The position numbers were made by a program, and so were the translations under genes. Of a DNA stretch of 64,000 bases, positions 1 through 64,000 are shown one piece after another. Source of the stretch: an uncultured Candidatus Saccharibacteria bacterium (GTDB taxonomy: Bacteria; Patescibacteriota; Saccharimonadia; CAILAD01; JADZBC01); NCBI GenBank assembly GCA_964600985.1, contig CAZRJR010000001.1, forward strand, positions 335,431-399,430. The letters run 5' to 3'. Numbering within the stretch: position 1 is the stretch's first letter; every line of letters starts with the position of its first letter. The notes beneath the pieces are model-generated. The model worked only from the letters and a program-made list of their open reading frames with translations. It was not told the origin of the DNA and did not search any database.

Positions 1-34
1 GCGGTCGAATTGCCGGCGGACACCGAACGCGAAC

Positions 35-63
35 ATTGTAGCATAAGCTTTGTTATTTGTCAA
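35..63 (-). promoter_or_regulatory. Near-consensus sigma70-type promoter firing leftward out of the window (rc: TTGACA-17nt-TACAAT with TGcTACAAT extended -10)
   Basis: Plus strand 35-40 attgta and 58-63 tgtcaa give -10 and -35 with a 17-nt spacer on the minus strand. The spacer holds the AGCTTATGC motif seen in other promoters here. Confidence 0.5.
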
Positions 64-79
64 TAGCTTACCGCATTGA

Positions 80-108
80 TTGACATGCCGCGCTCAAAGG
101 CGTATTAT
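80..108 (+). promoter_or_regulatory. sigma70-type promoter (TTGACA 80-85, 17-nt spacer, TATTAT 103-108), divergent from the previous one
   Basis: Read directly: ttgacatgccgcgctcaaaggcgtattat. Confidence 0.5.
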
Positions 109-186
109 TCCTCCAATTCTGATATATCCATCAACCGACAGCGTGCGTGAATAACAGGAGGAACCTTGGAAGACGTAGAACAGTGG

Positions 187-315
187 ATGAAGCGGCGACG
201 CGCCCGGCGCATGAGAACCGCCCTAACAGTCGTCGCAGTGGCGGTCGTGATGATGGGGCTGGCGCTCATGCTGGGTACTGCCGGCTTCACCCTCGATCCT
301 TTGTCGAGCCCATGA
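187..315 (+). CDS. Small 42-aa ORF (MKRRRARRMRTALTVVAVAVVMMGLALMLGTAGFTLDPLSSP): basic N-terminus plus one hydrophobic helix. Its TGA overlaps the ATG of the next gene (ATGA).
   Basis: ATG at 187, stop at 313-315 overlapping the ATG at 312. High GC. Not in the ORF track (under 60 aa); found by reading frame 2. Confidence 0.35.
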   Translation: MKRRRARRMRTALTVVAVAVVMMGLALMLGTAGFTLDPLSSP

Positions 316-599
316 ACCGCGAGGACGCTGCCGAGGACAGCAACAACGATCCCTACCCCATGGTGGCCGTGGCTATCATGTCTGTGGTGGTCATTCTCGG
401 CGTAGCCACCTGGCTGCGCGATCCAATCCAGCATCTCCCCTATTGGGCCCTCTTCGCGCTCAAGGGTGCTGGTTGTGTGGCCGTGTTGACGATCTTTCTG
501 GCGGTGATCACGGTGATCATCACCAGTGACACTCCGATCTATCCCGGCACTAGCAGCACAGAGCCCGACGACAGCGAGGACGACCCAGTCCTTCCGTAG
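312..599 (+). CDS. Small integral membrane protein (~95 aa, 3 predicted TM helices), high GC
   Basis: ORF track 147..599, but its N-terminal 55 aa are low-complexity R/G-rich and overlap the small ORF. The internal ATG at 312 (MNREDAAEDS...) precedes hydrophobic segments. Strong GC3 bias. Confidence 0.5.
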   Translation: MNREDAAEDSNNDPYPMVAVAIMSVVVILGVATWLRDPIQHLPYWALFALKGAGCVAVLTIFLAVITVIITSDTPIYPGTSSTEPDDSEDDPVLP

Positions 600-687
600 T
601 CAACCCAACTGCCCTCGCGGGCGCCCCACCACTAAGGGGCCTCTGCGGGGGCTCCTTACTTTTACCCGTAAATCTTTTACAAATAAC

Positions 688-713
688 AAACGCACCTCCC
701 GAGAGGTGCGTTT
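688..713. terminator. Perfect 11-bp hairpin (aaacgcacctc-ccga-gaggtgcgttt) between convergent genes; likely bidirectional terminator
   Basis: Inverted repeat read directly. Lies between the stop of the 312..599 gene (+) and the stop of the 744..1172 gene (-). Confidence 0.5.
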
Positions 714-743
714 GCATTCCTCAAGAGGTGCTCTTGGTGCTAC

Positions 744-1172
744 CTACGTGCCCAGCAAAGCCGCTGCCGAGGTCTTGGAGGCGCCGAACAGGTAGAACTC
801 GGTATCCCGCATCAACAGATCCAGTGCTTCGCCAAGAGTTGCTAGCAAGCTGGCGTCGCTCACAGCAGGGTTGGACAACGTGGCCACCACCGAACCACTC
901 AGTTCACCGCGGCTGAGCCCAAGGAGCGCTTGACGAAGCTCCTCTCGCTCCTCCAGACGGTAGCTCCGCACGATCTGCATGGCAGCCCGCTTGGGCAGAA
1001 GCCTCTCTGCCTGGGTGGCCATGTATGCCTCGACCAAAGGCACAAGTACCGCGGATGGATACTCCTTGTTTGTAGAGAAACGCGAAGGTGCGGTCAGTTC
1101 CCTCCTTTCCACCACATAGCGCTGGAGCTTCTCCCCCGCGCCTGGCTTGCCGGCACACTTGCCAGCCTTCAA
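744..1172 (-). CDS. Hypothetical protein, high GC; the start is uncertain (TTG in the track, in-frame ATG at 1026)
   Basis: The ORF has strong GC3 bias. The upstream SD AAAGGAACG is followed by ATG-TGA in another frame (see findings). No family recognised. Confidence 0.4.
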   Translation of the reverse strand: MKAGKCAGKPGAGEKLQRYVVERRELTAPSRFSTNKEYPSAVLVPLVEAYMATQAERLLPKRAAMQIVRSYRLEEREELRQALLGLSRGELSGSVVATLSNPAVSDASLLATLGEALDLLMRDTEFYLFGASKTSAAALLGT

Positions 1173-1273
1173 CCAGAGACCAAGCAGGTCCCAGCTGATA
1201 CTTGCGCAGATACTTCCGTAGTTGTTGTCACATCGTTCCTTTCAAAGCTATGGGTAGCGAAACAACTGGCGAT

Positions 1274-1302
1274 ATTATGCCTTAAGTTACTCTTTGATTC
1301 AA
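1274..1302 (-). promoter_or_regulatory. Divergent promoter for the 744..1172 gene (rc: TTGAAT-17-CATAAT)
   Basis: Read directly on the reverse complement. Confidence 0.4.
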
Positions 1303-1313
1303 GCATAAGACTA

Positions 1314-1342
1314 TTGACAAATAGTAAAGCTTATGCTATTAT
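1314..1342 (+). promoter_or_regulatory. Consensus promoter TTGACA-17-TATTAT with extended -10 (TGcTATTAT); near-identical to the module at 35-63
   Basis: ttgacaaatagtaaagcttatgctattatg. 24 of 30 positions match the rc of 34-63. Confidence 0.6.
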
Positions 1343-1375
1343 GTCTCTCGGAACCTCGACAAGAAAGAAGACAAC

Positions 1376-1936
1376 ATGATCAGCGGAGTTTTGGCAATTG
1401 GCACTGTCGGCATCACGTTCTTCCTGATGGCGATTGCTCAGCCCATTCTGGGGAAGGTTCAGGGGTTCAAGCCTCCGAAGCATCTCGTCAGGTTGCCCAA
1501 CGAGATGCTTTTCCGAGTCCTCGCCGCACTCAGCATGGCGGTGATGCCGTTCCTCCAGCCCAACCAGGTTCCTACGCCCATCTTCGCGATCGGCGCCGGC
1601 ATCATGCTGGGGAGCTTGGCGCTGATGTTCTGGGCCCAGTTTACCCTCGGGAAGAACTGGATCCCAGGCGCCGGCATCCACCACAACCACAAGCTGGTTA
1701 CGAATGGACCTTACTCGAAGGTCCGGCACCCGCTCTACACGGCAATTGGGATCTTCTGGGTCGGCGCAGTCGTCGCAACCCTGAACATCGCAGTGCTGGT
1801 CGCAGGTGTGTTCATGTGGCTCTCGCTGGCCATCCGGGCTCCGTTCGAGGAGTCCCTGATGCGCCAGAAGTTCAAGAAGCGCTGGGAGAAGTACGAGGCT
1901 TCTACGGCCATGTTCTTCCCCCGCTTCCACGACTGA
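1376..1936 (+). CDS. Isoprenylcysteine carboxyl methyltransferase (ICMT)/phospholipid methyltransferase-family membrane methyltransferase
   Basis: Multi-TM protein with the C-terminal motif VTNGPYSKVRHPLY (the G-x-Y...RHP-x-Y signature of ICMT/PEMT-family enzymes). High GC. Confidence 0.8.
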   Translation: MISGVLAIGTVGITFFLMAIAQPILGKVQGFKPPKHLVRLPNEMLFRVLAALSMAVMPFLQPNQVPTPIFAIGAGIMLGSLALMFWAQFTLGKNWIPGAGIHHNHKLVTNGPYSKVRHPLYTAIGIFWVGAVVATLNIAVLVAGVFMWLSLAIRAPFEESLMRQKFKKRWEKYEASTAMFFPRFHD

Positions 1937-1946
1937 GGCAACCCAC

Positions 1947-2010
1947 AACCCCGCGGCACCGGGACTCTCCGACCCAAGAGAGCTCCGCGTGCCAGCGGGG
2001 TTTCTCTATT
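1947..2010 (+). terminator. GC-rich compound hairpin (CCCCGC...GCGGGG) followed by a T-rich tract; terminator of the methyltransferase gene
   Basis: ccccgcggcac...gtgccagcgggg stem, then tttctctattt. Confidence 0.45.
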
Positions 2011-2064
2011 TGAGCAAATAGTAGTGCGACCACAAACCCAAGCCAATTGTGTATAATAGCCCTT

Positions 2065-3213
2065 ATGAAGCACAAGCAAAGCTCTAGGTCGGCAACTCAC
2101 AGCAATAGTAATACTGTGGCTGCAGCCACAGTGGCCCCAGCGCCGGTCGCGAACAAAAAAGGTCCGCTCGCTTGGATTAAGCGCAACTGGTGGATTATTC
2201 CGATAGCTGTTGTGAGCCTCTCCCTTCTCGTGGCTGGCGGATTAGTGACTAAATCCAAGCTATCACCACAAATCGTAACCTGCCCCAAATCTACCGAGGA
2301 TTTTAAGTGTTGGCAAAAGCACTTTCAACAGCTGATTGCTGCCAAATCGCCCGAAGCGGCGTTCAAGGAGGCCAAGGCCGTCTATGACACGAGCTCGATC
2401 GTAAAGAATAATTGCCACCAGATCTCGCACGTGATTGGCCGAGCCAGCGCGCTCAAGTACAAGACCATTGTAGAGGCCTTTAATCACGGTGATAACTTCT
2501 GTTGGTCTGGCTACTACCACGGCGTTATGGAGGCTACTGCCAAGCGCCTAGGAGGGGCCAAAGTAATTGCCACTGCCCCAACCATTTGCAATGAATCTAA
2601 GGGCAATAAGCCGTATAGCTTTTATCACTACAACTGCGTGCATGGCCTAGGTCACGGCATTATGGGGATCGAAGACAATGAACTCTTTGACTCCCTCACC
2701 GTCTGCGATCGATTCCTCGACAACTGGGAGCAATCCTCGTGTTACGGCGGGGTATTTATGGAGAACATCATGAGCGCCTCTAATCCAGATCACCGCACAA
2801 ATTACATCAAGCCCGACCAGCCACTCTACCCGTGCACGGCGGTGGACGAAAAGTACAAGCAGCAATGCTACCTTATGCAAACTTCACAGGCCCTGGTAAC
2901 TGAGAATCAAGATTTTGACAAGGTATTTGCGCTGTGCGACGGCGTAGAAAGCCCGCACAACCTTACCTGCTACCAAAGCCTAGGGCGCGACGCCAGCGGA
3001 CATACTATTAGTAGTGTGGAAGGCACCGCTGCGCTCTGCAATAAAGGCACAAGCCAAGTGGCGCGCTCCAACTGCTTTGTAGGCGCAGTCAAAGACTTTA
3101 TTGGCTATTTTCACAAGCTCGATCCTGGCTTGCAGCTCTGCAGCGCCATTACCGAAGCCGACACTAAGAATGAGTGCATCACTACTGCCAATATGTATAT
3201 TCAGTCGTTTTAG
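2065..3213 (+). CDS. Membrane-anchored, cysteine-rich (about 20 Cys) extracytoplasmic protein, function unknown
   Basis: Extended -10 tgtgtataat at 2048-2057 and ATG at 2065 (MKHKQSS). One N-terminal TM helix, then a Cys-rich domain. Confidence 0.6.
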   Translation: MKHKQSSRSATHSNSNTVAAATVAPAPVANKKGPLAWIKRNWWIIPIAVVSLSLLVAGGLVTKSKLSPQIVTCPKSTEDFKCWQKHFQQLIAAKSPEAAFKEAKAVYDTSSIVKNNCHQISHVIGRASALKYKTIVEAFNHGDNFCWSGYYHGVMEATAKRLGGAKVIATAPTICNESKGNKPYSFYHYNCVHGLGHGIMGIEDNELFDSLTVCDRFLDNWEQSSCYGGVFMENIMSASNPDHRTNYIKPDQPLYPCTAVDEKYKQQCYLMQTSQALVTENQDFDKVFALCDGVESPHNLTCYQSLGRDASGHTISSVEGTAALCNKGTSQVARSNCFVGAVKDFIGYFHKLDPGLQLCSAITEADTKNECITTANMYIQSF

Positions 3214-3216
3214 CTC

Positions 3217-3582
3217 ATGAAGAACTCTACCAAAATTATAATTGTAGTACTAAGCCTTATCGCCGCTGGCATGCTTATTGGCGGTGGGCTGTGGTTGGCT
3301 GGCAGTAGCTCTGGAAGCACCTATGTGCCCGAGCAGGACGGTGCAAAGAGTATAAGCACGAGCGAGCTCACTGCTGCCGATGGCAAATCCGGCCATGCTT
3401 GCTGGGTGGCGATCGATGGCGCAGTGTATGAAATTAGCCAGGGTATACTGTGGGTCGACGGTGTACATAAATCTTCCGACAATCTCGCCTACTGCGGAGC
3501 TGATTTGAGTAAGGTAATTGACCAAGCACCCCATGGTCGCAAAAAGCTCGAGCAGCTCAAGGTTATTGGCAAACTACAGTAA
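3217..3582 (+). CDS. Small membrane-anchored protein with a possible cytochrome-b5-like (heme/steroid-binding-like) C-terminal domain
   Basis: N-terminal TM helix. The pattern EL...GHACWVAIDGAVYEIS...W.DG.H resembles b5-like domains but lacks HPGG, so this is a weak call. It starts 4 nt after the previous gene. Confidence 0.45.
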   Translation: MKNSTKIIIVVLSLIAAGMLIGGGLWLAGSSSGSTYVPEQDGAKSISTSELTAADGKSGHACWVAIDGAVYEISQGILWVDGVHKSSDNLAYCGADLSKVIDQAPHGRKKLEQLKVIGKLQ

Positions 3583-3692
3583 TAGCCGTCATTCTTCCTA
3601 CAAATGCAACGCAAAAGGCCCTCGGTAATTAGTACCAAGGGCCCATGGGCCGGTAGGTCCTGTTTCAGCCTACCGCACCCGCCTCTTTGTTA

Positions 3693-4049
3693 CTACAGGT
3701 ATTGGCCCGGATCGGGCTGCACCTGCTGCTTCACCGTCTCGAGCAGTCCACTGACCACTTCGTCCATGAAGCCGGCGCTGCTGACCCCCGTGGGCGTGAA
3801 GATCCGACGGATCTCATCGGCCAGCTCGGTGAAGCCACCAACGTTGTGGTACGTGGCATCAGTCCAGGCGAGATCCGCCAGGGCCACACCCTTGTCGCCA
3901 ACGTAGATGGACTGACCGTAGTTCTCGCTACGGAACACCTCCTTGGGCAGAGCCAGCGGCTTGGTCTCATCCAGCACGTAGATGATGATGGCCGGCACCT
4001 GATCCCCCACCTTGGGGTACCTGAACTCAATCTGGAACACTGGTTCCAT
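3693..4049 (-). CDS. Hypothetical 118-aa protein, high GC, has its own promoter and terminator
   Basis: SD AAAGGAGCG, then 5 nt, then ATG. Promoter at 4093-4121, terminator hairpin ggccct...agggcc plus T-run at about 3600-3635. Overlapping plus-strand ORFs in the track are rejected. Confidence 0.6.
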   Translation of the reverse strand: MEPVFQIEFRYPKVGDQVPAIIIYVLDETKPLALPKEVFRSENYGQSIYVGDKGVALADLAWTDATYHNVGGFTELADEIRRIFTPTGVSSAGFMDEVVSGLLETVKQQVQPDPGQYL

Positions 4050-4092
4050 TACACGCTCCTTTCAAAGCGTTTGAACTACAAAGAGTTACAAC

Positions 4093-4121
4093 ATAATACC
4101 ACTGCAAGCTTATGCTGTCAA
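4093..4121 (-). promoter_or_regulatory. Consensus promoter (rc TTGACA-17-TATTAT) with a GCATAAGCTT spacer motif
   Basis: Plus strand 4116-4121 tgtcaa and 4093-4098 ataata. Confidence 0.55.
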
Positions 4122-4124
4122 TAC

Positions 4125-4547
4125 TTATGCTACATCAGTAATCGGGATTGGGAAGCTACGGACAAAGGTCAATAACTGCTTTGGGTTCTTATGTAGGTCC
4201 ACTTCTATCCAGTTTCCTAACATACCATATTTAATCAGTTCCGCACGCTCGTCCGGGAACAAATCATCGTCAAACCATAGGAATGGCTTGCTTAGGTCTA
4301 TCGCTTCGGTCTTTGCCGTGTGCCAATTGGTTGGCTGGGCATGCTTGGCCAGCAGCTCAATCGTCGCGGGGTTCATGTTGGTTTGCGCAAGTCGTCGAAT
4401 GGCCGGGGCACTGTCTCCCCTACACCAAGTAGTCAGCCAATACACCTCCCCACGCTCCAGGCACTTAGCCACAAACTCATCCACGTGTGGCGCAACAAAC
4501 TTGTCATTAGCTAGTAACACCCCATCGATGTCGAGATAGACGTTCAC
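4125..4547 (-). CDS. HAD-superfamily hydrolase-like protein
   Basis: N-terminal motif YLDIDGVL (HAD motif I DxDGxL). GTG start 8 nt after the hsdR stop. Confidence 0.55.
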   Translation of the reverse strand: MNVYLDIDGVLLANDKFVAPHVDEFVAKCLERGEVYWLTTWCRGDSAPAIRRLAQTNMNPATIELLAKHAQPTNWHTAKTEAIDLSKPFLWFDDDLFPDERAELIKYGMLGNWIEVDLHKNPKQLLTFVRSFPIPITDVA

Positions 4548-4555
4548 TTTAAATA

Positions 4556-7549
4556 TTATGATGGTGTATTCTTATTTGTATTCGTGTACATTTCTTCAAA
4601 AATTCTTTCAGCGATTGTATCTTTCAGGGTGCTGTCCTCATCCAGCTTCTTATAGAATTCGGCTCGCTCCTTAAACATTTTCATAAGTTCATCTTGCATT
4701 ACAGAATTGAAGTGCTCGCGTGCTGCGCCCTTCGGGTTGTTGGCGATTGCTTTCTTGATATCATCTCGGTCGCGTATTCGTGAAATCAATAACATACCGT
4801 CTTCTTCCATGCCTTCTGGCAAGCCAAACTGTTCATTGATACTTTTTACAATCAAAGACAGGCGTTCCATTTCGTCTAGCGGCTTGCCGCTACGTGAATT
4901 GCTAGACATCGGGTCAAGCTCCGATTCCTCGTCTACCAAGCCAATAGCGGCCTTCTTGCCCTTAGAAATGGCGATAGAACTCAAATCTATGTAATCAAGC
5001 ATTTCGGTTGGCAGCGGATCCTTTTCTTTTGGCAGTTTCTTAGCCAAGTTGCGGATGTATTCGTAGAACTGCTCAAGTCCGGCATCGCCAAAATCAAACA
5101 GCTGCGCTATGAAGGCGTACTTGCGCGCAAAATCTACAGCCTTGTCACGGAATGCGGCCTTGTCATCGTCATCCAGGTCGTTCCAGCGTTGCACGGCTTC
5201 ATCCAGCAGGCCGGCGACAACCGCTTGGTTGTTTTGGTCGCCAGAAATCAGCAGCTGGTAATGTTGGCGGACTTGTTCCTCGCCAAATACGCTGGCGCTC
5301 AAAATGTCGCGCTTCAAATCGTACAAGATGTTCGGGTCGGTCGATTCGGACAAGATTGTGCTGGTGTAGTAAGGCTGGAAGTCTTTTTGGATGCTTTCGG
5401 CGTCATTCACAAAATCAAGCACAAATACGTTATCTTTGGCCTTGCCCATTGTGCGGTTTAGGCGACTGAGCGTCTGTACGGTTGCTACGCCGCCCAGTTT
5501 TTTATCGACATACATCACGGCCAGTTTTGGTTGATCAAAGCCAGTCTGGTATTTGTTAGCCACGATCAAGAATTTGTAGTCATCGCTATCGAACTTTTCG
5601 ACCGTTTCGGTTTCACTGAAGCCATTGAGGCCAGCTTCGGTATATTCTAGGCCGCCACGACTTGCATCGACAACCGTGCCAGAGAAGGCTACGATTGCTT
5701 TTTCCGGGTAGCCTTGCTTGGCCAAATAGTCGCGCACTGCTAGATAATAGCGCACGGCGTGTAGGCGAGATTTGGTTACTATCATGGCCTTTGCTTTGCC
5801 GTCTATCAGGCGCTCAATTTGAGAGCGGAAGTGCTCAACCATTAGCTCGGCCTTCTTTTCGATACCATGTTCGTGAAGGTCGGCGTAACCTATAGCCAGG
5901 CGGTAGGCCTTCTTCTTTTCAAACTCAGGGTCAAGCTCGGCCGCTTTTTGGGCGAGTTCAAAATACATTTTGTGCGTAGTGTAGTTTTTGAGAACGTCTA
6001 GGATGAAGCCTTCTTCAACAGCTTGCTTCATGCTGTACAGGCTGAATGGCGAGAAGCGGCCGTCAGCGCCTTTTACGCCAAACAATTCAAGCGTCTTTTC
6101 TTTTGGTGTAGCCGTAAAGGCAAAGAAGCTAACGTGCGGTAGCCGACCGCGTGCGGCCTGCGCGTCTAGCGCAAACTGTTCTTCAGCGTCCGGTGTGGTG
6201 TTGGCTTCGTCTTCCGCTTCAGCGTCTTCCAGTTTGCTCAGGGTTTGTTTCAATGCTTTAGTGCTTTCGCCGCTTTGGCTACTGTGCGCTTCATCGACAA
6301 TAACTGCGAAGGTTTTGCCGGACAGCTTTTCGATATCTTCAACAATAATCGGGAACTTCTGGAGTGTCGATACGATGATTTTGGTTTTGTCTTCCAGTGC
6401 TTCGCGTAGTTCAGCTGAGCTGGTTACGCCGCGCACCACATCGTGCTGCTGTTCAAACTGGCTTACTGTGTCGCGTAGCTGGCGGTCAAGTACCCGGCGG
6501 TCTGTGATTATGATTATCTTGTCAAAGACTTTGCGGTCTTCGGCGTTGTGTAGGTCGCTTAGGTTGTGTGCCGTCCAAGCGATAGAGTTCGACTTGCCGG
6601 AGCCGGCGCTGTGCTGGATGAGATAGTTCTTGCCGGCACCATTTTCGCGCGCATCAGCAATAAGTTTTCGCACCACATCGCGCTGGTGATAGCGAGGGAA
6701 TAGGAGCATTTCTTTTTTGTCGATACGGCCGGTCTTCAGGTCTTTTTTCTTCTCAACTGTGACATGCATGAAGCGGGCGATGATTTCGGCCAGACTATCT
6801 TTGGTGAACACGTCTTCCCATAGATAGTAAGTTGCGAATTTGTTTTCAACGGCCGGGTTGCCAGCACCGTTATTGTCGCCGCGATTGAATGGCAGGAAGT
6901 AGGTTTTTATACCGTCAATCTTGGTAGTCATAAAGGCCAGGTTGTTATCTACGGCAAAGTGAACAAGCGCGCGTTTGAAAGCAAACAGCTTGTCGCTCGG
7001 CTGGCGGTCTGTTTTGTATTGGTGGATTGCGTGCTGCACATTTTGGCCGGTTAGTTGGTTCTTCAACTCAAAAGAAACCACCGGGATTCCGTTGAGTAGC
7101 AGTACCATATCTACCGAGCGTTCATCGCGTGGGCTAAAATACACCTGACGCATCACGCTAAATACGTTGGTTTGGTAAAGTTTCTCAGCATCCGGGTTGA
7201 AGCCACTATTTGGCCGGCGATAGAAGAGGTCGATATGGACACCACGATCAGTAACACCCGAACGCAGCACATCTAGAACACCGATTTGTGAAAGTTCTTG
7301 ATCAAGCCTTCTAGCAAAACTTTCCAGTGCCTGGTCACCATAGATTTCGTGTAGGCGCGCCCACTCATTTGGTTGAGTGGTTTGAATGAAGCGACCTAGC
7401 AGTTCCAAATCGAGCGCAAGTGCGCGGTCATAGTCTTTGTCCTCGACTGGCCGGCCGGCTTCATCTGCACCACGCAAAATATAGCCGTTATGCTCAATAA
7501 GCCAGTTTGTTATGTATTGCTCGAAGTTGGTTTCTTTTAAATCTATCAT
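4556..7549 (-). CDS. hsdR: Type I restriction enzyme R subunit (HsdR), 997 aa
   Basis: Helicase motif I QHSAGSGKS and DEAH-like VIVDEAHSSQ. Size and layout are typical of HsdR. The ATG overlaps the stop of the upstream gene (ATGA). Confidence 0.9.
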   Translation of the reverse strand: MIDLKETNFEQYITNWLIEHNGYILRGADEAGRPVEDKDYDRALALDLELLGRFIQTTQPNEWARLHEIYGDQALESFARRLDQELSQIGVLDVLRSGVTDRGVHIDLFYRRPNSGFNPDAEKLYQTNVFSVMRQVYFSPRDERSVDMVLLLNGIPVVSFELKNQLTGQNVQHAIHQYKTDRQPSDKLFAFKRALVHFAVDNNLAFMTTKIDGIKTYFLPFNRGDNNGAGNPAVENKFATYYLWEDVFTKDSLAEIIARFMHVTVEKKKDLKTGRIDKKEMLLFPRYHQRDVVRKLIADARENGAGKNYLIQHSAGSGKSNSIAWTAHNLSDLHNAEDRKVFDKIIIITDRRVLDRQLRDTVSQFEQQHDVVRGVTSSAELREALEDKTKIIVSTLQKFPIIVEDIEKLSGKTFAVIVDEAHSSQSGESTKALKQTLSKLEDAEAEDEANTTPDAEEQFALDAQAARGRLPHVSFFAFTATPKEKTLELFGVKGADGRFSPFSLYSMKQAVEEGFILDVLKNYTTHKMYFELAQKAAELDPEFEKKKAYRLAIGYADLHEHGIEKKAELMVEHFRSQIERLIDGKAKAMIVTKSRLHAVRYYLAVRDYLAKQGYPEKAIVAFSGTVVDASRGGLEYTEAGLNGFSETETVEKFDSDDYKFLIVANKYQTGFDQPKLAVMYVDKKLGGVATVQTLSRLNRTMGKAKDNVFVLDFVNDAESIQKDFQPYYTSTILSESTDPNILYDLKRDILSASVFGEEQVRQHYQLLISGDQNNQAVVAGLLDEAVQRWNDLDDDDKAAFRDKAVDFARKYAFIAQLFDFGDAGLEQFYEYIRNLAKKLPKEKDPLPTEMLDYIDLSSIAISKGKKAAIGLVDEESELDPMSSNSRSGKPLDEMERLSLIVKSINEQFGLPEGMEEDGMLLISRIRDRDDIKKAIANNPKGAAREHFNSVMQDELMKMFKERAEFYKKLDEDSTLKDTIAERIFEEMYTNTNKNTPS

Positions 7550-8274
7550 GGTAAATCCCTCTCTCCTGATACTAGCTTGTATAAGTTTCTTGCCGCTTCG
7601 TCTTCATCCACTGTATATTCGATGACCTTTGTTACTACAAAAGGTATGATTTCTTTTTCCAACTTAGCAAAGAGGACGTTTATGTAGATGCGCCAATTGC
7701 GGCCGCTACCATCATCTTCGAATACCCGCCACTTTGACATCTTTTCTATTCTGTCGTCTAATGTCGGGACGGGTTGGCCGCGTCTTGGCTGCTTAAACTC
7801 AAAAGTAACAACTTGTTTACCATGCTCTACCGTGCCTAGATGGGCTAAGTAATCTCGAAACCCATTCCAGATGAGTTTTTGTCCTGCAGCATCATTTTTA
7901 TCAACGCCAAGTTCAATGCCATTGTCGAACAAAAGCTTGATAAAGTGTCTGAAGGCATCTGTTTCGCTCACAGTGAAATACACTGAGTCGTGTGGAGTGA
8001 AGCGTTGTGGCTTATCTATGAAGTAGCAAATCTTCGTTAATAGACTCAATGCACTAAATGCGGCCAGAGCAGAAGTTATATTGCCACCACCTAGTTCATT
8101 ATCGATATGTAGATTATTGGCACGTACATAGACAAATGTACGATGATCGGCGCATAGTCCACCAATTCGTTCTTGAATAATCTTGACTACTTCTGATTTA
8201 TAAACACCAATAGCCCCACTGCCATATCCGGCAGCGACAACTCTTTCGGCGATTTCGTATTGGTCTATCATCAA
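7546..8274 (-). CDS. Hypothetical 242-aa protein embedded in the hsd operon. Contains an R-x4-H dyad (FRDYLAHLG) reminiscent of HEPN RNases; family not identified.
   Basis: ATGA overlaps on both sides (with orf420 and hsdR). GC is about 42%, versus about 49% for the hsd genes. Confidence 0.6.
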   Translation of the reverse strand: MMIDQYEIAERVVAAGYGSGAIGVYKSEVVKIIQERIGGLCADHRTFVYVRANNLHIDNELGGGNITSALAAFSALSLLTKICYFIDKPQRFTPHDSVYFTVSETDAFRHFIKLLFDNGIELGVDKNDAAGQKLIWNGFRDYLAHLGTVEHGKQVVTFEFKQPRRGQPVPTLDDRIEKMSKWRVFEDDGSGRNWRIYINVLFAKLEKEIIPFVVTKVIEYTVDEDEAARNLYKLVSGERDLP

Positions 8275-9533
8275 TCAGTTTCCTTAACTTCACTGCCGTC
8301 AGAGTATAGGTTGTAGATTAGGTAGTGCATCTCAACTGATTTTTTATCGTCTTCCAAGCTGTGCTTAGCTACGAAATGCGTAGGGTCTATTTGCTGAAAA
8401 CCATTTATATATGATTCGCTGTTGATAATCTCGGCCGCCAGACTGTCGCGGACTTGTGTGAAGTTTTTATTGCGTGCGAAGAAAATAATAACGCCAAAGT
8501 TATGTCGCCAAGTAAGGTAACCCCTGATTTGGTCTATTGTACTGAAAAGAAGTTGTTTGCCGCCCCATATCTTGCACTCAAAAATCAATATATTACCCTT
8601 GTCGATGCGCAGGTAGATATCTGTTTTGCCTTTTTTCGAGAAGGTTTCGCCAGTGGCAGACCCGTCAAACACTTCATTGAGGTGAGCAAGCAATAAATCT
8701 CGCAATTCTTCCTCACCAAGCGGCGAAACAGATTTCGGTGTTCGCTCCAGCGCCTTCATGTAGCTGTCGATGAATTTGATAATCTCCAAGACTTTCTTTT
8801 GGTCAAGCTCGTACTCTTCCACCGGCTTAGCTTCTGGTTTGAGCTTCTTAACCTCTTTCTTGACCTGTATTCTAGGCTGGACTGGTTCGGTAGCGCCGCG
8901 TTTTACTAGGGGAATTGATATCTTTTTTGATATACCATCTAACAAAGATTCGTTCTTGCTTATCTGTTCTTTGCGTGCGTTTATCTCATTGAGTGCCGCC
9001 TGCTTCAGCTCGGCATTGTGCTTCTTTATATCATTATTTTTCCACTCTATTTGCTGGTTAATGCGCTCGACTTCGGACGCAACTCTTTGTGCGACCTGGT
9101 CGTCGTTTAGCTCTAGGTTATAGGCTTTTATATCAAACCCAACGCCAATACAGTTTTGGTCGATTATGTAATTATCCAGGCTGTAGCTAACAGTAAAGGT
9201 AGATGTCAGTAGTGGCCAAAATTTTCGAAAGTCAGGAAAGTCATCTATCCAAGTACGGATTACACCTCGCTTTATTGGGAAGTTGCGCAAAGGACCTTCA
9301 TTTGCATACCACTCATCGCGCTGATTCGCCGGAATATCTACAACATCTTGTATTATTTCAAGCTCAGGACCTTTGACTATCTGTAGTTCCGGTAGGCCAT
9401 ATTTGTCGTAGTAATACTCGGCAAGCTCTTCTGTATCTGTACCGACTATAGTTGCTTCAGATTCACGGCGTATTTCACCCTGCATATCTTCAATTATCTT
9501 GCGGTATAAGTCGCTTATAGAAGCCCTGTTCAT
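8271..9533 (-). CDS. Hypothetical 420-aa protein embedded in the hsd operon. Central coiled-coil; C-terminal PD-(D/E)xK-like nuclease motif (GKTDIYLRID ... ILIFECKIW ... QIRGY).
   Basis: ATGA overlap with the hsdS stop and with the orf242 start. Low GC. The D...ExK spacing is typical of the restriction-endonuclease fold. Confidence 0.6.
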   Translation of the reverse strand: MNRASISDLYRKIIEDMQGEIRRESEATIVGTDTEELAEYYYDKYGLPELQIVKGPELEIIQDVVDIPANQRDEWYANEGPLRNFPIKRGVIRTWIDDFPDFRKFWPLLTSTFTVSYSLDNYIIDQNCIGVGFDIKAYNLELNDDQVAQRVASEVERINQQIEWKNNDIKKHNAELKQAALNEINARKEQISKNESLLDGISKKISIPLVKRGATEPVQPRIQVKKEVKKLKPEAKPVEEYELDQKKVLEIIKFIDSYMKALERTPKSVSPLGEEELRDLLLAHLNEVFDGSATGETFSKKGKTDIYLRIDKGNILIFECKIWGGKQLLFSTIDQIRGYLTWRHNFGVIIFFARNKNFTQVRDSLAAEIINSESYINGFQQIDPTHFVAKHSLEDDKKSVEMHYLIYNLYSDGSEVKETD

Positions 9534-10828
9534 ACTTTAATCTTTCCGGTGACGGCACTTGATATGAGGCTTGTGCGGCGCTCTTTTAGCAGGTCAATCT
9601 GTTCCTGGACTTTGCTTTTTAACGCCTCGTTTTTTACTTCACAATCATCCAGATACTTGGCTATTCTTTGTTGCTCATCTAAATTGAAATGGACGAAAAA
9701 AAGCTCGTTGAAAATTGTGCTGTTTAGGTTTGCCAGCCCAGAGGTGCTATTGGAGTAGTAGTTGTATTGTTCGCGGGCAAGTTGAGAGTTAAGAAGGTAC
9801 CAGTAGAATTTTGGCTCCTCATTTTCTTTGAGCCTCAATCGCTGCATGAAGTTTGAGTAACTATAACCTTGAGTAGATTCATCCACTACAGAGGTCTTGC
9901 CTATATGAAGTTCGCTACCGCTCGATTTGGTGATAACTAGATCACCAATTTCCAGTCTTGTTTTGTCATATTCTGACTTAGTAATTTGACGCGTGGCCGG
10001 GTCATCAAGGATCCATTGCCCGGTCATTGTCTGTTCAGTGGAGCGTAAAACAACAACGTCGGTTTCATTTCCCATAGGGTCATTTCCCCAAGCTCCGCCC
10101 GTATTTAGAGACAGTATGAACTTTAGTTGTTTCGCTGTAGTGCCGTAAGGTACCTCGCTTAACCACGTATTTTCCGTGTCTTTGAATTCTGCATTGTGGT
10201 TTAGACCGCGCGTGACGGCGTTGGTGATGGTTGCGCGGCGCTTCTCTTCCAGGAGTTCTAGCAGGTGTTGCTGTTTTGCGATTAGGTCGTCAATGAGCGC
10301 TGTTTCTTCATCCAGGTAATTAATTATGCGCTGTTGGGTATCGATAGACGGAACTGGTAGGTAGTATTTCTTGAACTCCGAGTAATTCAGCGTTAGGCGA
10401 ATACCCGTTCCCCAGCCATTTAGTACTTTCTGTCCATCTAGTGCTTTAAGTAAATAAGTAGCATACATCGGCAGAATGTTTTTGCGTGTGCGTAGTGATA
10501 TGTAGGCAGGTGTTATACACCCGCTTTTTTTGACTACGGCCACACGCTGGGTAAGAAAATCGTAGTTCAAGTTTAGGCCGTTTAGCATAATGTCGTCTTT
10601 CTCGACAACGGTATAGCGCCTTATTTCTTCTTTCGTCTTCTCATCCACGTCTATTTTTTTGTCGATAATCTCACCCAGCTTGAATTGCATAGGCTCAACA
10701 GATAGTAAGTCGGTGTTTGTTTGCTTATTCTCCTTGAAAAGAACGGATGCACGCAGCAAATTCCACTCATCAGGAATATCTCCCAAATATTTCAAACCAG
10801 AGTCTTTCATCGTCTGGTATGTTTGCAT
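9530..10828 (-). CDS. hsdS: Type I R-M specificity subunit (HsdS), two target-recognition domains
   Basis: Size (432 aa), position between hsdM and hsdR, and conserved central/terminal repeats (LxxLL...ITNAVTRGLN / ISSAVTGK). Confidence 0.85.
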   Translation of the reverse strand: MQTYQTMKDSGLKYLGDIPDEWNLLRASVLFKENKQTNTDLLSVEPMQFKLGEIIDKKIDVDEKTKEEIRRYTVVEKDDIMLNGLNLNYDFLTQRVAVVKKSGCITPAYISLRTRKNILPMYATYLLKALDGQKVLNGWGTGIRLTLNYSEFKKYYLPVPSIDTQQRIINYLDEETALIDDLIAKQQHLLELLEEKRRATITNAVTRGLNHNAEFKDTENTWLSEVPYGTTAKQLKFILSLNTGGAWGNDPMGNETDVVVLRSTEQTMTGQWILDDPATRQITKSEYDKTRLEIGDLVITKSSGSELHIGKTSVVDESTQGYSYSNFMQRLRLKENEEPKFYWYLLNSQLAREQYNYYSNSTSGLANLNSTIFNELFFVHFNLDEQQRIAKYLDDCEVKNEALKSKVQEQIDLLKERRTSLISSAVTGKIKV

Positions 10829-12516
10829 TAGTCCGTTACCTCGTTCAGCAATTTCAAAATATCTTTCGTGACGGCCTGTAGGTCGTCATCGATTTCATCG
10901 AGGTCGCGTGGCGGTTTGTATTCGTAGAAGTAGCGGTTGAACGGTATTTCGTAGCCAATGCGGTCTTTTTTACGGTCAAGTTTTGCTTCTGGCAGGTGTG
11001 GCAATACTTCGCGCTTGAAGTATTCGTCAATATCTTCACCTAGGGGCACATTTTCGGTATCTTTTTCTTTGCCGTTTAGCACCGTTACTTGCGTATAGCC
11101 AAAGTTTGCGGCGTCAAAAATCTTACTGCGCTTAGTAGGCGCGAACTTTTCGTATAGCTCGTATACTTCATCGATGTCTTCGGCCGTCATCTCTTTGTTC
11201 TTGTCGCCCAAGTTTTTGCGCAGCTTGTGGAATATGTTGCTGGCGTCTATTAGCTGGACTTTGCCTTTCCGCTCGGCGCTCTTGCGGTTTGTTAGCACCC
11301 AGATGTAGGTTGCGATGCCGGTGTTGTAGAACATGTTTGTCGGCAGAGCGATGATAGCTTCCAGGTAATCATTTTCAAGTGCCCAGCGGCGGATTTCGCT
11401 TGGACCGCTACCGGCTGCGCCAGTGAAAAGTGGTGAGCCGTTGTGGACCACCGCAACACGGCCACCCCCTTCATGCGCAGGTCGTAGCTTGCTTACCATG
11501 TGCTGAAGGAATAGCATTTGGCCATCGCTCACGGCTGGCGTGCCGGCCGGGAAACGCCCAGCGCTGCCGCGCGCGGCTTCAGCCTCAACAGCGTCCTTGT
11601 CTTTCTTCCAATCTGTACCGTATGGCGGGTTTGCGATTACATAGTCAAATGTCTTGTCGTAGAATTGGTCGTTACTGAGCGTGCTGTCTTCGGCGTGCTC
11701 GCCGCTGCCGCCTTTGATGCGGTTGGCATCTTCGCCTTTGATCAAAATATCACTTTTGGCGATAGCGTAGGTTTGGGGGTTTAGCTCCTGGCCATATAGG
11801 TAAACTTCGGCAGCCGGGTTGATTTTAGTCTGGATGTATTCTTTTCCAATGGTGAGCATGCCGCCGGTACCCATAGCCGGGTCATACATTTCAATGATTT
11901 TGTTTTCGCCTTTGATGCGCGCGGCATCCGGTTCTAGTAGTAAGCGCACCATCAGGCGGATAACCTCACGCGGCGTGTAGTGCTCTCCGGCGGTTTCGTT
12001 CGATTGCTCATTGAACTTACGGATCAGTTCTTCAAAGATGTAACCCATGTCGTGGTTGCTCACGGCTTCAGGGCTTAGGTCTACTTTGTCCAGTTCTTTT
12101 ACTATCAGGTGGAGTATTTTGCCGCCCTTTAGTTTGTTTAGCTGTTTGGCAAAGTCGAACTTCTCGATAATGTCGCGCACATTTGGGCTGTAGCCGTCTA
12201 GATAGTTGATGAAGTTGGCGTAGATGCCTTCGCTATCGTCAAGCAGCTTTTTGAAGTCGTAGGGGCTTGTGTTGTAGAACTTGTAGCCAGCGGCCTGCTC
12301 CAGGAAGGGCGTGAGGTCTGACACTTTGCCATCCATATCGCCGTAGGTACGCAGTACTTCGGGCTTCGTCTTGGCAAGCACACTATCTAGGCGTTTGAGC
12401 ACCACGAGCGGGAGTATCACGTCCTGGTATTCGTGCTGCTTCCAGCCACCGCGCAAAATGTCGGCGATATTCCATATAGTTGATGCTTGGTTTTTCGGGT
12501 TTTCGTGTGCTTCCAT
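10828..12516 (-). CDS. hsdM: Type I R-M N6-adenine DNA methyltransferase subunit (HsdM)
   Basis: Motifs GEHYTPREV, DPAMGTGGML (AdoMet binding) and VIANPPYG (catalytic NPPY). Confidence 0.9.
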   Translation of the reverse strand: MEAHENPKNQASTIWNIADILRGGWKQHEYQDVILPLVVLKRLDSVLAKTKPEVLRTYGDMDGKVSDLTPFLEQAAGYKFYNTSPYDFKKLLDDSEGIYANFINYLDGYSPNVRDIIEKFDFAKQLNKLKGGKILHLIVKELDKVDLSPEAVSNHDMGYIFEELIRKFNEQSNETAGEHYTPREVIRLMVRLLLEPDAARIKGENKIIEMYDPAMGTGGMLTIGKEYIQTKINPAAEVYLYGQELNPQTYAIAKSDILIKGEDANRIKGGSGEHAEDSTLSNDQFYDKTFDYVIANPPYGTDWKKDKDAVEAEAARGSAGRFPAGTPAVSDGQMLFLQHMVSKLRPAHEGGGRVAVVHNGSPLFTGAAGSGPSEIRRWALENDYLEAIIALPTNMFYNTGIATYIWVLTNRKSAERKGKVQLIDASNIFHKLRKNLGDKNKEMTAEDIDEVYELYEKFAPTKRSKIFDAANFGYTQVTVLNGKEKDTENVPLGEDIDEYFKREVLPHLPEAKLDRKKDRIGYEIPFNRYFYEYKPPRDLDEIDDDLQAVTKDILKLLNEVTD

Positions 12517-12581
12517 ACTGCTTACTATACCCCTTTTCCAGATCAGCGGCTAGTATGTGAATTTTGGCGTATACTATGGCT

Positions 12582-13004
12582 ATGGACATTGCCGATCTAC
12601 CCCCAGTTGAATTTAATGAGGATACCGAACCGCGCGATGATCGGCTACTTGAACTGCTCGATATGGCCTACCGTGGTCAAATAACGTGCACTATGGCGGT
12701 GGCGGATATGGGCGTAATTGTGCCTTTTAGTGACTTTCGGCCAACTGTTTCGGACAGCTACCGTGCCCACTTTGTGCAACAACTTAGCGAGCAATCACCT
12801 CCTGCCCTGTACGTGTATGCTCAGGACGGCAAGCTGATTATGAGTGATGACTACAGTGCGTATAGTCTGTACTTGGAGTATGGATTGGAGCACGCGCTGT
12901 GCGTGGTAATTGGTGAAACACCGCCGATTGACGGCGTGCACTACCAAGGTGAGCCGTTTGTACTACCCCTACCAAGCGTGGAGGTTTTGCCCTCGGGCGA
13001 CTAG
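12582..13004 (+). CDS. Small, strongly acidic hypothetical protein, divergent from hsdM
   Basis: About 28 D/E versus about 6 K/R in 140 aa. TATACT -10 lies 6 nt before the ATG (leaderless-type). The track start TTG 12564 is unlikely. Confidence 0.45.
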   Translation: MDIADLPPVEFNEDTEPRDDRLLELLDMAYRGQITCTMAVADMGVIVPFSDFRPTVSDSYRAHFVQQLSEQSPPALYVYAQDGKLIMSDDYSAYSLYLEYGLEHALCVVIGETPPIDGVHYQGEPFVLPLPSVEVLPSGD

Positions 13005-13017
13005 CTCTTAGCAAGTA

Positions 13018-13046
13018 TTGACATATTGTAGCATAAGTGTTATAAT
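13018..13046 (+). promoter_or_regulatory. Perfect consensus promoter TTGACA-17-TATAAT (the spacer contains TGTAGCATAAG)
   Basis: ttgacatattgtagcataagtgttataat read directly. Confidence 0.6.
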
Positions 13047-13105
13047 ACGCAAGTTCTATCGTATCTCGACATTACTACCACCTACCGAATCAGGAGTGTG
13101 CTGAA

Positions 13106-13771
13106 ATGCACGGCATCCAGCTCGTCGTCGTGACCATTGCGATGATCTTCATGTCCCTCTATGCAATTCGAGAGCTTTACCTGTGGCGAGCTGAGATCAT
13201 CCTCGGTACTCGACTGGGAACCGCCTACGGTGTGTTCTGGGGCCTCGTCCTCACGTACACGGCCGGCAAGTGTTTCCAGAACTTCCAGGTGGGGCCGGAG
13301 TTCTACCGGTACCACTTGAACGACCTTGGCTTTGTGGCCGCCTGGGGCGGCATCATCTTGAACATCGAGATGAAGAGCCTTTGTCGCCGGGAGTTCGTGG
13401 CCTTCAACAAGCGGCCCATCATCACGCTTCGCATGGGACTGAGTGTGGCGCTCATAGCCGCTCTCATGTTCGAGTACATGACCGCGCACGATGATGGCAC
13501 CTTCACCACCCAGGGGCTTCACTACTCCGGCCAGTTGGACTACATGGACATCACCATGTACCTGACCTGTTTCGTTGCCATGTGGCTTCTCGCTCCGTGG
13601 ATGTACGAAGTCAGAGACGCTCCTGCCGTGGCCGAGGTGAGTGTTGCCCCAGCGGCAGCCAAGAGCCGGGCGCAGAAGTTGACCCCACCCACTGGTGTTG
13701 ACCCGAAAGCTATGTCTCGACGGACCACCCCCAAGGGGACCAGGCCCCAGCCAGCGAGGCGCAAGCGGTAG
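13106..13771 (+). CDS. Polytopic membrane protein (about 5-6 TM helices), high GC, unknown function, basic P/R-rich C-terminal tail
   Basis: SD CAGGAG before the ATG. Hydrophobic segments. GC3-rich codons. Confidence 0.6.
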   Translation: MHGIQLVVVTIAMIFMSLYAIRELYLWRAEIILGTRLGTAYGVFWGLVLTYTAGKCFQNFQVGPEFYRYHLNDLGFVAAWGGIILNIEMKSLCRREFVAFNKRPIITLRMGLSVALIAALMFEYMTAHDDGTFTTQGLHYSGQLDYMDITMYLTCFVAMWLLAPWMYEVRDAPAVAEVSVAPAAAKSRAQKLTPPTGVDPKAMSRRTTPKGTRPQPARRKR

Positions 13772-13840
13772 TACAAGTGATGCGACAGCATCCCGCCGAG
13801 CTCCAGCAAGGAACTTGGAACTACCCAAGAGGGTACATGC

Positions 13841-13890
13841 CCCGATGAGAGTCACCCGACTCTACGTCGGGGCTCTTTTCGTTTAATTAA
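13841..13890 (+). terminator. GC-rich hairpin (CCCCGAtGAGAGTC...GACTCTaCgTCGGGG) plus CTCTTTTCGTTT
   Basis: Inverted repeat read directly. Confidence 0.45.
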
Positions 13891-13920
13891 TAACGTATTT
13901 ATATCGACGTACTAGTTGAA

Positions 13921-13952
13921 AGAGACCTGCCCAGTTTACCCAGGCAGGTCTC
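13921..13952. terminator. Perfect 10-bp hairpin gagacctgcc/ggcaggtctc between convergent genes
   Basis: Inverted repeat read directly. Confidence 0.45.
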
Positions 13953-13982
13953 GATCGTTTGCTGAATTTTTACTTCGGGCGA

Positions 13983-15235
13983 CTAAGCCACCAGCAGTTC
14001 CTTGCCGATGTCGGACCGGTACTGCTTGCCGGGGAACTGAATGAGCTCCACAGCGCGGTTGTTGTGCGTCTTGGCCACGTGAGGGTTGGCGTGGCGCGTT
14101 ACCACCGTGAGCACTCGCCCGCCCTTGGTGATCAGTTGCGACTCTTCATCGAGGTCGACACCCCCAAAGAAGATCTCCGTGCCGGGAACCTTCTGAGCCA
14201 CCTCTAGCCCAACGATCACGAACCCGTCACGGATCGCCGCCGAGTCTGGGTAGCCCTCGCTAGACAGCACAGTGGCAATCGTGTACTCCGGCGAGAACTC
14301 CACCGGATCCATGGGGAGGCCTGAGGCAGCCTGCTTGAAGGTCGTAAGCAGGTTGCTGGTAACCCGTGGCAGTACTGCCTGAGCCTCCGGGTCACCCATG
14401 CGGATGTTGTACTCCAGCAGGTAGGGCATGCCATCCACGATCATCAACCCGGCGTAGATGATGCCGCGGTAATCGATGCCACGGCGCTGCAGCTCGGCCA
14501 GGAGCGGCCGAATGGTCAGCTCGGCCCAATCGCTGAGCTTGGACTGATCGCGGGTGCGCGAGTACGCCCCCACGCCGCCGGTGTTGACGTCGGAACCAAG
14601 CGACAAGCGCTTGTAGTCCTGTGCCCCCTCGAGGAGCACATACTCGGTGCCGTTGCAGATGGCGAAGATCGAAACTTCGTACGCCTCGCCCGGCCCCTTG
14701 TTTTCGAGCGGCTGCTCGATCACCAGGGTCTTACCGGCTTCACCGAACTTACCGTCCAGCTTCTGCTGAGCGTCACGCACAGCGGCGTCGTAGTCGTGGG
14801 TCACAAACACACCCTTGCCGGCGGCCAAGCCATCGGTCTTGATCACACAACCGCCGTAGCGGTCCATCATGTAGCGCACTGCCGCCAGCATGTCTGCGGT
14901 ATTGGAAACCACACGGTACTCGGCCGTGCGTATTCCGGCCGCGCTGGCGATGCGCTTCATCCAGACCTTGGAGCCTTCCAGCTGAGCGCCAACAGCACCC
15001 GGACCCAGCACCAGCTTGCCCTGCCGGCGCAGCCGATCTGCTTCTCCGTGAACCAGGGGCTGCTCGGGGCCATACACGAACAGATCCGCCACCACATCGT
15101 CGGCCGACTTCACCCGCTCGAAAGGCATGCCGGGGTTGCCGCCCACCACCACGATATCGGCGTGGCGCCCCAGAACTTTGGCCAGGGCATGCTCGCGCGC
15201 ACCGCCTCCAATTACACAGACTCTCGGCCTGGTCA
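13983..15235 (-). CDS. purD: Phosphoribosylamine--glycine ligase (GAR synthetase, PurD), high GC
   Basis: N-terminal RVCVIGGGAREHALA (ATP-grasp PurD signature) and overall PurD architecture. GTG start at 15235 preferred over TTG 15248. Confidence 0.85.
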
Positions 15236-15374
15236 CTGATCCACTCAAGGTACCTTCTCTTTTCTATAGGGAACTACCATTCTGGCAATTCAACAAACGA
15301 ACGTGCGTACTATACCATAATTACTTTTTGTATCAAAGCATAAGATCTGACCGCCACAGACAAGCTGCTACATA

Positions 15375-16202
15375 CTATCTGCAGTAATCACTGTTCTTGC
15401 CCTGAACGCCATCTCCTGCCGGGAGTTGAGCTAAAATGGAATTATTTGCGTCACTAAACATTGAGAGCCAGCATAATGCGTAGCCAGCCTGACTAAGTTC
15501 GCTACCATGCTTTGATTTGTACTCGGAGCTTTGTGCTGCATTATTGGGCTTACGGAGGTCATAAACTCCTAGATCATATGCGGCGTTACCAGTAGTTGCA
15601 AAACCAATACTCGTAGCTACTACATCGCCTTGTTTAACCGCCACCGCAGTATTAAACCGAGTAGTGCGCGAATCGTTGGGTTTGGCTGCCGGGAGCTGAT
15701 CGGCTAACTTCTGGAACGTCGGACTCAATACACGCAAATGATCGTAGCGATAGGCAATTCCACAGTCATTTACGATTGTGAACATATACTGAGTCTCGCC
15801 AGACTCGATGTACCGTGAGCCTTCAGTTACTTTGCCATCATAAATGGCGTACACCTGTGTGGCGTTCTTGCCATCAGGGTAACGCAAACCACCATGAGGC
15901 TTATAGTTGCCGCCTCGATACTGCCCCGGATACAGTACGGCAGTAGCCTCAGACAGATTTGATGGCGTGGTAGCAAACCGTACGGGGCTTGCGCATGCTG
16001 GGGGCTTCCCCGACGCTTGCCATGTAACGCCATTAAAGCTCCAGGATACACTACCGCTGCTGGTTACTGGGTTGGTACTGTCAGTCTTTGAAGGATTGCT
16101 TCTACTGCCAGATAATCCAAACCATGCAACAGCCCCTATAACAGCAAGAATCCCTAAGATAATTACGAGCTCAATTAGGCTAAAGCCATTACGCTTATGC
16201 AT
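15375..16202 (-). CDS. Type IV pilin/pseudopilin-like protein (prepilin N-terminal cleavage/methylation domain)
   Basis: MHKRNGFSLIELVIILGILAVIGAVAW is a class III signal peptide (G|FSLIE). The ATG at 16202 is preferred over the track start 16271. TATACT lies 6 nt upstream (leaderless-type). Confidence 0.7.
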   Translation of the reverse strand: MHKRNGFSLIELVIILGILAVIGAVAWFGLSGSRSNPSKTDSTNPVTSSGSVSWSFNGVTWQASGKPPACASPVRFATTPSNLSEATAVLYPGQYRGGNYKPHGGLRYPDGKNATQVYAIYDGKVTEGSRYIESGETQYMFTIVNDCGIAYRYDHLRVLSPTFQKLADQLPAAKPNDSRTTRFNTAVAVKQGDVVATSIGFATTGNAAYDLGVYDLRKPNNAAQSSEYKSKHGSELSQAGYALCWLSMFSDANNSILAQLPAGDGVQGKNSDYCR

Positions 16203-16261
16203 AATGCTAGTATAGCAAACATACATCAAAACAATACATAGTTGTCTAAAAATGAGGAGAC

Positions 16262-16312
16262 CCCGCCCCACAATAGAGACGGAATCTCACAGGTGGAGCG
16301 GGGCTTGGGTCT
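16262..16312 (-). terminator. Hairpin CCCCGCTCCAC...GTGGGGCGGGG plus T5 downstream of the small membrane gene
   Basis: Inverted repeat read on the reverse complement. Confidence 0.45.
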
Positions 16313-16315
16313 TCT

Positions 16316-16570
16316 TCAGCTGTTGAGCGGCGCCATCTTGCCTCGCTTGATCTGGACGAGGCAGTAGATCGGTCGACCTACCATGTACCAGGGCCAGAGG
16401 AAGATGTGCCTCCCAGCGATCTCGAACCAGAACTTGAGCAGCTCGCTGATCATCTTGGCGTCCTGTGGAAAGTCTCGCGCAAAGTCGTGAAACATCACGA
16501 TGCCCAAGGCGAAAACCAGGGCAGATAGCACGATGCCACCGAGGTAGATGAAGGCCAGGATATCGAGCAT
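16316..16570 (-). CDS. Small (84 aa) two-TM membrane protein, high GC
   Basis: SD AAGGAG 6 nt before the ATG. Promoter TTGACT-17-TATTAT at about 16615-16650. Confidence 0.5.
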   Translation of the reverse strand: MLDILAFIYLGGIVLSALVFALGIVMFHDFARDFPQDAKMISELLKFWFEIAGRHIFLWPWYMVGRPIYCLVQIKRGKMAPLNS

Positions 16571-16699
16571 GAAAGCTCCTTGGGTCGGGCATCAGACGAT
16601 GCAGTGTTTCAAAAAAGACCTATATATAATATAACAAATAGCTATATCAGTCAATGGTCTGCAGCTCTATGAAGAAGTGGAGCCATATCAAGAAACAAG

Positions 16700-16765
16700 T
16701 ACTGAGCTGGCACTCTATACTAGGCGAAGTTCAGGAGTATGCCACTATAAGTGTGGATTAGAACT
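16700..16765. repeat. Conserved ~65-nt element E1 (CTGGCACTCTATACTA...GAAGTT.AGGAG...AGTGT...TTAGAAC), about 75% identical to E2
   Basis: Aligned by eye with 18071-18137. Shared 16-mer ctggcactctatacta. Confidence 0.6.
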
Positions 16766-16773
16766 CTGCAATA

Positions 16774-17367
16774 TTATCGTGTTTCTCTCCACGGGATGAC
16801 AACAAGTTTAGGCCAGACCTTAGTCCATCGTGCTAGCTTTGCATCGTAGACTTTCTCAGGAGCTACCGTCTTATTAGGTCTAATAACCAATCCGAAGAGA
16901 TCATGAAGGCCATAGGGCGCATACACCTTTAGTCTACCTCCTTCCATCCTTACTCCTACACAGCATACTGTAACAGGCCACGAATTTATACCTTCTGCCG
17001 CGCTGCCGTAATATGGTGCCGGAGTTCCATTACGTTCTTCGTACCATGTATAGACACGTGCCTGATTTACTAATTCCATAGAAATGGACAGTTGCGAGAA
17101 CTGTTTGTTTGCAATCTGAGTTATGACATCTTCTGTTTCATGACTTTCATCTTTGTTATAGTAAACCACATCATAATCCTTGATATTAGCTTCTGAGCTA
17201 AAGCCATGAAGATAATTCCATACTGTCTGAGAAATACAGCCACCCGCCAAGTAGTAATCCCCTAGCTTTAGCGCCTCCAAACCTTTAAGAACTTTTACAA
17301 TATTCTCGTTAGTACGAAGAATCCTCGCAAGCTCTGTGGTTTGACTCTCTAGATCGGCATTTTCCAT
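16774..17367 (-). CDS. Nucleotidyltransferase-family protein (DUF925/NTP_transf_6-like), low GC
   Basis: 197 aa. Motifs GDYYLAGGCISQTVWN and YDVVYY resemble the small bacterial NTase family. Moderate certainty. Confidence 0.5.
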   Translation of the reverse strand: MENADLESQTTELARILRTNENIVKVLKGLEALKLGDYYLAGGCISQTVWNYLHGFSSEANIKDYDVVYYNKDESHETEDVITQIANKQFSQLSISMELVNQARVYTWYEERNGTPAPYYGSAAEGINSWPVTVCCVGVRMEGGRLKVYAPYGLHDLFGLVIRPNKTVAPEKVYDAKLARWTKVWPKLVVIPWRETR

Positions 17368-17561
17368 ACTCCAATCCTAGCACAAAACAAAAATGCGACC
17401 CGAGATATTCTCGAATCGCTCAGTCTAGATACTTCCCTGTTATCTACTGCCGACATCCAATGGAAATGTTTGAACTGAAAAAGCGGATCAAGGAATAATC
17501 CCCGAACCGCTATGGGGCCAATGAGTCCAAAATGCCCATTGCACCCCTCCTCTTGACCGAG

Positions 17562-17888
17562 CTAAGCGCGGACGGTTCGGTCGGTGGTGTGCACGGAGCC
17601 ATCGGGCTCGCGGATGCACTCGTTGTTGCCGTTGCGGTACCCCACCGAATGGTCTTCGCCGAACAACTCCATAAGGAGGTTGTGCAGGCGCTCGACGAGC
17701 CGGACCAGATCCCACCCCTCGTCGGGCAGGGTGTACATGAACCCCTTCGTCGTGGGGAACATGCGGCCCTGCCTTCTCTCGTTCAGGGCGCGCTCGATGG
17801 TCTCGCGAGCCTCTGTCGTGCGGAGGGATCTGTCGAGTTCGACTTCGACTTGACGCCCTCCAACCTGGAAATCCAAGTAACTGTGCAT
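17562..17888 (-). CDS. Hypothetical 108-aa protein, high GC
   Basis: ATG at 17888 with SD CAGGAGAG. Promoter TTGATT-17-TATTAT at about 17925-17960. The track start 17924 is rejected. Confidence 0.5.
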   Translation of the reverse strand: MHSYLDFQVGGRQVEVELDRSLRTTEARETIERALNERRQGRMFPTTKGFMYTLPDEGWDLVRLVERLHNLLMELFGEDHSVGYRNGNNECIREPDGSVHTTDRTVRA

Positions 17889-18070
17889 AGTGCTCTCCTG
17901 AATGTCTCGAGTGAGTGAATACATAATACTATAATTATGTTATAAAATCAAGACCTTTCCGGTGGTATTACTGGGAGTATAACTCAACCAGGAAAACCAC
18001 CCACTCGTTGGCTGAGCACCTTTCTTGGTGAACTATATTAAATAGAATTGGAATCCTATAAAGAAGGAGT

Positions 18071-18137
18071 GACTAGACTGGCACTCTATACTAAGTGAAG
18101 TTAAGGAGCTTGTCTCTACGAGTGTAAGTTAGAACCT
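18071..18137. repeat. Conserved element E2, abutting the trpS stop
   Basis: See E1. Confidence 0.6.
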
Positions 18138-19134
18138 ATGGCTGATAGAGCTTCATTGCCTTCCTAACGCCGCCCATCGTTACCTGTACTTCAGCCCTGG
18201 CTTTTGCCGTACCGTCTCTAATAATACTTCTTACGAGCTCAGGCTGGCTCTCGTAGAACTTCCTCTTACTCCGTATAGGCTCTAGGAAGTCATTCAATAC
18301 TTCAATGAGATATTCTTTAGCTTCCATGTCACTAACTCTACCCTTTCTATATAAGAACTTTAGTCTGGTAACTTTATCGGTATCATTACAGAAAGCATCC
18401 AAGTAGGTAAAAACTAGATTGCCTTCCACTTTTCCTGGATCAGTTGTGCGCTTACGGCCAGGATCCGTGTACATTCTCATTACTTGTTTCTTTACTACGG
18501 CGGGTGTATCGGACAAGTAGATTACGTTTCCTAGGCTTTTACTCATCTTAGTCTTGCCATCTATACCAGCTAGGCGCGCAACTCGCCCGACCTTTATCTC
18601 AGGCATCGCAAAGGTCTCACCATAGATATTATTAAAGCGACGTACGACTTCACGAGTTAGCTCAACCATTGGCGCTTGATCGTCACCGGCAGGAACTAAG
18701 TCAGCTTTAAACCCAAGGATGTCTGCAACTTCAGAAAGCGGATAATTCAAGAAACCAACCGGCACATTATTGCCAAAGCCTTTTTGTTTCATTTCGTTTT
18801 TAACAGTAGGATTCCTCTCAAGTCTCGCTAGGCTAACTAAGTTCATGAAGTAAACTGTTAGTTCGGCTAGCTCTGGTATCTGTGACTGTACAAAGATAGT
18901 AGAGTTACTTGGGTCCAAACCAGCCGCCAAGTTGTCGAGGGCTACTTCGTAGACGCTATCCCGCACTCTCTCTGGATTGTCGAAGTTATCAGTCAGTGCC
19001 TGAACATCGGCGAGCATTATGTATGTCTCGTACTGATTCTGTAGCTTGACCCGATTTTCAAGGGTGCCTAAATAGTGACCAAGGTGTAGTTTACCTGTCG
19101 GTCGATCACCCGTTAGTATTCGTTGTTTTCTCAT
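18136..19134 (-). CDS. trpS: Tryptophan--tRNA ligase
   Basis: HIGH-type motif TGKLHLGHYLG and KMSKS-type motif KMSKS. Confidence 0.9.
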   Translation of the reverse strand: MRKQRILTGDRPTGKLHLGHYLGTLENRVKLQNQYETYIMLADVQALTDNFDNPERVRDSVYEVALDNLAAGLDPSNSTIFVQSQIPELAELTVYFMNLVSLARLERNPTVKNEMKQKGFGNNVPVGFLNYPLSEVADILGFKADLVPAGDDQAPMVELTREVVRRFNNIYGETFAMPEIKVGRVARLAGIDGKTKMSKSLGNVIYLSDTPAVVKKQVMRMYTDPGRKRTTDPGKVEGNLVFTYLDAFCNDTDKVTRLKFLYRKGRVSDMEAKEYLIEVLNDFLEPIRSKRKFYESQPELVRSIIRDGTAKARAEVQVTMGGVRKAMKLYQP

Positions 19135-19144
19135 AATAATCTCC

Positions 19145-19867
19145 TTATGTCTTAAATGACTTAGGCCTACTTAAGCAAAAGCCCTTTGAGCCACGAAAAG
19201 CTACTCGTCTTGGTAAAAACGGAATAACCGTAGTGCCCTCTATTAGTTCGAAACTCTTAGCTCCAAACGGGATTGGCATCTCTAATGGTATTTTCCCCTC
19301 GGCTGTATAAATAGAGTGTTTATGTGTTGGCATTCTAACGCCTAGCAAGAGGTTACGAACCACATCCTCTAACTGGATAATGTTCGCTACATTGCGAGCT
19401 AAACTATCAGAGTACTCAAGCGATACGCTGCCTCGAAACTGACTAATAAGCGAACCAAACCCACCCTTCATATAAACAATATTTGTACTTGGTAGCTGGT
19501 TAAGGATGGTGCGAGTACGAGCAGTGAGGTTGGTAATAATCGGAACCATAGGGAGATGCCCTCGTGTCGTGTGTATGTCAATAATATAACTACCCGGATC
19601 AATTGCCTGTAAGAGTTGGTGGGCAAGTTTCTCTTCCAGGTTACCAAGGGCATTACCCGGAAAAGAACGATTAAGATCTGCATCAATGTAACGTGTTCGC
19701 TTCGCCAAAGCTTCTTCATTCGCCAATATTAACGTAAGGCCGGGATAGGCATCGATTTTATTCGCGAAGTACTCAAAGACGACTCTGCCATAGTTCTCAC
19801 TGCCATGCACACAGCCCACAAGTGTAACTTTATGTCTTGATAGTTGGTTATTTTGCAATACTTTCAT
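19145..19867 (-). CDS. Succinylglutamate desuccinylase/aspartoacylase (AstE/AspA)-family zinc hydrolase
   Basis: VGCVHGSENYG (HGNE-like zinc-binding motif) and the family's size. Confidence 0.7.
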   Translation of the reverse strand: MKVLQNNQLSRHKVTLVGCVHGSENYGRVVFEYFANKIDAYPGLTLILANEEALAKRTRYIDADLNRSFPGNALGNLEEKLAHQLLQAIDPGSYIIDIHTTRGHLPMVPIITNLTARTRTILNQLPSTNIVYMKGGFGSLISQFRGSVSLEYSDSLARNVANIIQLEDVVRNLLLGVRMPTHKHSIYTAEGKIPLEMPIPFGAKSFELIEGTTVIPFLPRRVAFRGSKGFCLSRPKSFKT

Positions 19868-19884
19868 AATATTCCTTTGGGGTT

Positions 19885-19914
19885 GGTGCCCGGGAGCGTA
19901 AACTCCCGGGCACC
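19885..19914. other. Perfect 12-bp stem-loop ggtgcccgggag-cgtaaa-ctcccgggcacc in the 5-prime leader of the 19145..19867 gene
   Basis: Inverted repeat read directly. Confidence 0.5.
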
Positions 19915-20435
19915 GTTAATCGGCGTAAGGGCGCCGTACCCATTTATCACCAGTCCATTTGGTTCTCCTTTCGGACTCGTGTGCGGGAAACAAAAATCCC
20001 GCCCTCATCACATACCTAAAAAGATATGTAACAAGGGCGGGATTCTAGATCACGCGGTGCCACCTTGCTTTGTCATGAATCGTACTTTCTTGTACGAAAA
20101 AAGACCTCTTCGCTGACTCAGACTCTACATACCGTAGACGACAACAGCTATCCTATGATTACGGAGGAAACCGGATTACCACTAGCGCAGTAATCACCCT
20201 TCACAAATGTGAAAATCTAGCCCCAACCCTGCCTCACAAATGTGTGCAGGAACTAGATATAGGTTTTGAATTATTGCAAAGAACTTAGGATATTGTATAC
20301 CTATTATGGTTGAGTGTCAAGAGACATTACCATGCAATGTGTATTCGAACCCATTTTAACCTGTAGTGCCAAGTCGTTTGTCACTGTAATAAAGTCCAGA
20401 TCTTTTTTACAGGTTAGAAAACTGTATTTATACTT

Positions 20436-20454
20436 TGGTGATCCCGGCGGGATT
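20436..20454. repeat. 19-nt direct copy of the tRNA-Glu 3-prime end (tggtgatcccggcgggatt), 148 nt beyond the tRNA 3-prime end
   Basis: Exact match to 20603-20621. Confidence 0.7.
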
Positions 20455-20602
20455 ACTAGATGTATAATCATCGTCGTTCGTAAAGCTTAAAAGCAAGCTC
20501 TTTGCTTTGCCTCACTCCTTGATTATCGTCCCCGCTTCGCAAGTTCCAGTCTCACAGAGACTACCAAAGCAAAACGCCCACCATAGGGTGAGCAGCTTGC
20601 CC

Positions 20603-20678
20603 TGGTGATCCCGGCGGGATTCGAACCCGCGATCTTCTGGATGAGAACCAGATATCCTAACCACTAGACGACGGGACC
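20603..20678 (-). tRNA. tRNA-Glu (anticodon CTC), CCA encoded
   Basis: rc gives a 76-nt cloverleaf: acceptor GGTCCCG/CGGGATC, anticodon stem TCTGG/CCAGA, loop TTCTCAT, T-arm GCGGG-TTCGAAT-CCCGC. Confidence 0.8.
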
Positions 20679-20854
20679 GAGTCGCAGTAATATAGATGTA
20701 ACGCCAGATCATACTAGCATTTGTGAGGGGAAAATTCAATTACCCTACTTGACGAACTATAGTACAGTTTCGTACAATGTTCGTATGCAGTGTGTACTCT
20801 AAGGGGGTAAAAACAAAAGGACGCTTGATAGCAGAGAATTGCATGGCTGAAGTG

Positions 20855-20883
20855 TTGACAGCTAGCATAAGCGCTATATATAG
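20855..20883 (+). promoter_or_regulatory. nrdA promoter (TTGACA...TATATA) overlapped by a near-palindromic NrdR-box-like site CGCTATATATAGTG (20872-20885)
   Basis: -35 and -10 read directly. The site resembles the NrdR-box core acaCwAtATaTwGtgt. Confidence 0.4.
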
Positions 20884-20922
20884 TGTATATCATAACAATA
20901 CAAACACTACAGGAGGGTGAGG

Positions 20923-23631
20923 ATGAGCTTTTCGCAAGTAAAAAAACGTAATGGTGCGGTGGTAGACTTTGACTCTGCACGCATCGAAGTGGCTATTCAA
21001 AAAGCGTCGGTAGCGGCTGGCGAAGAAGTTCCAAGCGAAGACATCCCCCTGATAGTAGAGAACATTCTTTCTAACTTAGATGCTGTACTGACCGGCGCCA
21101 TGCCAGATGTAGAATTAATTCAAGACCATGTAGAGCAAGAACTCATGCGCGGTGGTCACTACCAAACTGCTCGCACCTACATCGTGTATCGTGATACCCA
21201 CAAAGCCATTCGTGAAGCCCAAGAGCGCGACTCCGCCCACAAGCTTGAACAAAGCGAGCTCCAAGTAAAGGGCAAAGATGGAAGTGTGGAGATGTTTAGC
21301 TACGCTCGCCTGGTAAAGGACTTGCTGGTAGCAGCCGAGGGCCTGGGCGATGTAATTAACGTAGATGAATTAGCGCAAGCAGTTAAGACGAACTTATACG
21401 ATGGTATCAGCACTACTGAGCTCGAGGAGGCTATGATTATGGCCACAAAGGCCTACATAGAGCGTGACAAAGCTTACTCTCAGCTCGCTGCCCGCCTGCT
21501 TATGCGTAAATTGCAGCGCGAGGTGCTAAAACTAGAATCCGGCCAAAACCCTAACGAGCAATATAGCGCCCAGTTTGCTCAGTTCGTGACCAACGCAGTA
21601 AGTAACAAACGCTTAGACAAGCGCATGCTCGACTTTGACCTCGAAAAACTCGGCGCGGCACTCAAGCTCGAGCGCGATGATCTGCTTGACTACATGGGTC
21701 TCCACGTACTGTATGGCAACTACTTTTTGCGCTCCGAAGCACGCAAAGATGTACTCGAACTACCACAATACTTTTGGATGCGTGTAGCCATGGGTATTGC
21801 CATTGCCGAAAAGAAGGATAAAACCAACTGGGCGATTAAGTTCTACGAGGCGCTCTCTACTCTACGCTACGTAACCTCGAGCCCCACCCTATTTAACGCC
21901 GGTACGAACTTTTCGCAGCTTAGCTCGTGCTTTTTAAATACCGTCGAAGACGACCTAAAACACATCTACAAGGTATACCTAGACACTGCGCTGATGTCGA
22001 AGTTCTCCGGCGGAATTGCTACCGACTGGACCAACGTGCGCGCTACTGGCTCACAAATTAAGACTATAGACGTAACCAGCCAGGGCGTGGTGCCATTTCT
22101 TAAGATCGCCAACGATTCTACGGTGGCTATTGCGCGAAGTGGTCGCCGAATAGGTGCAACTGCGGTGTATCTAGAAACCTGGCACCTCGACATAGAGGAC
22201 TTTCTGGAACTTCGCAAGAATACGGGTGACGAACGACGACGTACTCACGACATAAACACTGCCAACTGGATTCCAGACCTATTCATGAAGCGTGTTATGG
22301 AGGACGCTGAGTGGACGCTATTCTCGCCAGACGACACGCCCGACTTGCACCACCTGTATGGCAAGGCTTTCGAAAAACGCTATAAAGAATATGAAAAACT
22401 AGCCGACAAAGGCGAAATTAAACTCTTTAAGCGGGTGTCAGCCGCAGCCCTATGGCGCAAAATGCTATCAATGCTGTTCGAAACCGGCCATCCATGGATG
22501 ACGTTTAAAGACCCGAGCAATTTACGCTCTCCCCAAGATCATGTTGGCGTAGTGCATAACTCCAACTTGTGCACCGAGATCACTCTAAATAACTCCAAGG
22601 AAGAAACGGCTGTCTGCAATCTGGGTTCGGTTAACCTCGCTCAGCACATGGTCGAGGGTAGGCTTGACCAAGAAATGCTCAAAAGCACCATTAGCTGTGC
22701 GGTACGTATGCTAGACAATGTAATTGACCTTTGCTACTACGTAACCAAAGAAACTGAGCGTGCCAATATGAACAACCGCCCGGTCGGGCTTGGCATCATG
22801 GGTCACCAAGACGCACTCTATATGCTCGACATTGACTTTGCTTCGGACGCTGCAGTTGCCTTTGCCGACGAAAGCATGGAGATAATTTCCTACTACGCTA
22901 TTTTGGCCTCGAGCGAACTTGCCCAAGAACGTGGCGCCTACAAAACCTACAAGGGTTCCAAGTGGGATCGTGGCATCTTCCCGGTCGACACGCTCGATAT
23001 CTTAGAACGAGAGCGTGGCATAAAGCTCGACATACCACGCGGTGGCAAGCTCGACTGGAAGCCCCTGCGAGCGGCTGTTAAAAAGTATGGCATGCGTAAC
23101 TCCAATGTGATGGCGATCGCACCTACAGCCTCGATTGCCAATGTGGCGGGCTGCGTACCGTGCATAGAGCCAATCTACAAAAACTTGTATGTTAAATCCA
23201 ACATGAGTGGTGATTTTACGGTTCTAAACAGCTACCTCATTGACGACTTACGCCAGTTAGGACTGTGGGACGAGCAAATGCTTAACAAAATTAAGTACTA
23301 CGATGGCAGCATCCAACAGATTGAAGAAATTCCTGCCAAGATCCGCGCTAAGTACAAAGAAGTGTTCGAGATCGAGCCTGAGTGGTTGATTAAGGCTGCG
23401 GCGTACCGGGGCAAATGGATTGACCAAAGCCAGTCGCTCAATATATACATGCGTGGCGTATCGGGCAAAAAGCTATCCGACGCTTACATGTACGCCTGGA
23501 AAATGGGACTCAAGACCACCTACTACCTCCGCACCTTGGCCGCTTCGCAGGTAGAAAAATCGACTGTGAACACCACTGAATTTGGTGCTACCCACAAGCG
23601 CGACTTTGCCGCTGCACCCACTGCCTCATAG
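20923..23631 (+). CDS. nrdA: Ribonucleoside-diphosphate reductase alpha subunit (class I), with an N-terminal ATP-cone
   Basis: ATP-cone VKKRNGAVVDFD. About 900 aa. AGGAGG 6 nt before the ATG at 20923. Confidence 0.9.
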   Translation: MSFSQVKKRNGAVVDFDSARIEVAIQKASVAAGEEVPSEDIPLIVENILSNLDAVLTGAMPDVELIQDHVEQELMRGGHYQTARTYIVYRDTHKAIREAQERDSAHKLEQSELQVKGKDGSVEMFSYARLVKDLLVAAEGLGDVINVDELAQAVKTNLYDGISTTELEEAMIMATKAYIERDKAYSQLAARLLMRKLQREVLKLESGQNPNEQYSAQFAQFVTNAVSNKRLDKRMLDFDLEKLGAALKLERDDLLDYMGLHVLYGNYFLRSEARKDVLELPQYFWMRVAMGIAIAEKKDKTNWAIKFYEALSTLRYVTSSPTLFNAGTNFSQLSSCFLNTVEDDLKHIYKVYLDTALMSKFSGGIATDWTNVRATGSQIKTIDVTSQGVVPFLKIANDSTVAIARSGRRIGATAVYLETWHLDIEDFLELRKNTGDERRRTHDINTANWIPDLFMKRVMEDAEWTLFSPDDTPDLHHLYGKAFEKRYKEYEKLADKGEIKLFKRVSAAALWRKMLSMLFETGHPWMTFKDPSNLRSPQDHVGVVHNSNLCTEITLNNSKEETAVCNLGSVNLAQHMVEGRLDQEMLKSTISCAVRMLDNVIDLCYYVTKETERANMNNRPVGLGIMGHQDALYMLDIDFASDAAVAFADESMEIISYYAILASSELAQERGAYKTYKGSKWDRGIFPVDTLDILERERGIKLDIPRGGKLDWKPLRAAVKKYGMRNSNVMAIAPTASIANVAGCVPCIEPIYKNLYVKSNMSGDFTVLNSYLIDDLRQLGLWDEQMLNKIKYYDGSIQQIEEIPAKIRAKYKEVFEIEPEWLIKAAAYRGKWIDQSQSLNIYMRGVSGKKLSDAYMYAWKMGLKTTYYLRTLAASQVEKSTVNTTEFGATHKRDFAAAPTAS

Positions 23632-23661
23632 CCTAAAATAACCCAATTTAGAAGGAAGATC

Positions 23662-24696
23662 ATGCCAATTACCCAAACAAGCAAGCGAATCGACATTAAT
23701 AAGCGTCGCATAATCAACGGGGCCGACTCCGATGTAATGCAACTCCATCCTATGAAGCACAAGTTTGCTTGGGAAGCCTACAATGCCGGCAACGCTAACC
23801 ACTGGCTCCCCACCGAGATAGCCATGCAAGACGACATAGAACTCTGGAAATCTGACCGCCTGACTGACGACGAACGCAAGGCCCTCAAGACGGTGTTAGG
23901 CTTTTTTACCACCGCCGACTCCATAGCCGCCAACAACATTGTGCTCGCCCTATACAAACACATTACCTCGCCCGAATGCCGCATGTACCTGCTCCGTCAG
24001 GCTTACGAAGAGGCGATTCACACTCATGCCTACCAATACATTGTAGAAAGCCTTGGTCTTGACGGTGGCGAGATATTCAATATGTACCGCGAGAACACCG
24101 CCATATATAGTAAAGCTTCGTTCATACTTAGCTTTAACGAAGGTATATTCGATGACAACTTCAAAACCGGTACGTTTGAGTCCGATCAAAAGTTCCTAGA
24201 AAACCTATGTGTGTTCTCGCTCATATTAGAAGGCATATTCTTCTACAGTTCGTTTGCGGTCATGTTTGGGTTTCAACGCCAAAACAAGATGACTGGTGCC
24301 GCCGAACAGATTCAGTATATTATGCGGGATGAGTCACAGCACCTTAACTTCGGTATCAATATGATAAATACTATCAAAGAAGAGCAGTCCGAACTTTGGA
24401 CGCCAGAATTTCAGCAACACATCGTGGAGCTCGTGCGTGAAGCAGCTAAGCTCGAATACACCTATGCAGCCGCTGTGTTCCCTCGGGGTATATTTGGCAT
24501 GAATGCCGCTGGATTTAAGCAGTACATAGAGCACATTGCCGATCGCCGACTCCAAACAGTTGGCTTGCCCGCCCAGTTTAAGGTCGTAAATCCATTCCCA
24601 TGGATGAGCGAAGCAGTAGACTTAGTAAAGGAAAAGAACTTCTTTGAAACCCGCGTGACCGAATACCAAACTGGCGGCGCTCTGAGCTGGGAGTAG
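23662..24696 (+). CDS. nrdB: Ribonucleoside-diphosphate reductase beta subunit (ferritin-like di-iron R2)
   Basis: Directly downstream of nrdA. 344 aa. Typical R2 helices with E/H ligand pattern (EEAIHTHAY..., ESQHLNF). Confidence 0.9.
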   Translation: MPITQTSKRIDINKRRIINGADSDVMQLHPMKHKFAWEAYNAGNANHWLPTEIAMQDDIELWKSDRLTDDERKALKTVLGFFTTADSIAANNIVLALYKHITSPECRMYLLRQAYEEAIHTHAYQYIVESLGLDGGEIFNMYRENTAIYSKASFILSFNEGIFDDNFKTGTFESDQKFLENLCVFSLILEGIFFYSSFAVMFGFQRQNKMTGAAEQIQYIMRDESQHLNFGINMINTIKEEQSELWTPEFQQHIVELVREAAKLEYTYAAAVFPRGIFGMNAAGFKQYIEHIADRRLQTVGLPAQFKVVNPFPWMSEAVDLVKEKNFFETRVTEYQTGGALSWE

Positions 24697-24753
24697 TGCA
24701 ACCAGAAGCCTATTAGGCTATATGGTTATGCTAAAATAGTGGTAAGGTAACAC

Positions 24754-26034
24754 ATGTCTGAACCACAAAAACAACCCAAGCCACTCAATAAACCAAGCAA
24801 GAAGCCAGCTCCTGCGGCCGAGCTTGCAATTGATCCGCTCGAGGAGCCTAAGGCGAGCAAGGCTGGAGATTCGGTAGTTACAAAAACAGCCAAAGAACCC
24901 AAGGAGCAAGGTAAAGAGGATGGCGCAGCTGAGCAAAATGCCATAGGCACTGCGGCAACAGACACACCACCAGGGAAGAAGCTAAGTCGCAAGCAAATCA
25001 TATGTATAGTGGCCATCAGCCTGGGGGTACTTGTACTGGCGAGCATAAGTACATACGTACTAACCCACAAACGAGCAAAGCCGCCGGTTAAACGCGAAGC
25101 TACTAAGACGATTACTGCACCACCCAAACCAAAGACCCTACCCAGCCCACTGACTGGTGTAGAGGTAACTCCGGTGCAAGCTGAGCACCCGGTGGTTGCG
25201 GTGGTTATAGAAAACCTCTACCCAAGTGCGCGACCGCAATCTGGCCTGTCTTCGGCCGGCGTAGTCTACGAAACCCTAGCCGAAGGTGGTATTACACGCT
25301 ACCTAGCGCTATTTGGCGACACTATACCAGCCGACATTGGTCCGGTGCGTAGCCTACGTACCTTCTTTGTGCGCTGGGGACTCGAATACGGCGTGCCTGT
25401 CGTGCATGCCGGAGGAAACATTGATGCCCTCGATATGATCTCCCCACTAGGACTCAAGGACCTCGACCAGTTCTATAACGGCAACTACTTTAGGCGCATT
25501 ACCGCTCGCTATGCACCCCACAACCTCTACACCAGTGGCGACCAGCTAGAGAAGCTCATGCAAGCCAAGGGTTACTACACCAAGCCTGTCTTTACACCAT
25601 GGCTGCGCAAGGACGACGCCAAAAGCACTGCGCCGACCGCCGCAAGTATCACCATTGACCCTTCATACTACGATTATCAGGTGTCATACGCCTACGACCC
25701 AGCCGACAACAGCTATACTAGATCAATCCGAGGAGTAGCCGATACCGACGCCAATGGCAACGTGCCAATTAAGCCTAAAAACGTCGTCGTGCTCAAGGCA
25801 GCCACCACATATGGCATAACACGCGTTGGCTCACAAGCCACCTATACCCAAACAGTTGGCACCGGCACGGGAATAATCTTTACGGACGGCGTAGCGACAG
25901 AGATCACTTGGAGTAAGCCGAATGACAGTGCACGTACCAAATTCTTAGACACCAGCGGCAAAGAAGTAGCATTAAACCGTGGTCAAACCTGGGTAACCGT
26001 GATACCGCTCGAAAAGACTGTTAGCTACAAATAA
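24754..26034 (+). CDS. DUF3048 (YerB-like) membrane-anchored protein
   Basis: N-terminal low-complexity region plus one TM, then VVAVVIENLYPSARPQSGLSSAGVVYE...GGITRYLALF, typical of DUF3048. Confidence 0.65.
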   Translation: MSEPQKQPKPLNKPSKKPAPAAELAIDPLEEPKASKAGDSVVTKTAKEPKEQGKEDGAAEQNAIGTAATDTPPGKKLSRKQIICIVAISLGVLVLASISTYVLTHKRAKPPVKREATKTITAPPKPKTLPSPLTGVEVTPVQAEHPVVAVVIENLYPSARPQSGLSSAGVVYETLAEGGITRYLALFGDTIPADIGPVRSLRTFFVRWGLEYGVPVVHAGGNIDALDMISPLGLKDLDQFYNGNYFRRITARYAPHNLYTSGDQLEKLMQAKGYYTKPVFTPWLRKDDAKSTAPTAASITIDPSYYDYQVSYAYDPADNSYTRSIRGVADTDANGNVPIKPKNVVVLKAATTYGITRVGSQATYTQTVGTGTGIIFTDGVATEITWSKPNDSARTKFLDTSGKEVALNRGQTWVTVIPLEKTVSYK

Positions 26035-26038
26035 CTCG

Positions 26039-27502
26039 CTAACCTAAAACTCTGATAGCCGCTTCAAGTCTTTGAACGGACTGGGCTTCACCTAGCGTAG
26101 CTAGCGTTTCGAATAGCCCTGGCGCAGCAGTGCGGCCCGTAATGGCCACGCGGATGGCATAGAACAACTTGCCTGCATGTAAGTCGTGCTGGCTCACTAA
26201 AGTCCGTAGTGACGCCTCGATTTGCTCTTGCTGCCACTCAGTATTTTCTAAGCTCTTCACTACCAATTCCAGCCAGCCCTTCACGTCTGCTGGCGAAGAC
26301 TTCTTAGTCAACAAATCCTTAATTTCCGAACTAAGCTTAGGCGCGACGAAGAAGAATTCTACTACTTCCGGAATATCACTCAAAACCTTAACTCGCTCCC
26401 GATCCAGAAGGAGTACTTCTTGGATGTAGTCATCGCCAAAACCCTCTGTACCATAATCTGCCTTCAGCAAAGCTTGCTTGGCAGCCACTACATACTCCTC
26501 TTGGCTCAGTACATTGCGTATGTATTCGCCATTCATCCAGCGTAGGCGTTCAATATCGAATTGCGCCGGGCTTTTCTGTACTCGATCAAGTGAGAACTTT
26601 TGTATCAGTTCTTCTAGACTAAAGACCTCCTGGGTAGTGCCGTCATTCCAGCCAAGCAGAGCCAAAAAATTAATCATCGCCTCTGGCAAATAGCCCTGGT
26701 CGCGATAATCGAGCGCATCCACATCCCCATCGCGTTTAGATAGTTTCTTCTTGCCATCAGCACCAAGAATAGTCGGGCAGTGCGCAAATACCGGTCGTTG
26801 CCAACCAAAATAGTCATAGAGTAAGGCATGCTTAGGAGTCGAAGCCAAGAACTCTGGGCCTCGCACTACATGGCTTATATTCATAAGGTGATCATCGACC
26901 ACATTGGCAAAGTTGTAAGTTGGGTATCCATCGGCTTTTATAATTATAAAGTCGTCAATTATGTCATGATCGACCACAAATTCACCATGGACACTATCGC
27001 CCCACTCGAGCGATCCTGGACTAACTGCCAAACGTATTGGCAGCCCCTCGGTACTTACAACACTTTCGCTCGGCTCCATCGATTTGCGGTACACAAACGG
27101 ACGCTTTTCATCGATTGCTTGCTGCTTAAGCATAGCAAATGCATCTGGGCTAATGCCAGAATAGTAAGCCTTCCCTTCTGCCACCAATTGTTGCGCATAA
27201 CGTTGGTATATACCAAGCTTATGGCGCTCGGACTGTATGTATGGGCCAAATTCCCCAGAACCTTCATTGGTAGGTCCTTCATCAACATGCAGCCCAACCC
27301 ATTCAAGAGCTCGCATGATTTGGTCTATACCGCCCTCGACCAAGCGTTCTCGGTCGGTATCCTCTATACGAAGTACGAAGTCACCACCATGGTGTTTGGC
27401 CAACAGGTAGCTATATAACGCAGTACGTAAGCCCCCTATATGAAGTAAGCCAGTTGGGCTAGGTGCAAAGCGGGTACGAACTCGAGAGCTGTGTTTTTCC
27501 AT
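26039..27502 (-). CDS. gltX: Glutamate--tRNA ligase
   Basis: RFAPSPTGLLHIGG (HIGH) and KLSKRDG (KMSKS). Confidence 0.9.
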   Translation of the reverse strand: MEKHSSRVRTRFAPSPTGLLHIGGLRTALYSYLLAKHHGGDFVLRIEDTDRERLVEGGIDQIMRALEWVGLHVDEGPTNEGSGEFGPYIQSERHKLGIYQRYAQQLVAEGKAYYSGISPDAFAMLKQQAIDEKRPFVYRKSMEPSESVVSTEGLPIRLAVSPGSLEWGDSVHGEFVVDHDIIDDFIIIKADGYPTYNFANVVDDHLMNISHVVRGPEFLASTPKHALLYDYFGWQRPVFAHCPTILGADGKKKLSKRDGDVDALDYRDQGYLPEAMINFLALLGWNDGTTQEVFSLEELIQKFSLDRVQKSPAQFDIERLRWMNGEYIRNVLSQEEYVVAAKQALLKADYGTEGFGDDYIQEVLLLDRERVKVLSDIPEVVEFFFVAPKLSSEIKDLLTKKSSPADVKGWLELVVKSLENTEWQQEQIEASLRTLVSQHDLHAGKLFYAIRVAITGRTAAPGLFETLATLGEAQSVQRLEAAIRVLG

Positions 27503-27535
27503 GTACCTAGTATACCTAATATTCCTAGAGTTCGG

Positions 27536-27868
27536 CTAGTGAAGGAGGTCTTCGGGACTAATCTCCACTGCAGTGTCCGCGTCCATACGATAAAACACTA
27601 CCTTGTGCGTTCGTTCATTAGGGTCGTATTGCACATGAGAGCTCGTGGCAATGCCAGTTTTGTTATAAGTAGTCCGCTTATCCACTATGGTCGGCGAACT
27701 AATCCGTTCTATACGGTATTCTTGGCCCTGACGTGTAAAATCGATTTGATCAACGAGCGCCATAAGCTCTCGCTCGCCCTCAATTGGCTGTTCAAATTTA
27801 CGAGATCGAGTGATGCCAAAATTAACGTCTATGCGATCGACCAGGTCTTCCCAGGCCCGATCACTCAT
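27536..27868 (-). CDS. Hypothetical 110-aa protein, coupled (ATGA) to the upstream membrane protein
   Basis: ORF with a 4-nt overlap. No family recognised. Confidence 0.45.
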   Translation of the reverse strand: MSDRAWEDLVDRIDVNFGITRSRKFEQPIEGERELMALVDQIDFTRQGQEYRIERISSPTIVDKRTTYNKTGIATSSHVQYDPNERTHKVVFYRMDADTAVEISPEDLLH

Positions 27869-29397
27869 AGGCTAGTTGCCAGCTTAATGATCTGATCTTG
27901 TGACAATCCACTATCACTACCCTCTACCTTATACCAAGTACCGTTATTGACCCAGCTAGCTTGATTACCATCATAAAGATATATGGTTAGCCCCTGAGCT
28001 TGGAGCGCCAAGTAGTTACTAGACTTGGGTGCCACATAATTCTCTGCTAAGGCCTGAGAGTCCCAGCTTGTTTTTGACTCACTTACCTGGAGTGACTTAC
28101 CGGTCTTAGTATTAGCAATATTGTAGCTGATGTTGCCCGCACTTGACTGGATATTACCACTCAATTTCCAGCCATTTGGTACATAACCGGGGAAGTTGGC
28201 ACTAATGCCCGCCTTACTGCCAGCTACCTTCAGCGCTAGATTTGGGTAATTAACTTGCCAAATATAGCCGCCGATTAGGAGTAGTCCAACTAGACTAAGA
28301 GCCACACTGCTCGCACGTACCCCCTTAGAAGCTGGCTTGGCGGGGGCTGGTGTGGCACCAGTTGGCATGCCCGGCATAGCAGGTTGATTGACGCTATCAC
28401 TAGGGGCCGCAGCAGTCTGTTGCGACACTGGCGATGGCTGAGCGGAAAGCGCTGGTGGAGCAACCGCTTCTGGTGTAGGGGCAGGAGTGTTCAGTATAGA
28501 CTCGAGGGGCTGATCGGCAGACAAGGCCGGTGCTACTGGCTCAACTGGTGCCGATACAGTGGCTACAGGCGCGGCGGAAGGCGCTGGTGGCTGCTGTGTA
28601 GGCTTAGGTGTCGTAATCGAGGCAGCTACACTAGGAGCTACAGGCGTTGGAGCCGCGGGGCGCACATCGCTAACCGCCTTAGGTAATTTATTGGTAGCCG
28701 ATTGGGTTAAATCCAGCTTATAGCTGGACTCTGCCGGCATAGTCGATACCGTTTGTACCGTACTGGCTGGACCAATTGACTGAGTCGACATAGACTCTTT
28801 GATGTCTTGTGGTTCAGTTTGCTTAGCCGCAGGGGGTTGAACTGGAGTATCATGAGTATCTTGTGGAGTTAGCTCCGGTTTTACCTCTGGCTGTGCTCCA
28901 GCATCATTGTCACTGCTCGGCATAGGCTCCTTCGTGGCCTTAGCAAGTTCGTCGAGAGTCTCATCGCTCATAACTGATTCACCTGCCTTATCATCAAGCG
29001 ACCCAATCTCACTTGGTGTGGCAGCAAACTTACTAATACTGGCGCTCTGCTGGGTATTCATAGCGCTATTGAGCTGATCAGCCTTAAGGCGCGCTTGCAG
29101 AATTACATCGTTATTTTCGTTTGCCGTACTGCTCGTAATAGCATTTGAAGGCGGCATACGCTCGGCTGGCGCAACACTCGCCACGCTAGCCGCACTTGGG
29201 CTGGGTTGGATAGCTGGGGTATCGGCACTTGAATGCGCCACCGTACTCAGGCTCGGCGTGGCAGTTGCGGCAGGTGCTTGCGAGGTAGCCGACTGCGGAG
29301 TGCCGCAGTGCGCACAGAAGGTCTTACCAGCAATCGTAATAGAGTCTTGCTCGTTGCAGTTCGTGCAGGCAGTAGATGTATTTGCTCCGTCGCTCAT
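27865..29397 (-). CDS. Membrane protein with an N-terminal CxxC...CxxC zinc ribbon, a long P/A/S-rich linker, one TM and a C-terminal extracytoplasmic domain (anti-sigma-like architecture)
   Basis: CTNCNEQ...CAHCG. Hydrophobic helix SSVALSLVGLLLIGGYIW. Confidence 0.55.
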   Translation of the reverse strand: MSDGANTSTACTNCNEQDSITIAGKTFCAHCGTPQSATSQAPAATATPSLSTVAHSSADTPAIQPSPSAASVASVAPAERMPPSNAITSSTANENNDVILQARLKADQLNSAMNTQQSASISKFAATPSEIGSLDDKAGESVMSDETLDELAKATKEPMPSSDNDAGAQPEVKPELTPQDTHDTPVQPPAAKQTEPQDIKESMSTQSIGPASTVQTVSTMPAESSYKLDLTQSATNKLPKAVSDVRPAAPTPVAPSVAASITTPKPTQQPPAPSAAPVATVSAPVEPVAPALSADQPLESILNTPAPTPEAVAPPALSAQPSPVSQQTAAAPSDSVNQPAMPGMPTGATPAPAKPASKGVRASSVALSLVGLLLIGGYIWQVNYPNLALKVAGSKAGISANFPGYVPNGWKLSGNIQSSAGNISYNIANTKTGKSLQVSESKTSWDSQALAENYVAPKSSNYLALQAQGLTIYLYDGNQASWVNNGTWYKVEGSDSGLSQDQIIKLATSL

Positions 29398-29452
29398 TAT
29401 GCTTATCCTAGAGTCATTCTAGCATGCCCAAAGCATGAGCGTAAAGTGATTT

Positions 29453-30340
29453 TTATGATGATTCTTTGGTATAAAGCTGCTTAGCCTGCTTTTGCACGGC
29501 CATTATAAATCGCGGCACAGCTAGCTGGCGCTTAATTCGACTTGGTTGCAGTATGAGTCGCCACAACCATTCCAATCCCAATCTGCGCATGGTGTACGGA
29601 GCACGCTTTTTACTGCCGCCCATTTCCTCATAATCAAAGGAACCGCCCTCGCCAATCATAACACTCGCCAACCCAGCATGAGCAAATGTATCCATAAATA
29701 CCTCCTGACGCGGAAAACCCATAGCAACGCACAGTATGTCGAGCCGAGCAGATTTAATACTATCGATAATCCGACTCAACTCATCATTATTTTGCCAGTG
29801 CGTATAATCAGACGATTGCGTGGCCTGTGTGTAGCCAGTCCATGTTCCCTGTAACTTAAGCTCAGGCCAGCGAGTGCCAAGTGCATGTTTTATACGAAGT
29901 GGATCATCCCCGCCTATTACACCCACACGCCAGCCCTTGACCTGCGCCATATCAAGCAATTGCTTGGTATAGGTAATGCCGGCAAATTTTTCGGGTAGAA
30001 TTTGGTCTCGCCAAGCTGGCTTTTGCAACCACACAATCAGACTGCGTAATAACTTTATTGTAGTCGGCTTCGAGTGTGGTTCGCCATACAAGTAACTTGC
30101 CGCCCACTGGAGCGAGACACCGTCCGGGACGGAAAGAGCTGATTTATTGAGCACAGCCTGCACGGCTGTATCGCGCAAGGCAGAGGTCATAAATTCTACA
30201 TAAGGCTTGGTAATCACTCGAGCTGATTTAGTAGGTTTCACCACATACTCGTTTATGAGATCGAGCGACTGCTTCATGGTAAATACGTCCACTCGTACGC
30301 CCAGAATATCGCAGTTAGTCCGCACTGGCTTATTTAGCAT
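29453..30340 (-). CDS. WecB/TagA/CpsF-family glycosyltransferase
   Basis: DILGVRVDVFTMKQSLDLI...SVPDGVSLQWA...CVAMGFPRQEVFM, typical of the TagA family. Confidence 0.8.
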   Translation of the reverse strand: MLNKPVRTNCDILGVRVDVFTMKQSLDLINEYVVKPTKSARVITKPYVEFMTSALRDTAVQAVLNKSALSVPDGVSLQWAASYLYGEPHSKPTTIKLLRSLIVWLQKPAWRDQILPEKFAGITYTKQLLDMAQVKGWRVGVIGGDDPLRIKHALGTRWPELKLQGTWTGYTQATQSSDYTHWQNNDELSRIIDSIKSARLDILCVAMGFPRQEVFMDTFAHAGLASVMIGEGGSFDYEEMGGSKKRAPYTMRRLGLEWLWRLILQPSRIKRQLAVPRFIMAVQKQAKQLYTKESS

Positions 30341-31454
30341 CGTGCAAAGCCTCCTCTACGTAGCTATCAAGTTTAGCTATAAAGTTTGCATGACTAAACT
30401 TACGCGCAATTGCCTTAATCTTTGCCTTATCCCACTTTGTGTGCTCAAACGCAGGTAACGCGCTGCGCAAACTCTCGCTCGTGGGCTGACTAAAGAACAG
30501 TCCACTCACACCCTCTTGTACGGTCTCCTTGAGCCCACCAGCGGCCAATGCAAGCACTGGTGTTCCGAGCGACATGGCCTCGACCGGCGTCATGCCAAAG
30601 TCTTCTAGGCCCGGGAAGATAAAGCCTCGCGCCTGCACCATTAGTTCACTGCGCCGAGCATCGCTCACCCTACCCTCGAATGTAATATTGGGCGCACCCA
30701 TTGCTAGATTTTCCAAACGAGCCCGGTCCGGACCATCGCCGGCAATAATGAGTTTATACTTGGTTTGCTTAAAGGCCTCGATAGCAATGTCGATATTCTT
30801 ATACCGGCTTAATACCGAGAGCACAAGATAGTAGTCACCCATGTCCCCAATAGTAGACTCAGTGCTTAGCTGTCGAACCGGCGGATACAGCACGTCGGTC
30901 TCGACCCCATAGTACTTTTTCATCCTACTTGCGATGTAGGCACTATTGCCAACGATCTTATGAATCCGCTCGGTACTGTAAAAATCCCATAGTCGCAAGC
31001 GCGAAGCCATATGGGTAATTACAAAGCGACTCACTGGCCCAACCTTGAACGGCCCAAGTTTTTTACCCTCCAGGTACTTCGGCCAGCTATCCCACAGCAT
31101 GCGCGCCGGCGAATGGCAGTAACAAAAGTGCTTACTGCCTTCTGGCACTTTAATATTCTTTACCCAAGCTGATGAGTTGGTAATAATGAGGTCGTAACCT
31201 GTAAAGTCAAAGCTCTCTACCGCCCGACGCATAAACGGCAACATAAGTTCTGGACGGCTCTTAATAGGCCTTGGTATACGCTGCAGAAAGCTCGTATGAA
31301 CATTCCGTTTCTTTAAATATGGAGTATAGCGCCTCTTGTCGCAAACCAATGCAAAGAGCTCAGCCTGCGGGTAGTGTTCGGCCAACTCGAAGAAGACTTG
31401 CTCCGCACCCCCAACTCTAGACCCCAACCAGTCATGTACAATCGCTACTTTCAT
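30330..31454 (-). CDS. GT-B glycosyltransferase (family 4-like)
   Basis: MKVAIVHDWL...GGAEQV N-terminus and C-terminal EGFGMTPVEAMSLGTPV-like motif. Confidence 0.8.
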   Translation of the reverse strand: MKVAIVHDWLGSRVGGAEQVFFELAEHYPQAELFALVCDKRRYTPYLKKRNVHTSFLQRIPRPIKSRPELMLPFMRRAVESFDFTGYDLIITNSSAWVKNIKVPEGSKHFCYCHSPARMLWDSWPKYLEGKKLGPFKVGPVSRFVITHMASRLRLWDFYSTERIHKIVGNSAYIASRMKKYYGVETDVLYPPVRQLSTESTIGDMGDYYLVLSVLSRYKNIDIAIEAFKQTKYKLIIAGDGPDRARLENLAMGAPNITFEGRVSDARRSELMVQARGFIFPGLEDFGMTPVEAMSLGTPVLALAAGGLKETVQEGVSGLFFSQPTSESLRSALPAFEHTKWDKAKIKAIARKFSHANFIAKLDSYVEEALHDAK

Positions 31455-32734
31455 ACTCGTTTATTCCTCATGAGGCCAAGCAAGCTAAATGTCATGATGC
31501 CAAGCGTACTATCTGCCCAAGCGTGCAAAAACAGGTTGGTTAGCGAAAGGCCCATAATGCTCGCTGCCAACGCCAAACTAAGTGGAGAATTTAATCGAAC
31601 TAATTCGACAACATTATTACCACAAAACACTATAAACAACGCCAAGCCGACTAATCCAAGTTCTAAACCAATCTGCAAATACCAACTTTCTGTTATAAAC
31701 GGTTGGCTAGCCCGAAAGCTCGCTGGGCCAGCTGTGCCCAAGCCGTGCCCCCATGGTTCGCGCGCGATCACAGCTATGGCCTTGCGCTGGGAGCTGGTTC
31801 GGCCCACATCCGAGCCCTCGACCTGACTCGTGTCATTATACCGACCGTGCAACAAGAAGTACTGAGCCTTCGTACCCTTAAGGTATTGCGGTAGCGAACT
31901 CGACAACAGTAAAAGACTCACAAGGCCCAACCCTACCAGAGTTGCCAAAATGATTTTAAGCATCTTATTTCCAAGTAAGAACACTGCGCACACCAGCGCT
32001 ACCATCATGCCAAGCCATGCACTGCGAGAAAACGACACTACAGACCCTGCTCCCGTCAATATAGCACCGAGTGCGTACTGCCAGCGCTTAGTGCGTACCG
32101 CTAGTACAAGCCCTAAAATGGTCGGCAGAATCAAGTAAGCACCTAATTGATTTGGGCCACCGAGGGTTGCAAAGGCACGAATGCTACGTACGGCGGGATC
32201 CACTAGTTGAATTGGCCGAATGGTGGTGTCGCTATAGCCCAAAATCCCCCACCAGCTCTGCGGAATGAAGTATTCTTGCAGGATGGCAACGGTGGCAACC
32301 ATATAGCTCGGCCAGAGTACTAATTTTGTCAGTAATTCATCGTTCACCTGCACCCCAGCAAGCTGAATGGCCAAGAACAATATAAATGGCAGTAGTACTA
32401 CCTTTATGCCGAATACAGCGGGCACGAACGCTACGCCAAGAGCGACGGTTATCACCAGCCCAAGTGCGACAAATGCCAATGCTAATACATTGCTGGTGTC
32501 GAGACGGAATAGCCGCTCTTTAGGCTGAGAACGTGCAAATATATAAACCGACAAACCAACGATTGCGATACTCAACAGCTCCTTCCAGCCCTGCCAAATA
32601 GCCTGGTGACCAATAAACTTGCCGAGCACTATAACCAAGAAGGCATGAAAGGGCATTACCGCCAGCAGCAATACTACAGCCCACCACACCATATGCCTCG
32701 GTACCGCTACAACCAATGTGCTACCCGACTTCAT
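31451..32734 (-). CDS. O-antigen ligase/polymerase-like (Wzy_C) polytopic membrane protein
   Basis: About 10 TM helices plus an SFSRSAWLG loop. Start set at the ATG that makes an ATGA overlap with the mreB stop; the track start at 32806 would overlap mreB by 75 nt. Confidence 0.65.
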   Translation of the reverse strand: MKSGSTLVVAVPRHMVWWAVVLLLAVMPFHAFLVIVLGKFIGHQAIWQGWKELLSIAIVGLSVYIFARSQPKERLFRLDTSNVLALAFVALGLVITVALGVAFVPAVFGIKVVLLPFILFLAIQLAGVQVNDELLTKLVLWPSYMVATVAILQEYFIPQSWWGILGYSDTTIRPIQLVDPAVRSIRAFATLGGPNQLGAYLILPTILGLVLAVRTKRWQYALGAILTGAGSVVSFSRSAWLGMMVALVCAVFLLGNKMLKIILATLVGLGLVSLLLLSSSLPQYLKGTKAQYFLLHGRYNDTSQVEGSDVGRTSSQRKAIAVIAREPWGHGLGTAGPASFRASQPFITESWYLQIGLELGLVGLALFIVFCGNNVVELVRLNSPLSLALAASIMGLSLTNLFLHAWADSTLGIMTFSLLGLMRNKRV

Positions 32735-33738
32735 CGGTTGCTCATTACGCTCCGCATGTAGTCGTCGAGGTTTTCGAGCGCAATACCAGTTCCACGCACC
32801 ACACACAAAAGCGGTTCCTCGGCAATATAGCTTGGCACACCAGTAACTTTGGTCATAAGCTTATCAATGTTACGTAGGAGCGCTCCGCCGCCCGTCATAA
32901 CCATACCGCGGTCAATTATATCGCTAGAAAGTTCAGGGGGGGTCTGTTCGAGCACGGCTCGTACCGCCAATATAATTGCATCGAGCGGATCAGCAATCGC
33001 TTCGGTAATCTCGGTAGAATTAAGGGTAATAGTTTTGGGTAAGCCAGCCACCATATCACGGCCCCGAATCTGCATAGTCATTGGCTTATCGAGCGGCAAG
33101 GCGCTACCAATCTCCTTTTTGATCTCCTCAGCTGTTTGATCGCCCACAATCAAGCTGTACTTTTTGCGTATATAATCCGCAATAGCCTGGTCAATCTTGT
33201 CGCCCCCCATACGCACGCTGTTCTGGGCTACAATACCACCGAGCGAAATAATCGCTACCTCGGTGGTACCACCGCCAATGTCTACCACCAAGTTACCAGC
33301 TGGTGCGGCAATCGGCACACCAGCCCCAATCGCCGCAGCGACCGGCTCACGAATAATATACGTGCGCTTAGCACCAGCGGCCGACGCTGCGTCGATCACC
33401 GCTCGCCGCTCGGTTGAGGTTACACCGGCAGGCACACTAATCATGAGCTCGGGGCGACCCAGTCGAAAACTCCCGCTCACCTTGTCTATAAAGTGTCTTA
33501 ACATAGCCTGGGTGATTCTATAATCAGCTATCACGCCGTCACGCAGTGGCTTGGATGCCGTTATGATATCTGGGGTACGACCCAGCATTTCGCGCGCTTC
33601 GTTACCAATAGCCACGATACGGTTGTCGTCTACACTTACAGCCACCACCGACGGCTCGTTGGCCACAATGCCTTTTTTCGGAATGTACACCAAGGTGTTG
33701 GAGGTACCTAGATCAATTGCAATGCGTTTTTTAAGCAT
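32731..33738 (-). CDS. mreB: Rod-shape-determining actin homolog MreB
   Basis: IAIDLGTSNTLVY and VVDIGGGTTEVA (actin-fold phosphate motifs). Confidence 0.9.
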   Translation of the reverse strand: MLKKRIAIDLGTSNTLVYIPKKGIVANEPSVVAVSVDDNRIVAIGNEAREMLGRTPDIITASKPLRDGVIADYRITQAMLRHFIDKVSGSFRLGRPELMISVPAGVTSTERRAVIDAASAAGAKRTYIIREPVAAAIGAGVPIAAPAGNLVVDIGGGTTEVAIISLGGIVAQNSVRMGGDKIDQAIADYIRKKYSLIVGDQTAEEIKKEIGSALPLDKPMTMQIRGRDMVAGLPKTITLNSTEITEAIADPLDAIILAVRAVLEQTPPELSSDIIDRGMVMTGGGALLRNIDKLMTKVTGVPSYIAEEPLLCVVRGTGIALENLDDYMRSVMSNR

Positions 33739-33774
33739 ATGTCTATTTTAGCAAGCGCTTGAGCGACTGGCCAG

Positions 33775-35028
33775 CTAATCTACCCGGTGCATTTTAGCAC
33801 CAAGCGAAACCAAGCGCTTGTCGAAGAATTCGTAGCCGCGATCAATGTGCTCCACCCGATCAATCGTAGTTGTGCCTTCGGCTATCAAGGCGGCAATTAA
33901 TATAGTTGCGCCAGCCCGGATGTCGAAGCTAATTAGGTCTGTGCCATGCAAGCGCGTGGGCCCTTCTATTTGCCCTACGTGTGGGTCACGAATGCTCGTT
34001 TCGGCACCCATGCGCTGCAGCTCGAACAAGTAATTCAGTCGGCCTTCATACATAATTTCGCATATTTCTGATTTGCCTTTTGCCTGGGTCATGAGTACAG
34101 CAAAAGGCGCCTGCAAGTCACTCGGCAAACCAGGGTATGGCTGGGTTTGAATCCGTACGGCACGCAGACCCTCGACTGGACCCACCTCGATTGTGCGGTC
34201 GTCTAACATAGTAAAGTTCACACCCATTTCTTCGAATTTAAGCAGGAGCATGTCATGGTCTTCGCGCACAAATTCGTCGATAATTACATGGCCCCTACTT
34301 GCTGCTGCCGCAATAGCGAGCGTACCAGCTTCGAGTTGGTCGGGTATAATGGTGCCTTCTCCGGGGTGTAGCCGTTCTACGCCCTCGACTGTAAGTATAT
34401 AGCTATACATGCCACTAATTTTTGCCCCTAGGTTATTTAAGAACATGCATAGCTCTACCACGTGAGGCTCGCAAGCCGCCAACCTAATAGTGGTGGTACC
34501 ACTCCCCAGTACGGCTGCCAGTAGAGCGTTCTCGGTAGGAGTTACCCCAAGCTCGGCATTTATAGTTTTGCCGGCTTGCAAACGCCCGCTCAGCGCCACG
34601 CCCTCTTCATTGGCCTCCACCTTATAGCCCAGCATTCCAAATATTTTATGATGCACGCCAAGTGAGCGAGCACCGATAATGTCTCCGCCTGGTTGGGCAA
34701 TTGCTACTCGCTCCAACCGACCAATTGCACCACCGAGCACCAGTACCGAAGCGCGCATACGGCGAGCGTCCTGCAAATAACCATCGTATTCATGCAAGTT
34801 AGTCGCGTCTATAGTAAGTGTGGTGCCGTCGCGTTCCACACTTGCGCCCAGGTCACGGAACATATCGGTCATAACGTCCACATCAGATATATGTGGTACA
34901 TTGTGCAGGGTGGTTTTACCCTCAACCAGCAAGCATGCCGCCATCATCGGCAAGGCGTGATTCTTACTGCCAGCTACCTTAATTCGACCGTGTAGTGGTG
35001 TGGGACCTTCTACAATAAGTTTTGACAT
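33775..35028 (-). CDS. murA: UDP-N-acetylglucosamine 1-carboxyvinyltransferase
   Basis: LIVEGPTPLHGRIKVAGSKNHALP N-terminus. EPSP-synthase-like fold of about 420 aa. Confidence 0.9.
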   Translation of the reverse strand: MSKLIVEGPTPLHGRIKVAGSKNHALPMMAACLLVEGKTTLHNVPHISDVDVMTDMFRDLGASVERDGTTLTIDATNLHEYDGYLQDARRMRASVLVLGGAIGRLERVAIAQPGGDIIGARSLGVHHKIFGMLGYKVEANEEGVALSGRLQAGKTINAELGVTPTENALLAAVLGSGTTTIRLAACEPHVVELCMFLNNLGAKISGMYSYILTVEGVERLHPGEGTIIPDQLEAGTLAIAAAASRGHVIIDEFVREDHDMLLLKFEEMGVNFTMLDDRTIEVGPVEGLRAVRIQTQPYPGLPSDLQAPFAVLMTQAKGKSEICEIMYEGRLNYLFELQRMGAETSIRDPHVGQIEGPTRLHGTDLISFDIRAGATILIAALIAEGTTTIDRVEHIDRGYEFFDKRLVSLGAKMHRVD

Positions 35029-35101
35029 GCTCGCTCCTTTATACAATGACGACAGAACTCAATTCTACCATATGTAGAGTCAAGATAACCAAGCTATAAG
35101 C

Positions 35102-35725
35102 TCAGTCATCATGCATAATAACTAGCCCGATGTCCTGTGCAAGAGACGGTGCAAGCTCGAGCAGCTGATCGTATGTTGTTAGCGCACCTTTTAAGCTCGT
35201 GGCGCCAATAATCCCAGCTAACTTAGAGCCACGCAGATCCAGACTCTTGATTTGAGCGTTTGAGAAGTTTACTCTTTCTAGTTCGCAACCGACCATTTCA
35301 ACCCCATCAAATAAAACATTAGTAAAGTCCGCATTTTGCATTAGGCAATTTTCAAAACGCACCCTTTTTAAACGTGCACCACTAAAGTTTGCCATATCGA
35401 GTTTGCAATCCATATAAGACACCTGCTTCTGTTTTGACTCGTACAGTTTAATTCCGCTAGCGCGGGTGCTTGTAATTGCACTATGCTCTATATAAGACCT
35501 ATGGCAATCGAGTCCAGCAGTCTCGCATCTAATGACCTCGCATTTCTTCAAAGTCAACTCTGGTAGCTCTAGCCCACTTAAGTTCGCGCCCTTCAGGTCA
35601 CACCTCTTAAAATACACATTACGGGCGACTGAATCTATTTTTACGCTCTCAATTATAAGGTTCGTATACTCTTCGCCAGACTCTACATGCAGGTCCACAC
35701 TGGTATTATCGGAGATCTTGTCCAT
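35102..35725 (-). CDS. Pentapeptide-repeat protein (Qnr/MfpA-like size, 207 aa)
   Basis: Tandem A(D/N)LxG-type pentapeptide repeats throughout (CDLKGANLSGLEL..., ANFSGARLKRVRF...). Confidence 0.75.
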   Translation of the reverse strand: MDKISDNTSVDLHVESGEEYTNLIIESVKIDSVARNVYFKRCDLKGANLSGLELPELTLKKCEVIRCETAGLDCHRSYIEHSAITSTRASGIKLYESKQKQVSYMDCKLDMANFSGARLKRVRFENCLMQNADFTNVLFDGVEMVGCELERVNFSNAQIKSLDLRGSKLAGIIGATSLKGALTTYDQLLELAPSLAQDIGLVIMHDD

Positions 35726-35806
35726 AAATGGATTATAGCAGTCAATGCTGTTGTTATGGTTCTTAACAAAGTGCCTATATAAGACTATAATCTAGGCAAT
35801 ACACTC

Positions 35807-37183
35807 ATGATTTCCAAGCAAACCCAAAAAGCTATAAGCTATATATTTGCCATCCTGGCCGTGGTGCTTGGAAGTATCTTTTTAGTAGCAATAGCCCAGG
35901 GTTATCGTTATGATTTCCTCACCGGCCAGATCAAAGAATCGGGCCTAGTGCTGATCGACTCAAAGCCGGGCAATGCCGACATATACATAAACGGTAAGCA
36001 TAGCAAAAAGGCCACACCACAGCGCATTACCAATGCACCCGTAGGGCCCATGAACGTGGAGCTGTTGCGTCCCGAATTCCGGGTATGGAAGAAGTCGTTT
36101 GTGGTGCGGGCCCAACAAGTCAGCTTTGCCGACTATGCCATACTTTTGCCGCAACAGCTTCACTACACCTCGTACTTACCTGATTATAAAATCTCAGAAC
36201 TTGTGCAGACTTCGAGCCAAAATAAATCATTCATCGTAACTACCAAGCCAGAGGCAGCAGTTTGGCAGCTCGAAGCCAACCAAAGTCCCGCCAAACTCTA
36301 TGCTCCCCCACCCAATAGCGGTGACACTGACCTTTCTGGACTCAGCGTAAATAGTGACGGCTCACGCCTGCTCGTCAATCAACGCACCGGTAGCACGGTG
36401 TCAAAGCTAGTAATTACCGGTCAAGATGCTGCGCTTAACCTCAGCGCCAATTTACAAATTACCACCGGCAGCTTAAGCTTTAACCCTAGCAATAATAATG
36501 AACTCTACTGGCTAGGCGCCGACAGCACTCTGCGTAAGATCAATATCGACAACCAAACGATAGGCTCAGTTCTGGCTCAAAATGTAGTAGCATTGCAGCC
36601 CGAAGGCAACCAGATTTTCGTAGTGCTAGGGCCAGATGCTAACTCCACAGTTAACACCCTGTGGCGAATTGACTCAGGTTCGGGCAAAAAGACCAAGCTC
36701 AACGTAGCCATTCCACAAAGCCCAAGTTACCAGCTTAAACTTGCAAAGCCTCGAAGTGGCAATTACCTAGCACTACTAAGTCAGGCTACCAAGGAGCTCA
36801 TAATTATCAAGGAATACGACCAAACCAAGCCAATCAATGGCCTGTTGTCTAAATCCGCCACCACATTCACCATTAGCAAGAATGGTGAGCGAATCGTGTA
36901 CGCCACAGGTGATAAGCTCAAGACTTACGACATTCAGCAAGCTGAGCGCTTTGACTTTGGGGTAACCATCGCCGGGCTGCAAGGTTGGTCGTGGTACGAC
37001 GATGAGCACCTGGTTCTTGTGGCTAATAACCAACTACGCTTCATAGACTACGACGGCCAAAACGATCAAGTAATCAGCGATCGTGGCGACAGCGTGAGTG
37101 CTAGCGCCCTACACGCAAATGACAAGGACGTGATTTACATTTCTACTGGTGGACTTAAGACCGTGCGTTTAACTCAAAACTAG
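35807..37183 (+). CDS. Membrane-anchored protein with a PEGA-like domain and a C-terminal beta-propeller-like region
   Basis: N-terminal TM, then LIDSKPGNADIYINGK (PEGA-like). Repeating beta-rich C-terminus. Confidence 0.5.
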   Translation: MISKQTQKAISYIFAILAVVLGSIFLVAIAQGYRYDFLTGQIKESGLVLIDSKPGNADIYINGKHSKKATPQRITNAPVGPMNVELLRPEFRVWKKSFVVRAQQVSFADYAILLPQQLHYTSYLPDYKISELVQTSSQNKSFIVTTKPEAAVWQLEANQSPAKLYAPPPNSGDTDLSGLSVNSDGSRLLVNQRTGSTVSKLVITGQDAALNLSANLQITTGSLSFNPSNNNELYWLGADSTLRKINIDNQTIGSVLAQNVVALQPEGNQIFVVLGPDANSTVNTLWRIDSGSGKKTKLNVAIPQSPSYQLKLAKPRSGNYLALLSQATKELIIIKEYDQTKPINGLLSKSATTFTISKNGERIVYATGDKLKTYDIQQAERFDFGVTIAGLQGWSWYDDEHLVLVANNQLRFIDYDGQNDQVISDRGDSVSASALHANDKDVIYISTGGLKTVRLTQN

Positions 37184-37208
37184 ATTGTTCCCCGGAGAAT
37201 TCAGCCCC

Positions 37209-38363
37209 CTAGCTAACCTCTGGCAAGCGAGGCTGAGTATCTGCTGGTGTGGGATTCTTAGGCACAGTAGTGCTTGGCTTGGTCTTGAAGTAACTAGCTA
37301 TATTCGAAAAGATTTTACCAATTTGCTGGCCAATAGTTGGTGCACTGCCAGGGAGTGGCTTTGGCTTGGCAGTAGTTGACTTAACCGGCTGAGCATCAGG
37401 GCGCTGCGCACTTGCGACCTGTCCAGTAGACTGCTTTACGTTCGGGGCTGGCTGAATCTGCTTAGCAACCACGATTAAACGCTGCCACGAGGTACCTGGA
37501 GGCGTGCAAGTAATCAGCGTAAGAGTTGGGTCGGGAGTTGGATTGAGGACTGACACCTCAGTGGGTGCTACCACCTTCTTTTCACCCACTTGGTACACGT
37601 ACTTACGCGATGAATAATTAACTTGAATCTGATCGCCGACCTCGAGCTTACCCAAAAGCGCGAACACAAACTTATAATTACCCGGCTCCCACCAGTCGTT
37701 GGATGAATGACCGAATATCACAACGTTGCCGTTTTCGCCGGGGTTCGCGGTATTTACGTAGTGCACCACACCGTCTTGCAGATTCTTCATAACCACATCG
37801 TCAGCGGCTGTATCGGCGTAAATAACTGGTGCGCTCACGTTAATTTTAGGTATGATTACCAAATTATCAGGTGGCACTATGGCCGTCGAAGCAGTTGTAG
37901 CATTAGGGTCCTGTAGTACCAAATTATCGGCTGGCTTGGTTGGATGCAAGAAAAAACCAATTTGCTGCGCAATCAGCTGGAAGTTGAATATTATTAAAAA
38001 CAATGTAAAACCAGCCAAGGCATAGGCAACTGGTCTTAATTTGCGCCGCATATCTTGAGGCTCTTTGGGTAGATTTTGCTGCGTGTGCGCGGTGGGGTGA
38101 TCAGCCGACAGGACCTTTGGTTGTGGTTCCACGGGGACCTGATGCGGTGAAGCTAGTATGGGCGAGGTTGGCTGATCGGCTGGTGGACTTACCGGAACAG
38201 TGGACGCCACGGCTATAGGTTCTTGCACTTCTGCATTAGTATCTAAATTTTGTGCAGCGCCAATTACCGCCGCAGGACGCGGCGGTTCGGGGCTAGGAAT
38301 CTGTCCGCCCGTCAGATCCTCAAATGATAGTGTGTGTTCTGGTTTAGCGTCTGTCATAGACAA
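37209..38363 (-). CDS. Sortase-family transpeptidase with a long P/Q-rich cytoplasmic N-terminus and one TM
   Basis: Catalytic motifs VIFGHSS (His) and TLITCTPPG (TLxTC Cys). Confidence 0.75.
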   Translation of the reverse strand: MSMTDAKPEHTLSFEDLTGGQIPSPEPPRPAAVIGAAQNLDTNAEVQEPIAVASTVPVSPPADQPTSPILASPHQVPVEPQPKVLSADHPTAHTQQNLPKEPQDMRRKLRPVAYALAGFTLFLIIFNFQLIAQQIGFFLHPTKPADNLVLQDPNATTASTAIVPPDNLVIIPKINVSAPVIYADTAADDVVMKNLQDGVVHYVNTANPGENGNVVIFGHSSNDWWEPGNYKFVFALLGKLEVGDQIQVNYSSRKYVYQVGEKKVVAPTEVSVLNPTPDPTLTLITCTPPGTSWQRLIVVAKQIQPAPNVKQSTGQVASAQRPDAQPVKSTTAKPKPLPGSAPTIGQQIGKIFSNIASYFKTKPSTTVPKNPTPADTQPRLPEVS

Positions 38364-38429
38364 GATTTATACCCATACATTATAATACAGAGGCTCTCCA
38401 TTAGGCTAATATGCCTTAAAAGCGAGCGA

Positions 38430-38514
38430 GCCAGAGTGGTGGAATTGGTATACACGCACGACTCAAAATCGTGTGCCGCAAGGCTTGTGGGTTCGAGTCC
38501 CACCTCTGGCACCA
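38430..38514 (+). tRNA. tRNA-Leu (anticodon CAA), long variable arm, CCA encoded
   Basis: Acceptor GCCAGAG/CTCTGGC, anticodon stem CACGA/TCGTG with loop CTCAAAA, T-arm GTGGG-TTCGAGT-CCCAC. 85 nt. Confidence 0.85.
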
Positions 38515-38658
38515 TTCTGAACGGCTCCACACCGTTGAGGTGTTCAGAATAGTAATAGCATGAGATGAGAACTGTAGGTTCGATGTAGTAAAGCGCGCAG
38601 CATCATACAAGCTATCCTGTAGTGACCAAGTACTTCACGGAAGTCGAAGAGCGACCGA

Positions 38659-38671
38659 CCCACCTCTGGCA
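38659..38671. repeat. 13-nt direct copy of the tRNA-Leu 3-prime end (cccacctctggca), 144 nt downstream of the tRNA
   Basis: Exact match to 38499-38511. Confidence 0.6.
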
Positions 38672-38711
38672 ATATAACTATTCTTTCTTCTCATAAGTGC
38701 GGCAGGAATCG

Positions 38712-39599
38712 CTAGTTCATCTCACGCTGGATAGTTTCGCGAATTAAACGGTCTGCTTGAACCGGATCTCGCAACTCCCTCTCGGCCAGCGTAATAGTGT
38801 TAAATAGATAGCCAGCCGTCAAGGCTTTGGGCAACACATCGCTCAGCTCAACCGCAAAGTCAGCCAATAGCCCGCACAATAGACCCATAAACAGCCCCCT
38901 ATATTCATTAATCACCGTAGGCCGAAAGTGGATTATACCTACTTCGCTTGCGTGCGATGTATCGACCACAACCGCCATATCGGCGCCATAGCAAATTACA
39001 TGAGCCCGCAATCGCTTACTCACCGATTGAGCAATATTAATTACGTTATACACACCTCGTCCAGGCCTGATTTTGACCGATAAATCAAGCGCGCCGGCCA
39101 ACTTCATAAGGGCTTCACTACCGAGATACAGAAGTGTGTTAGGTCGCATCCAGCTCACTTGTGGCATAAAATTATAGAGGGCTAGCGCTTCGTCGGTAAC
39201 TACAAGCGGCACCGCAGTAGTTGACCATATCTTCTCAAAAAGTATCTGCATGCTACTGCCAAACTCCACATCGGGCGCCATTACCACAAGGTTCGCATGA
39301 GTTAAAAAGTCGAGAACTTCGCCAGTTTGTTCAATATGCCCAGTTTTGCGGCCAGCGCTCAGTAGCATAGAGCCTAACGGCAGCAAACTCGCGTCCGTAG
39401 CCCTTGCCTCGACCAAGCAGACTGGTGAAACCCCCATAGCCACAGTGGTGCCATACAATTGACTGAGGGTATTGAGGCGTTTTTTGCTGCCACCAAACAG
39501 TGCTAACTGTAAGCGACTCAAACCACTAATCGGCCGATTAAAGACTATGTCAGGATACAGGAGCTCGTCACGCTGATGAATAAGAGCTAGCTCCGCCAC
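38712..39599 (-). CDS. Ribokinase-like/YjeF-C-like putative sugar or NAD(P)HX kinase-dehydratase family protein (weak call)
   Basis: The C-terminal pattern ...ICYGADMAVVVD...GLLCGLLA resembles the YjeF_C/ThiM-like fold. Confidence 0.4.
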   Translation of the reverse strand: MAELALIHQRDELLYPDIVFNRPISGLSRLQLALFGGSKKRLNTLSQLYGTTVAMGVSPVCLVEARATDASLLPLGSMLLSAGRKTGHIEQTGEVLDFLTHANLVVMAPDVEFGSSMQILFEKIWSTTAVPLVVTDEALALYNFMPQVSWMRPNTLLYLGSEALMKLAGALDLSVKIRPGRGVYNVINIAQSVSKRLRAHVICYGADMAVVVDTSHASEVGIIHFRPTVINEYRGLFMGLLCGLLADFAVELSDVLPKALTAGYLFNTITLAERELRDPVQADRLIRETIQREMN

Positions 39600-39611
39600 A
39601 GGTAGTTCCGC

Positions 39612-40016
39612 TTAGGCGTGGGCATACAACCGCGCCAAGTCGGCCGGCAATATACGAGTTAGTTTAACGGCGGTTGGGTAATCGCTAATGGTACGAATAG
39701 CCATAAAGTACGATTCAAAGATTACCTCAGCCTCTTCGGTAGATGTAAGTTGTAAGCGTCGGGCTAGTTGCTGAGTAGCAGGTAAAGCCGTTTGTTTGGC
39801 GCCAGCGCGAGTGCCAATTCGGCTAAAAAACACTTGCTTGTGCGGGCGTAAGTAACCTGGTACGAGGGCAAAAAACTGACTCTCTTGGCTTGGCGTAAGC
39901 ACGCGCTCCAGAACCTCGCTCACAGCTATAACCACACGGCCAGCCTGGTCGTCATTGAGTAAGCCCGCATGCTGCTTTACGAGTGCAGTGAAGTAATCTG
40001 GAATAGTACTTTTCAT
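39612..40016 (-). CDS. DUF2267-like small protein
   Basis: Two helical repeats with a conserved L/R pattern. Weak family call. Confidence 0.4.
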   Translation of the reverse strand: MKSTIPDYFTALVKQHAGLLNDDQAGRVVIAVSEVLERVLTPSQESQFFALVPGYLRPHKQVFFSRIGTRAGAKQTALPATQQLARRLQLTSTEEAEVIFESYFMAIRTISDYPTAVKLTRILPADLARLYAHA

Positions 40017-40073
40017 GGCACTACTCTACCATATTATAACGAGCATGTCTACCTTGACCCTAGAAACAACCTA

Positions 40074-40319
40074 TTATTCAGACACGACATTGCTCGAAAC
40101 AGCACCAAAATCCTCTTTAAGTTGGCTTACACGGTTTTCGGCTTGCTGCAAATACTGCTTTAATTGGCCCGCCAATGCCGCTCCACGTTCAAACCTTTTA
40201 ATCGCTTCATCCAGGTCGACATCTGAGCGCTCTAAGTATGCTGCAATTTCCTCGAGCTCCTTCATGCTCGCCGAAAAGTCAAAGTTCGAGTCTAGTTTGC
40301 TGGCTGTCTGTGTGGCCAT
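40074..40319 (-). CDS. xseB: Exodeoxyribonuclease VII small subunit
   Basis: FSASMKELEEIAAYLE...LDEAIKRFERG matches the XseB pattern FExALxELEEIV...LEE(S/A)L..FExG. Overlaps xseA. Confidence 0.8.
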   Translation of the reverse strand: MATQTASKLDSNFDFSASMKELEEIAAYLERSDVDLDEAIKRFERGAALAGQLKQYLQQAENRVSQLKEDFGAVSSNVVSE

Positions 40320-41475
40320 CGGCTTTCCTCATAGTTACATTTCCTTGATGTAATTGTAGCATAACCAAGCTTTCGGCTGTAATCTCGTTAGCACGCTTTA
40401 CGCTCCGACCATTCACCGTGGCTATGCTGTAGCCACGGCTCAAAATCGCCCTGGGATCTAACCCTGTCAAGTTCCTAGCCTGGTAAGCGAGCTGCTGACT
40501 AGCTCGCTGCAAAATGTCATCAATTCTATAGTACACACGGTTCGTGTTGTACTCCAGCCGGTCTCCAAGGCCATGGTACAACCGTAAGAAGCTTTGATTA
40601 ACCCGCTCGATCACACGATCACACTGCTCGATATTACGCTGCACTAACCTACCCATAGTCTCTACTCTACCATCTAGCTGCGCTATTACCTCCATCTTAT
40701 CGGCAGTAATGCGCCGGGCCGCATCGGTTGGTGTAGCCGCTCGCACGTCGGCTGCGAGCTCGGCTAAGCTCACGTCATCCTCGTGGCCAATACCAACTAC
40801 GGTAGGTAGCTTTGCGCCATACACGGCCCGCACCACATCTTCATGGCTAAACGCCTGCAAATCCTCCGCACTACCACCGCCGCGGATAATCACAAGTATA
40901 TCGTAGCCCTTAGCTCGCGCGTTAAAATATTCTATGGCTCGCACAACTTGCCGTGGTGCGTCCGTCCCTTGCACCTGCACTTGAGCCTGATCAATTTCTA
41001 ATCCTGCCCAGCGATCGTTCACAATCGTAACGAAGTCATTATACGCTGCAGCCTGCTGAGAGGTTATGAGAGCAATACGGCGAGCATACTGCGGCAAAGC
41101 ACGTTTGCGCTCAAGTGCAAACAGTCCTTCCGCCTCAAACTTAGCCTTAAGAAGCTCAAAAGCTTTTTTGACTGCCCCCTCGCCAGCAAGCTCCACAGAC
41201 TTAACCGTTAAACTAAACTTACCCCACTTTGTTAAGTTAGGTGTAGAACTTGCCCTAATCTTCATGCCATCGGCCAAAGCTACCTTGAGCTGGAATATTG
41301 GCATAAAGCAGCTAATAGTTGACTCTTCGTCTTTAAGGTCAAAGAACACCCATTTGCCCTGATTTACCTTATAGCTACTTACCTCGCCCTCCACCGTCAC
41401 GAGCGGATAGGCAAATTGGAGCGTTTGGTTTACGAAGGCGTTCAGCTCCGAGACACTTAATACCTCATGCTCCAT
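40279..41475 (-). CDS. xseA: Exodeoxyribonuclease VII large subunit
   Basis: N-terminal OB-fold LSVSELNAFVNQTL...VEGEVSSYKV. Size about 400 aa. Adjacent to xseB. Confidence 0.9.
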   Translation of the reverse strand: MEHEVLSVSELNAFVNQTLQFAYPLVTVEGEVSSYKVNQGKWVFFDLKDEESTISCFMPIFQLKVALADGMKIRASSTPNLTKWGKFSLTVKSVELAGEGAVKKAFELLKAKFEAEGLFALERKRALPQYARRIALITSQQAAAYNDFVTIVNDRWAGLEIDQAQVQVQGTDAPRQVVRAIEYFNARAKGYDILVIIRGGGSAEDLQAFSHEDVVRAVYGAKLPTVVGIGHEDDVSLAELAADVRAATPTDAARRITADKMEVIAQLDGRVETMGRLVQRNIEQCDRVIERVNQSFLRLYHGLGDRLEYNTNRVYYRIDDILQRASQQLAYQARNLTGLDPRAILSRGYSIATVNGRSVKRANEITAESLVMLQLHQGNVTMRKADGHTDSQQTRLEL

Positions 41476-42463
41476 CGATTGTCTCTCGTTTATAGAACCA
41501 TAATCCGACCGGTAGGAACAGCCAGAAAGCTATAGTGCGATACACCAGCACCACCGAAAAACTCAAGCCAAAAGGCTGACCAAGCGCCACAAAGGTACCC
41601 ACCATAGTGGCCTCGTATACCCCCACCCCAGCAGTAAAAAACGCGGCGGTTGAAAACAACAATGCCAAGCAGTACCCAGCTATAACCACACCTGGGTTAA
41701 TAACCGCACCAAAGGCCAAGAACACAATGTAAACCGACAGTACCTCGAGCAAGAGCCCAGCCATTACCCATCCCACTGGCCGACGCACCCTGCCGTGATT
41801 ATGACGCATAGTATGGATAGCGCCATAAAAGTCATCCAAAAAAACCTTTATGCGCTCTCGACTTAGGGCATTACGCTTTATATAATGCAGCACAAAGTTA
41901 ATCGGCCTAGTCGACCAATACAGCACCGCCTCGGTCGTGGAACGTTGGAACACCACCACTGTGCTCACCAAGCCTACTGCTAATACACCAAGTATAAACA
42001 TTAGAATTACTTTAAAACCCACGTGCGCTGTGTTGTTGGTAAAGAATAAACTAATGAACGCCACGACGAGCAAGCCAAAGTAGCCCGCCAGGGTAAACAC
42101 CTGCCAAAACACCTGTGCGATTGCTGTGGTGTGTGTATCTACCTTGGGCTTCAGTGCTCTGGCTATATATGACACGCCCGATATGCCGCCGGTCGGGAAT
42201 ACGGTATTCACGAAGTTCATAGTTACTACACTACGAAACAGCTTTCTGTGCTCTACCTTGTGACCAAACAGGTCCAAGAAACTTACAAAATAACGGGTGT
42301 TGCTGTAGTAACTTAGGTAGCGGATTGGGAGAATGAACAAAAGTATCCACAGATTTAGTTGGTCGAGAAGGTCGACAAATTCACCAAATCTACCCAGGTT
42401 TCTCATAACAAATATACCCAAGACAGCCAGGGCGACAAAGAACAAGACATGTCGTAGTTTCAT
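41465..42463 (-). CDS. UPF0104/LPG-synthase-TM (flippase-like) family membrane protein
   Basis: Eight-TM topology and family-like motifs. Moderate certainty. Confidence 0.6.
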   Translation of the reverse strand: MKLRHVLFFVALAVLGIFVMRNLGRFGEFVDLLDQLNLWILLFILPIRYLSYYSNTRYFVSFLDLFGHKVEHRKLFRSVVTMNFVNTVFPTGGISGVSYIARALKPKVDTHTTAIAQVFWQVFTLAGYFGLLVVAFISLFFTNNTAHVGFKVILMFILGVLAVGLVSTVVVFQRSTTEAVLYWSTRPINFVLHYIKRNALSRERIKVFLDDFYGAIHTMRHNHGRVRRPVGWVMAGLLLEVLSVYIVFLAFGAVINPGVVIAGYCLALLFSTAAFFTAGVGVYEATMVGTFVALGQPFGLSFSVVLVYRTIAFWLFLPVGLWFYKRETIDGA

Positions 42464-42536
42464 AGTGCTTATTGTACTCTACCGAGTGCCTTCTGGCGAG
42501 GCAGTACGGTGCACTAAAGTAAGGTATAATGACGTC

Positions 42537-43688
42537 ATGAACACCCTCGCCATCCTCGGCCGTGAAACCAAACTTTGCCAGGCCGAATTGAGTAGTCTCT
42601 ACCCCCACGTACAGCACTTTGGACCTGTTAGTGTTATAGATTCCCCGCAACAGCCAAGCATAGGCCGTCTGGGTGGAACTACCAAACTAGCTGCCGTGAT
42701 CACAAATCTACCCACAAACACAAGCCCAGCAAACTTGGTCGATGCTATATTTCACTACCTTGTACAAACAGCCGGTGATGGCAAGCTCCATTTTGGGCTA
42801 AGCGTGTATAGCCAGGGCCATTCGCGTTCGACGCGCGCCGAGGTGCACAAGCTCGGGTTAGAGATCAAAAAAGCCCTCCGTGCCCACGGTAAATCAGTGC
42901 GGTTTGTGGAGGGCAAATCGGGCAATGAGCTCGGTGCCGCGCAACTTAAGTATAATCAACTCACTACCAAGGGTTTTGAAATCATTGTAGTCCACACTCT
43001 TAATGGTATTCTTCTCGCCCGCACTTACGCCTACCAGGACATCGATAGCTACAGTAAGCGCGACTGGGACCGCCCGGTCCGCGACAGCAAAGTCGGCATG
43101 CTACCACCTAAGCTCGCTCAAATCATGATCAATCTTGCCAACCCAGCCAAGGATTCAACGGTGTACGACCCATTCTGCGGTAATGGCGTGATCCTGCAAG
43201 AAGCTCTGCTGATGGGATTTAATGTGCTCGGCAGTGACCTGAGCGACGCTATGGTTAGAGCTAGCACGCAAAATACTAATTGGTTGAGAGACCATTACGA
43301 CATCACAGGCACCAGTAGGGTTTGGGCAGCCGACGCTACCAAACTCACCGAGCTACCAGATAATAGTGTAATTGTGACTGAAGGCTACTTAGGGACGCCG
43401 ATTCATGGCCCCTTGCGAGCGTCGCAGCAAAACTCAGTTATCGATCCCGTGAACACCCTCTACACTCAGCTCCTAAGTAACTTACGTCCACTCCTTGCCC
43501 CTGGTGCCCGATTGGTCATAAGCTTCCCTTGCTGGAGTACACCGGACGGACTTTTACACTTACCAGTTATTGACCAGATTGCTGATTTAGGGTATACTAC
43601 TCATCAGTGTAGCGGCAGCAGCACCTTGGTGTACCGCAGAGACAACCAGTTTGTCGGCCGCGAAATAGCAGTATTAATAGCCTCTTAA
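42537..43688 (+). CDS. THUMP-domain RNA (guanine-N2 or adenine-N6 type) methyltransferase (RlmL/Trm11-like)
   Basis: AdoMet motif [18 protein letters not shown] at 42537 lies 6 nt after TATAAT (leaderless-type). The track N-terminal extension overlaps the opposite-strand gene and is rejected. Confidence 0.75.
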
Positions 43689-43698
43689 AGGACAAGAT

Positions 43699-43977
43699 AT
43701 GTCAAAGACGAAAGCCGGTGGTTCCACAAGAAACGGCCGCGATTCCCAATCTAAACGACTCGGTGTAAAGCTTTTTGGTGGCCAAGAAGTTAAAGCCGGC
43801 AACATAATTATTCGCCAACGTGGTACTAAATACGGTGCAGGTGAAAACGTACGTCTTGGCAAGGATTATACTATTTTTGCAACCGCAGCTGGCAATGTAG
43901 AATTCACCCAAGAACGCAAAACCCTCTTTAGTGGTCGTGCCAAGCGCAAAACAATTGTGCACGTAAAAGCAAGCTAA
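43699..43977 (+). CDS. rpmA: 50S ribosomal protein L27
   Basis: [20 protein letters not shown] signature. Confidence 0.9.
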
Positions 43978-43996
43978 GAACACAACCAATCACGTA

Positions 43997-44030
43997 TACA
44001 CTAAAGGGCCTTTCGGGGTCCTTTAGTGTA
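43997..44030 (+). terminator. Hairpin tacactaaagggcc-tttcg-gggtcctttagtgta after rpmA
   Basis: Inverted repeat read directly. Confidence 0.55.
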
Positions 44031-44040
44031 TAGTATTGCT

Positions 44041-44535
44041 ATGGATGATGTTTATATTGCAAAAGGCAAGCTTGCCGGCAAAGGGGTCTACGCGGCTCGC
44101 GACTTTGAGTCAGGCGAAATCGTAAAGTACTACAACTTACGGCCCCTCACTCAAGCTGAATTTGATCAACTACCTACAGAAGAACACATGTTCGTGCACT
44201 CGTTCTTCGGCAAGATGTACTTATTTCCTGAGCCCTCCCGATATACAAACCACTCACCAACTCCAAACACACGTGCTGACTTAGAGAGGATGTGTGACAT
44301 TGCAATTCTACCAATTAAGCGTGGTGAAATGATCACGACTAATGCAACTAAAGAAGTAGAGAACGAGCTTAGAACATTTATAGAAGCACTCGAACATCAA
44401 AAGGTTTTAAACTTCCAGCGTATTAATGGTGGCTACCGTAATGCTACCTGCAGCTATTCAGTAGAGCGAGATAACGAAAAACTTGAAAAGACTGTAAAAC
44501 TCAAACGTATTCGTGGGAACTGGCACATAGTCTAA
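44041..44535 (+). CDS. SET-domain protein (putative protein-lysine methyltransferase)
   Basis: GKGVYAARDFESGEIV (SET N-motif) and YTNHSPTPNT (NHSxxPN motif). TATAGT lies 6 nt before the ATG. Confidence 0.65.
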   Translation: MDDVYIAKGKLAGKGVYAARDFESGEIVKYYNLRPLTQAEFDQLPTEEHMFVHSFFGKMYLFPEPSRYTNHSPTPNTRADLERMCDIAILPIKRGEMITTNATKEVENELRTFIEALEHQKVLNFQRINGGYRNATCSYSVERDNEKLEKTVKLKRIRGNWHIV

Positions 44536-44544
44536 TTCGTAGGT

Positions 44545-46191
44545 CTACACTCTCTGCGAAAGAGGTTTGTTGCCCATATCGGCCACGCTATTAGCCCTCT
44601 GCCTGTTGGCAGCTGCCACAAAGTCCCTAAACAGCGGGTGGGGCTTATCTGGTCGAGACTTAAACTCTGGGTGCGCCTGAGAGGCCACAAAGAACGGGTG
44701 ATTCTTGAGCTCAATTATCTCTACCAAATTCCTATCGGGCGATTCACCGGCAATTACCAAGCCAGCTGCCTCGAGTTGTTCACGGTAAGCATTATTGAAC
44801 TCATAGCGGTGGCGGTGGCGTTCATGAACCTCGTCTGTACCATAGGCAAGATAACTACGAGAATTCTTATTAAGCACCGTTTTGTAGTTACCCAATCGCA
44901 TAGTCCCACCCAGACTCACCCCCACCTGGTCTTCCATGATGTGAATTACCGGGTGCTCTATATCCTCGACCATCTCGGTACTGTGCGCCTGTTTGGTCGC
45001 CAGTACATGGCGGGCAAAGTCAATGACCGCCGCTTGCATACCCAAACATAGGCCAAGGTAAGGCACGTTGTTCTCTCTCGCATAGCCCGCCGCCAGTATC
45101 TTGCCCTCGATGCCGCGATTACCAAATCCACCAGGCACTAGTATGCCATCGACGCTCCTAAGCGGCTTTTGGTCAACCTCGAGCTCTTCTGCATTAATCC
45201 ATTCAATGTTAACCCGCAAACCATGATGCCAGCCAGCAGCTTTGAGTGCCTCGAATACACTGGCATAGGTATCTAAGTTACTCAAATATTTCGCAACCAC
45301 ACCAATCGTAACTTCGTCCTGGGTATTCTTAATGCGATTCACCATGGCCCGCCACGAAGCTAAATCTGCCTTTCGTTTGGGCAAGCCAAGCTGAGCCACT
45401 ATGTAGTCCCCTATGCCGCTGTCCTCCATAGTAAGCGGCACATCATATACGGTCTTGGCAGTTGGTAGCGCTACAATCGCCTCGGGGGCGACGTCGCAAT
45501 ACAAGCTAAGCTTTTCGATTCCCTCTTGGCTGAGCTCGTGATCACTACGCACACACAATACATCGGCCATAATGCCCAGGCTACGAAGCTCGCGTACGCT
45601 GTTCTGAGCCGGTTTGGTCTTAAGCTCGTTAGACGCCACTAAGTACGGTGCAAACACCACATGTACATACAGGGTGTTTTCTGCCCCCACTCTACGCTTA
45701 AACTGTCGAATCGCCTCTACGAACGCCATCGCCTCATAGTCGCCAATGCTGCCGCCGATTTCTACAAAGTGAATGTCACTTCCTTCGCCCGCTGCTTCTA
45801 TCTGGGCTTGGATCTCACCTGTTACGTGTGGAATCATCTGAACTGTTTTACCCAAGAACTTACCGGCTCGCTCGTCGGCAAACACCTTACTAAACACCGC
45901 CCCACTTATAGTGGAGCTCTTGCGGCTCATTTCTATATCGGTAAAGCGCTCGTAGTGGCCTAAGTCTAAATCGGTCTCTGCCCCATCGGCAGTTACGAAC
46001 ACCTCGCCATGCTCGGCTGGATTTAATGTGCCAGCATCTACGTTTAGATACTGGTCACACTTTTGCATCGAAACTAAAAAACCTCGGGCCTTTAAGATCT
46101 TGGCCAGCGAGGCTGCGGTGATTCCTTTTCCGAGGCCAGATACGACCCCTCCGGAAACAAAGATATACTTTGTTTGTTTTGGTTTTTCCAT
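44545..46191 (-). CDS. pyrG: CTP synthase
   Basis: KYIFVSGGVVSGLGKG N-terminus and C-terminal glutamine amidotransferase domain (GLCLGMQ). Confidence 0.95.
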   Translation of the reverse strand: MEKPKQTKYIFVSGGVVSGLGKGITAASLAKILKARGFLVSMQKCDQYLNVDAGTLNPAEHGEVFVTADGAETDLDLGHYERFTDIEMSRKSSTISGAVFSKVFADERAGKFLGKTVQMIPHVTGEIQAQIEAAGEGSDIHFVEIGGSIGDYEAMAFVEAIRQFKRRVGAENTLYVHVVFAPYLVASNELKTKPAQNSVRELRSLGIMADVLCVRSDHELSQEGIEKLSLYCDVAPEAIVALPTAKTVYDVPLTMEDSGIGDYIVAQLGLPKRKADLASWRAMVNRIKNTQDEVTIGVVAKYLSNLDTYASVFEALKAAGWHHGLRVNIEWINAEELEVDQKPLRSVDGILVPGGFGNRGIEGKILAAGYARENNVPYLGLCLGMQAAVIDFARHVLATKQAHSTEMVEDIEHPVIHIMEDQVGVSLGGTMRLGNYKTVLNKNSRSYLAYGTDEVHERHRHRYEFNNAYREQLEAAGLVIAGESPDRNLVEIIELKNHPFFVASQAHPEFKSRPDKPHPLFRDFVAAANRQRANSVADMGNKPLSQRV

Positions 46192-46329
46192 TTACTCCCC
46201 TCCCTCTTGATCTAGCATAGCCCTTATACACACGGAGGGTCAAGAGTTTTTTGGCATTTCGGGGCAAAAAGTCTTGCCGCTACAGCTCCTTGCTATTCAA
46301 CTCTTCTTTTGTGCAATTGGTATTCCCAC

Positions 46330-46380
46330 CCCTTCTTCCATCATTCCGGCGCCTTTGTTCCCCTCATTCCGGCGTAAGCC
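46330..46380. repeat. Direct repeats TCATTCCGGCG x2 plus the palindrome ATTCCGGCG-TAA-GCCGGAAT, immediately upstream of the GIY-YIG gene
   Basis: Read directly. Confidence 0.6.
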
Positions 46381-46403
46381 GGAATCCAGTATAATACGCT
46401 ATC

Positions 46404-46691
46404 ATGAAGTCAGCTTACGTCTACATCCTAGCAAGTGGTCGTAATGGTACGCTCTATACTGGTGTTACAAGCGACATTATTAAGCGCGTATATGAGCACA
46501 AACAGCACTTAGTTGATGGCTTTACTAAGAGATATGACGTAACCAACCTAGTTTGGTTCGAGCGATACGATAATATGACCGACGCTATATCTCGTGAAAA
46601 ACAAATGAAAGAATGGAAACGTAATTGGAAGCTAGCAACTATTGAGGCTGTGAATCCAAGCTGGGAGGATCTCTATACGAGCCTCCTTTAG
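46404..46691 (+). CDS. GIY-YIG nuclease-family small protein (95 aa)
   Basis: YVYILASGRNGTLYTGVT...R...H matches GIY-YIG motifs. Confidence 0.8.
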   Translation: MKSAYVYILASGRNGTLYTGVTSDIIKRVYEHKQHLVDGFTKRYDVTNLVWFERYDNMTDAISREKQMKEWKRNWKLATIEAVNPSWEDLYTSLL

Positions 46692-46694
46692 CCT

Positions 46695-46720
46695 GGATCC
46701 CGGCTTTCGCCGGGATGACG
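46695..46720. repeat. Palindrome GATCCCGGC-TTTC-GCCGGGATG downstream of the GIY-YIG gene; further GCCGGGATG copies up to about 46850
   Basis: Read directly. Confidence 0.55.
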
Positions 46721-46911
46721 ATGGAGTGTCGAAACGAGAAAAGGAAGCAGATCCTTCGACTATGCTCAGGATGACGTATTATGCGAGCTCTAGGTTGTGG
46801 GAAGGTGGGGGATACCAATCGAATTCTACCTGACGTATATCGAGGCCGGGATGGCGGAAGAGGACCAGGATCCTCGAATAGCGCGGGAGCGGCAGGAGAG
46901 CAGTGGCGGGA

Positions 46912-48111
46912 CTACATCTTGCCTTTAAGAACTTCGAGGGCCTTGATGTATTGTGGGTCACGACTCGCGTTGTAGTCGTCGGTCGTAAGCTTTACCTCTA
47001 CATCTGGCTTTATACCCGCTTTACCTATATTAATGCCTTTGGGTGTGTACCAATGCGCCACGGTCACTTTTAGTTGGGCGCCGTCTTTTAAATCAATCAC
47101 CTGCTGCACACTACCCTTGCCAAAGGTCTTTTCACCCACGAGTGTAGCGCGGCCAGCGTCGTGCAATGCACCTGCCGTTATTTCTGATGCCGAAGCACTC
47201 CCACCATTCGTGAGTACCACCACCGGGGTATCAGTAAACTTACCACCTGGCACCGCTGTGAGTTTGCGATTCTCGTTATGCTTGCTGCGCTCCTCTACGA
47301 CCGTGCCAGAACTAACAAATTGACTACTTACCCCAACTGCCGACTCTAAGTAACCACCAGGGTTGTCACGCACATCGAGCACTATACCTTTTACACCAGC
47401 GGCTTGGAACTGGACAGCAGCAGCTGCTACAAGATCGTTGGTGTCTTCGGCAAAGCGGCGTATACGAATGTAGCCCACATTGCCATCGCGCACCTCGGTA
47501 GTTACACTCGCTACAGTAATGTTGTCACGGGTAATTTCAACTTCACGCGGCGCTTCATTGCCGCGCACAAGTGTTAGCTTCACTTTAGTGTCCTTAGCTC
47601 CGCGGATTTTATTAACAGCTTCGTCGAGCGTAAGGGTAGAACTGTCTACCCCATCGACTTCGGCTATGATGTCTCCACTACGCAATCCAGCTTTTGCCGC
47701 TGGCGTACCGTCGATTGGTGCAATTACCGTGAGCTTGCCGTTCTTTACACCTACCTCTACGCCAATGCCACTCAGCTGGCCATTCAAGTCGTCACTCAAA
47801 GCTTTGCTTTGGGCAGCCGTGAGGTACGTAGTGTACGGGTCACCTAGAGCAGCTACCATGCCCTGGGTAGCACCTTCGCTCTGCTTTTGCGTATCTATAT
47901 TGCCATCAAATTTTGCCTTCAGCAGCGATGAAACTTTGTTAAAAGTGCTTAAGTCAATGGAGCTACTGGCAGTACTCCGCGGCGCACCCAAGTAGGCCCT
48001 TACCCCCAGTGCGTTAAAGCCAAATCCCAGCACAAAACAAGCAATTCCAACCAAAATTAACTTTTTGGAAGTGCGCTGAGGAGAGGATTCTTGTGGCGTG
48101 TCAGACTTCAT
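46912..48111 (-). CDS. C-terminal processing peptidase (S41 family, CtpA-like) with a PDZ domain
   Basis: LDVRDNPGGYLESAV and TNGGSASASEI (S41 catalytic region). Confidence 0.85.
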   Translation of the reverse strand: MKSDTPQESSPQRTSKKLILVGIACFVLGFGFNALGVRAYLGAPRSTASSSIDLSTFNKVSSLLKAKFDGNIDTQKQSEGATQGMVAALGDPYTTYLTAAQSKALSDDLNGQLSGIGVEVGVKNGKLTVIAPIDGTPAAKAGLRSGDIIAEVDGVDSSTLTLDEAVNKIRGAKDTKVKLTLVRGNEAPREVEITRDNITVASVTTEVRDGNVGYIRIRRFAEDTNDLVAAAAVQFQAAGVKGIVLDVRDNPGGYLESAVGVSSQFVSSGTVVEERSKHNENRKLTAVPGGKFTDTPVVVLTNGGSASASEITAGALHDAGRATLVGEKTFGKGSVQQVIDLKDGAQLKVTVAHWYTPKGINIGKAGIKPDVEVKLTTDDYNASRDPQYIKALEVLKGKM

Positions 48112-48126
48112 AGGTGATTACGTGGA

Positions 48127-49245
48127 TTATGGGAAATGGAGAAATACCACGCTACTAGCAGATATATCGCTTTCGGAGTAACGACCATCATTTGCCGCAT
48201 TGTATTGGCTCACATGCACAGTGCCGTTACCGTTAACACGCTCTACATACATAGCATGCCCATATGGACCGGCATTTGAGATAGCTACATCGCCAACCCT
48301 CGGGTTCCCGTCTACCGGAATTCCGGCAGCCCGAGCATTTTCATCCCACTGGTTTGCGTTACCACGACCGCCCCAGTACGGCATATTACGGCCAGAATTT
48401 GCCACCTTCCAAGCGGTGTAAGACACACATTGGCGCTGATACATACCCCAGGGGTCAGGTATTGAGTTGGGGAACGGCGCATTAGCATAGGGGTAGCCAC
48501 CGCTGCCACCATACGTTACGTTTGACGATATTGCGGCAACTGCTGCGGCTTGCTGTCGTTTTAGCTCGGCAATTTTCTTACTGTCCTCGGCCGCAACTGC
48601 GCGGTAGTTAGCCTCTTCGCCCTGGGTGCGAGCAAGCAAGCTCGCCTGCTCTGCGCGCTGTGCAGCTATTTCGTTATATGTTGCCTTTTGCTGATCTGCT
48701 AAAGCATTAAGCTGAATCTGCTTTTGGCTAAGTTCCTCTTTAAGCTGTTCGATCTTCTTTAGATTAGCATTAATTTTGTTTTTAATAGCACTTAGGTACT
48801 GACTCTGGGCCACAAAATCGCTTAGATTCTTACTTGATGCCACGAGTTCCAACGGAGAAACTTCTCCCTGCTTGTAAACCAAGCGTAGGTTATCCTTCAA
48901 GATGCCCTTCTGGCGGTCCAAATCCCTATTAGCTTTATCGATCTCTGCCTGGGTATTGCTTATTTGCAAGCTCGTAAGGTTTAAAGCAACTTGGGCTGCG
49001 TAAATATTTGCGTCAATACTGGCAAGCTTTGATTTGAGTGAATTTGCTTCGGCAGCTTTTTGAGCGGCGGCGTTTTGTGTTTCCTGAACTTTGGCCCTTA
49101 GGGCAGCAATCTGGGCATCAAACTGGTCGGCCTGCGCAGTGCGAGGCAATACGAACAGACCCAGCATAAGCACTGCGGGCAGAACTATTGCGGTAGTGAT
49201 TTGTATTTTGGTTTTTGCAGTTTTTACTCTGCTTAATACGTTCAA
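48127..49245 (-). CDS. Secreted coiled-coil protein with a C-terminal CHAP peptidoglycan-hydrolase domain (PcsB-like)
   Basis: Signal peptide, long coiled-coil, then QRQCVSYTAWK...YGHAMYVE (CHAP Cys/His). Adjacent to ftsX/ftsE. Confidence 0.75.
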   Translation of the reverse strand: MNVLSRVKTAKTKIQITTAIVLPAVLMLGLFVLPRTAQADQFDAQIAALRAKVQETQNAAAQKAAEANSLKSKLASIDANIYAAQVALNLTSLQISNTQAEIDKANRDLDRQKGILKDNLRLVYKQGEVSPLELVASSKNLSDFVAQSQYLSAIKNKINANLKKIEQLKEELSQKQIQLNALADQQKATYNEIAAQRAEQASLLARTQGEEANYRAVAAEDSKKIAELKRQQAAAVAAISSNVTYGGSGGYPYANAPFPNSIPDPWGMYQRQCVSYTAWKVANSGRNMPYWGGRGNANQWDENARAAGIPVDGNPRVGDVAISNAGPYGHAMYVERVNGNGTVHVSQYNAANDGRYSESDISASSVVFLHFP

Positions 49246-49319
49246 AAAGCACCCTCCTAAAGTATTTTTCTTGCACTAATTATAGCATAATTCGGCAATA
49301 GCAAGTAGTAAGTTAGACT

Positions 49320-50237
49320 TTATTTCAGTCTTAAGTATCGAGAGATCGCGAACCAACTACTTATAGCGCCGATCATTATGCCGAGGCCATAAGTAGCCAG
49401 CACCGCAATGCCGAAGTGACTGGTAAAGTAATCTATCGCCGCGCCAGCATTGAGTCGCTGAGTAATAAACGGTCCCACTGCGCGTGAGATAGGTATAAGC
49501 AGCAAGAGCGCCACGGTTCCACCAAATACACCATACAATGATCCCTCGACAATAAACGGCCCGCGAATAAACCAGTTGGTTGCACCCACTAAGCGCATAA
49601 TTTCGATCTCTTCTCGACGGGTAAAGATCGCCATTCGAATGGTATTAAAGATTACTAAGAGGGCAATAATCAAGAACAGCACGCTTACCACTGCCCCAAC
49701 TTTGGCCACACCATTGCTAATGTTTATGATGTTCTCTACAATGCCTTGGCGGTTCTGATCGTTCTTGTCCAAGCTCGACTCAGTAACTATTTTGTCTTCG
49801 TCCAACTTCTTAAGTGCTACGTTGGTAGCCTTGATGGCGTCTAAGTTCTTTACCTTCACCTCAAAAGATGCTGGAAGTGGATTACCAATTTCCTTGGCCG
49901 ACTCAGCTAGCTTCTGGCCGTCGCTGCTGCTAGAAGCTAAGCGCTTCAGGGCGTCATCCTTACTCACATATTCTACCGACTTTACCTCTGGATGGGCGAT
50001 TAGGCGTGCCTGGAGGGCCTTAATATTATCCTGAGTAGCGTCGTCTGATATAAACAAACTTAAGTCAATCTTGCTCTTTACCTCGGCAAGCTGATTACGC
50101 ACGAATATCGCCGAGAATCCAAAGAAGGTAACCACCAACAAGGTAACTACCATAATCGCTGTAGCCGCGGTGCTAAGCCAGGCGTTACGGAAAATGTTAC
50201 GAAAGCCGGTTTTAAAGATACGCCAAAGTGTAATCAT
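49320..50237 (-). CDS. ftsX: Cell-division ABC transporter permease FtsX
   Basis: Four-TM FtsX topology with a large extracytoplasmic loop. Downstream of ftsE. Confidence 0.8.
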   Translation of the reverse strand: MITLWRIFKTGFRNIFRNAWLSTAATAIMVVTLLVVTFFGFSAIFVRNQLAEVKSKIDLSLFISDDATQDNIKALQARLIAHPEVKSVEYVSKDDALKRLASSSSDGQKLAESAKEIGNPLPASFEVKVKNLDAIKATNVALKKLDEDKIVTESSLDKNDQNRQGIVENIINISNGVAKVGAVVSVLFLIIALLVIFNTIRMAIFTRREEIEIMRLVGATNWFIRGPFIVEGSLYGVFGGTVALLLLIPISRAVGPFITQRLNAGAAIDYFTSHFGIAVLATYGLGIMIGAISSWFAISRYLRLK

Positions 50238-50403
50238 GCCATTACCCCAACCATTGACAGATAAGATTGCGAATCGCTACTAGGCATTATCTTATACTTG
50301 TAGTACGAGGCAGTTGCGAGCAGCGCAGCAAGCTGTACATGCGCGTACAGCGCGCGAGCAGCGCAGCAACTAACAAAGTAATACTGTATAAGTTGGTGCC
50401 GTC

Positions 50404-51084
50404 TCATACTACGTACCGTCCAACCTTCTCGTCTTTTACCACTCTACCTCGGTTAATGGTGATCACGCGTTTTTTAAGTGCGTTTACGATTTCTTTATTA
50501 TGTGTAGTTAGAAGCACGGTAGTACCAAACTTATTAATCTTTAGCAAAAGCTCAATGATATCCCAGGAGTTCTTGGGGTCAAGATTGCCAGTTGGCTCGT
50601 CGGCAATCAAGATCTTGGGGTTGCGTACCAAAGCGCGAGCAATTGCTGTACGCTGCTTTTCTCCACCAGATATCTCGCTTGGGTAGTCGCCGGCTTTTTC
50701 ACTCAAACCCACCAGTTGTAGAATCTTCGGCACGGCGCGTTTGATCTCGCGCGTTTTCACCCCTGATACCTCGAGTGCAAAGGCTACATTCTCGTATACC
50801 GTTAAGTTCGGTAGCAGTTTAAAGTCCTGAAACACCACCCCGATGCGACGGCGCAAGTGCGGGATGTTGGACTTATCGATTGTGTCGTAATCCACGCTAC
50901 CTACCACGATTTTGCCGGACGTAGGAACTTCTTCTTTTATAAGCAACCGTATGAGTGTAGATTTGCCCGCCCCGCTCGAGCCCACAATGGTCACGAACTC
51001 TTTCGGGGCAATATGAAGAGAGATCCCAGAAAGGGCAACGGTTTTATTTGGGTACATTACTGAGACTCGATCGAGCAAAATCAT
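50404..51084 (-). CDS. ftsE: Cell-division ATP-binding protein FtsE
   Basis: Walker A GSSGAGKST, ABC signature LSGGEKQR, Walker B ILIADEPTGNLD. Confidence 0.9.
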   Translation of the reverse strand: MILLDRVSVMYPNKTVALSGISLHIAPKEFVTIVGSSGAGKSTLIRLLIKEEVPTSGKIVVGSVDYDTIDKSNIPHLRRRIGVVFQDFKLLPNLTVYENVAFALEVSGVKTREIKRAVPKILQLVGLSEKAGDYPSEISGGEKQRTAIARALVRNPKILIADEPTGNLDPKNSWDIIELLLKINKFGTTVLLTTHNKEIVNALKKRVITINRGRVVKDEKVGRYVV

Positions 51085-51143
51085 ATATGTGTATTGTAGC
51101 CTAAAAAGGCTTATGAATAAAGATTAAGAGCAGCCCTACTTGG

Positions 51144-52229
51144 CTACTTCCCTTCTACTAGATGGCTCAAGTAAGCTTCGATAAACGGCTCTATCTCCCC
51201 CGCAAGCACACCGTTCACGTCACTGGTTTCATAGTCGGTGCGGTGGTCTTTTACCTTCGTATACGGCTGCAATACGTAGGAGCGGATTTGAGCACCCCAG
51301 TCTGCACTCTTTACCTTGCCCCGAATCTGCGCAATGTCTTCAAGCTGCTGAGAGCGTGCTACTTCGCTGAGTCTTGAGGCCAAGATACTCATGGCCTTCT
51401 CCTTGTTTTTAAGCTGAGAGCGCTCGTTTTGAATACTCACCACAATCCCAGTTGGCAAATGAGTAATGCGCACTGCACTATCAGTGGTATTCACACTCTG
51501 ACCGCCATGACCACCCGAGCGATACACGTCTATACGCAAGTCATCGGGGCTTATGTGGACCTTCTCGACCGGGATCTCCGGAATAACATCTACCAATGCA
51601 AACGAAGTCTGACGTAAGTTTTGGGCATTGAATGGGCTTAAGCGCACCAGCCGGTGCACGCCTTTTTCGCACTTAAGTTTGCCATAAGCAAAGCGACCAT
51701 TTACTTCCAGTGTAGCGCTCTTTATGCCCGCTTCTTCACCATACGACACATCTACTAACTCGGTTTTCCAGCCGGACTTCTCGCAATAGCGGGTGTACAT
51801 CTTAAGCAGCATCTCGGCCCAATCCTGCGCATCGGTGCCACCTACACCAGCAGAAATCTGTACCACTGCTGGGCCAGCGTCAAACTCGCCACTTAGCTTA
51901 AGTTCTACCATGAGGTTATCAAACCGCTCATTGAGTCTTTGATGTTGCGAGCTAAACTCTGCCTCCTGAGTCTCGTCACTAAGCTCGGCTAGTTCGAGCG
52001 TGGTAGATATATCTGCCTCGAGCTCACGCCAACTAGCAATGTGCTTTCGCATGCTGGCAGCTTCAGCGCTGATTTGTTCGGCCTCGGCAGGAGCGCCCCA
52101 GAAACTGGGCTCGGCCATGCGTTCCTCAAGTACTGTCAACTCGCGCTCCGAAGCGTCCACGCCTATTTGGCTCATGGCCTGCCGGAGTGACTCAAGCATA
52201 TCAGAGAGGGATTCGATAATCTGTTTCAT
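51144..52229 (-). CDS. prfB: Peptide chain release factor 2 (single uninterrupted ORF, no programmed frameshift)
   Basis: SPF tripeptide (LVRLSPFNAQ) and GGQ (SGGHGGQSVNTTD). Confidence 0.9.
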   Translation of the reverse strand: MKQIIESLSDMLESLRQAMSQIGVDASERELTVLEERMAEPSFWGAPAEAEQISAEAASMRKHIASWRELEADISTTLELAELSDETQEAEFSSQHQRLNERFDNLMVELKLSGEFDAGPAVVQISAGVGGTDAQDWAEMLLKMYTRYCEKSGWKTELVDVSYGEEAGIKSATLEVNGRFAYGKLKCEKGVHRLVRLSPFNAQNLRQTSFALVDVIPEIPVEKVHISPDDLRIDVYRSGGHGGQSVNTTDSAVRITHLPTGIVVSIQNERSQLKNKEKAMSILASRLSEVARSQQLEDIAQIRGKVKSADWGAQIRSYVLQPYTKVKDHRTDYETSDVNGVLAGEIEPFIEAYLSHLVEGK

Positions 52230-52360
52230 AGTTTCATTTTACCCTGAATAGGTCCATTTAACCAAAAGGGCAATTGCGCGGAATAACTAAAAAGACCCTT
52301 CGGAATCAACCTTGGGTCTTTTTAGTGTAGAAGCTGGCTTTGCCAGAGGCTAAGGCTAGC

Positions 52361-53494
52361 TTACTTTCGAACGTCGCGCAATGCGGCTTTTACACCCTTC
52401 TTACTCTTAAGGTAAGAACTTACTGCGTAACTCATACCACCCATACCGGCTAGGCCTGCAACAGGTAACTCGGCACCAGTCTCCGGCAACGTAGTTGGCG
52501 GAGTTACTGGAGGAGTTACTGGTGTGTCTTTACAAACCTTGGTCAGGGCAACGTTGTAAAACTCATTCATGCCTTCGGGGCGAACCACGCCGACATTCTT
52601 GAAGTCTGTACATCCTGGGTTAAGGTTTGAGTCAACCTTAACTTGGAACAATACGTAAGCCACTGAGCCTGGAGCATAATCACCGATGTCGATGCCGCCC
52701 TTGGTAACATTATCGCTCTTAATAGCTACACCGTTGGGATTAAGCATATTCTTAAGCTTCGTGCTACCGTTCACATATGTCATGTGAGGTGGGAGGTTAT
52801 CGCCTACGATAACGTGCTTGAGAGTAGTGTTACCTGTGTTTTTCACAGTTATCATGTACTCTAGCGTATCACCAGGGTTCGCAACATTGCTCGTAGTCCA
52901 GGCGGTTTCACCTGCTTTACGAACTTGTTTTACGATACTTACTGAGTTAGCCTTTACACGCGCTAGAACGGTTACAGTTGCTTCGAAGTTGAAGCATGGC
53001 TTCTCATTCTCTAGAACTTTACCGCCCGCACCTACAACGGAGTCATCGATATTCTCGGTAACCCAGTTTGGCTGCTCATTCGTACCCTTGTTGTGGCGCC
53101 ACTTGGCGCTACCAGGAATGTACTCTAGTCGAGCCTGATCAAGCGAAAGGTTTACATTAGCCGTATCAACTACAGTATTGCTGTTGTCAGCAGATACAGT
53201 AGATGTTACTACTTGGCTTTTGCCAGGGTTAGTTGGCAAAGCAATTTTTACTTTGAGGTTTTGGGCAATTTTGCCAGAATCTGGGTTTTCTTTGTTGTGG
53301 TACCAAACTTGTACCTTTACAACTTCATCAACTTTAGCGTTGACACTATCGGCATACTGAGTATCACCAGCAGTAACGTTTGCTACTTGCACAGTACTCT
53401 CAATACGCACATTCTCTACTGCGCTAGCCTGAAATGGCATTGCCAATATGGCAAGTGACAAAAGGCCGGCAGTGAATTTACGAAGTGCATTCAT
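52361..53494 (-). CDS. LPXTG-anchored surface protein with DUF11-type repeat domains
   Basis: Signal peptide. GDTLEYMITVKNTGNTTLKHVIVGDNLP (DUF11). C-terminal LPETG plus hydrophobic and basic tail. Confidence 0.8.
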   Translation of the reverse strand: MNALRKFTAGLLSLAILAMPFQASAVENVRIESTVQVANVTAGDTQYADSVNAKVDEVVKVQVWYHNKENPDSGKIAQNLKVKIALPTNPGKSQVVTSTVSADNSNTVVDTANVNLSLDQARLEYIPGSAKWRHNKGTNEQPNWVTENIDDSVVGAGGKVLENEKPCFNFEATVTVLARVKANSVSIVKQVRKAGETAWTTSNVANPGDTLEYMITVKNTGNTTLKHVIVGDNLPPHMTYVNGSTKLKNMLNPNGVAIKSDNVTKGGIDIGDYAPGSVAYVLFQVKVDSNLNPGCTDFKNVGVVRPEGMNEFYNVALTKVCKDTPVTPPVTPPTTLPETGAELPVAGLAGMGGMSYAVSSYLKSKKGVKAALRDVRK

Positions 53495-53804
53495 GCATTT
53501 TCTCCTTATACTTGGTTACGAACTATAAGACACAGCTGTAAGCCTTGCTCGAAGTATGGGGTATGAGTTGTCAACGAACGATTACTCAATGATATTATCA
53601 TAATATGGCGCTTGTGTCAATACTTTTTTGCTTATGTTTTTACCTGTTATGGTAACCCTTATTGTAATCCTTACCTGCCGGGAATATTTACTGTTACACC
53701 ATGTTTTTTACTTTTCATAAAGTGAAAGCCCCACTTACGTGGGGCTCGAGACTATGGTGTGTTGATCGCTCATGTCTCACGTGAGCGCACTTGGCCGAGA
53801 CTGA

Positions 53805-54917
53805 CTACCAGCCCCCAGGGTCCCCAGCTGGCACGGTGGCGTCGGGGTTGGGGTTGGCGTCGTGATCCGGGTTGCCGGTACCAGCACTACCGCCGGATCC
53901 GCCGTTGGATCCGCTGCCGGAACCGCTGGGCGAACTCCCTCCACCTCCACCGCTGTCGGTGCCGTTGGGCGTCGGGTTGTCCCCGTTGCCATGTTGGCCC
54001 GCATCGGTGTTCTCCGCATCACCCGGGTTGTAGCCCGGAGTGTGGGCAACCTGGCCAGGATCGTTGTCCTGGGGGTTCTGCTGCTCCGGACCCGAGTTGT
54101 TCGTTCCACAGATGGAACGACCGTCGGTGCACTTCGGCCTCGTGGTGGGAGGCGGAGGTGGCGGCGGAGTGCAGTTGTGCCGGCAGCCAGGAGGGCTCGT
54201 GGGTGGCACCGAAGGCGGTGGCGTACCCGGAGGCCGCGTACCCGTGCCCGGAGGCGGCGGAGTGGTGACCGGAGGCTTCGGCGGCTTCTGCCCGGGGGGC
54301 AGAGTGCCGCGCGGAGGACCGGCGGGGTAACCCCGCAGGATCCGCGCCACCGGCTGCCACAAGCACTTCACCTTCCAGACGAACACGCGGTTACCCGCGG
54401 TCTTCTGGACCAGGACGGTCTCATGCACCATGCTCTTGCTGAGCTTGTAGGCATGCCATCCATCCTGGGTCGCCGCCGCGAACAGCGTCTCGTACTGCCC
54501 AGACCAGTTGGTGTCCACCGTGAACGTCGACGCGTCGACGACCTGGTTGACACGCTGGCTGGCAGCCGTGAGAGCACCCATGTCGCTGGCCAAGTACTGC
54601 TGGCGAGCGAACCGGGCTGCCTCGTCGGGCAACGGCTCGAGCCCCCACTGCATCTCACGAACGGAGATCTGGAAGGGATCACAGGCCGCGCTCTGCTTGA
54701 ACGCAGACGCCATGTCCTCGGCGGACAGCTGCATGTTGCCGCTGCCATCACCGAAGAAGTGGCTGCCTGCCGGGGCGCTCTCGGGAGAGAACACCGCCTG
54801 CTGGCACCCCGTTGACCTGGGGTTGTTGTCCACGACTGCGTTGCACCCAGCGGGGATTGCCAGGAGCAACAGCAGAAGCACTGGTACTGCAAGGAGAAGT
54901 CGCCTGTTTCGGCTCAT
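53805..54917 (-). CDS. High-GC lipoprotein with a P/G/T-rich low-complexity C-terminal half
   Basis: SD AAAGGAG 6 nt before the ATG at 54917. The signal peptide ends in LLAIPAGC (lipobox-like). The track start 55016 is rejected. Confidence 0.55.
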   Translation of the reverse strand: MSRNRRLLLAVPVLLLLLLAIPAGCNAVVDNNPRSTGCQQAVFSPESAPAGSHFFGDGSGNMQLSAEDMASAFKQSAACDPFQISVREMQWGLEPLPDEAARFARQQYLASDMGALTAASQRVNQVVDASTFTVDTNWSGQYETLFAAATQDGWHAYKLSKSMVHETVLVQKTAGNRVFVWKVKCLWQPVARILRGYPAGPPRGTLPPGQKPPKPPVTTPPPPGTGTRPPGTPPPSVPPTSPPGCRHNCTPPPPPPPTTRPKCTDGRSICGTNNSGPEQQNPQDNDPGQVAHTPGYNPGDAENTDAGQHGNGDNPTPNGTDSGGGGGSSPSGSGSGSNGGSGGSAGTGNPDHDANPNPDATVPAGDPGGW

Positions 54918-55070
54918 CTCGACTCCTTTCGGGAGTGTAGAGGCCGCATTGGGCCGGGACTGGATTTGGGGTACTAACTGCTTCGAAGCGAACTTCGGAG
55001 CAGAATGGTATCTCAAAGTGTCTCGAGGCGAGGGGAAGAGCCGAAGCTCTTCCCCTCCTCCTCGGTTGCC

Positions 55071-55787
55071 TCAGGGGTTGGCCTGGGGCGTCGCCGCGGG
55101 CGGGGGCGGCGGGGGCGCAGGGTGCTGCTGGACGTGGACAGCGGGGATCTGCTCGGTGGCCGCGACGGGGTTGGCCTGCCGGACCACCGGATCGGGCTGC
55201 GGTTGGGCAGCGCCGTTGCCATCCCCAGCCGGCGGAGCCGGAGGGTCGTCCAGGCGCCGGATGTGGCTGGTGATCGCCAGGACGATGACGATGAGCACGA
55301 CGTCGGCCAGGATCGCCACGCCCAGGTTGCCGATGGTCAGCGCCACGTTCATCGAGCTCAGGTAGAACAGGGTGAGCCCGATGATGATCGCGACACACGC
55401 TCCGTCGATCGCCCAGGAGAACCAGCCGTTGTAGCCCTGGATGTACGTCCGGATACGACCAACCTCATCCTCGAGGTGAGCAGCACGGTCGTTCAGCTGA
55501 CCGATGTGACGAGCGGTGTTCCCGTTCATCTCCATCTGGAACTCGCCGAAAGCGTTGACCCCATCGGCCCAGCGGTCAGCAGCGTTGAGCCGCTGCTGGT
55601 GCTGACCGAGTCGGCGCTCGTGATCGTTGGCGACAGCGATGACATCGTTGGCGAGCCCAACGCGAGGATCTCGCCCATCATGGCCGTAGCGGCGGATGAG
55701 TTCAGCTTCGAACTCGACGTCCGGGTCGAACGGCATGAGCCCTGCCGGAGGGGCTGCAGGCGGTGCCTGCGGGGGTACGTCACTCAT
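55071..55787 (-). CDS. High-GC single-pass membrane protein with P/A-rich termini
   Basis: SD AAGGAG 6 nt before the ATG at 55787. One strong TM helix (IIIGLTLFYL...IVLAI). Confidence 0.5.
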   Translation of the reverse strand: MSDVPPQAPPAAPPAGLMPFDPDVEFEAELIRRYGHDGRDPRVGLANDVIAVANDHERRLGQHQQRLNAADRWADGVNAFGEFQMEMNGNTARHIGQLNDRAAHLEDEVGRIRTYIQGYNGWFSWAIDGACVAIIIGLTLFYLSSMNVALTIGNLGVAILADVVLIVIVLAITSHIRRLDDPPAPPAGDGNGAAQPQPDPVVRQANPVAATEQIPAVHVQQHPAPPPPPPAATPQANP

Positions 55788-56128
55788 TGCACTCTCCTTG
55801 CCCTGTAGGGCGGGTATGTGGCCCCAGACGGGGCGGTACACTACAGCGCTAGGAATCCCCTAGTTTGTCTGTAGCTCCACCTCGATGTCTGGGGTGGAAG
55901 CCTGCATACGATCAACCTGGGCGGCAGATGTCACGCATGCAGAGTTCCACCTCAGAAGCCACTGAGTAGAGCTACAAAACAAAAAAGCAGGCTTTGAGCC
56001 AGCTGGGGTGTAATTATAACTGATTACCGCCCGAACTAACTTTTACCCTCCTGCTTCAAAGATATGAATCTTTAAGTTGCAAGTTGTATTCGCAATGAAA
56101 CAACTACAACGTAGATACTACTATATAT

Positions 56129-56160
56129 TGAACAGTTTGTCAATAGTCTTATTAACGGTC
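56129..56160 (-). promoter_or_regulatory. Promoter module (rc TTGACA-17-TAGTAT) sharing the 16-mer TAAGACTATTGACAAA with the promoter at 1306-1321
   Basis: Read directly on the reverse complement. Confidence 0.4.
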
Positions 56161-56180
56161 TACTTAATTATGAAGATGAC

Positions 56181-56528
56181 TTAGTTCTCTGCCCTAAGGC
56201 GATCCACCTCGGCGAGTACGGCATCTTTATTGTTAACCAATTCATCTAGTGTATCCTGAGCAATCTTAGCCACCATTTGATCGTAATCGGGAATGTGTTG
56301 CTTTATAAGCTCTAGTGCCTGATCTGGTGTGCCGTTATCCACTAAATTATCGAGCTGACTATTGACTTCATCACTAAGCTTCTCGGTAACTGCCAGCGCT
56401 ACGCGGGCTTCTACTAGTTGATCGAGCTGTTGTGCCAACTCACTCTTTTGGTCGTCCGAGAGGTTTTGAAGTGATAATCGGGTAAACATGTCTGCTTGTT
56501 GTTGGCTTTGGGTTGATGCGCTGTCCAT
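56181..56528 (-). CDS. Hypothetical 115-aa acidic coiled-coil protein
   Basis: ORF 20 nt downstream of the large gene. No family recognised. Confidence 0.45.
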   Translation of the reverse strand: MDSASTQSQQQADMFTRLSLQNLSDDQKSELAQQLDQLVEARVALAVTEKLSDEVNSQLDNLVDNGTPDQALELIKQHIPDYDQMVAKIAQDTLDELVNNKDAVLAEVDRLRAEN

Positions 56529-56547
56529 TGGTTGGGCTCCTTTACTA

Positions 56548-59286
56548 CTAACTATTACTTACAATTATCTGGTTAAGGGTTGTGGGGTTCAGTGTTCCTG
56601 CACTATTCTGGAAGCCAATCATCTCGGCAGCTTTTTCTTGGTTAGCCTCAGGGAGTCCCTTGACTGCCTTAACCCAGTCTTTGGCAGCGCTGTTGTTAAA
56701 CATAGCATCAGCTCGTTGCTGAGCGCCTGCTCCCGACCTTAGTGCCTCCCAGTTAATTGGTCCCCTAGCTTTTTGCTGGTCCATTGCGCCCCTCAGGAAG
56801 GCTTCGTTGAGCTTAGTACCAGCTTCACCGCCCCTGCCCGTACCTCCAAATGGGTTCTTGAACGAATCAGCCCAGTGTATGAGCGCGGCTGAGTTTACAA
56901 GAAGTGCTCCTGTAGCGGCCAAGTACTTACTACGACGAGTCCAGGTCACATCAGACTTAAGTTGCTCAAGACTTCTACCCATCAATTTATCAACAACCGC
57001 ACCAGGAGAAACCTCGGCACCCCTCCTTAGGGCCGCACGCAATCCGTCGGGCTCTATAAGGATGTCTTGGTAGTTCTCTTTAATAAATCGCTCCACGTAC
57101 TCACGCTCTTCTTCAGGAGTAGCGGAAGCTCTTTCCGCTGCTAGGCGATTTGCTTCTATGACTGCACTTTCGCCCCGACGAGCTCGTAGATCCGAGAGTC
57201 CTTGGTTGGTTGCACTTGTATCCTTACGCTCTGAGCGTCTACCTGTAATGGTCCTACCCGCACCCTCAACACCCATATAGGTTCCAACGGTACCAATACC
57301 TCGCTTGAGCCCCAAGAGTCCGAGAGCTAGCGGAGGGGCAAATGCACCAGTTGCAGCGGCGCCGGCCGTAAGTGCAATACCAATTCCAGCCCTCATGGCG
57401 GGATGCTTAGTCCACCACTCACGGAACTTTCCGATAAATCTACCCCCTGGCTTGCTCTTCTTAATCTCTAATTGTGCTTGGTCTACTCTATAGCGTGCTG
57501 CTGCCATTTCCTGCACAATCAAGAGTGTGTTGTCTGTTTCCAGCTGCCCAATACCGGCTTCGGCATCACGGTATTGGCGCGCCAGGGCAACCATTTCAGG
57601 GCTGTTAGGATCTTCGCCGGCCGTAAGCCGGGTATGGTATTCCGTTTGCACCCTGGTCATATCTGCACGCGCTGCGTCAGTGCGAGACTTCACTGCTCGA
57701 GCTACTATTTCTACATGCTGGGCAAATACTTGCTTGAGGTTTTCTGTGGCTGCCTCTAACTCTGCTTGGTCATCACGGCCATCTCTATCCCTGTGAATGC
57801 GACTAAAGATTGATTCTCGGCGGTCTTTGGCACGAGCAAGTCGCTGAATGGCGTCCTCCAACCCTGCTGCAGATGTAGGAATGTCGGGCATTGGCTCGGG
57901 AGTTGACTCATCTTCACCTGGTGGCGGAGGTGGTGGTGGATTTTCGTTGCCACCTTCGCCCTCTTCGTCCTCTGGTGAACCAGGTGCGCCGCCCCCTCCT
58001 TCTCCGTCATCACCATCTCTACCGTCGCGCCCATCTCGGCCATCACGCCCGTCTCTACCATCTCTACCGTCACGACCATCCCTGCCATCATCGCCATCTT
58101 CGGCAGATCCAGGATTAGCTGGCCCTTCTACACGAACATTCTGATCTACATCAATATTTACATGCACATCTGGTCCGCTTCTTTCATCCTCAATGGTACC
58201 GCGAGGACCACCCGGAGGAATGGGATTATCTACATTGGTCGGAGCACCAATTCTCTCATTTGCTGCATTGGCATCTAGACCAAATACAAGGTGCTGATCT
58301 TTAGTTGCTTGCAAAACAACACCCGGAGGATTACCCAAAGTATTGCAGAGAATATAGTAATCAGCCTGTTTACCGCTCTTTGACGTATAGCTGACTATAG
58401 AGCCCTTGGGGTATTCACGACCGTTAACTACTACTGTTTCTGCACTATCGACCTGATCCGTCTCGGCTTGCACGGCAGGGTCTTGAACCATTGGTGAGCT
58501 TTCTACTACAGGATGCGCAACCATTGCTTCTTCTGGTGCCACCTCGACGCTCACCTGGGAATCTGGCTGCTCGGGCTGAGAACTAACTACATGAGGATCA
58601 ACTGGCTGACGAGTAGCCTCAGTTGCAGGTGGGACAGGATATAATTCCGCAGGCTGCGGTGCACTTACTTCTGTAGACTGCTGAGTTAGCGCCCCTGGTC
58701 CGCTATTACCGGTCCCCTGGGACACCTGTCCTGCGGTCGGCTCGGGTTCAGGCACACGGCTCCAGGCCGAACCGTCTTCGTCAAGCTGTGATGCCAGCTT
58801 ATCTAGCCTTCTGTCTATTTTCTCCTTACTATCTCCTTCGCCATACACAAGCTGGACGATCTTTTTACCTTGTCTGCCGTCAAGAATCCGCTGCACCTTA
58901 AAGTGGCGGCCGGTACTATGCTGAATAAGCTCTTGGCCCACTTGAACATCTCCAGGTAAACCCTCGGCAGTGACTGGCTCCACGTGGCCTACAGGGGCTG
59001 GTTCGCCAGTCGGGGCCACAGGTCCCTGCGGAGTAGCCGTACGAATAAATGGATCACTATCCGGGGGGGACGATTCAGACTGCTCTTTAGCGACACGATC
59101 AAGCCATTGGTCGGGACTTTCGCCAACTCGTGGTCTAGCAGCGGCAGCTTGCTCAGGCACAGGTCCGCTAGCTGGGGGGTCTTGGCTCAGGGGGCCGGCC
59201 TGTATTCCCTTTAGCTCGTCATCTACCTTATCCGTTAACAGCGGTGGTTCGCTGCCCCTACCTAATTCCGGCCTACTCATATGCAC
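56548..59286 (-). CDS. Large (912 aa) low-complexity envelope-associated protein with (GRD)n collagen-like repeats, a poly-Pro tract and central TM helices
   Basis: DGDDGRDGRDGRDGRDGRDGRDGRDGRDGDDG, PPPPPPP, hydrophobic GIGIALTAGAAATGAFAPPLALGLLGL. Confidence 0.65.
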   Translation of the reverse strand: MHMSRPELGRGSEPPLLTDKVDDELKGIQAGPLSQDPPASGPVPEQAAAARPRVGESPDQWLDRVAKEQSESSPPDSDPFIRTATPQGPVAPTGEPAPVGHVEPVTAEGLPGDVQVGQELIQHSTGRHFKVQRILDGRQGKKIVQLVYGEGDSKEKIDRRLDKLASQLDEDGSAWSRVPEPEPTAGQVSQGTGNSGPGALTQQSTEVSAPQPAELYPVPPATEATRQPVDPHVVSSQPEQPDSQVSVEVAPEEAMVAHPVVESSPMVQDPAVQAETDQVDSAETVVVNGREYPKGSIVSYTSKSGKQADYYILCNTLGNPPGVVLQATKDQHLVFGLDANAANERIGAPTNVDNPIPPGGPRGTIEDERSGPDVHVNIDVDQNVRVEGPANPGSAEDGDDGRDGRDGRDGRDGRDGRDGRDGRDGDDGEGGGGAPGSPEDEEGEGGNENPPPPPPPGEDESTPEPMPDIPTSAAGLEDAIQRLARAKDRRESIFSRIHRDRDGRDDQAELEAATENLKQVFAQHVEIVARAVKSRTDAARADMTRVQTEYHTRLTAGEDPNSPEMVALARQYRDAEAGIGQLETDNTLLIVQEMAAARYRVDQAQLEIKKSKPGGRFIGKFREWWTKHPAMRAGIGIALTAGAAATGAFAPPLALGLLGLKRGIGTVGTYMGVEGAGRTITGRRSERKDTSATNQGLSDLRARRGESAVIEANRLAAERASATPEEEREYVERFIKENYQDILIEPDGLRAALRRGAEVSPGAVVDKLMGRSLEQLKSDVTWTRRSKYLAATGALLVNSAALIHWADSFKNPFGGTGRGGEAGTKLNEAFLRGAMDQQKARGPINWEALRSGAGAQQRADAMFNNSAAKDWVKAVKGLPEANQEKAAEMIGFQNSAGTLNPTTLNQIIVSNS
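58010..58100. repeat. About ten tandem 9-nt repeats (encoding GRD triplets) inside the 912-aa gene; a C7 tract lies at 59062-59068
   Basis: Periodic atctctaccgtc / gcgcccatc / tcggccatc ... units read directly. Confidence 0.7.
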
Positions 59287-59370
59287 GTTAGTTTCCCTTT
59301 ACTACTTATGTTTAAGTATAGAGGGAATTTTTGGCCTTTGTCAAACAGCTTATGCTTGAGTGTATAAGAA

Positions 59371-61956
59371 CTAACGACGGTTCTTTTTGGCGGCCCTTGC
59401 GGCAGCTCGGCGTGCCGAACGATTACCGCCCTCGGCCCTGTTACCGGCTTTATTACTACTGGCACCTGAGCCAGATTCCAGCATGGTAGTACCCTGGTGG
59501 GCATTAATAGCCCCAGTGGTTATAGCAGTTTCCGGCAGCGACTCTACTGGTTCACGCTCTAGTGAAACCTTAAATATTGTAGTTGCTACTTCGCTATCGA
59601 CACCGCGCTGTAGTTGTTTGAATATACGAAATGCTTCGGATTTGTATTCTACCAAGGGGTCTTTTTGTGCATAGCCGCGCAAACCGATGCCATCGCGCAG
59701 ATGCTCCATGGTCTCTAAGTGATTCAGCCAAGCTGTGTCTATAATCTGCAAGCTCACCAAGCGCTCCAGGGTACGCATACTCTCGGCGCCAAATTCCTTT
59801 TCGCGCTTTGCGTAGAGCTGCTCCGCGTAGCCCATAAGATTCTCTACGATGTCCTGTGGTAGCCTGGACTCAAGCGTCGTAGCCCAATCCTTGGGGAGCG
59901 GTAGTATGTGCTCGGCACTCGTAGCGACTTCGGCAAGGTCGATCTCACCGGTTTTGGTGTCAGTATTGCTATCCACAATCACACTGAACTCGCCCTTGAT
60001 CATATCGAGAATCTCTTGCTTTTGATCAAGCTTATTGAGCACTCGACGACGGCGAGCATACATAATTTCGCGGTGCGAGTTCATAACATCGTCGTACTCT
60101 ACTAAGTGCTTGCGGATGTCAAAATTATGGCCCTCGACCTTCTTTTGAGCCGATTCGAGTGATCGTGAAATCATGTTGTTTTCAATCGGGGTATCATCGG
60201 GTAAGCGCAGGGTGTTCATTACACTAGCAATGCGCTCGGAACCAAAGATGCGCATTAAGTCATCGTCTAAGCTCACAAAGAACTGACTCGATCCTGGATC
60301 ACCCTGACGACCAGCACGACCTCGCAGCTGATTATCAATTCGGCGCGACTCGTGGCGCTCGGTACCGAGTACATGCAAACCACCCAGCTTAGCCACACCT
60401 TCTCCAAGCATAATGTCGGTACCACGGCCAGCTATGTTGGTGGCTAGGGTAACTGCACCGCGCTGGCCGGCTCGAGCAATTACGCCGGCCTCGGCTTCGT
60501 TATTCTTGGCATTGAGCACTTCGTGCGGAATCTTGGCTTTGCTGAGCATAGTGCTTAGCCGCTCGTTCTTTTCAATGCTTACCGTACCCAGGAGAACTGG
60601 TTGACCCTTGGCGTGGCGCTCGGCTACATCTGCTACAACGGCGTCAAACTTAGCTTGCTCGGTCTTGTAAATTCTATCCGGCGCATCTTTACGAATCATG
60701 GGCCGGTGAGTCGGGATTGTAGTTACTTCGAGCTTATATATCTTAGAAAACTCCTCGGCCTCAGTAGCTGCCGTACCGGTCATACCGGCCAGCTTGGCAT
60801 AGAGTCGGAACAAGTTCTGGAAGGTAACAGTGGCCAAGGTTTGAGATTCCTGCTGGATTTCGAGACCTTCTTTGGCCTCCACCGACTGATGCAAGCCCTC
60901 ACTCCAACGACGGCCCGGCATGAGTCGACCAGTAAACTCATCCACAATCACGATTTCACCTTCTGATGTAACCACGTAGTCTCGATCACGCTTAAATAAC
61001 GCCACGGCCTTCAGGCTCTGCTCGATAAGGTGAACGTCTTCGATCCGGCCGGCCTCATATATATTCTCTACCCCCAGAGCTTTCTCGATTGCAGCTATGC
61101 CTTCATCGGTAAGGCTAGCCGTCTTTTGTTTCTCATCAAGTGTATAGTGTTCGCCCTCTTTGAGGCTTTTGGCGATTTTAGCAAAAGTGTAGTAGCGCTC
61201 AGTCGACTTGGCGGCTGGCGCGGAAATGATAAGCGGCGTGCGAGCCTCGTCGATCAATATAGAGTCTACTTCGTCCACAATTGCAAAATTAAGTTCGCGC
61301 TGTACCATTTGGCCTAAGTCTTGCACCATGTTGTCACGCAAGTAGTCAAAACCAAACTCATTATTAGTACCATAGGTAATGTCGGCTCGGTAAGCCTCCT
61401 GGCGGTTGACCGGTCGCAGGTGAGCCAAACGACTGTCATCATGACTCATATCATTGTGTTCGGGATCGTAGAGCAGAGCCTTGTCGTGAATGATCACGCC
61501 AGTTGAAAGGCCGAGAAAATGGTAGACCTTGCCCATCCAGCCAGCGTGCAGCTGAGCTAGGTAGTCGTTTACGGTTATTACATGCGCGCCCTTACCCGAG
61601 AGGGCATTGAGGTAGGCGGGAGCAGTTGCTACTAAAGTCTTACCCTCGCCGGTACGCATCTCCGCAATCTTACCCTCATGCAGTACCACGCCGCCCATAA
61701 GCTGGACGTCGAAGTGACGCATACCAAGCACCCTGCTCGACGCCTCACGAACCACCGCAAAAGCTTCAGGCAAAATATCATCGAGTGACTTACCAGCATC
61801 GAGCTGAGCCTTGAATCCCGCTGTTTTAGCCTGCAGGTCCTTATCGGACAACTTAGCGGTTGCCTCGGTGTGCTTATTAATTCGCTCCACGACCGAGCGT
61901 ACGCGACTAACTTCGCGTGCATTAGGATCCCCAAAGATTTTCTTTAAAATTGGCAC
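59371..61956 (-). CDS. secA: Preprotein translocase ATPase SecA
   Basis: [13 protein letters not shown]-terminus, Walker [17 protein letters not shown]-like motifs, 861 aa. Confidence 0.95.
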
Positions 61957-62001
61957 TAAACTAGCCCCTTTACTACCTTACGATTATACATGGTGTACGC
62001 C

Positions 62002-62415
62002 TTAATCGAGCTCGCGCTCTCGTCCAGAAGACCTACTTGTGTCCTTGGCCAGTTTGCGGTCTTCGCGACTTGCCCGGTTAAAGAGCTCTTTAATGCGAAA
62101 GCGACGTGTGGCATGCTTTTCTTTGTACTTCCTGATTTGGAGTTTGAGCTTTTCGCGCACGATGTCGACTGCCGCGTGCGGATTCATAGTAGCAGTATCG
62201 GCGACGATTTCGTGATCTGGCAAGTGGAGTTTGGCCGACACTTTGTAACGATTGTCCTCCTTGCCCGAAGGATCGCGGAATATCTCGACATGCATACTTT
62301 GCGCCTTGTGCTTACGTGGTAAATACTTATCGAGCCCACCGAGACGCTTGCGCGTATAGCGCGTTAACTCCTCATCGATCTCATACTTGCGGCCAGTAAT
62401 ATGTACTTTGATCAT
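62002..62415 (-). CDS. hpf: Ribosome hibernation-promoting factor (RaiA/HPF family)
   Basis: MIKVHITGRKYEIDEELTRYTRKRLGGLDKY matches the HPF N-terminus. ATGA overlap with the serS stop. Confidence 0.8.
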   Translation of the reverse strand: MIKVHITGRKYEIDEELTRYTRKRLGGLDKYLPRKHKAQSMHVEIFRDPSGKEDNRYKVSAKLHLPDHEIVADTATMNPHAAVDIVREKLKLQIRKYKEKHATRRFRIKELFNRASREDRKLAKDTSRSSGRERELD

Positions 62416-63695
62416 AGTGTTTCTCCTCCATAATAGTTCACCAAAGCCTTTGGAATTCGAATTCCACCATCTGCCTGCTGGTGGTTTTCTATAAGGGCCT
62501 TTAGAATTCTGCCGAGTGCAAAGGCTGTGGCATCGTTGGTATGAACGTATTCGCTTCCAGCTGCGGTCTTGACCTTGGTACTCAGGCTCCGGGCCTGGTA
62601 ATCCGTCATATAGTCAGCCGTGTGTGTCTCTCGGTACTCACCCTGCGCTGGCATCCAAGTGTTAATATCCATGCCCTGCGCATTTGGCTTTCCAATGTCT
62701 GCCGTGCACTTTTGCAAGAGCTGGTAAGGTAGTTCGAGCTGTTGTACTAAGTGCTCCTGAAGGGCCACTAGTAGCCTGTGTTCGTCTAAGCCAGTTTCTG
62801 GGGTCGAGAATACTTCCATTTCTAGCTTGTCAAACTGATGCATTCTGAAGATGCCCTCGGTATCTTTCCCGTAGCTGCCAGCCTCACGACGAAAACTGGT
62901 AGAATACCCAACCATACGCAATGGCAACTGTGCTTCTTCGAACGTTTCACCCATGTACATGGTGCACAGGCTGTGTTCAGCACTGGCGTTAAGCCATAGC
63001 TCGTCATCTGCCAGCTTATAGGTGACATCCTGCGCGTCTAATCGGCCAGAGGCCTGATAGGGCTCAGTCCGCACGAGGGCAGGCGGCAGTACGGGTATAA
63101 ATGGCGTAGGCTTAAGTGAGAGACCGTTTTCGGCTATAAGGCGGGCTATGAGCTCCGTATCGGCAAGTATATCGAAGGTCATTTGGATAATCGCAAATTG
63201 CAAACGCACAATCTCACCCTTAAGGTACGCGAAGCGAGCACCCGCTACTTTGGCAGCGCGGTCTTTATCAATCAGATTACGCTCTACACCAAGCTCGGCA
63301 TCGCTCTTTGGCTGGAAGCTAAGTTGCGGTACTGTGCCGATCGTTTTAACCACTACATTGTCGTCCTCCGATGCACCAATGGGAACACTAGGGAGCGCCA
63401 TATTGGGCACAGTACGGAGTTGCTGAGTCAGTTCTGCCTCTACCTTGGCAAGCTGCTGTTCGATCTCTGCAAGGCGCTCTCTTAACTCTTTCCCTGCTGT
63501 GATTTCCTCTGACGAAGGAGTACCACCCTTGGAGAGTTCGTTTCTTTTCGCGCGAAGGTCTTCACTTTGAGCGATCAGCTTACGCCGCTCATTATCAAGC
63601 TCAAGGATACGTGCTACGTCTACAGTATAGCCTTTGTTCTCAGCGTTTTGAGCCACTGCTTCCGGGTGCTCACGAATGTATTTGATATCTAACAT
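62412..63695 (-). CDS. serS: Serine--tRNA ligase
   Basis: N-terminal coiled-coil MLDIKYIREHPE, class II motifs (FRREAGS..., GLDEHRL). Confidence 0.95.
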   Translation of the reverse strand: MLDIKYIREHPEAVAQNAENKGYTVDVARILELDNERRKLIAQSEDLRAKRNELSKGGTPSSEEITAGKELRERLAEIEQQLAKVEAELTQQLRTVPNMALPSVPIGASEDDNVVVKTIGTVPQLSFQPKSDAELGVERNLIDKDRAAKVAGARFAYLKGEIVRLQFAIIQMTFDILADTELIARLIAENGLSLKPTPFIPVLPPALVRTEPYQASGRLDAQDVTYKLADDELWLNASAEHSLCTMYMGETFEEAQLPLRMVGYSTSFRREAGSYGKDTEGIFRMHQFDKLEMEVFSTPETGLDEHRLLVALQEHLVQQLELPYQLLQKCTADIGKPNAQGMDINTWMPAQGEYRETHTADYMTDYQARSLSTKVKTAAGSEYVHTNDATAFALGRILKALIENHQQADGGIRIPKALVNYYGGETL

Positions 63696-63747
63696 ATACC
63701 CTCATTATACGCCATTAACTTCGAGAAGACGAGGCGCTAGAAGCAGG

Positions 63748-64000
63748 CTAATCCCGAGGCTTCATAGTTGGGAAGTAGATAATATCGCGAATACTATCTT
63801 GGTTAAGTAGGGTCATGGCCAAACGATCAAGCCCAATACCAATGCCCCCAGCCGGCGGCATACCTAACTCCATGGCAGCCAAGAACTCTTCGTCTACTTG
63901 CCCCCAGATCTCTTCGGCACCTTTGTCGGCCAATGCTACCTGATCCTCTAGTAGTTTACGTTGCAAAACAGGGTCATTAAGCTCTGAGTAGGCATTAGCC
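63748..64000 (-). CDS. lysS: Lysine--tRNA ligase, C-terminal part (gene continues beyond the window end)
   Basis: Class IIb motif 3 [19 protein letters not shown] and the ending IYFPTMKP. Confidence 0.75.

Follow-up and report, generated by a model that had tools for sequence, protein, structure and literature searches.

A GC-rich stretch in a Saccharibacteria genome as the probable right-hand part of an old, lineage-restricted gene block

The first 2,010 bases of the window, i.e., of the whole 64,000-nucleotide stretch of DNA analyzed here (from an uncultured Candidatus Saccharibacteria bacterium), are GC-rich and carry the genes A, B and C and a gene for an ICMT/PEMT-family methyltransferase (ICMT). 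With a probability of roughly 55%, we read them as the right-hand part of an accessory gene block that is old, GC-rich and restricted to this lineage. At least four diverged relatives have the block, along with its GC-richness and regulatory DNA, and the cause of the composition thus predates their split. The most likely origin would be one ancient transfer from an unsampled GC-rich source, since only partly ameliorated; that is, a GC-rich donor is possible, even likely, although it cannot be named. The relevant features of the window are:

63..35, minus strand: near-consensus sigma-70-type promoter, TTGACA-17-TACAAT with TG, 11 of 12 matches
80..108, plus strand: promoter of the A-B operon, TTGACA-17-TATTAT, 11 of 12 matches
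156..161, plus strand: Shine-Dalgarno AGGAGG, 4 nt upstream of the TTG start of A, read from the sequence
166..315, plus strand: gene A, 49 aa, Arg-rich at the N-terminus, with a single transmembrane helix and an FTLDP motif at the C-terminus; GC 0.62, GC3 0.72
312..599, plus strand: gene B, 95 aa, two transmembrane helices, tail acidic and rich in Pro; GC 0.60, GC3 0.77
611..652, plus strand: intrinsic A-B terminator, a GC-rich 16-bp hairpin with CTCCTTACTTTTAC after it (to 665)
687..714, strand not assigned: perfect 12-bp hairpin at the end of gene C, z -7.0 and -5.6
744..1187, minus strand: gene C, lineage-restricted, equal only to residues 54-200 of orthologues of 184-200 aa; GC 0.61, GC3 0.70
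1230..1232, minus strand: remnant ATG start of C, with GAAAGGAA before it and TGA directly after, read from the sequence
1302..1274, minus strand: weak promoter-like site before gene C, TTGAAT-17-CATAAT, 9 of 12 matches
1314..1342, plus strand: near-consensus extended -10 promoter of the ICMT gene, TTGACA-17-TG-n-TATTAT, 11 of 12 matches
1376..1936, plus strand: ICMT/PEMT-family methyltransferase, 186 aa, integral-membrane and SAM-dependent, with RHPLY and EE motifs; GC 0.60, GC3 0.82
1947..2002, plus strand: long imperfect hairpin followed by TTTCTCTATTTG, ICMT terminator and right boundary of the GC-rich stretch
3693..4049, minus strand: gene G, 118 aa, GC 0.61, GC3 0.82, with its own consensus promoter at 4121..4093
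13106..15248, strand not assigned: second GC-rich island, with a 221-aa gene (plus) and PurD (minus)

Bases 1-2010 have a GC content of 0.574, against a mean of 0.500 (sd 0.036) over 2-kb windows, only 5% of which reach 0.57. The coding sequences of A, B, C and ICMT have GC 0.60-0.62 and GC3 0.70-0.82, compared with 0.48-0.52 and 0.47-0.58, respectively, in a housekeeping reference of 13 genes. GC1, GC2 and the amino acids G, A, R and P are likewise elevated in the island genes, whose codon-usage distance to the housekeeping set is 0.50-0.71, versus 0.18-0.33 for the housekeeping genes. The strong GC3 bias described in the initial annotation is thus borne out by computation, but the background is about 50%, not about 48% as given there. 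Measured against the resident genome, the base composition and codon usage of the stretch are atypical, as in genomic islands taken to be horizontally acquired, which form discrete patches of this kind; the region is also variable, has restriction-modification genes next to it, and contains many ORFans and small membrane proteins.

A recent import from a high-GC, actinobacterial-like donor, later fitted with recipient-type promoters, would account for GC and GC3 values well above background and for the AT-rich promoter regions between the genes (GC 0.40-0.48). We nevertheless consider such an import very improbable, because the block, its composition and its promoters are shared with relatives whose proteins are only 23-68% identical to the window copies. 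The same genes, with 23-65% protein identity to those of the window, occur in the same order (A-B, C, ICMT/PEMT) in at least four related contigs from metagenomes or MAGs (L003, L004/L086, L090 and L094; 1.5-16 kb long), which are placed in the same lineage by shared synteny and similar divergence, not by phylogeny. In the relatives the block is contiguous, about 9 kb long, and contains a membrane protein of 161-194 aa, A-B, a protein of 165-174 aa, C, one or two methyltransferases of the ICMT/PEMT family, small proteins resembling wHTH domains, and gene G; L090 and L094 have PurD in it as well. The order in L086 is membrane protein (leftward), A and B (rightward), 165-aa gene and C (both leftward), and then ICMT and a second methyltransferase, PEMT2 (both rightward). 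L090 contains PEMT2, C, a 174-aa gene, B, A (uncalled), the membrane protein, a pilin-like gene and PurD; L094 contains the same core plus PurD in a block of GC 0.55-0.63, with flanking genes at 0.45-0.50. High GC is seen in the block orthologues of all relatives (GC3 0.65-0.85) but not in the pilin orthologue. This synteny also supports the earlier proposal that the island continues past the left window edge.

Contigs with ICMT or C homologues also carry orthologues of other window genes, namely the pilin (56% identity), PurD (62-68%) and gene G. Island and non-island genes have diverged deeply and to a similar extent (identity 65% for ICMT, 43-46% for C, 61-68% for PurD, taken over different aligned lengths, and 56-57% for the pilin); at fourfold sites, identity between orthologues is 0.31-0.45, against 0.27-0.31 by chance. 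A recent island would be absent from relatives or find its best matches in a foreign donor, and neither is the case. Unlike genomic islands, the stretch keeps its synteny and composition across diverged relatives, and no mobility genes, tRNA or border repeats were found; unlike imported islands, it has no identifiable donor and carries conserved promoters and terminators of resident type. As no donor, integrase, tRNA or border repeat was found, it is the composition alone that points to a transfer.

An assembly or binning artefact, in which a foreign GC-rich fragment was joined to the contig, is extremely unlikely. Two independent assemblies, namely a Logan contig (L001, SRR14932662; 632-5305 at 99.7% identity) and L002 (SRR14932695; 1664-3809 at 100%), both cross the junction from GC-rich to mid-GC DNA near base 2010, and there is thus no chimera at this right-hand junction; the relatives, too, link the same GC-rich genes to mid-GC genes. 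It is true that L001 begins at base 632, inside the island, and that the left border lies outside the window.

Best-match taxonomy had been set beforehand as a refuting test for the import, and its outcome goes against the import, in that the closest ICMT and C homologues are on contigs of the same lineage. The only close ICMT homologues (92% and 65% identity) are both found there. Outside the lineage, among the matches listed from 185,579 species genomes, ICMT identity is at most 40%, the best of these being from Chloroflexota/Anaerolineales and few from Actinomycetota. A word search of 5.8 billion proteins gave no ICMT relative above 40% outside the lineage, which argues against a closer homologue having been missed in the genome-collection scan. 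Gene C forms only four clusters among 1.84 billion representative proteins, with no homologue outside the lineage; its close homologues, 43-46% identical to the window copy, are on lineage contigs. An actinobacterial-like donor therefore finds no confirmation in these matches.

Weak hints of Actinomycetota do exist. Of the named NCBI PurD matches outside the lineage, six of nine are from Actinomycetota/Acidimicrobiales (47-49% identity); the L090 block has a Pup-like ORF (E 3e-4, below the Pfam cutoff); and gene A has a match to DUF3040 (16.6 bits, E 0.01, cutoff 24.7). However, one PurD from Patescibacteria and one from Thermoanaerobacterales are as close as the actinobacterial ones, and the DUF3040 match is found in one of four A homologues and absent from the others. 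Solved PurD structures, all about equally distant, carried no signal as to a donor. Composition was taken as the cause of the matches of gene A to DUF3040 and SepX/GlpR, which were rejected since its homologues do not repeat them.

Several observations would suit a mobile island or integrative element that moves among related hosts and brings its own composition and regulatory sequences along. Comparing the window with L086, the terminator after B shows about 95% identity, against about 20% for the B proteins. Type I restriction-modification genes lie beside the block in two genomes, i.e., in the window and in L094, where hsdR adjoins it. The methyltransferase content varies between ICMT alone, ICMT plus PEMT2, and PEMT2 alone, and the relatives give weak matches to HTH_17 (excisionase-like) and Bro-N. 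On the other hand, no integrase, transposase or border repeat was found in the window or the relatives, and no tRNA within 20 kb in the window or on L003, L086, L090 and L094, the left border being outside the window. Divergence of the coding sequences is close to that of the pilin gene, which is not part of the island, and this speaks against recent exchange; structural constraint adequately explains the conserved hairpins. Gene C has no match in phage records (tblastn), plasmid collections or IMG/VR. For ICMT, matches in phage and plasmid collections reach at most 35% identity, tblastn against phage records gave one weak partial match, and peptide-motif scans of JGI metagenomes and IMG/VR gave no relatives. 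Taken together, these data make a mobile element improbable.

The regulatory DNA instead fits an old block. All four promoter-like sites proposed in the initial annotation are present (35-63, 80-108, 1274-1302 and 1314-1342); its description of them as near-perfect holds for the three with 11 of 12 matches, and the site at 1274-1302 reaches just 9 of 12. The near-consensus sites have the TTGACA/TATAAT-type hexamers, the 16-18 nt spacing and the position upstream of a gene expected of sigma-70-type promoters, as which they are predicted to act. Bases 1-4600 hold 10 promoter-like sites, against 3.2 +/- 2.0 in shuffles; the same type precedes nrdA, the pilin gene and the u912 and u377 genes (11 sites versus 2.8 expected). 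The promoter at 63..35 points leftwards, out of the window, to a gene past the edge that in the relatives encodes the membrane protein of 161-194 aa. It is kept in L086, where the gene at 6834-7418 has a leader that can be aligned with bases 1-34 of the window. Together with the promoter at 80..108, whose -35 and -10 hexamers are also kept in L086, it forms a divergent pair. The ICMT promoter and its leader of about 30 nt are nearly identical across L003, L004 and L086.

The hairpins are equally well kept. That at 611..652 (fold energy -34.5 kcal/mol, z -3.7) is found in four lineages and is conserved much more strongly than the B protein. The hairpin at 687..714 can act as a bidirectional terminator, ending gene C, and has a second copy in L086, where it closes the 165-aa gene that is absent from the window. 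The ICMT terminator at 1947..2002 (-38.6 kcal/mol, z -5.4) is kept in L003 and L004 and is spanned by L001 and L002. Neither the conserved leader nor the terminators match an Rfam family. Each block gene or pair would be transcribed as a compact unit of its own, from a near-consensus sigma-70-type promoter to a strong hairpin terminator. Because the ICMT promoter, 5' leader and terminator, the divergent pair at 35-108 and both hairpins after B are kept in relatives, we conclude that they are old parts of the block; as a recent event, the proposed fitting of recipient promoters after import is not upheld. Nor does each gene have its Shine-Dalgarno site, as had been claimed: that of A alone is canonical, ICMT has a purine-rich AAGAAAGAAG, and none was found for B or at the sole in-frame start of C.

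The stop codon of A and the start of B overlap (ATGA, 312-315), so that A and B would be translationally coupled. In L086 and L094 the overlap is 1 nt (TGATG), and in L090 the two are about 9 nt apart. Homologues of A are ORFs of 45-46 aa directly upstream of B in L086, L090 and L094 (27-47% identity), where B has orthologues of the same architecture (18-33% identity). The overlap, the lack of a Shine-Dalgarno site for B and the pairing kept in these three relatives are what a coupled operon would be expected to show, and the initial description of a coupled mini-ORF and membrane protein is accordingly retained. Known coupled pairs of small membrane proteins share these properties, the pairing here being seen in four lineages; unlike described pairs or toxin-antitoxin modules, A-B shows no homology to any found.

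Gene C of the window is probably degraded, having lost its start and about 50 N-terminal codons, as judged from its reading frame and orthologues. The frame is one base out of register with the remnant ATG at 1230..1232, at which the independent assembly L001 is identical to the window. The first in-frame start is a TTG at 1172; the gene caller chose an ATG at 1022. No Pfam or NCBIfam family matches C. Its AlphaFold model is all-helical (mean pLDDT 62), and a Foldseek search of this model against the PDB gave nothing below E = 1.

For ICMT, membership of the ICMT/PEMT superfamily is established by profile and motif matches, which bears out the earlier family assignment. The protein scores 44.3 bits with the Pfam model for PEMT (PF04191; cutoff 25) and 38.8 bits with that for ICMT (PF04140; cutoff 24), has the VTNGPYSKVRHPLY motif, and matches the solved archaeal structure 4A2N over its full length (E 1.2e-31, positions 12-191 of 193). 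VRHPLY (residues 116-121) and EE (158-159) are invariant in the alignment. Like Ma-ICMT from Methanosarcina acetivorans (4A2N), it is small (186 versus 194 aa) and has the C-terminal RHPxY and EE motifs; unlike Ma-ICMT and its family, it has low identity, and the F-G-x-x-Y after EE is replaced by F-K-K-R-W. Isoprenylcysteine O-methyltransferase proper (NCBIfam equivalog NF040696; 77.2 bits, cutoff 160) and the lipid A phosphate methyltransferase LmtA (TIGR04571; 34.6 bits, cutoff 325) were both rejected as identities. LmtA, which acts on lipid A 1-phosphate in Leptospira, and the methanethiol S-methyltransferase MddA belong to the same superfamily; JGI labels one distant match as MddA-like, and the protein matched no model for MddA. 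By these models, the window protein is a member of neither family. Bacteria are not known to have CaaX prenylation, and the substrate is thus probably not a prenylcysteine. It might be a lipid-like molecule embedded in the membrane, with a carboxylate, phosphate or thiol as the site of SAM-dependent methylation. A recent duplication within the lineage as the source of ICMT and PEMT2 was rejected, because the two share 28% identity over 78 residues, less than ICMT shares with Chloroflexota proteins. The initial view of the enzyme as an oddity of a reduced genome also has to be revised, as ICMT/PEMT genes belong stably to the block in this lineage.

Gene G lies one gene past ICMT in L003 and is thus assigned to the same ancestral block, which in the window is broken up by genes E and F (2065-3582, GC 0.51). 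In L090 and L094, a few genes separate PurD from A, B and C, all inside the same GC-rich block. From this gene order, two of the window's GC-rich islands (1-2010 and 13106..15248) would derive from one ancestral block. The window copy is eroded and rearranged: the 165-aa gene and the second methyltransferase are missing, E and F have been inserted, and about 12 kb now separate it from the PurD part.

An origin without transfer, in which native, lineage-specific genes have their GC-richness actively maintained, is unlikely but deserves consideration. Possible routes include promoter-linked codon selection, GC-biased gene conversion in a recombination-prone region, and selection on mRNA structure. 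Fourfold-site GC is still 0.64-0.80 in orthologue pairs near saturation at these sites; the ICMT and PurD sites are not fully saturated, so that this argument from persistent GC3, with 25-91 sites per pair, is semi-quantitative only. In addition, GC-rich genes take up only about 12% of the window but have 6 of its 11 consensus promoters, and A, B and C have no relatives outside the lineage. Yet the shift extends beyond GC3 to GC1, GC2 and amino-acid composition; PurD is not obviously highly expressed; and nrdA, a housekeeping gene with the same promoter type, has ordinary GC3. Biased-gene-conversion effects known in bacteria are much smaller than a GC3 shift of 0.25-0.3.

The ICMT-family enzyme might act in cell-envelope modification, jointly with A, B and the remaining small membrane proteins of the block. 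In a far more specific reading, which is speculative and to which we give little credence, the block of about 9 kb came by ancient transfer from a GC-rich host bacterium (e.g., one of the Actinomycetota) into the ancestor of this ultra-small, host-dependent lineage and was kept under selection across a family-level clade. Its promoters and terminators would have been rebuilt to the recipient consensus, and its membrane proteins and lipid methyltransferases would serve interaction with the envelope of the host. The genes to which this reading applies are ICMT/PEMT, the small membrane proteins, PurD, and the Pup-like ORF of one relative; in a related version, the GC-richness of the block would be actively maintained against the mutational equilibrium of the genome.

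A sharp GC and GC3 anomaly with resident-type promoters mimics a fresh import, yet in this case the lineage has conserved it; judged by composition alone, the stretch would be given the wrong age and the wrong source. The old block that we favor also defines a small lineage-restricted gene set (A, B, C and two divergent ICMT/PEMT methyltransferases) in an uncultured bacterium without close sequenced relatives. The regulatory DNA of this set is unusually well conserved, and its members are reasonable candidates for envelope modification. Otherwise the stretch represents ordinary genome mosaicism and implies no new mechanism.

As separate observations, SecA and PyrG of the window lie at about equal distance from solved structures of Bacillus, Thermotoga, Mycobacterium and E. 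coli, and the gene set of the window, with a sortase, a type IV pilin, TagA, MurA and MreB, fits an envelope of the Gram-positive type.

Window bases 1-2010 (island 1) contain four coding sequences arranged in three compact transcription units, whose features are as follows.

Features of window bases 1-2010 (coordinates, strand, description)
63..35, minus strand: fourth near-consensus promoter, directed leftwards beyond the window edge
80-108, plus strand: promoter of unit 1, TTGACA-17-TATTAT, upstream of genes A and B
156-161, plus strand: SD of gene A, AGGAGG
166-315, plus strand: gene A, TTG start, 49-aa single-pass mini-protein
312-599, plus strand: gene B, 95-aa protein with two transmembrane helices
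611-652, plus strand: GC-rich 16-bp hairpin after B, then a T-rich tail
687-714: perfect hairpin at the end of gene C
1187 down to 744, minus strand: gene C (unit 2), extent by homology
1302..1274, minus strand: weak promoter-like site, the sole one for C
1314-1342, plus strand: promoter of unit 3, TTGACA-17-TATTAT, extended -10
1376-1936, plus strand: ICMT-family gene
1947-2002, plus strand: long hairpin, terminator of the ICMT gene

The ATG of B shares ATGA (312-315) with the TGA of A. The promoters described in the initial annotation are present, except that the site at 35-63 is a minus-strand promoter for a gene beyond the window edge; an SD had also been assigned to each gene, and a canonical one is found at A only. 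A 12-codon ORF (MSLGTSTRKKTT; 1340-1378) begins within the -10 box and shares ATGA with the ICMT start codon. In two related contigs, L004 and L086, the same short ORF is in frame with ICMT, to which gene callers have fused it. Because it probably lies upstream of the transcription start, it is probably not translated.

The high GC and GC3 reported for this stretch were confirmed: its GC is 0.574, compared with a mean of 0.500 +/- 0.036 for 2-kb windows, only 5% of which reach 0.57. The background is thus about 50%, not about 48% as first estimated. The four island coding sequences have a GC of 0.60-0.62 and a GC3 of 0.70-0.82, as against 0.48-0.52 and 0.47-0.58 for 13 housekeeping genes (nrdAB, gltX, mreB, murA, pyrG, secA, serS and others). 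GC1, GC2 and the content of G+A+R+P are raised too, and in codon usage the island genes lie at a distance of 0.50-0.71 from the housekeeping set, versus 0.18-0.33 for the housekeeping genes. The intergenic promoter regions of the island are AT-rich (GC 0.40-0.48). Patches with a GC of at least 0.58 make up about 12% of the window (101-2050, 3601-4050, 13151-15300, 17451-17900, 28251-28750 and 53651-56000), and the remainder is mostly uniform. The largest, 53651-56000, has a GC of 0.64 and ORFs overlapping on both strands, none of them with a match in Pfam or at the related loci; next to it, on the minus strand, is a consensus promoter (56143..56115). The first 20 kb of the window are a mosaic that includes low-GC genes (0.43-0.45), some of which, at 4556-12516, belong to a type I restriction-modification system (hsdR, hsdS, hsdM). 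Between hsdR and hsdS are two low-GC genes without known function (7546-9533; 242 and 420 aa).

The initial annotation had asked for a check of assembly continuity. The right junction of the island is spanned by two independently assembled Logan contigs: one (L001, SRR14932662) matches window 632-5305 at 99.7%, and the other (SRR14932695) matches 1664-3809 at 100%. It is therefore very unlikely that the GC-rich island is an assembly artefact. All 13 differences in L001 fall within hsdR (5174-5297), which suggests strain variation there.

Related contigs were reached through homologues of ICMT, gene C and PurD, and their synteny was then compared. L086, of the same lineage as L004, carries in window orientation a leftward gene for a 194-aa membrane protein, rightward A-like (46 aa) and B-like (102 aa) genes overlapping by 1 nt, a leftward 165-aa gene and C (200 aa), and then ICMT and a second methyltransferase, PEMT2, both rightward. 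L003 (ICMT 92% identical) has ICMT, PEMT2 and then an orthologue of the GC-rich window gene G (3693-4049). L090, from the NCBI MAG GCA_041907025.1, has PEMT2, C, a 174-aa gene, a B-like gene, an A-like ORF that the gene caller missed, and then genes for a membrane protein of 163 aa, for a pilin-like protein with 56% identity to window 15381-16199, and for PurD (62% to the window PurD). In L094 (GCA_964573585.1, 16 kb), the same core and PurD form a contiguous block with a GC of 0.55-0.63 at about 2.6-11.4 kb, flanked by genes with a GC of 0.45-0.50, with a type I hsdR directly to its left. A and B are genuine conserved genes: homologues of A share 27-47% identity and a C-terminal motif, and those of B share 18-33% identity and the same architecture. 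Island 1, island 2 (window 13106-15248, with PurD) and gene G therefore derive from one ancestral block.

Gene G encodes 118 aa without a recognised family, at a GC3 of 0.82; it has a strong terminator and a promoter of its own (4121..4093) that matches the consensus at 11/12 positions. In L003 a single gene separates the orthologue of G from the ICMT gene; in the window, genes E and F intervene. Island 2 comprises a 221-aa gene without known function and PurD, at a GC of 0.60-0.63. Its counterparts adjoin the A-B-C block in two relatives (L090 5260-6673, L094 6424-9501), and the two islands were formerly a single block.

Regulatory DNA is conserved along with the genes. The ICMT promoter, its leader of about 30 nt and the terminator are nearly identical across the window, L003, L004 and L086, and L086 retains the divergent pair of promoters found at 35-108. 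Four lineages share an almost unchanged hairpin after B, next to B proteins that are only about 20-30% identical. The second hairpin (687-714) is also conserved and occurs twice in L086, on either side of the 165-aa gene absent from the window. In these two post-B hairpins (window 611-652 and 687-714; L086 6130-6270; L090 3536-3604; L094 5708-5780), nearly all stem positions are unchanged across the four lineages, with one compensatory pair; a search of Rfam gave no match. Given the conservation of promoters, leader and terminators in the relatives, the fitting with recipient promoters that was initially proposed cannot be recent. Nor is the promoter type peculiar to the island: the window has 11 instances of TTGAC[AT]-N16-18-TAnnnT, versus 2.8 expected, with sites upstream of nrdA, the pilin gene, two other mid-GC genes and six GC-rich units. 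Ahead of gene E, an extended -10 box (TGTGTATAAT; 2048-2067) ends 7 nt short of the ATG, and in L003 (about 860-884) and L004 (about 1415-1437) the ATG of PEMT2 is preceded by TATACT at a distance of 7-8 nt; both transcripts look leaderless in this lineage.

To what extent the unusual composition is ancient can be read from divergence. Protein identity between the window and its relatives is 65% for ICMT, 43-46% for C, 61-68% for PurD (the 61% figure being from the partial L090 copy) and 56-57% for the pilin; island and non-island orthologues have diverged about equally. When only the fourfold sites of conserved residues are compared, identity is 0.45 for ICMT, 0.31-0.38 for C, 0.40 for PurD and 0.25 for the pilin. 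Values this close to the chance level (0.25-0.31) mean that the sites are saturated or nearly so. Nevertheless, fourfold-site GC is 0.64-0.76 for ICMT, C and PurD (window versus L086 or L090), and 0.46-0.59 for the pilin. This persistence indicates that the anomaly is older than the split of these lineages, an argument that is semi-quantitative given the small site numbers. It would fit either an import that was very GC-rich and has since undergone only partial amelioration, or a force that maintains GC.

Searches outside the lineage bear on the origin of the block. Among 5.8 billion protein clusters, ICMT has only two close homologues (92% and 65% identity); all other matches are at most 42% identical and cover only part of the protein. 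Across 185,579 genomes, one per species, the best among the matches listed are 29-40% identical and mostly from Anaerolineales/Chloroflexota, with Actinomycetota contributing only 3 of the best 80 listed. Plasmid matches do not exceed 35%, and the neighbouring paralogue PEMT2 (28% identical to ICMT) is still more distant. The gene C family profile, searched exhaustively with HMMER against 1.84 billion representative proteins, matched four clusters, all of its own family, and phage and plasmid collections contained nothing similar to C. For PurD, six clusters within the lineage reach 65-73% identity, and matches outside it at most 50%; among named matches Acidimicrobiales/Actinomycetota are frequent, but one Patescibacteria match and one Thermoanaerobacterales match are equally close. 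These searches single out no donor. We conclude that the initial annotation described the island well, but that it is an accessory block which is old, conserved and restricted to this lineage, and not a recent import from the actinobacterial-like source initially proposed.

Two minor matches were considered as actinobacterial hints. A DUF3040 match of gene A (E 0.01) is absent from the A homologues and was set aside. Within the GC-rich block of L090, a 90-aa ORF (632-904; GC 0.66) with a Cys-rich C-terminus has a Pup-like segment (DALLDEIDQVLDQ); its Pfam Pup match (E 3e-4) is below the cutoff and makes it a weak hint, and the window contains no counterpart.

The window copy of the block is reduced. 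Relative to its orthologues (184-200 aa), gene C is missing about 50 N-terminal residues; an SD-ATG remnant persists at 1230-1232, directly followed by TGA, with the C frame one base off, and L001 has the same sequence here. Also absent are the gene of 165-174 aa and PEMT2, whose place in the relatives is taken here by genes E and F (2065-3582, GC 0.51). PurD has been shifted about 12 kb away, past the restriction-modification genes. E encodes a Cys-rich, membrane-anchored protein of 382 aa, and F a cytochrome-b5-like protein (E 2.5e-4).

The ICMT-family assignment made initially is solid: the protein scores above both Pfam thresholds, the family profile aligns along its full length with the solved archaeal ICMT 4A2N (E 1.2e-31), and the RHPxY and EE motifs are intact. 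The protein is thus a membrane methyltransferase of the ICMT/PEMT fold. Its scores lie below the NCBIfam equivalog cutoffs of both prenylcysteine methyltransferase and LmtA. A tentative proposal is that the enzyme uses SAM to methylate a membrane lipid or a lipid-linked envelope component, and that it would work within a cluster otherwise of small membrane proteins. The gene C protein is predicted to be all-helical, and neither a family nor a fold was recognised for it.

The window is part of an NCBI contig of 486,810 bp. Among the organism's housekeeping proteins found in the collection, 10 of 11 stand alone in their 90%-identity clusters, NrdB being the exception; the organism is without close sequenced relatives. 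Its genes for a sortase, type IV pilin, TagA, MurA, MreB and a CtpA-type protease point to an envelope of the Gram-positive type.

What the first reader, a model, noticed from the sequence alone, without database searches (positions are those of the whole stretch)
7546..9533. Two unknown low-GC genes inserted into a Type I R-M operon (hsdM-hsdS-orf420-orf242-hsdR): candidate undescribed defence/Abi module
All five genes are on one strand and coupled by ATGA/TAATG start-stop overlaps (12516 to 4556), so orf420 and orf242 are co-translated with the restriction complex. Their GC (~42%) is clearly below that of hsdM/S/R (~49%), which argues for a later insertion. orf420 (420 aa) has an unrecognised N-terminal domain, a lysine-rich coiled-coil and a C-terminal D...(E)xK arrangement (TDIYL ... 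IFECK ... Q) typical of PD-(D/E)xK nucleases. orf242 carries an Rx4H dyad (RDYLAH) like HEPN RNases. Type I R-M loci are a known integration hotspot for accessory defence genes (PrrC, RloC and Abi proteins are established examples). This pair matches none of the families I can recognise by motif: no Walker A, no NTase GSx9-13DxD.
Basis: partly seen in the sequence, partly recalled or inferred. Interest (0 to 1): 0.8.

Follow-up and report, generated by a model that had tools for sequence, protein, structure and literature searches.

The report
Two separate accessory genes in hsd operon
A Type I restriction-modification operon carries two extra genes that turn out to be independent add-ons, one a catalogued but untested defence candidate with a restriction-enzyme-like DNA-cutting domain and one a rare, uncatalogued RNase-like (HEPN) protein always placed just before the restriction gene; this fits a known theme and is not a new kind of system.

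Summary

Three parts of the interpretation fail. (1) orf420 is not undescribed: it matches PADLOC PDC-S54 over its full length (E 1.5e-77), one of 145 untested candidates found by "guilt-by-embedding". (2) The genes are not a pair. orf242 relatives sit just upstream of hsdR without orf420; orf420 relatives occur in about 50 loci without orf242; a different 211-aa gene can occupy orf420's slot. (3) The GC argument is weak, because hsdS is equally AT-rich.

Best reading: two independent embedded effectors. One is a mobile single-gene DNase candidate. The other is a new HEPN family, absent from Pfam, NCBIfam and PADLOC, coupled to hsdR like a minimal PrrC. HEPN genes in R-M operons are an established theme, so this is a new member of a known kind. 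No function was tested.

The parts
10828..12516 (-). hsdM, Type I methyltransferase (562 aa)
   Evidence: Pfam HsdM_N + N6_Mtase (E 1.7e-63); PADLOC MTase_I (E 3.8e-247).
9530..10828 (-). hsdS, specificity subunit (432 aa); variable between related operons
   Evidence: Pfam Methylase_S; PADLOC Specificity_I (E 2.5e-94). Only 34-37% identical to hsdS in L002-L004, where hsdM and hsdR are 68-87% identical. GC 0.436.
8271..9533 (-). orf420, a PADLOC PDC-S54 family protein (420 aa); variable cargo in the slot between hsdS and orf242
   Evidence: PDLC05036 PDC-S54, E 1.5e-77, aa 3-410 against profile 10-407/410. More than 245 homologues. AF2 mean pLDDT 80.8. Absent from the otherwise homologous operons L002-L004 and replaced by an unrelated 211-aa gene in L072-L074.
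9114..9533 (-). orf420 N-terminal alpha/beta domain (aa 1-140), fold unassigned; candidate sensor or binding domain
8811..9104 (-). orf420 long helix (aa 144-204) followed by a disordered Lys-rich linker (aa 205-241)
   Evidence: DSSP helix 144-204; pLDDT below 50 for aa 205-241.
8304..8801 (-). orf420 C-terminal PD-(D/E)xK nuclease domain (aa 245-410), BamHI-like
8571..8621 (-). Predicted catalytic core of orf420: D305 (8621-8619) to E319-C320-K321 (8579-8571)
   Evidence: Read directly from the sequence. Conservation. D305 lies at the start of strand 306-310, and E319/K321 lie within strand 314-322.
7546..8271 (-). orf242 (241 aa from the ATG at 8271): HEPN-like protein of an uncatalogued family, translationally coupled to hsdR
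7840..7857 (-). orf242 Rx4H motif: R139-D-Y-L-A-H144
   Evidence: R139 and H144 are invariant in 44 sequences down to about 20% identity and present in at least 90% of 101. The residue after R is N or D. The motif lies at the C-terminal end of helix 128-145, matching the 'end of helix-3' position described in PMC3710099.
8080..8091 (-). orf242 family-specific G61-G62-G63-N64 motif at the N-cap of helix 64-86
   Evidence: G61 and G63 are invariant; G62 and N64 are in at least 90% of sequences. It is not part of the canonical HEPN signature and its role is unknown.
4556..7549 (-). hsdR, restriction/translocase subunit (997 aa)
   Evidence: Pfam HSDR_N, SWI2_SNF2, ResIII and T1R_D3-like; PADLOC REase_I (E 9.7e-46).

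Best explanation
The locus is a horizontally mobile Type I R-M operon carrying two independently acquired accessory effector genes, both expressed from the hsd transcript.

(1) orf242 is a small HEPN-type protein of a rare family that has not been catalogued. In its clade it is a fixed partner of hsdR, always immediately upstream with a 4-nt start/stop overlap. I infer that it is a metal-independent RNase using R139/H144. I further infer that it is held inactive by the HsdR or Type I complex and released when restriction is blocked or overwhelmed. That would make it a minimal, ATPase-less analogue of PrrC, giving abortive-infection back-up.

(2) orf420 is a member of the PADLOC candidate family PDC-S54. 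It is a self-contained single-gene module: a variable N-terminal domain, then a long helix, then a flexible Lys-rich linker, then a BamHI-like PD-(D/E)xK DNase domain. I infer that the N-terminal domain senses a phage cue or a DNA feature and gates the DNase. It occupies a cargo slot between hsdS and orf242 that is empty or holds a different gene in sister operons.

Shown: gene order, coupling, fold predictions, motif conservation and separability. Inferred: the RNase and DNase activities, gating by the R-M complex, and any anti-phage phenotype.
For: ARCHITECTURE AND COUPLING.

orf420.
- It matches PDC-S54 over its full length. PDCs are defined by embedding in BREX, DISARM or Type I RM systems, and 145 remain untested.
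- The C-terminal domain has a PD-(D/E)xK fold and a conserved E...D...ExK...Q core.
- Neighbours of homologues include hsdS (7 loci) and hsdR (4 loci), TIR, Mrr_cat, SMODS, a Pycsar-type TIR, ThiF+DUF6527+DUF6791 and recombinases. It also sits in another hsd operon next to a DUF87 ATPase.

orf242.
- The R[N/D]xLxH motif is invariant and lies at the end of a helix. This matches the HEPN definition in PMC3710099.
- Sub-threshold sequence hits of family members converge on HEPN families. The Pfam hits are pEK499_p136 (2 members), LA2681 and ApeA. The PADLOC hits are Cas13a (2 members), CARF_HEPN and Csx1.
- One family member is fused to BrxA, and another sits beside a Shedu-type gene.
- The position immediately 5' of hsdR recurs at 85%, 81%, 61%, 45% and 35% identity.

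SEPARABILITY AND THE CARGO SLOT.

SELECTION. Both genes are under purifying selection.

PRECEDENT. At least 16 HEPN clades are linked to R-M systems, with a PrrC-like model already proposed for them (PMC3710099).
Against: No activity or phenotype was tested, and PDC-S54 itself is untested.

The HEPN assignment is moderate, not decisive.
- Foldseek against the PDB found nothing significant.
- No HEPN Pfam model reaches threshold.
- The canonical second HEPN motif, Ex3[KR] in helix 2, is absent. The family has K80, D42 and GGGN instead.

More distant orf242-family members are not next to hsdR (L059, L067), so coupling to hsdR is a property of one clade, not of the whole family.

Nothing shows a physical interaction with HsdR.

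The fold and function of orf420's N-terminal domain are unassigned.
Confidence: 0.6

Rival explanations
1. One reading: orf420 and orf242 form one obligate two-gene defence, Abi or toxin-antitoxin module that was inserted as a unit into the hsd operon.
For: The genes are adjacent and overlap by one base (TGATG), so translation is probably coupled. They are found together in three sources: the window, L001 and L064. Both have low GC. A DNase combined with an RNase-like protein could in principle be a toxin and its partner.
Against: orf242 occurs without orf420 in L002, L003, L004, L061 and L072-L074. orf420 relatives occur without orf242 in all 54 genome loci and in L065 and L066, and tblastn with orf242 found nothing in any of those. 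Homology between the window and L002 breaks exactly at orf242's start. PADLOC classed the orf420 family as a single-gene candidate.
Confidence: 0.07
2. orf242 is not an RNase. It is a non-catalytic helical accessory or regulatory subunit of this Type I enzyme lineage, for example an HsdR assembly, restriction-alleviation or specificity adaptor.
For: It is constant in position and translationally coupled to hsdR across 35-85% identity. Foldseek finds no HEPN match. No HEPN Pfam hit is significant. The Ex3[KR] motif is missing. Some HEPN-fold domains are non-catalytic, according to PMC3710099.
Against: Strict invariance of R139 and H144, with N or D after the R, down to about 20% identity is what a catalytic motif predicts. 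The family also occurs away from hsdR: beside a Shedu-type gene, fused to BrxA, and stand-alone. Most Type I systems work without such a subunit (established knowledge).
Confidence: 0.15
3. orf420 is a conventional stand-alone restriction endonuclease of Type IV (modification-dependent) or Type II-like kind. It would complement the Type I system by cutting phage DNA directly, and would not act as a sensor-gated Abi effector.
For: The closest structural matches are true restriction enzymes: OkrAI, BamHI, BstYI, BglII and McrC. Type IV enzymes such as BrxU/GmrSD are often embedded in Type I RM, BREX and Hma systems. Homologues occur without a cognate methylase nearby in many loci, as expected for Type IV enzymes.
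Against: No recognisable DNA- or modification-reader domain was detected: Pfam finds nothing, and the N-terminal domain resembles YbjN, chaperone or START-like folds only weakly. The N-terminal domain is replaced in distant homologues. This is a rival only for the mode of action and is compatible with the rest of the best explanation.
Confidence: 0.25
4. orf420 is a selfish mobile nuclease gene, similar to a homing endonuclease, that has inserted between genes and gives the host no defence benefit.
For: It is a single gene with patchy distribution across phyla and unrelated contexts, including beside the ATP synthase operon in L066. It is inserted precisely at a gene junction.
Against: It is under strong purifying selection. 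It is absent from viral contigs by pattern scan. Its neighbours are enriched for defence genes and it is repeatedly embedded in hsd operons on the same strand. No flanking repeats were looked for, so that point is untested.
Confidence: 0.06

Closest known systems
PADLOC PDC-S54 (phage defence candidate, single gene; Payne et al., bioRxiv 10.1101/2024.01.29.577857)
   Same: orf420 matches the PDC-S54 HMM end to end (E 1.5e-77). It sits embedded in a Type I RM operon on the same strand, which is exactly how PDCs were discovered.
   Different: Nothing structural or functional is published for PDC-S54 in the library searched. The BamHI-like nuclease domain, the domain layout and the variable N-terminal domain are described here from predictions only.
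BamHI/OkrAI/BstYI/BglII-type PD-(D/E)xK restriction endonucleases
   Different: Sequence identity is only 8-13%, and there is no sequence-level family match. orf420 has an extra 240-residue N-terminal region and no dedicated cognate methylase. Its distribution is that of a defence-island gene.
PrrC (and RloC) anticodon nucleases embedded in Type I R-M loci
   Same: Like PrrC, orf242 is an Rx4H HEPN-type protein encoded between hsdS and hsdR of a Type I operon. The order prrA(hsdM)-prrB(hsdS)-prrC-prrD(hsdR) is established knowledge, and the role of PrrC is summarised. A latent RNase guarded by the R-M enzyme is the natural model.
   Different: orf242 has 241 aa and no ABC-ATPase or Walker A domain. 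It has no sequence similarity to PrrC or RloC models in PADLOC. It is therefore not a member, only a positional and possibly functional analogue.
R-M-linked HEPN families of Anantharaman et al. 2013 (e.g. pEK499_p136, ApeA, LA2681; PMC3710099)
   Same: It has a helical HEPN-like fold and R[N/D]x3H at the end of a helix, and it is embedded in R-M operons. Sub-threshold hits of some family members go to these Pfam models. pEK499_p136 and ApeA are themselves reported in R-M operons.
   Different: No member reaches the Pfam thresholds; the best E-value is 0.0037, against a distant member. The family has its own invariant D42, GGGN(61-64) and K80 and lacks Ex3[KR]. It also has a beta-rich insert (aa ~150-196) between the motif helix and the last core helix.
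HEPN toxins of HEPN/MNT toxin-antitoxin systems (PDB 7ae2, 8xdj, 5yep) and HI0074
   Different: There is no adjacent MNT nucleotidyltransferase antitoxin. Identity is 9-12%. orf242 is about 100 residues larger, with inserts.

Membership tests
PADLOC PDC-S54 | Full-length match to the PDLC05036 profile | tested here: met
   E 1.5e-77, 259.8 bits, aa 3-410 against profile 10-407/410.
PADLOC PDC-S54 | Family contains members embedded in BREX, DISARM or Type I RM systems on the same strand | tested here: met
   The window; also L017, L018, L028, L064 and L065. Definition taken.
PADLOC PDC-S54 | Demonstrated anti-phage activity | not testable with these tools
   The source paper states that the 145 PDCs are untested. 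No paper in the library mentions PDC-S54.
PD-(D/E)xK nuclease superfamily (orf420 C-terminal domain) | Restriction-endonuclease-like alpha/beta core fold | tested here: met
PD-(D/E)xK nuclease superfamily (orf420 C-terminal domain) | Conserved D...(D/E)xK catalytic residues on adjacent strands | tested here: met
   D305 and K321 are invariant and E319 is in at least 90% of 46 sequences; E296 and Q335 are also invariant. The residues map to strands 306-310 and 314-322.
PD-(D/E)xK nuclease superfamily (orf420 C-terminal domain) | Significant sequence match to a curated PD-(D/E)xK family model | tested here: not met
   No Pfam, NCBIfam or PDB sequence hit. Membership rests on the predicted fold plus the motif.
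HEPN superfamily (orf242) | Four-helix up-down bundle with an insert between helices 2 and 3 | tested here: inconclusive
HEPN superfamily (orf242) | Rx4-6H motif at the end of helix 3, with a polar residue (N/D/H) after the R | tested here: met
   R139-[D/N]-x-L-x-H144 is invariant in 44 sequences and present in at least 90% of 101. It lies at the C-terminal end of helix 128-145. Definition from PMC3710099.
HEPN superfamily (orf242) | Second conserved acidic residue in helix 2 (Ex3[KR]); present in many but not all HEPN families | tested here: not met
   Helix 64-86 has a conserved K80 but no conserved acidic residue four positions before it. The conserved acidic residues are D42 (helix 1) and D198.
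HEPN superfamily (orf242) | Significant match to a curated HEPN family model | tested here: not met
   Only sub-threshold hits from individual distant members: pEK499_p136 0.0037 (2 members), LA2681 0.014 and ApeA 0.098 in Pfam; Cas13a, CARF_HEPN and Csx1 at 0.0013-0.0045 in PADLOC. Their convergence on HEPN is suggestive, not proof.
HEPN superfamily (orf242) | Metal-independent RNase activity | not testable with these tools
   Needs biochemistry.
PrrC/RloC anticodon nucleases | N-terminal ABC-type ATPase domain with Walker A | tested here: not met
   orf242 is 241 aa with no ATPase hit in Pfam or PADLOC. It is therefore not filed as PrrC or RloC.
PrrC/RloC anticodon nucleases | Encoded inside a Type I R-M locus between hsdS and hsdR | tested here: met
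   This is a similarity of position only.
Two-gene toxin-antitoxin or defence module (orf420 + orf242) | Consistent co-occurrence of the two families | tested here: not met
   They co-occur only in the window, L001 and L064. They are separate in more than 60 other loci.

The most novel reading that the evidence does not exclude
orf242 founds a previously unrecognised minimal class of R-M-guarded HEPN RNases. It would be a 240-aa protein without any ATPase that binds HsdR directly and fires when the Type I enzyme is inhibited. The hsdS|orf242 junction would then be a dedicated cargo slot into which further effectors (PDC-S54, or a 211-aa membrane protein) are plugged, giving a three-layer defence operon of restriction, DNase and RNase expressed from one transcript.
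Probability: 0.25. Interest if true: 0.6.

Novelty: new member of a known kind. Interest (0 to 1): 0.4.

Why it matters
If the predictions hold, the locus gives two testable things.

First, it gives a structural and mechanistic hypothesis for PDC-S54, one of 145 catalogued but untested defence candidates: an N-terminal sensor, then a long helix, then a BamHI-like DNase.

Second, it gives a compact HEPN protein whose only constant partner is hsdR. That would be a simpler model than PrrC for studying how an R-M complex keeps a suicide RNase silent.

The three-state slot between hsdS and orf242 (empty, PDC-S54, or a 211-aa membrane protein) is also a clean natural example of modular embedding of defence genes.

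None of this changes current concepts. HEPN genes in R-M operons, and defence genes embedded in Type I systems, are both established.

Tried and rejected
- Pfam, NCBIfam and PHROGs on both proteins gave nothing significant.
- Sequence searches of the PDB with orf420, with orf242 and with the orf242 family profile gave nothing.
- Foldseek against the PDB for orf242 had no hit with E below 1. The afdb50 library was unavailable.
- The search for related loci with the diverse orf242 alignment failed because there was no conserved block.
- The metagenome scan with the close orf242 alignment returned only the contig already known as L064.
- Viral-contig scans for both families returned nothing. These scans are pattern-based, so their sensitivity is limited.
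- The third word-indexed homologue search, using the profile, added only 3 proteins.
- The supplement of Payne et al. has no retrievable PDC-S54 row; the files were cut when stored.
- NG86 dS was saturated, so no numerical dN/dS could be given.
- Rejected: GC as evidence for a joint late insertion; the obligate-pair model (see rival explanations); a PrrC/RloC family assignment, because there is no ATPase domain; and the weak Het-C, MTHFR and designed-protein hits, which I treat as chance.

Full report
1. THE OBSERVATION

The region holds five minus-strand ORFs: hsdM (12516..10828, 562 aa), hsdS (10828..9530, 432 aa), orf420 (9533..8271), orf242 (8274 or 8271..7546) and hsdR (7549..4556, 997 aa). 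Pfam and PADLOC confirm the three hsd genes. The junctions are ATGA at hsdS/orf420, TGATG at orf420/orf242 and ATGA at orf242/hsdR. All homologues of orf242 begin MI(D/N)QYE, so the real start is the ATG at 8271 (241 aa), not the TTG at 8274. No terminator-like site lies on the coding strand within the operon.

Both ORFs are genuine genes. Against relatives whose synonymous sites are saturated, dN is only 0.09-0.12, similar to hsdM and hsdR.

The GC statement is only half right. orf420 is 0.428 and orf242 is 0.426, but hsdS is 0.436. hsdM is 0.509, hsdR is 0.488 and the window as a whole is 0.501.

2. orf420

Pfam, NCBIfam, PHROGs and PDB sequence searches find nothing. PADLOC-DB, however, gives a full-length match to PDC-S54 (E 1.5e-77).

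[quoted passage not shown] No paper in the library mentions PDC-S54 by name.

The family is broad. There are more than 245 clusters and 54 genome loci in Patescibacteria, Bacteroidota, Proteobacteria, Chloroflexota, Planctomycetota and some archaea.

An AlphaFold2 model built from 46 sequences has mean pLDDT 80.8. It shows:
- an N-terminal alpha/beta domain (aa 1-140);
- one long helix (aa 144-204);
- a disordered Lys-rich linker (aa 205-241);
- a C-terminal alpha/beta domain (aa 245-410).

3. orf242

No library covers it. The word-indexed search found only 11 relatives, all at least 61% identical. An exhaustive profile search of 1.84 billion representatives found 101 relatives, most of them 200-250 aa.

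Across 44 sequences down to about 20% identity, the invariant residues are D42, G61, G63, R139 and H144. R50, G62, N64, F72, K80, F107, W135, L142 and D198 are in at least 90%. These give a GGGN motif and a W-x3-R-[N/D]-x-L-x-H motif.

The AlphaFold2 model is very confident (pLDDT 93.5, pTM 0.90) and mainly helical. R139-H144 sits at the C-terminal end of helix 128-145.

[quoted passage not shown] Both features are met here.

Independent weak evidence comes from scanning family members one by one.
- In the Pfam scans, the only family hit by more than one of the 101 members is HEPN pEK499_p136. There are also single hits to HEPN_LA2681 and HEPN_Apea.
- In the PADLOC scan, the weak hits include Cas13a (2 members), CARF_HEPN and Csx1.

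The caveats are real.
- Foldseek against the PDB gives nothing with E below 1.
- No curated HEPN model reaches threshold.
- The frequent second HEPN motif, Ex3[KR], is absent.

I put HEPN-type RNase at roughly 70%.

4. THE TWO GENES ARE NOT A PAIR

Contexts recovered:
- M-S-420-242-R: the window, L001 and L064.
- M-S-242-R without 420: L002 and L003 (85% identical orf242), L004 (61%) and L061-L063 (45%).
- M-S-orf211-242-R: L072-L074 (81%). The 211-aa gene is unrelated to orf420 and has an N-terminal hydrophobic helix.
- A 35%-identical relative directly upstream of, and overlapping, an HSDR_N-domain gene with no hsdS upstream: L069 and L070.
- M-S-420-R without 242: L017, L018 and L028.
- hsdM-DUF5677-three small ORFs-hsdS-420-DUF87 ATPase-hsdR: L065.
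- 420 alone, beside the ATP synthase operon: L066.

tblastn with orf242 found nothing in any of the 54 orf420 genome loci.

At the DNA level, homology between the window and L002 covers 4593-8271 and 10761-12501 and stops exactly at orf242's start codon. L064 is homologous across 4587-9597. Nothing outside the operon is shared.

Three conclusions follow. The hsd operon is a mobile cassette. orf242->hsdR is the constant unit of this lineage. The interval between hsdS and orf242 is a slot with variable cargo: empty, orf420 or orf211.

5. DEFENCE CONTEXT

The two genes on either side of orf420 homologues include:
- Methylase_S (7), N6_Mtase/HsdM_N (4/3) and HsdR domains (4);
- ThiF+DUF6527+DUF6791 (4);
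- TIR (2), Mrr_cat (2), SMODS, a Pycsar-type TIR and HipA;
- serine recombinases (3) and Peptidase_M78/HTH.

L064 lies next to an OLD-TOPRIM ATPase plus a UvrD helicase (Gabija-like) and recombinase and relaxase genes. L002 lies next to serine recombinases.

For the orf242 family, one remote member sits beside a Shedu-type SduA_C gene and a methylase. One (P0204) is a fusion of full-length BrxA with an orf242-like C-terminal part that includes the Rx4H region. One is near a PLD nuclease and an HTH gene. One is stand-alone.

Neither family was found on viral contigs.

6. MECHANISM (INFERRED)

For orf242, I propose an Rx4H RNase kept silent by HsdR or the Type I complex and unleashed when restriction is inhibited or saturated. 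This is the PrrC paradigm, which Anantharaman et al. already extended by analogy to the at least 16 R-M-linked HEPN clades. orf242 lacks PrrC's ABC ATPase, so any gating must work differently. It is not a PrrC or RloC family member.

For orf420, I propose a self-contained DNase whose N-terminal domain gates the BamHI-like domain or targets it. Whether it acts as a Type IV-like restriction enzyme on phage DNA or as an abortive-infection DNase cannot be decided here.

The two effectors probably act independently and simply share the hsd transcript.

7. NOVELTY

orf420 is already catalogued as an untested candidate. What is new here is a predicted fold and domain plan.

orf242 belongs to a family absent from Pfam, NCBIfam, PHROGs and PADLOC v2.0.0. 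However, the concept of HEPN genes embedded in R-M operons is well established.

Overall this is a new member of a known kind. The claims of 'undescribed', 'pair' and 'GC-based insertion' do not hold.

Noticed in passing
L072:6373-7008 (+), also L073 and L074: A 211-aa protein with an N-terminal hydrophobic helix occupies the same slot between hsdS and orf242 that orf420 fills in the window. It has no similarity to orf420 (E 1.5) and no PDB sequence match. It may be another embedded defence candidate.
   Followed up: partly
P0204 (559 aa; protein): A natural fusion: full-length BrxA, the BREX component (aa 4-237, E 6.7e-70), followed by a C-terminal region that matches the orf242 family profile around the Rx4H motif (aa 422-465, E 6.6e-6). 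This links the orf242 family to BREX.
   Followed up: partly
window 4125-4547 (-): A 140-aa gene starts 8 nt downstream of the hsdR stop on the same strand. It has a weak, sub-threshold hit to HAD_SAK_2, the 'HAD domain in Swiss Army Knife RNA repair proteins' (E 0.0057). An RNA-repair-type gene next to a putative RNase would be interesting, but the gene is not conserved downstream of hsdR in the related operons.
   Followed up: partly
L064:11867-16034 (-): Immediately downstream of the sister hsd operon lies an OLD-like TOPRIM/AAA_15-21 ATPase plus a UvrD-type helicase (a Gabija-like pair). Serine recombinase and Replic_Relax genes lie upstream, so the operon rides on a mobile defence island.
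   Followed up: no
L065:6-2754 and 3999-6074; also the 61.7-kb contig without DNA: Another Type I operon is heavily loaded with embedded genes: hsdM-DUF5677-three small ORFs-hsdS-PDC-S54 homologue-DUF87/TrwB-like ATPase (691 aa)-hsdR. On the longer contig an EVE+NucS_C/YhcG-like gene lies upstream.
   Followed up: no
L022, L025, L026, L035, L039 (downstream of the PDC-S54 homologues): In several Bacteroidota loci (Mucilaginibacter and relatives), the PDC-S54 homologue is followed on the opposite strand by a conserved ThiF (E1-like) + DUF6527 + DUF6791 cluster. This may be a ubiquitin-like conjugation defence module.
   Followed up: no
L061:8026-8946, L002:13704-14261, L004:5477-6310, L072:10695-11618: Genes overlapping the 3' end of hsdR differ between sister operons: NucS_C/YhcG-like nuclease, a weak GIY-YIG hit, DUF4357/RAMA, and DUF4268. 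The position downstream of hsdR is therefore also a variable cargo site.
   Followed up: no
window 13018-13046 (+): A perfect sigma-70 consensus (TTGACA, 17 nt, TATAAT, with an extended -10 TG) lies upstream of the 221-aa ORF at 13106-13771 (+), which has no Pfam match. It is divergent from hsdM.
   Followed up: no
L042-L058 (distant orf420 homologues): These proteins are about 400-425 aa but match orf420 only over aa ~145-410. The N-terminal domain is therefore swapped while the helix and nuclease module is kept.
   Followed up: partly

What the first reader, a model, noticed from the sequence alone, without database searches (positions are those of the whole stretch)
16262..18150. Two small high-GC single-gene cassettes, each preceded by a conserved ~65-nt element (E1/E2) that abuts the stop codon of the upstream native gene
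E1 (16700-16765) and E2 (18071-18137) share the 16-mer CTGGCACTCTATACTA and about 75% identity overall. Each begins within 1-10 nt of the stop of a low-GC gene (DUF925 NTase; trpS). About 60-120 nt later comes a TTGAYT-17-TATTAT promoter, an AGGAG SD and a small high-GC ORF (84-aa membrane protein; 108-aa protein). The first cassette ends with a CCCCGC...GCGGGG terminator. The repeated element at cassette boundaries could be a recombination or attachment site, or a shared regulatory/RNA element.
Basis: seen in the sequence. Interest (0 to 1): 0.6.

Follow-up and report, generated by a model that had tools for sequence, protein, structure and literature searches.

The report
Junction repeat of mobile mini-gene cassettes
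The two look-alike stretches are copies of a fixed-length 111-base repeat that sits at the joints between small, self-expressed, foreign-looking gene cassettes in a few Saccharibacteria (ultrasmall episymbiotic bacteria). It most likely marks where these cassettes are recombined in and out, in an integron-like arrangement I could not find described for this group.

Summary
All features lie on the minus strand. E1 and E2 are two copies of a longer element than reported: a 111-nt core (E1 16655-16765; E2 18026-18136). E2's first base is the last base of the trpS stop codon, and E1 starts 8 nt after the NTase stop.

Related copies turned up in about nine contigs from other Saccharibacteria-like assemblies. 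There they separate single-gene cassettes, each with its own promoter, ribosome-binding site, high-GC3 orphan ORF and hairpin terminator. In two assemblies the array starts directly at the 3' end of tRNA-Glu. All seven full copies are exactly 111 nt with no gaps, although the 5' 48 nt are near-random between genomes.

E matches no Rfam family, shows no RNA or ssDNA fold, is not attC-like and is not significantly tRNA-like. Homology between cassette contexts switches at E's 3' end (TCACCA) next to the -35 hexamer. Cargo differs at each copy, E copies flank cargo as direct repeats, and one cassette is far less diverged at synonymous sites than the native genes.

Best reading, at moderate confidence: E is the junction or attachment repeat of a mobile cassette system. 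No recombinase was found. I score it as a new variant of a known kind, interest about 0.65.

The parts
18136..19134 (-). trpS, a native low-GC gene. Its stop codon TAG (18138-18136) overlaps the first base of E2.
   Evidence: PF00579, E = 1.7e-55. GC3 0.44. Sequence read.
18026..18136 (-). E2: full 111-nt junction repeat, GGTTCTA...TTCACCA.
   Evidence: Gap-free alignment with six other full copies (A7).
17952..18025 (-). 74-nt insert between E2 and the promoter. It is absent from all other copies.
   Evidence: Alignments. No other match in the window or the loci.
17923..17951 (-). Promoter of the 108-aa cassette (TTGATT-17-TATTAT). Homology among the five c108-family cassettes begins exactly at this -35 hexamer.
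   Evidence: alignment A10.
17562..17888 (-). c108: 108-aa orphan cargo ORF, GC3 0.83.
   Evidence: Identity by codon position shows purifying selection. No Pfam or PHROG family. The AF2 model (pLDDT 78.5) has no fold match.
17428..17465 (-). Probable third, partial E: the 5' module only, of the subtype seen in L087 and L096. It lies between two hairpins downstream of c108.
   Evidence: nhmmer with the profile built without window copies, E = 8.5e-4. Local alignment score 39 against a shuffle maximum of 35.
17395..17419 (-). Terminator-like hairpin that ends the c108 cassette. A weaker one lies at 17488-17505.
   Evidence: Homologous to the hairpins after c108 relatives in L003 and L086.
16774..17367 (-). 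PF06042 nucleotidyltransferase, low GC, lying between the partial E and E1.
   Evidence: PF06042, E = 1e-46. GC3 0.37.
16655..16765 (-). E1: full 111-nt junction repeat, AGTTCTA...AGACCA. It abuts the -35 hexamer.
16626..16654 (-). Promoter of the 84-aa cassette (TTGACT-17-TATTAT).
   Evidence: Homologous to the promoter in L004 (blastn 84% over 417 nt, from promoter to terminator).
16316..16570 (-). c84: 84-aa orphan cargo ORF with a hydrophobic N-terminal helix, GC3 0.81.
16257..16288 (-). Intrinsic terminator of the c84 cassette. It is 80% identical to the terminator of an unrelated cassette in L004.
20603..20678 (-). tRNA-Glu(CUC), 2.5 kb upstream on the same strand. The same tRNA species anchors the cassette arrays in L004 and L087.
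20436..20454 (-). Exact 19-nt direct repeat of the tRNA-Glu 3' end, 167 nt downstream of the tRNA. This is an att-type scar and shows the tRNA is an integration site.
   Evidence: Repeat D4; sequence.

Best explanation
**What it is.** E is the junction (attachment-type) repeat of a family of small mobile expression cassettes in a narrow clade of Saccharibacteria.

A cassette consists of:
- a strong sigma-70-type promoter,
- a short 5' UTR with a ribosome-binding site,
- one ORF, usually an orphan with very high GC3 and sometimes a toxin-antitoxin pair,
- a GC-rich hairpin terminator.

E is a 111-nt, low-GC, unstructured DNA segment of fixed length that lies between cassettes. Its 3' end (...TCACCA) abuts the next cassette's -35 hexamer and occupies the same position as the 3' end of tRNA-Glu (...GATCACCA), where arrays begin.

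**How it works (inferred).** Cassettes are gained, lost and moved by recombination at or near this TCACCA junction. The agent is probably a site-specific recombinase acting in trans. E would serve as the long arm of the site, and this could account for its fixed length and for a 5' module that is specific to each genome.

In the window, one such event placed E2 and c108 directly behind the trpS stop codon. E1 and c84 lie behind the NTase gene.

**Shown.** The repeat family, its fixed length, its position at cassette joints, the variable cargo, the position of the homology switch, and the more recent exchange of a cassette.

**Inferred.** That recombination happens at E, and which enzyme carries it out.
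For: 1. **Position in arrays.** E copies sit between cassettes in independent assemblies.
   - L004: tRNA-Glu end, c124, E, c125, E, c84, then further cassettes.
   - L087: tRNA-Glu end, c207, partial E, c115, E, c117, half E, c108 relative, c123.
   - L096.
2. **Direct repeats around cargo.**
   - In L112 a partial and a full E flank one inverted high-GC ORF between low-GC genes.
   - In L106 two 3'-module copies flank an HTH_17 + PIN_3 pair that follows a PemK toxin gene.
3. **Homology switch point.**
   - In L004 and L087 the sequence 3' of the tRNA's ...TCACCA matches the sequence 3' of E's ...TCACCA. The sequences 5' of it differ: tRNA on one side, E on the other.
   - Homology among the five c108-family cassettes starts exactly at the -35 hexamer.
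4. **Fixed length.** The seven full copies are all 111 nt with zero gap characters. Identity is 50-86% overall and only 29-46% in the 5' 48 nt between the window type and the other type.
5. **Genome-specific, not cargo-specific.** c84 carries a window-type E in the window and an L004-type E in L004.
6. **Mobility.**
   - The c108 family occurs in five different upstream contexts.
   - Identity at synonymous-type sites for c108, window vs L003, is 0.72. For four neighbouring native genes of the same two genomes it is 0.31-0.39.
   - E is absent after trpS in the relatives examined, at 67-78% identity.
7. **Integration at the tRNA.** tRNA-Glu in the window carries a 19-nt att-type direct repeat.
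Against: - No recombinase gene was found in the 64 kb window or in any fetched locus.
- There is no empty-site versus occupied-site pair at nucleotide resolution, and no circular or excised form.
- Copies are few: two to three per contig and about nine contigs in total, despite a scan of 241 million metagenome records.
- Several copies are truncated or separated from the promoter, and many high-GC cassettes, including others in this window, have no E at all.
- E shows no internal direct or inverted repeats beyond chance that could serve as recombinase binding sites.
- Tandem duplication plus RecA-dependent exchange could produce the same direct-repeat layout.
Confidence: 0.5

Rival explanations
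1. E has no dedicated enzyme. It is a repeated homology block. Together with the shared promoter and terminator modules, it lets RecA-dependent recombination swap, duplicate or delete cassettes after natural transformation with DNA from related cells.
For: - Saccharibacteria are naturally competent (PMC10633639 and PMC10187176, found).
- E copies within one genome resemble each other in the 5' module, which looks like concerted evolution or gene conversion.
- Terminators of unrelated cassettes are also homologous: 80% over 59 nt.
- No recombinase was found.
Against: - Homology arms have no need for a fixed length. Zero indels across 50-86% identical copies, including a near-random 48-nt module, is hard to explain this way.
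- The sharp homology switch at TCACCA beside the -35 hexamer, and the equivalence with the tRNA-Glu 3' end, fit a defined crossover better.
- E1 and E2 are only 67% identical, which makes them poor substrates for homologous recombination.
Confidence: 0.22
2. E is the upstream regulatory region of the cassette promoters. It would hold binding sites for an activator, repressor or silencer at a fixed phase from the -35 hexamer, and it is copied along with each cassette.
For: - In most full copies E abuts the -35 hexamer directly.
- The fixed length would keep binding sites in phase with the promoter.
- The most conserved block, TCTTGATTTGGTTCCAATTC, lies about 19-38 nt upstream of the -35 hexamer (my count on A7).
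Against: - E2 is separated from its promoter by a 74-nt insert.
- The c108 relative in L087 keeps only the 5' half of E, and the relative in L086 has none, yet their promoters are intact.
- In L112 one copy precedes no gene and the other precedes a native EamA gene without the cassette promoter.
- Other cassettes in the window with the same type of promoter lack E.
Confidence: 0.15
3. E copies are decayed 3' parts of tRNA-Glu, the ordinary att scars left by successive integrations of conventional integrase-bearing elements at the tRNA. They would have no function of their own.
For: - Arrays begin at tRNA-Glu.
- E ends in TCACCA, as the tRNA does, and carries GGTTC.AAT, which resembles the T-loop.
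- E1 begins GTTCTAATCCA, against GTTCTCATCCA in the anticodon arm.
- Islands built this way, with scattered partial tRNAs, are known from tycheposons (10.1101/2020.12.28.424599).
Against: - Local alignment of seven E copies against two tRNA-Glu genes is no better than against shuffled sequence (p = 0.09 to 0.99).
- E is 111 nt, whereas the tRNA from anticodon loop to 3' end is 46-48 nt.
- A scar would decay with indels, yet E has none.
- The real tRNA scar in the window is a clean 19-nt copy that looks nothing like E.
Confidence: 0.06
4. E is a structured RNA: a 3' UTR element of the upstream gene, a leader of the downstream gene, or a small RNA.
For: In the window no terminator separates trpS or the NTase gene from E, so E is probably transcribed there.
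Against: - No Rfam match even at E = 10.
- Single-sequence RNA folds give z-scores of -0.86 to +1.08.
- The consensus fold of seven copies is -3.1 kcal/mol, with one compensatory pair out of nine. The opposite strand is equally weak.
- In the arrays E lies after the previous cassette's terminator and before the next promoter.
Confidence: 0.04

Closest known systems
Chromosomal integrons and superintegrons (cassette arrays separated by attC sites, such as the ~123-nt Vibrio cholerae repeats). The comparison rests on established knowledge of integrons, not on a test against an integron here.
   Same: - Arrays of same-strand single-gene cassettes separated by a repeat of about 110-125 nt.
- Cargo is mostly orphan genes plus toxin-antitoxin pairs.
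- The repeats are more alike within a genome than between genomes.
- There is a fixed entry point at one end of the array: attI in integrons, the tRNA-Glu 3' end here.
   Different: - E has no attC-type imperfect palindrome. As ssDNA it folds no better than shuffled sequence on either strand.
- Every cassette brings its own promoter and terminator, whereas integron cassettes are usually promoterless.
- No IntI-type integrase or Pc/attI platform is present in the window (a rough screen).
- The anchor is a tRNA gene.
tRNA-anchored genomic islands built by successive integration, such as tycheposons of Prochlorococcus (10.1101/2020.12.28.424599).
   Same: - The island grows downstream of a tRNA gene, with new elements pushing older ones further in.
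- Repeated att motifs lie between cargo.
- The host has a small, streamlined genome and few classical mobile elements.
   Different: - The repeats there are partial tRNAs. E is not significantly tRNA-like and is more than twice as long as the tRNA's 3' part.
- The units here are 0.4-0.8 kb single genes with no integrase or replication module.
- E copies also occur away from any tRNA: after trpS in the window, and between native genes in L112.
Phage morons (promoter + gene + terminator units inserted between phage genes).
   Same: The cassette anatomy is the same: own promoter, one small ORF, own terminator. Base composition differs from the surroundings, and insertion is tight against the neighbouring gene's stop codon.
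   Different: - The context is a cellular chromosome (trpS, RNR, tRNA-Glu), not a prophage.
- There are no phage matches for the cargo and no E copies in viral contigs.
- Morons have no shared junction repeat.
Intergenic repeat families that carry promoters, such as Neisseria Correia elements and ERIC/IRU (known from the literature).
   Same: A 100-150 nt repeat in intergenic DNA, next to or carrying an outward-facing promoter.
   Different: - E has no terminal inverted repeats and no dyad symmetry.
- The copy number is very low.
- E is always co-oriented with the cassettes and tied to variable cargo, not scattered among core genes.

Membership tests
Integron attC site | An imperfect inverted repeat (R''-L''/L'-R') whose single strand folds into a stable hairpin. 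| tested here: not met
   ssDNA folds of four E copies on both strands give z-scores of -0.06 to +1.11 against shuffles, with MFE of only -5 to -12 kcal/mol. Inverted 8-mers are no more frequent than chance in six of seven copies; L112f has 10 against 2.1 expected.
Integron platform | An intI tyrosine recombinase gene with attI and Pc next to the array. | tested here: inconclusive
Only 64 kb of a contig of at least 487 kb is visible.
Integron cassette | Cassettes are generally promoterless and expressed from Pc. | tested here: not met
   Both window cassettes have TTGAyT-17-TATTAT promoters. The same holds in L004, L087 and L096.
tRNA-derived att repeat (partial tRNA) | The repeat is a recognisable copy of the 3' part of the target tRNA. 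| tested here: not met
   Smith-Waterman of seven E copies against two tRNA-Glu genes gives p = 0.09 to 0.99 against shuffles. Only the final TCACCA and a GGTTC.AAT motif are shared.
tRNA-anchored integrative island | The array starts at a tRNA gene's 3' end, and the same flank is repeated at the internal junctions. | tested here: met
   In L004 and L087 the first cassette follows the tRNA-Glu ...GATCACCA. The flank after the tRNA matches the flank after E's ...TCACCA. In the window the tRNA-Glu is 2.5 kb upstream and has its own 19-nt scar.
Any Rfam RNA family | A covariance-model match at or near the gathering score. | tested here: not met
   No hit on E at gathering score or at E up to 10.
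MITE or Correia-type repeat | Terminal inverted repeats and a target-site duplication. | tested here: not met
   No terminal inverted repeats. The ends are GGTTCTA and TCACCA in all copies.
Phage moron | A promoter-gene-terminator unit residing in a phage or prophage genome. | tested here: not met
   The unit anatomy is met. The neighbours are cellular genes, the cargo has no phage tblastn or PHROG hits, and the viral contigs hold no true E copies.

The most novel reading that the evidence does not exclude
Some Saccharibacteria possess a gene-capture and gene-shuffling system that my searches did not find described. It would play the role of an integron but work through a different site chemistry.
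- The site is an unstructured, fixed-length 111-nt double-stranded DNA element whose crossover core mimics the 3' end of tRNA-Glu.
- ORFs are packaged as standard, self-sufficient expression units with a shared low-GC promoter and terminator scaffold.
- The ORFs keep an actinobacterium-like GC3 of 0.75-0.92 over deep divergence. This suggests a steady supply from, or life in, a high-GC gene pool such as the Actinobacteria hosts of these epibionts or their mobile elements.
Probability: 0.25. Interest if true: 0.85.

Novelty: new variant of a known kind. Interest (0 to 1): 0.65.

Why it matters
Saccharibacteria and other CPR bacteria have tiny genomes and few recognised mobile elements. They live attached to Actinobacteria, and how they acquire and exchange accessory genes is largely unknown.

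A cassette array with its own junction repeat would give a concrete, testable route for gene flux in this group. It would also explain islands of orphan genes with foreign composition.

It would supply ready-made parts for the new genetic systems in Saccharibacteria: strong promoters, terminators and a candidate integration site.

If a dedicated recombinase exists, the system would be an integron-like mechanism that does not rely on folded attC hairpins.

The steady contrast between high-GC3 ORFs and their low-GC scaffold is an unexplained evolutionary puzzle in its own right.

Tried and rejected
- **Known RNA families.** Rfam gave nothing at gathering score or at permissive thresholds on the region.
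- **RNA structure.** I folded single sequences on both strands and alignments of four and seven copies. There is no fold and no covariation.
- **attC-like ssDNA hairpin.** Rejected.
- **Derivation from tRNA-Glu.** Not significant.
- **Internal direct or inverted repeats as candidate protein-binding sites.** No more frequent than chance.
- **Coding potential of E.** Stop codons occur in all frames on the cassette strand. The short opposite-strand ORFs are not conserved (read).
- **More copies.**
  - In the window there are only E1, E2 and one partial copy.
  - The 80 GTDB trpS loci hold none.
  - The metagenome scan returned 21 loci, of which only L096, L112, L110 and L106 are true copies.
  - The viral contigs hold none.
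- **Cargo function.**
  - Pfam and PHROGs gave nothing above curated cut-offs.
  - tblastn against phages gave nothing.
  - An exhaustive HMMER search for c108 found only three further relatives, all in similar mini-cassettes.
  - The AF2 model of c108 (pLDDT 78.5) has no PDB fold match with E below 0.1.
- **Linked recombinase.** None was found with a XerD query.
- **Source genome.** No name or accession could be retrieved. Look-up of P0001 found no contig on record.
- **Literature.** I found no description of such arrays in Saccharibacteria or Patescibacteria.
Full report
**1. What is in the window**

All genes between 13.9 and 19.9 kb lie on the minus strand. Read on that strand, the order is as follows.

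| Feature | Coordinates | Evidence |
|---|---|---|
| tRNA-Glu(CUC) | 20678-20603 | |
| Exact 19-nt copy of the tRNA 3' end | 20454-20436 | |
| Divergent T-box-like leader | 20213-20030 | |
| AstE-like gene | 19867-19145 | |
| trpS | 19134-18136 | |
| E2 | 18136-18026 | |
| 74-nt insert | 18025-17952 | |
| Promoter TTGATT-17-TATTAT | 17951-17923 | |
| 108-aa ORF c108 | 17888-17562 | |
| Two hairpins, with a partial E between them (17465-17428) | 17505-17395 | |
| PF06042 nucleotidyltransferase | 17367-16774 | |
| E1 | 16765-16655 | |
| Promoter TTGACT-17-TATTAT | 16654-16626 | |
| 84-aa ORF c84 | 16570-16316 | |
| Terminator | 16288-16257 | |
| Pilin-like gene | 16271-15375 | |
| High-GC purD | 15248-13983 | |

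- The element is a 111-nt core, not about 65 nt.
- E2's first base is the last base of the trpS stop codon. E1 begins 8 nt after the NTase stop and ends flush against the -35 hexamer.

The cargo ORFs have GC3 of 0.81-0.83, against 0.37-0.44 for the three native neighbours. E itself is 38-44% GC. Two Logan assemblies from other sequencing runs reproduce the whole stretch at 100% identity, so it is not a chimeric assembly.

**2. Is the repeat more than chance?**

- The 16-mer is unique to the two sites, and 92 nt align without gaps at 73% identity.
- A degenerate pattern for the 3' module hits only E1 and E2, with 0.00 matches expected in shuffles.
- The non-circular test is the strongest. A profile built only from copies found in other assemblies returns E1, the partial copy at 17465-17428 and E2 as the three best hits in the 64 kb window.

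**3. Where else it occurs**

*The organism.* It is a Saccharibacterium.
- The closest trpS genes are at 72-78% identity in Candidatus Saccharibacteria MAGs.
- The closest locus is L003, with RNR at 86% amino-acid identity.

*The cargo proteins.* They are almost unique.
- Among 5.8 billion proteins, each has the source copy and one relative at about 80% identity.
- An exhaustive HMMER search added three more distant c108 relatives.

*The contigs that encode these relatives*, together with a metagenome scan for the E 3' module, gave the decisive picture:

- **L004/L005.** The 3' end of a tRNA-Glu (...GGGATCACCA) is followed at once by a promoter and a 124-aa ORF with terminator. Then come E, promoter, a 125-aa ORF and terminator; then E, promoter and the c84 relative with terminator; then a further cassette without E.
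- **L087/L088.** After tRNA-Glu(UUC) come five same-strand orphan cassettes. They are separated by a partial E, a full E, a 5'-half E (in front of the c108 relative) and one joint with no E.
- **L096.** A full E lies between two cassettes.
- **L112.** A partial E and a full E flank a single, inverted, high-GC ORF between a low-GC gene and an EamA transporter gene.
- **L106.** Two copies of the 3' module flank an HTH_17 + PIN_3 pair that follows a PemK toxin gene. The cargo here is low-GC.
- **L110 and L090.** Each carries a 3' remnant upstream of a cassette.

No true copy exists in viral contigs. None lies downstream of trpS in the relatives examined.

**4. Properties of E**

- The seven full copies align from GGTTCTA to ACCA over exactly 111 columns, with no gap character.
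- Overall identity is 50-86%.
- The 3' 56 nt form a family-wide module at 57-93% identity. Its most conserved block is TCTTGATTTGGTTCCAATTC, followed 16 nt later by CCA.
- The 48 nt after GGTTCTA are 75% identical between E1 and E2, but only 29-46% identical to the other genomes' copies. That is close to random, yet the length is exactly the same.
- E types follow the genome, not the cargo. The orthologous c84 cassettes (84% nucleotide identity from -35 to terminator) sit behind a window-type E in the window and an L004-type E in L004.
- E matches no Rfam family.
- It has no stable RNA fold on either strand, and alignment folding shows no covariation.
- As ssDNA it folds no better than shuffled sequence.
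- It contains no repeats beyond chance and is not significantly similar to tRNA-Glu.

**5. Where the joints are**

In L004 and L087 the sequence following the tRNA's ...TCACCA is homologous to the sequence following E's ...TCACCA. In L087 about 42 of 50 nt match. The sequences upstream of that point, tRNA on one side and E on the other, are unrelated.

The five c108-family cassettes share a homologous promoter and 5' UTR that starts exactly at the -35 hexamer. Upstream of it they carry five different things:
- E2 plus an insert,
- a spacer with only a weak match to E,
- an E 3' remnant,
- no recognisable E,
- an E 5' half.

So the unit that travels is -35 through terminator, and E's 3' end is the seam.

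In L112 the two flanking copies carry different alleles of the 12 nt before TTCACCA, one as in L096 and one as in L004/L087. Both are followed by the same TGTCT.TTATG. This is the pattern expected after a crossover near TCACCA between two different sites.

**6. Mobility**

Between the window and L003, four neighbouring native genes are saturated at synonymous-type sites (identity 0.31-0.39). For c108 the figure is 0.72, while roughly 0.37 would be expected by chance at its GC3. The cassette was therefore exchanged, or acquired from a common pool, long after the two genomes separated.

Identity by codon position (second > first > third) shows that both cargo ORFs are real genes under selection.

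**7. Interpretation**

The most economical reading is that E is the junction repeat of a cassette system. Entry is at the tRNA-Glu 3' end or at resident E copies, with recombination near TCACCA. E acts as a spacing-constrained arm of the site.

In function this works like an integron or a tRNA-anchored island. E is not a member of either family:
- The attC hairpin test fails.
- The partial-tRNA test fails.
- The cassettes carry their own promoters.
- No integrase is visible.

I give this reading about 0.5.

The main rival is enzyme-free homologous exchange after natural transformation. Competence is documented for Saccharibacteria (PMC10633639, PMC10187176). This rival explains the concerted evolution but not the indel-free length or the sharp seam.

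A promoter-upstream regulatory role explains the fixed phase. It is contradicted by the copies that are truncated, displaced or lack a promoter.

The RNA reading and the tRNA-scar reading are poorly supported.

**8. What remains unexplained**

The cassette ORFs keep GC3 at 0.75-0.92, while their homologous promoter, UTR, terminator tails and E stay low-GC. In the c108 family this has held across 50-80% protein identity; one member (L087) has dropped to GC3 0.53. A single recent transfer from a high-GC donor does not explain this.

Saccharibacteria grow on Actinobacteria (PMC10633639), so a host-linked gene pool is an obvious candidate. No homologue outside the cassettes was found.

**9. Limits**

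- Only 64 kb of the source genome is visible.
- Most related contigs are 1-9 kb.
- The scans of public collections needed exact matches to a degenerate pattern, so diverged copies will have been missed.
- The recombinase screen was crude.

Noticed in passing
window 20030-20213 (-), within the conserved stretch 19872-20309: There is a divergent T-box-like leader upstream of the AstE-like/trpS pair. It matches RF00230 at 27.5 bits, far below the gathering score of 93, but the GGUGGCACCGCG box and a following terminator hairpin (19995-20044) are present. The 444-nt non-coding stretch is 87-88% identical to L011 and L012, whose AstE and trpS proteins are only 60-67% identical.
   Followed up: partly
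window 20436-20454 vs 20603-20621: An exact 19-nt direct repeat of the tRNA-Glu 3' end (AATCCCGCCGGGATCACCA) lies 167 nt downstream of the tRNA. This is the signature of a past integrase-mediated insertion, of which only about 148 nt remain.
   Followed up: partly
window 13106-13771 (+), 3693-4049 (-), 53.8-55.8 kb, 13983-15248 (-): The window holds further high-GC units without E.
- A 221-aa multi-pass membrane ORF has a TTGACA-17-TATAAT promoter and a hairpin with a TTTTCGTTTAAT tail.
- A 118-aa ORF is homologous (31% identity) to a cassette ORF in L003.
- A 2-kb block at 61-68% GC has ambiguous ORFs and no Pfam hit.
- purD has GC3 of 0.78.
   Followed up: partly
cassette ends in the window, L003, L004, L086, L087 and L096: Terminators of unrelated cassettes share a tail motif, roughly TYTCGYWTTTWAT. 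In one case the whole hairpin is shared: window c84 against L004 c125, 80% over 59 nt. The scaffold around the ORFs is thus conserved on both sides.
   Followed up: partly
L003 10400-10890: A strong promoter (TTGACA-17-TATTAT) is followed by about 400 nt of GC-rich sequence with no convincing ORF, then a terminator. There is no Rfam match even at E = 1. It may be an undescribed non-coding RNA or a decayed cassette.
   Followed up: partly
L106 25-1095: A PemK/MazF toxin gene is followed by an HTH_17 + PIN_3 pair. The units are separated by E 3' modules. This looks like an array of toxin-antitoxin cassettes in a low-GC relative.
   Followed up: yes
window 17952-18025 (-): A 74-nt insert separates E2 from its promoter and is bounded by the 7-nt direct repeat GAAAGGT. 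It has no other copy in the window or in any fetched locus.
   Followed up: partly
window 46404-46691 (+): A stand-alone 95-aa GIY-YIG domain protein (PF01541, E = 3e-15).
   Followed up: no
window 17532-17918 (+): The gene caller behind the Logan records annotated the 128-aa antisense shadow ORF instead of c108. The conserved 108-aa family and the identity pattern by codon position show that the minus-strand ORF is the real gene.
   Followed up: yes
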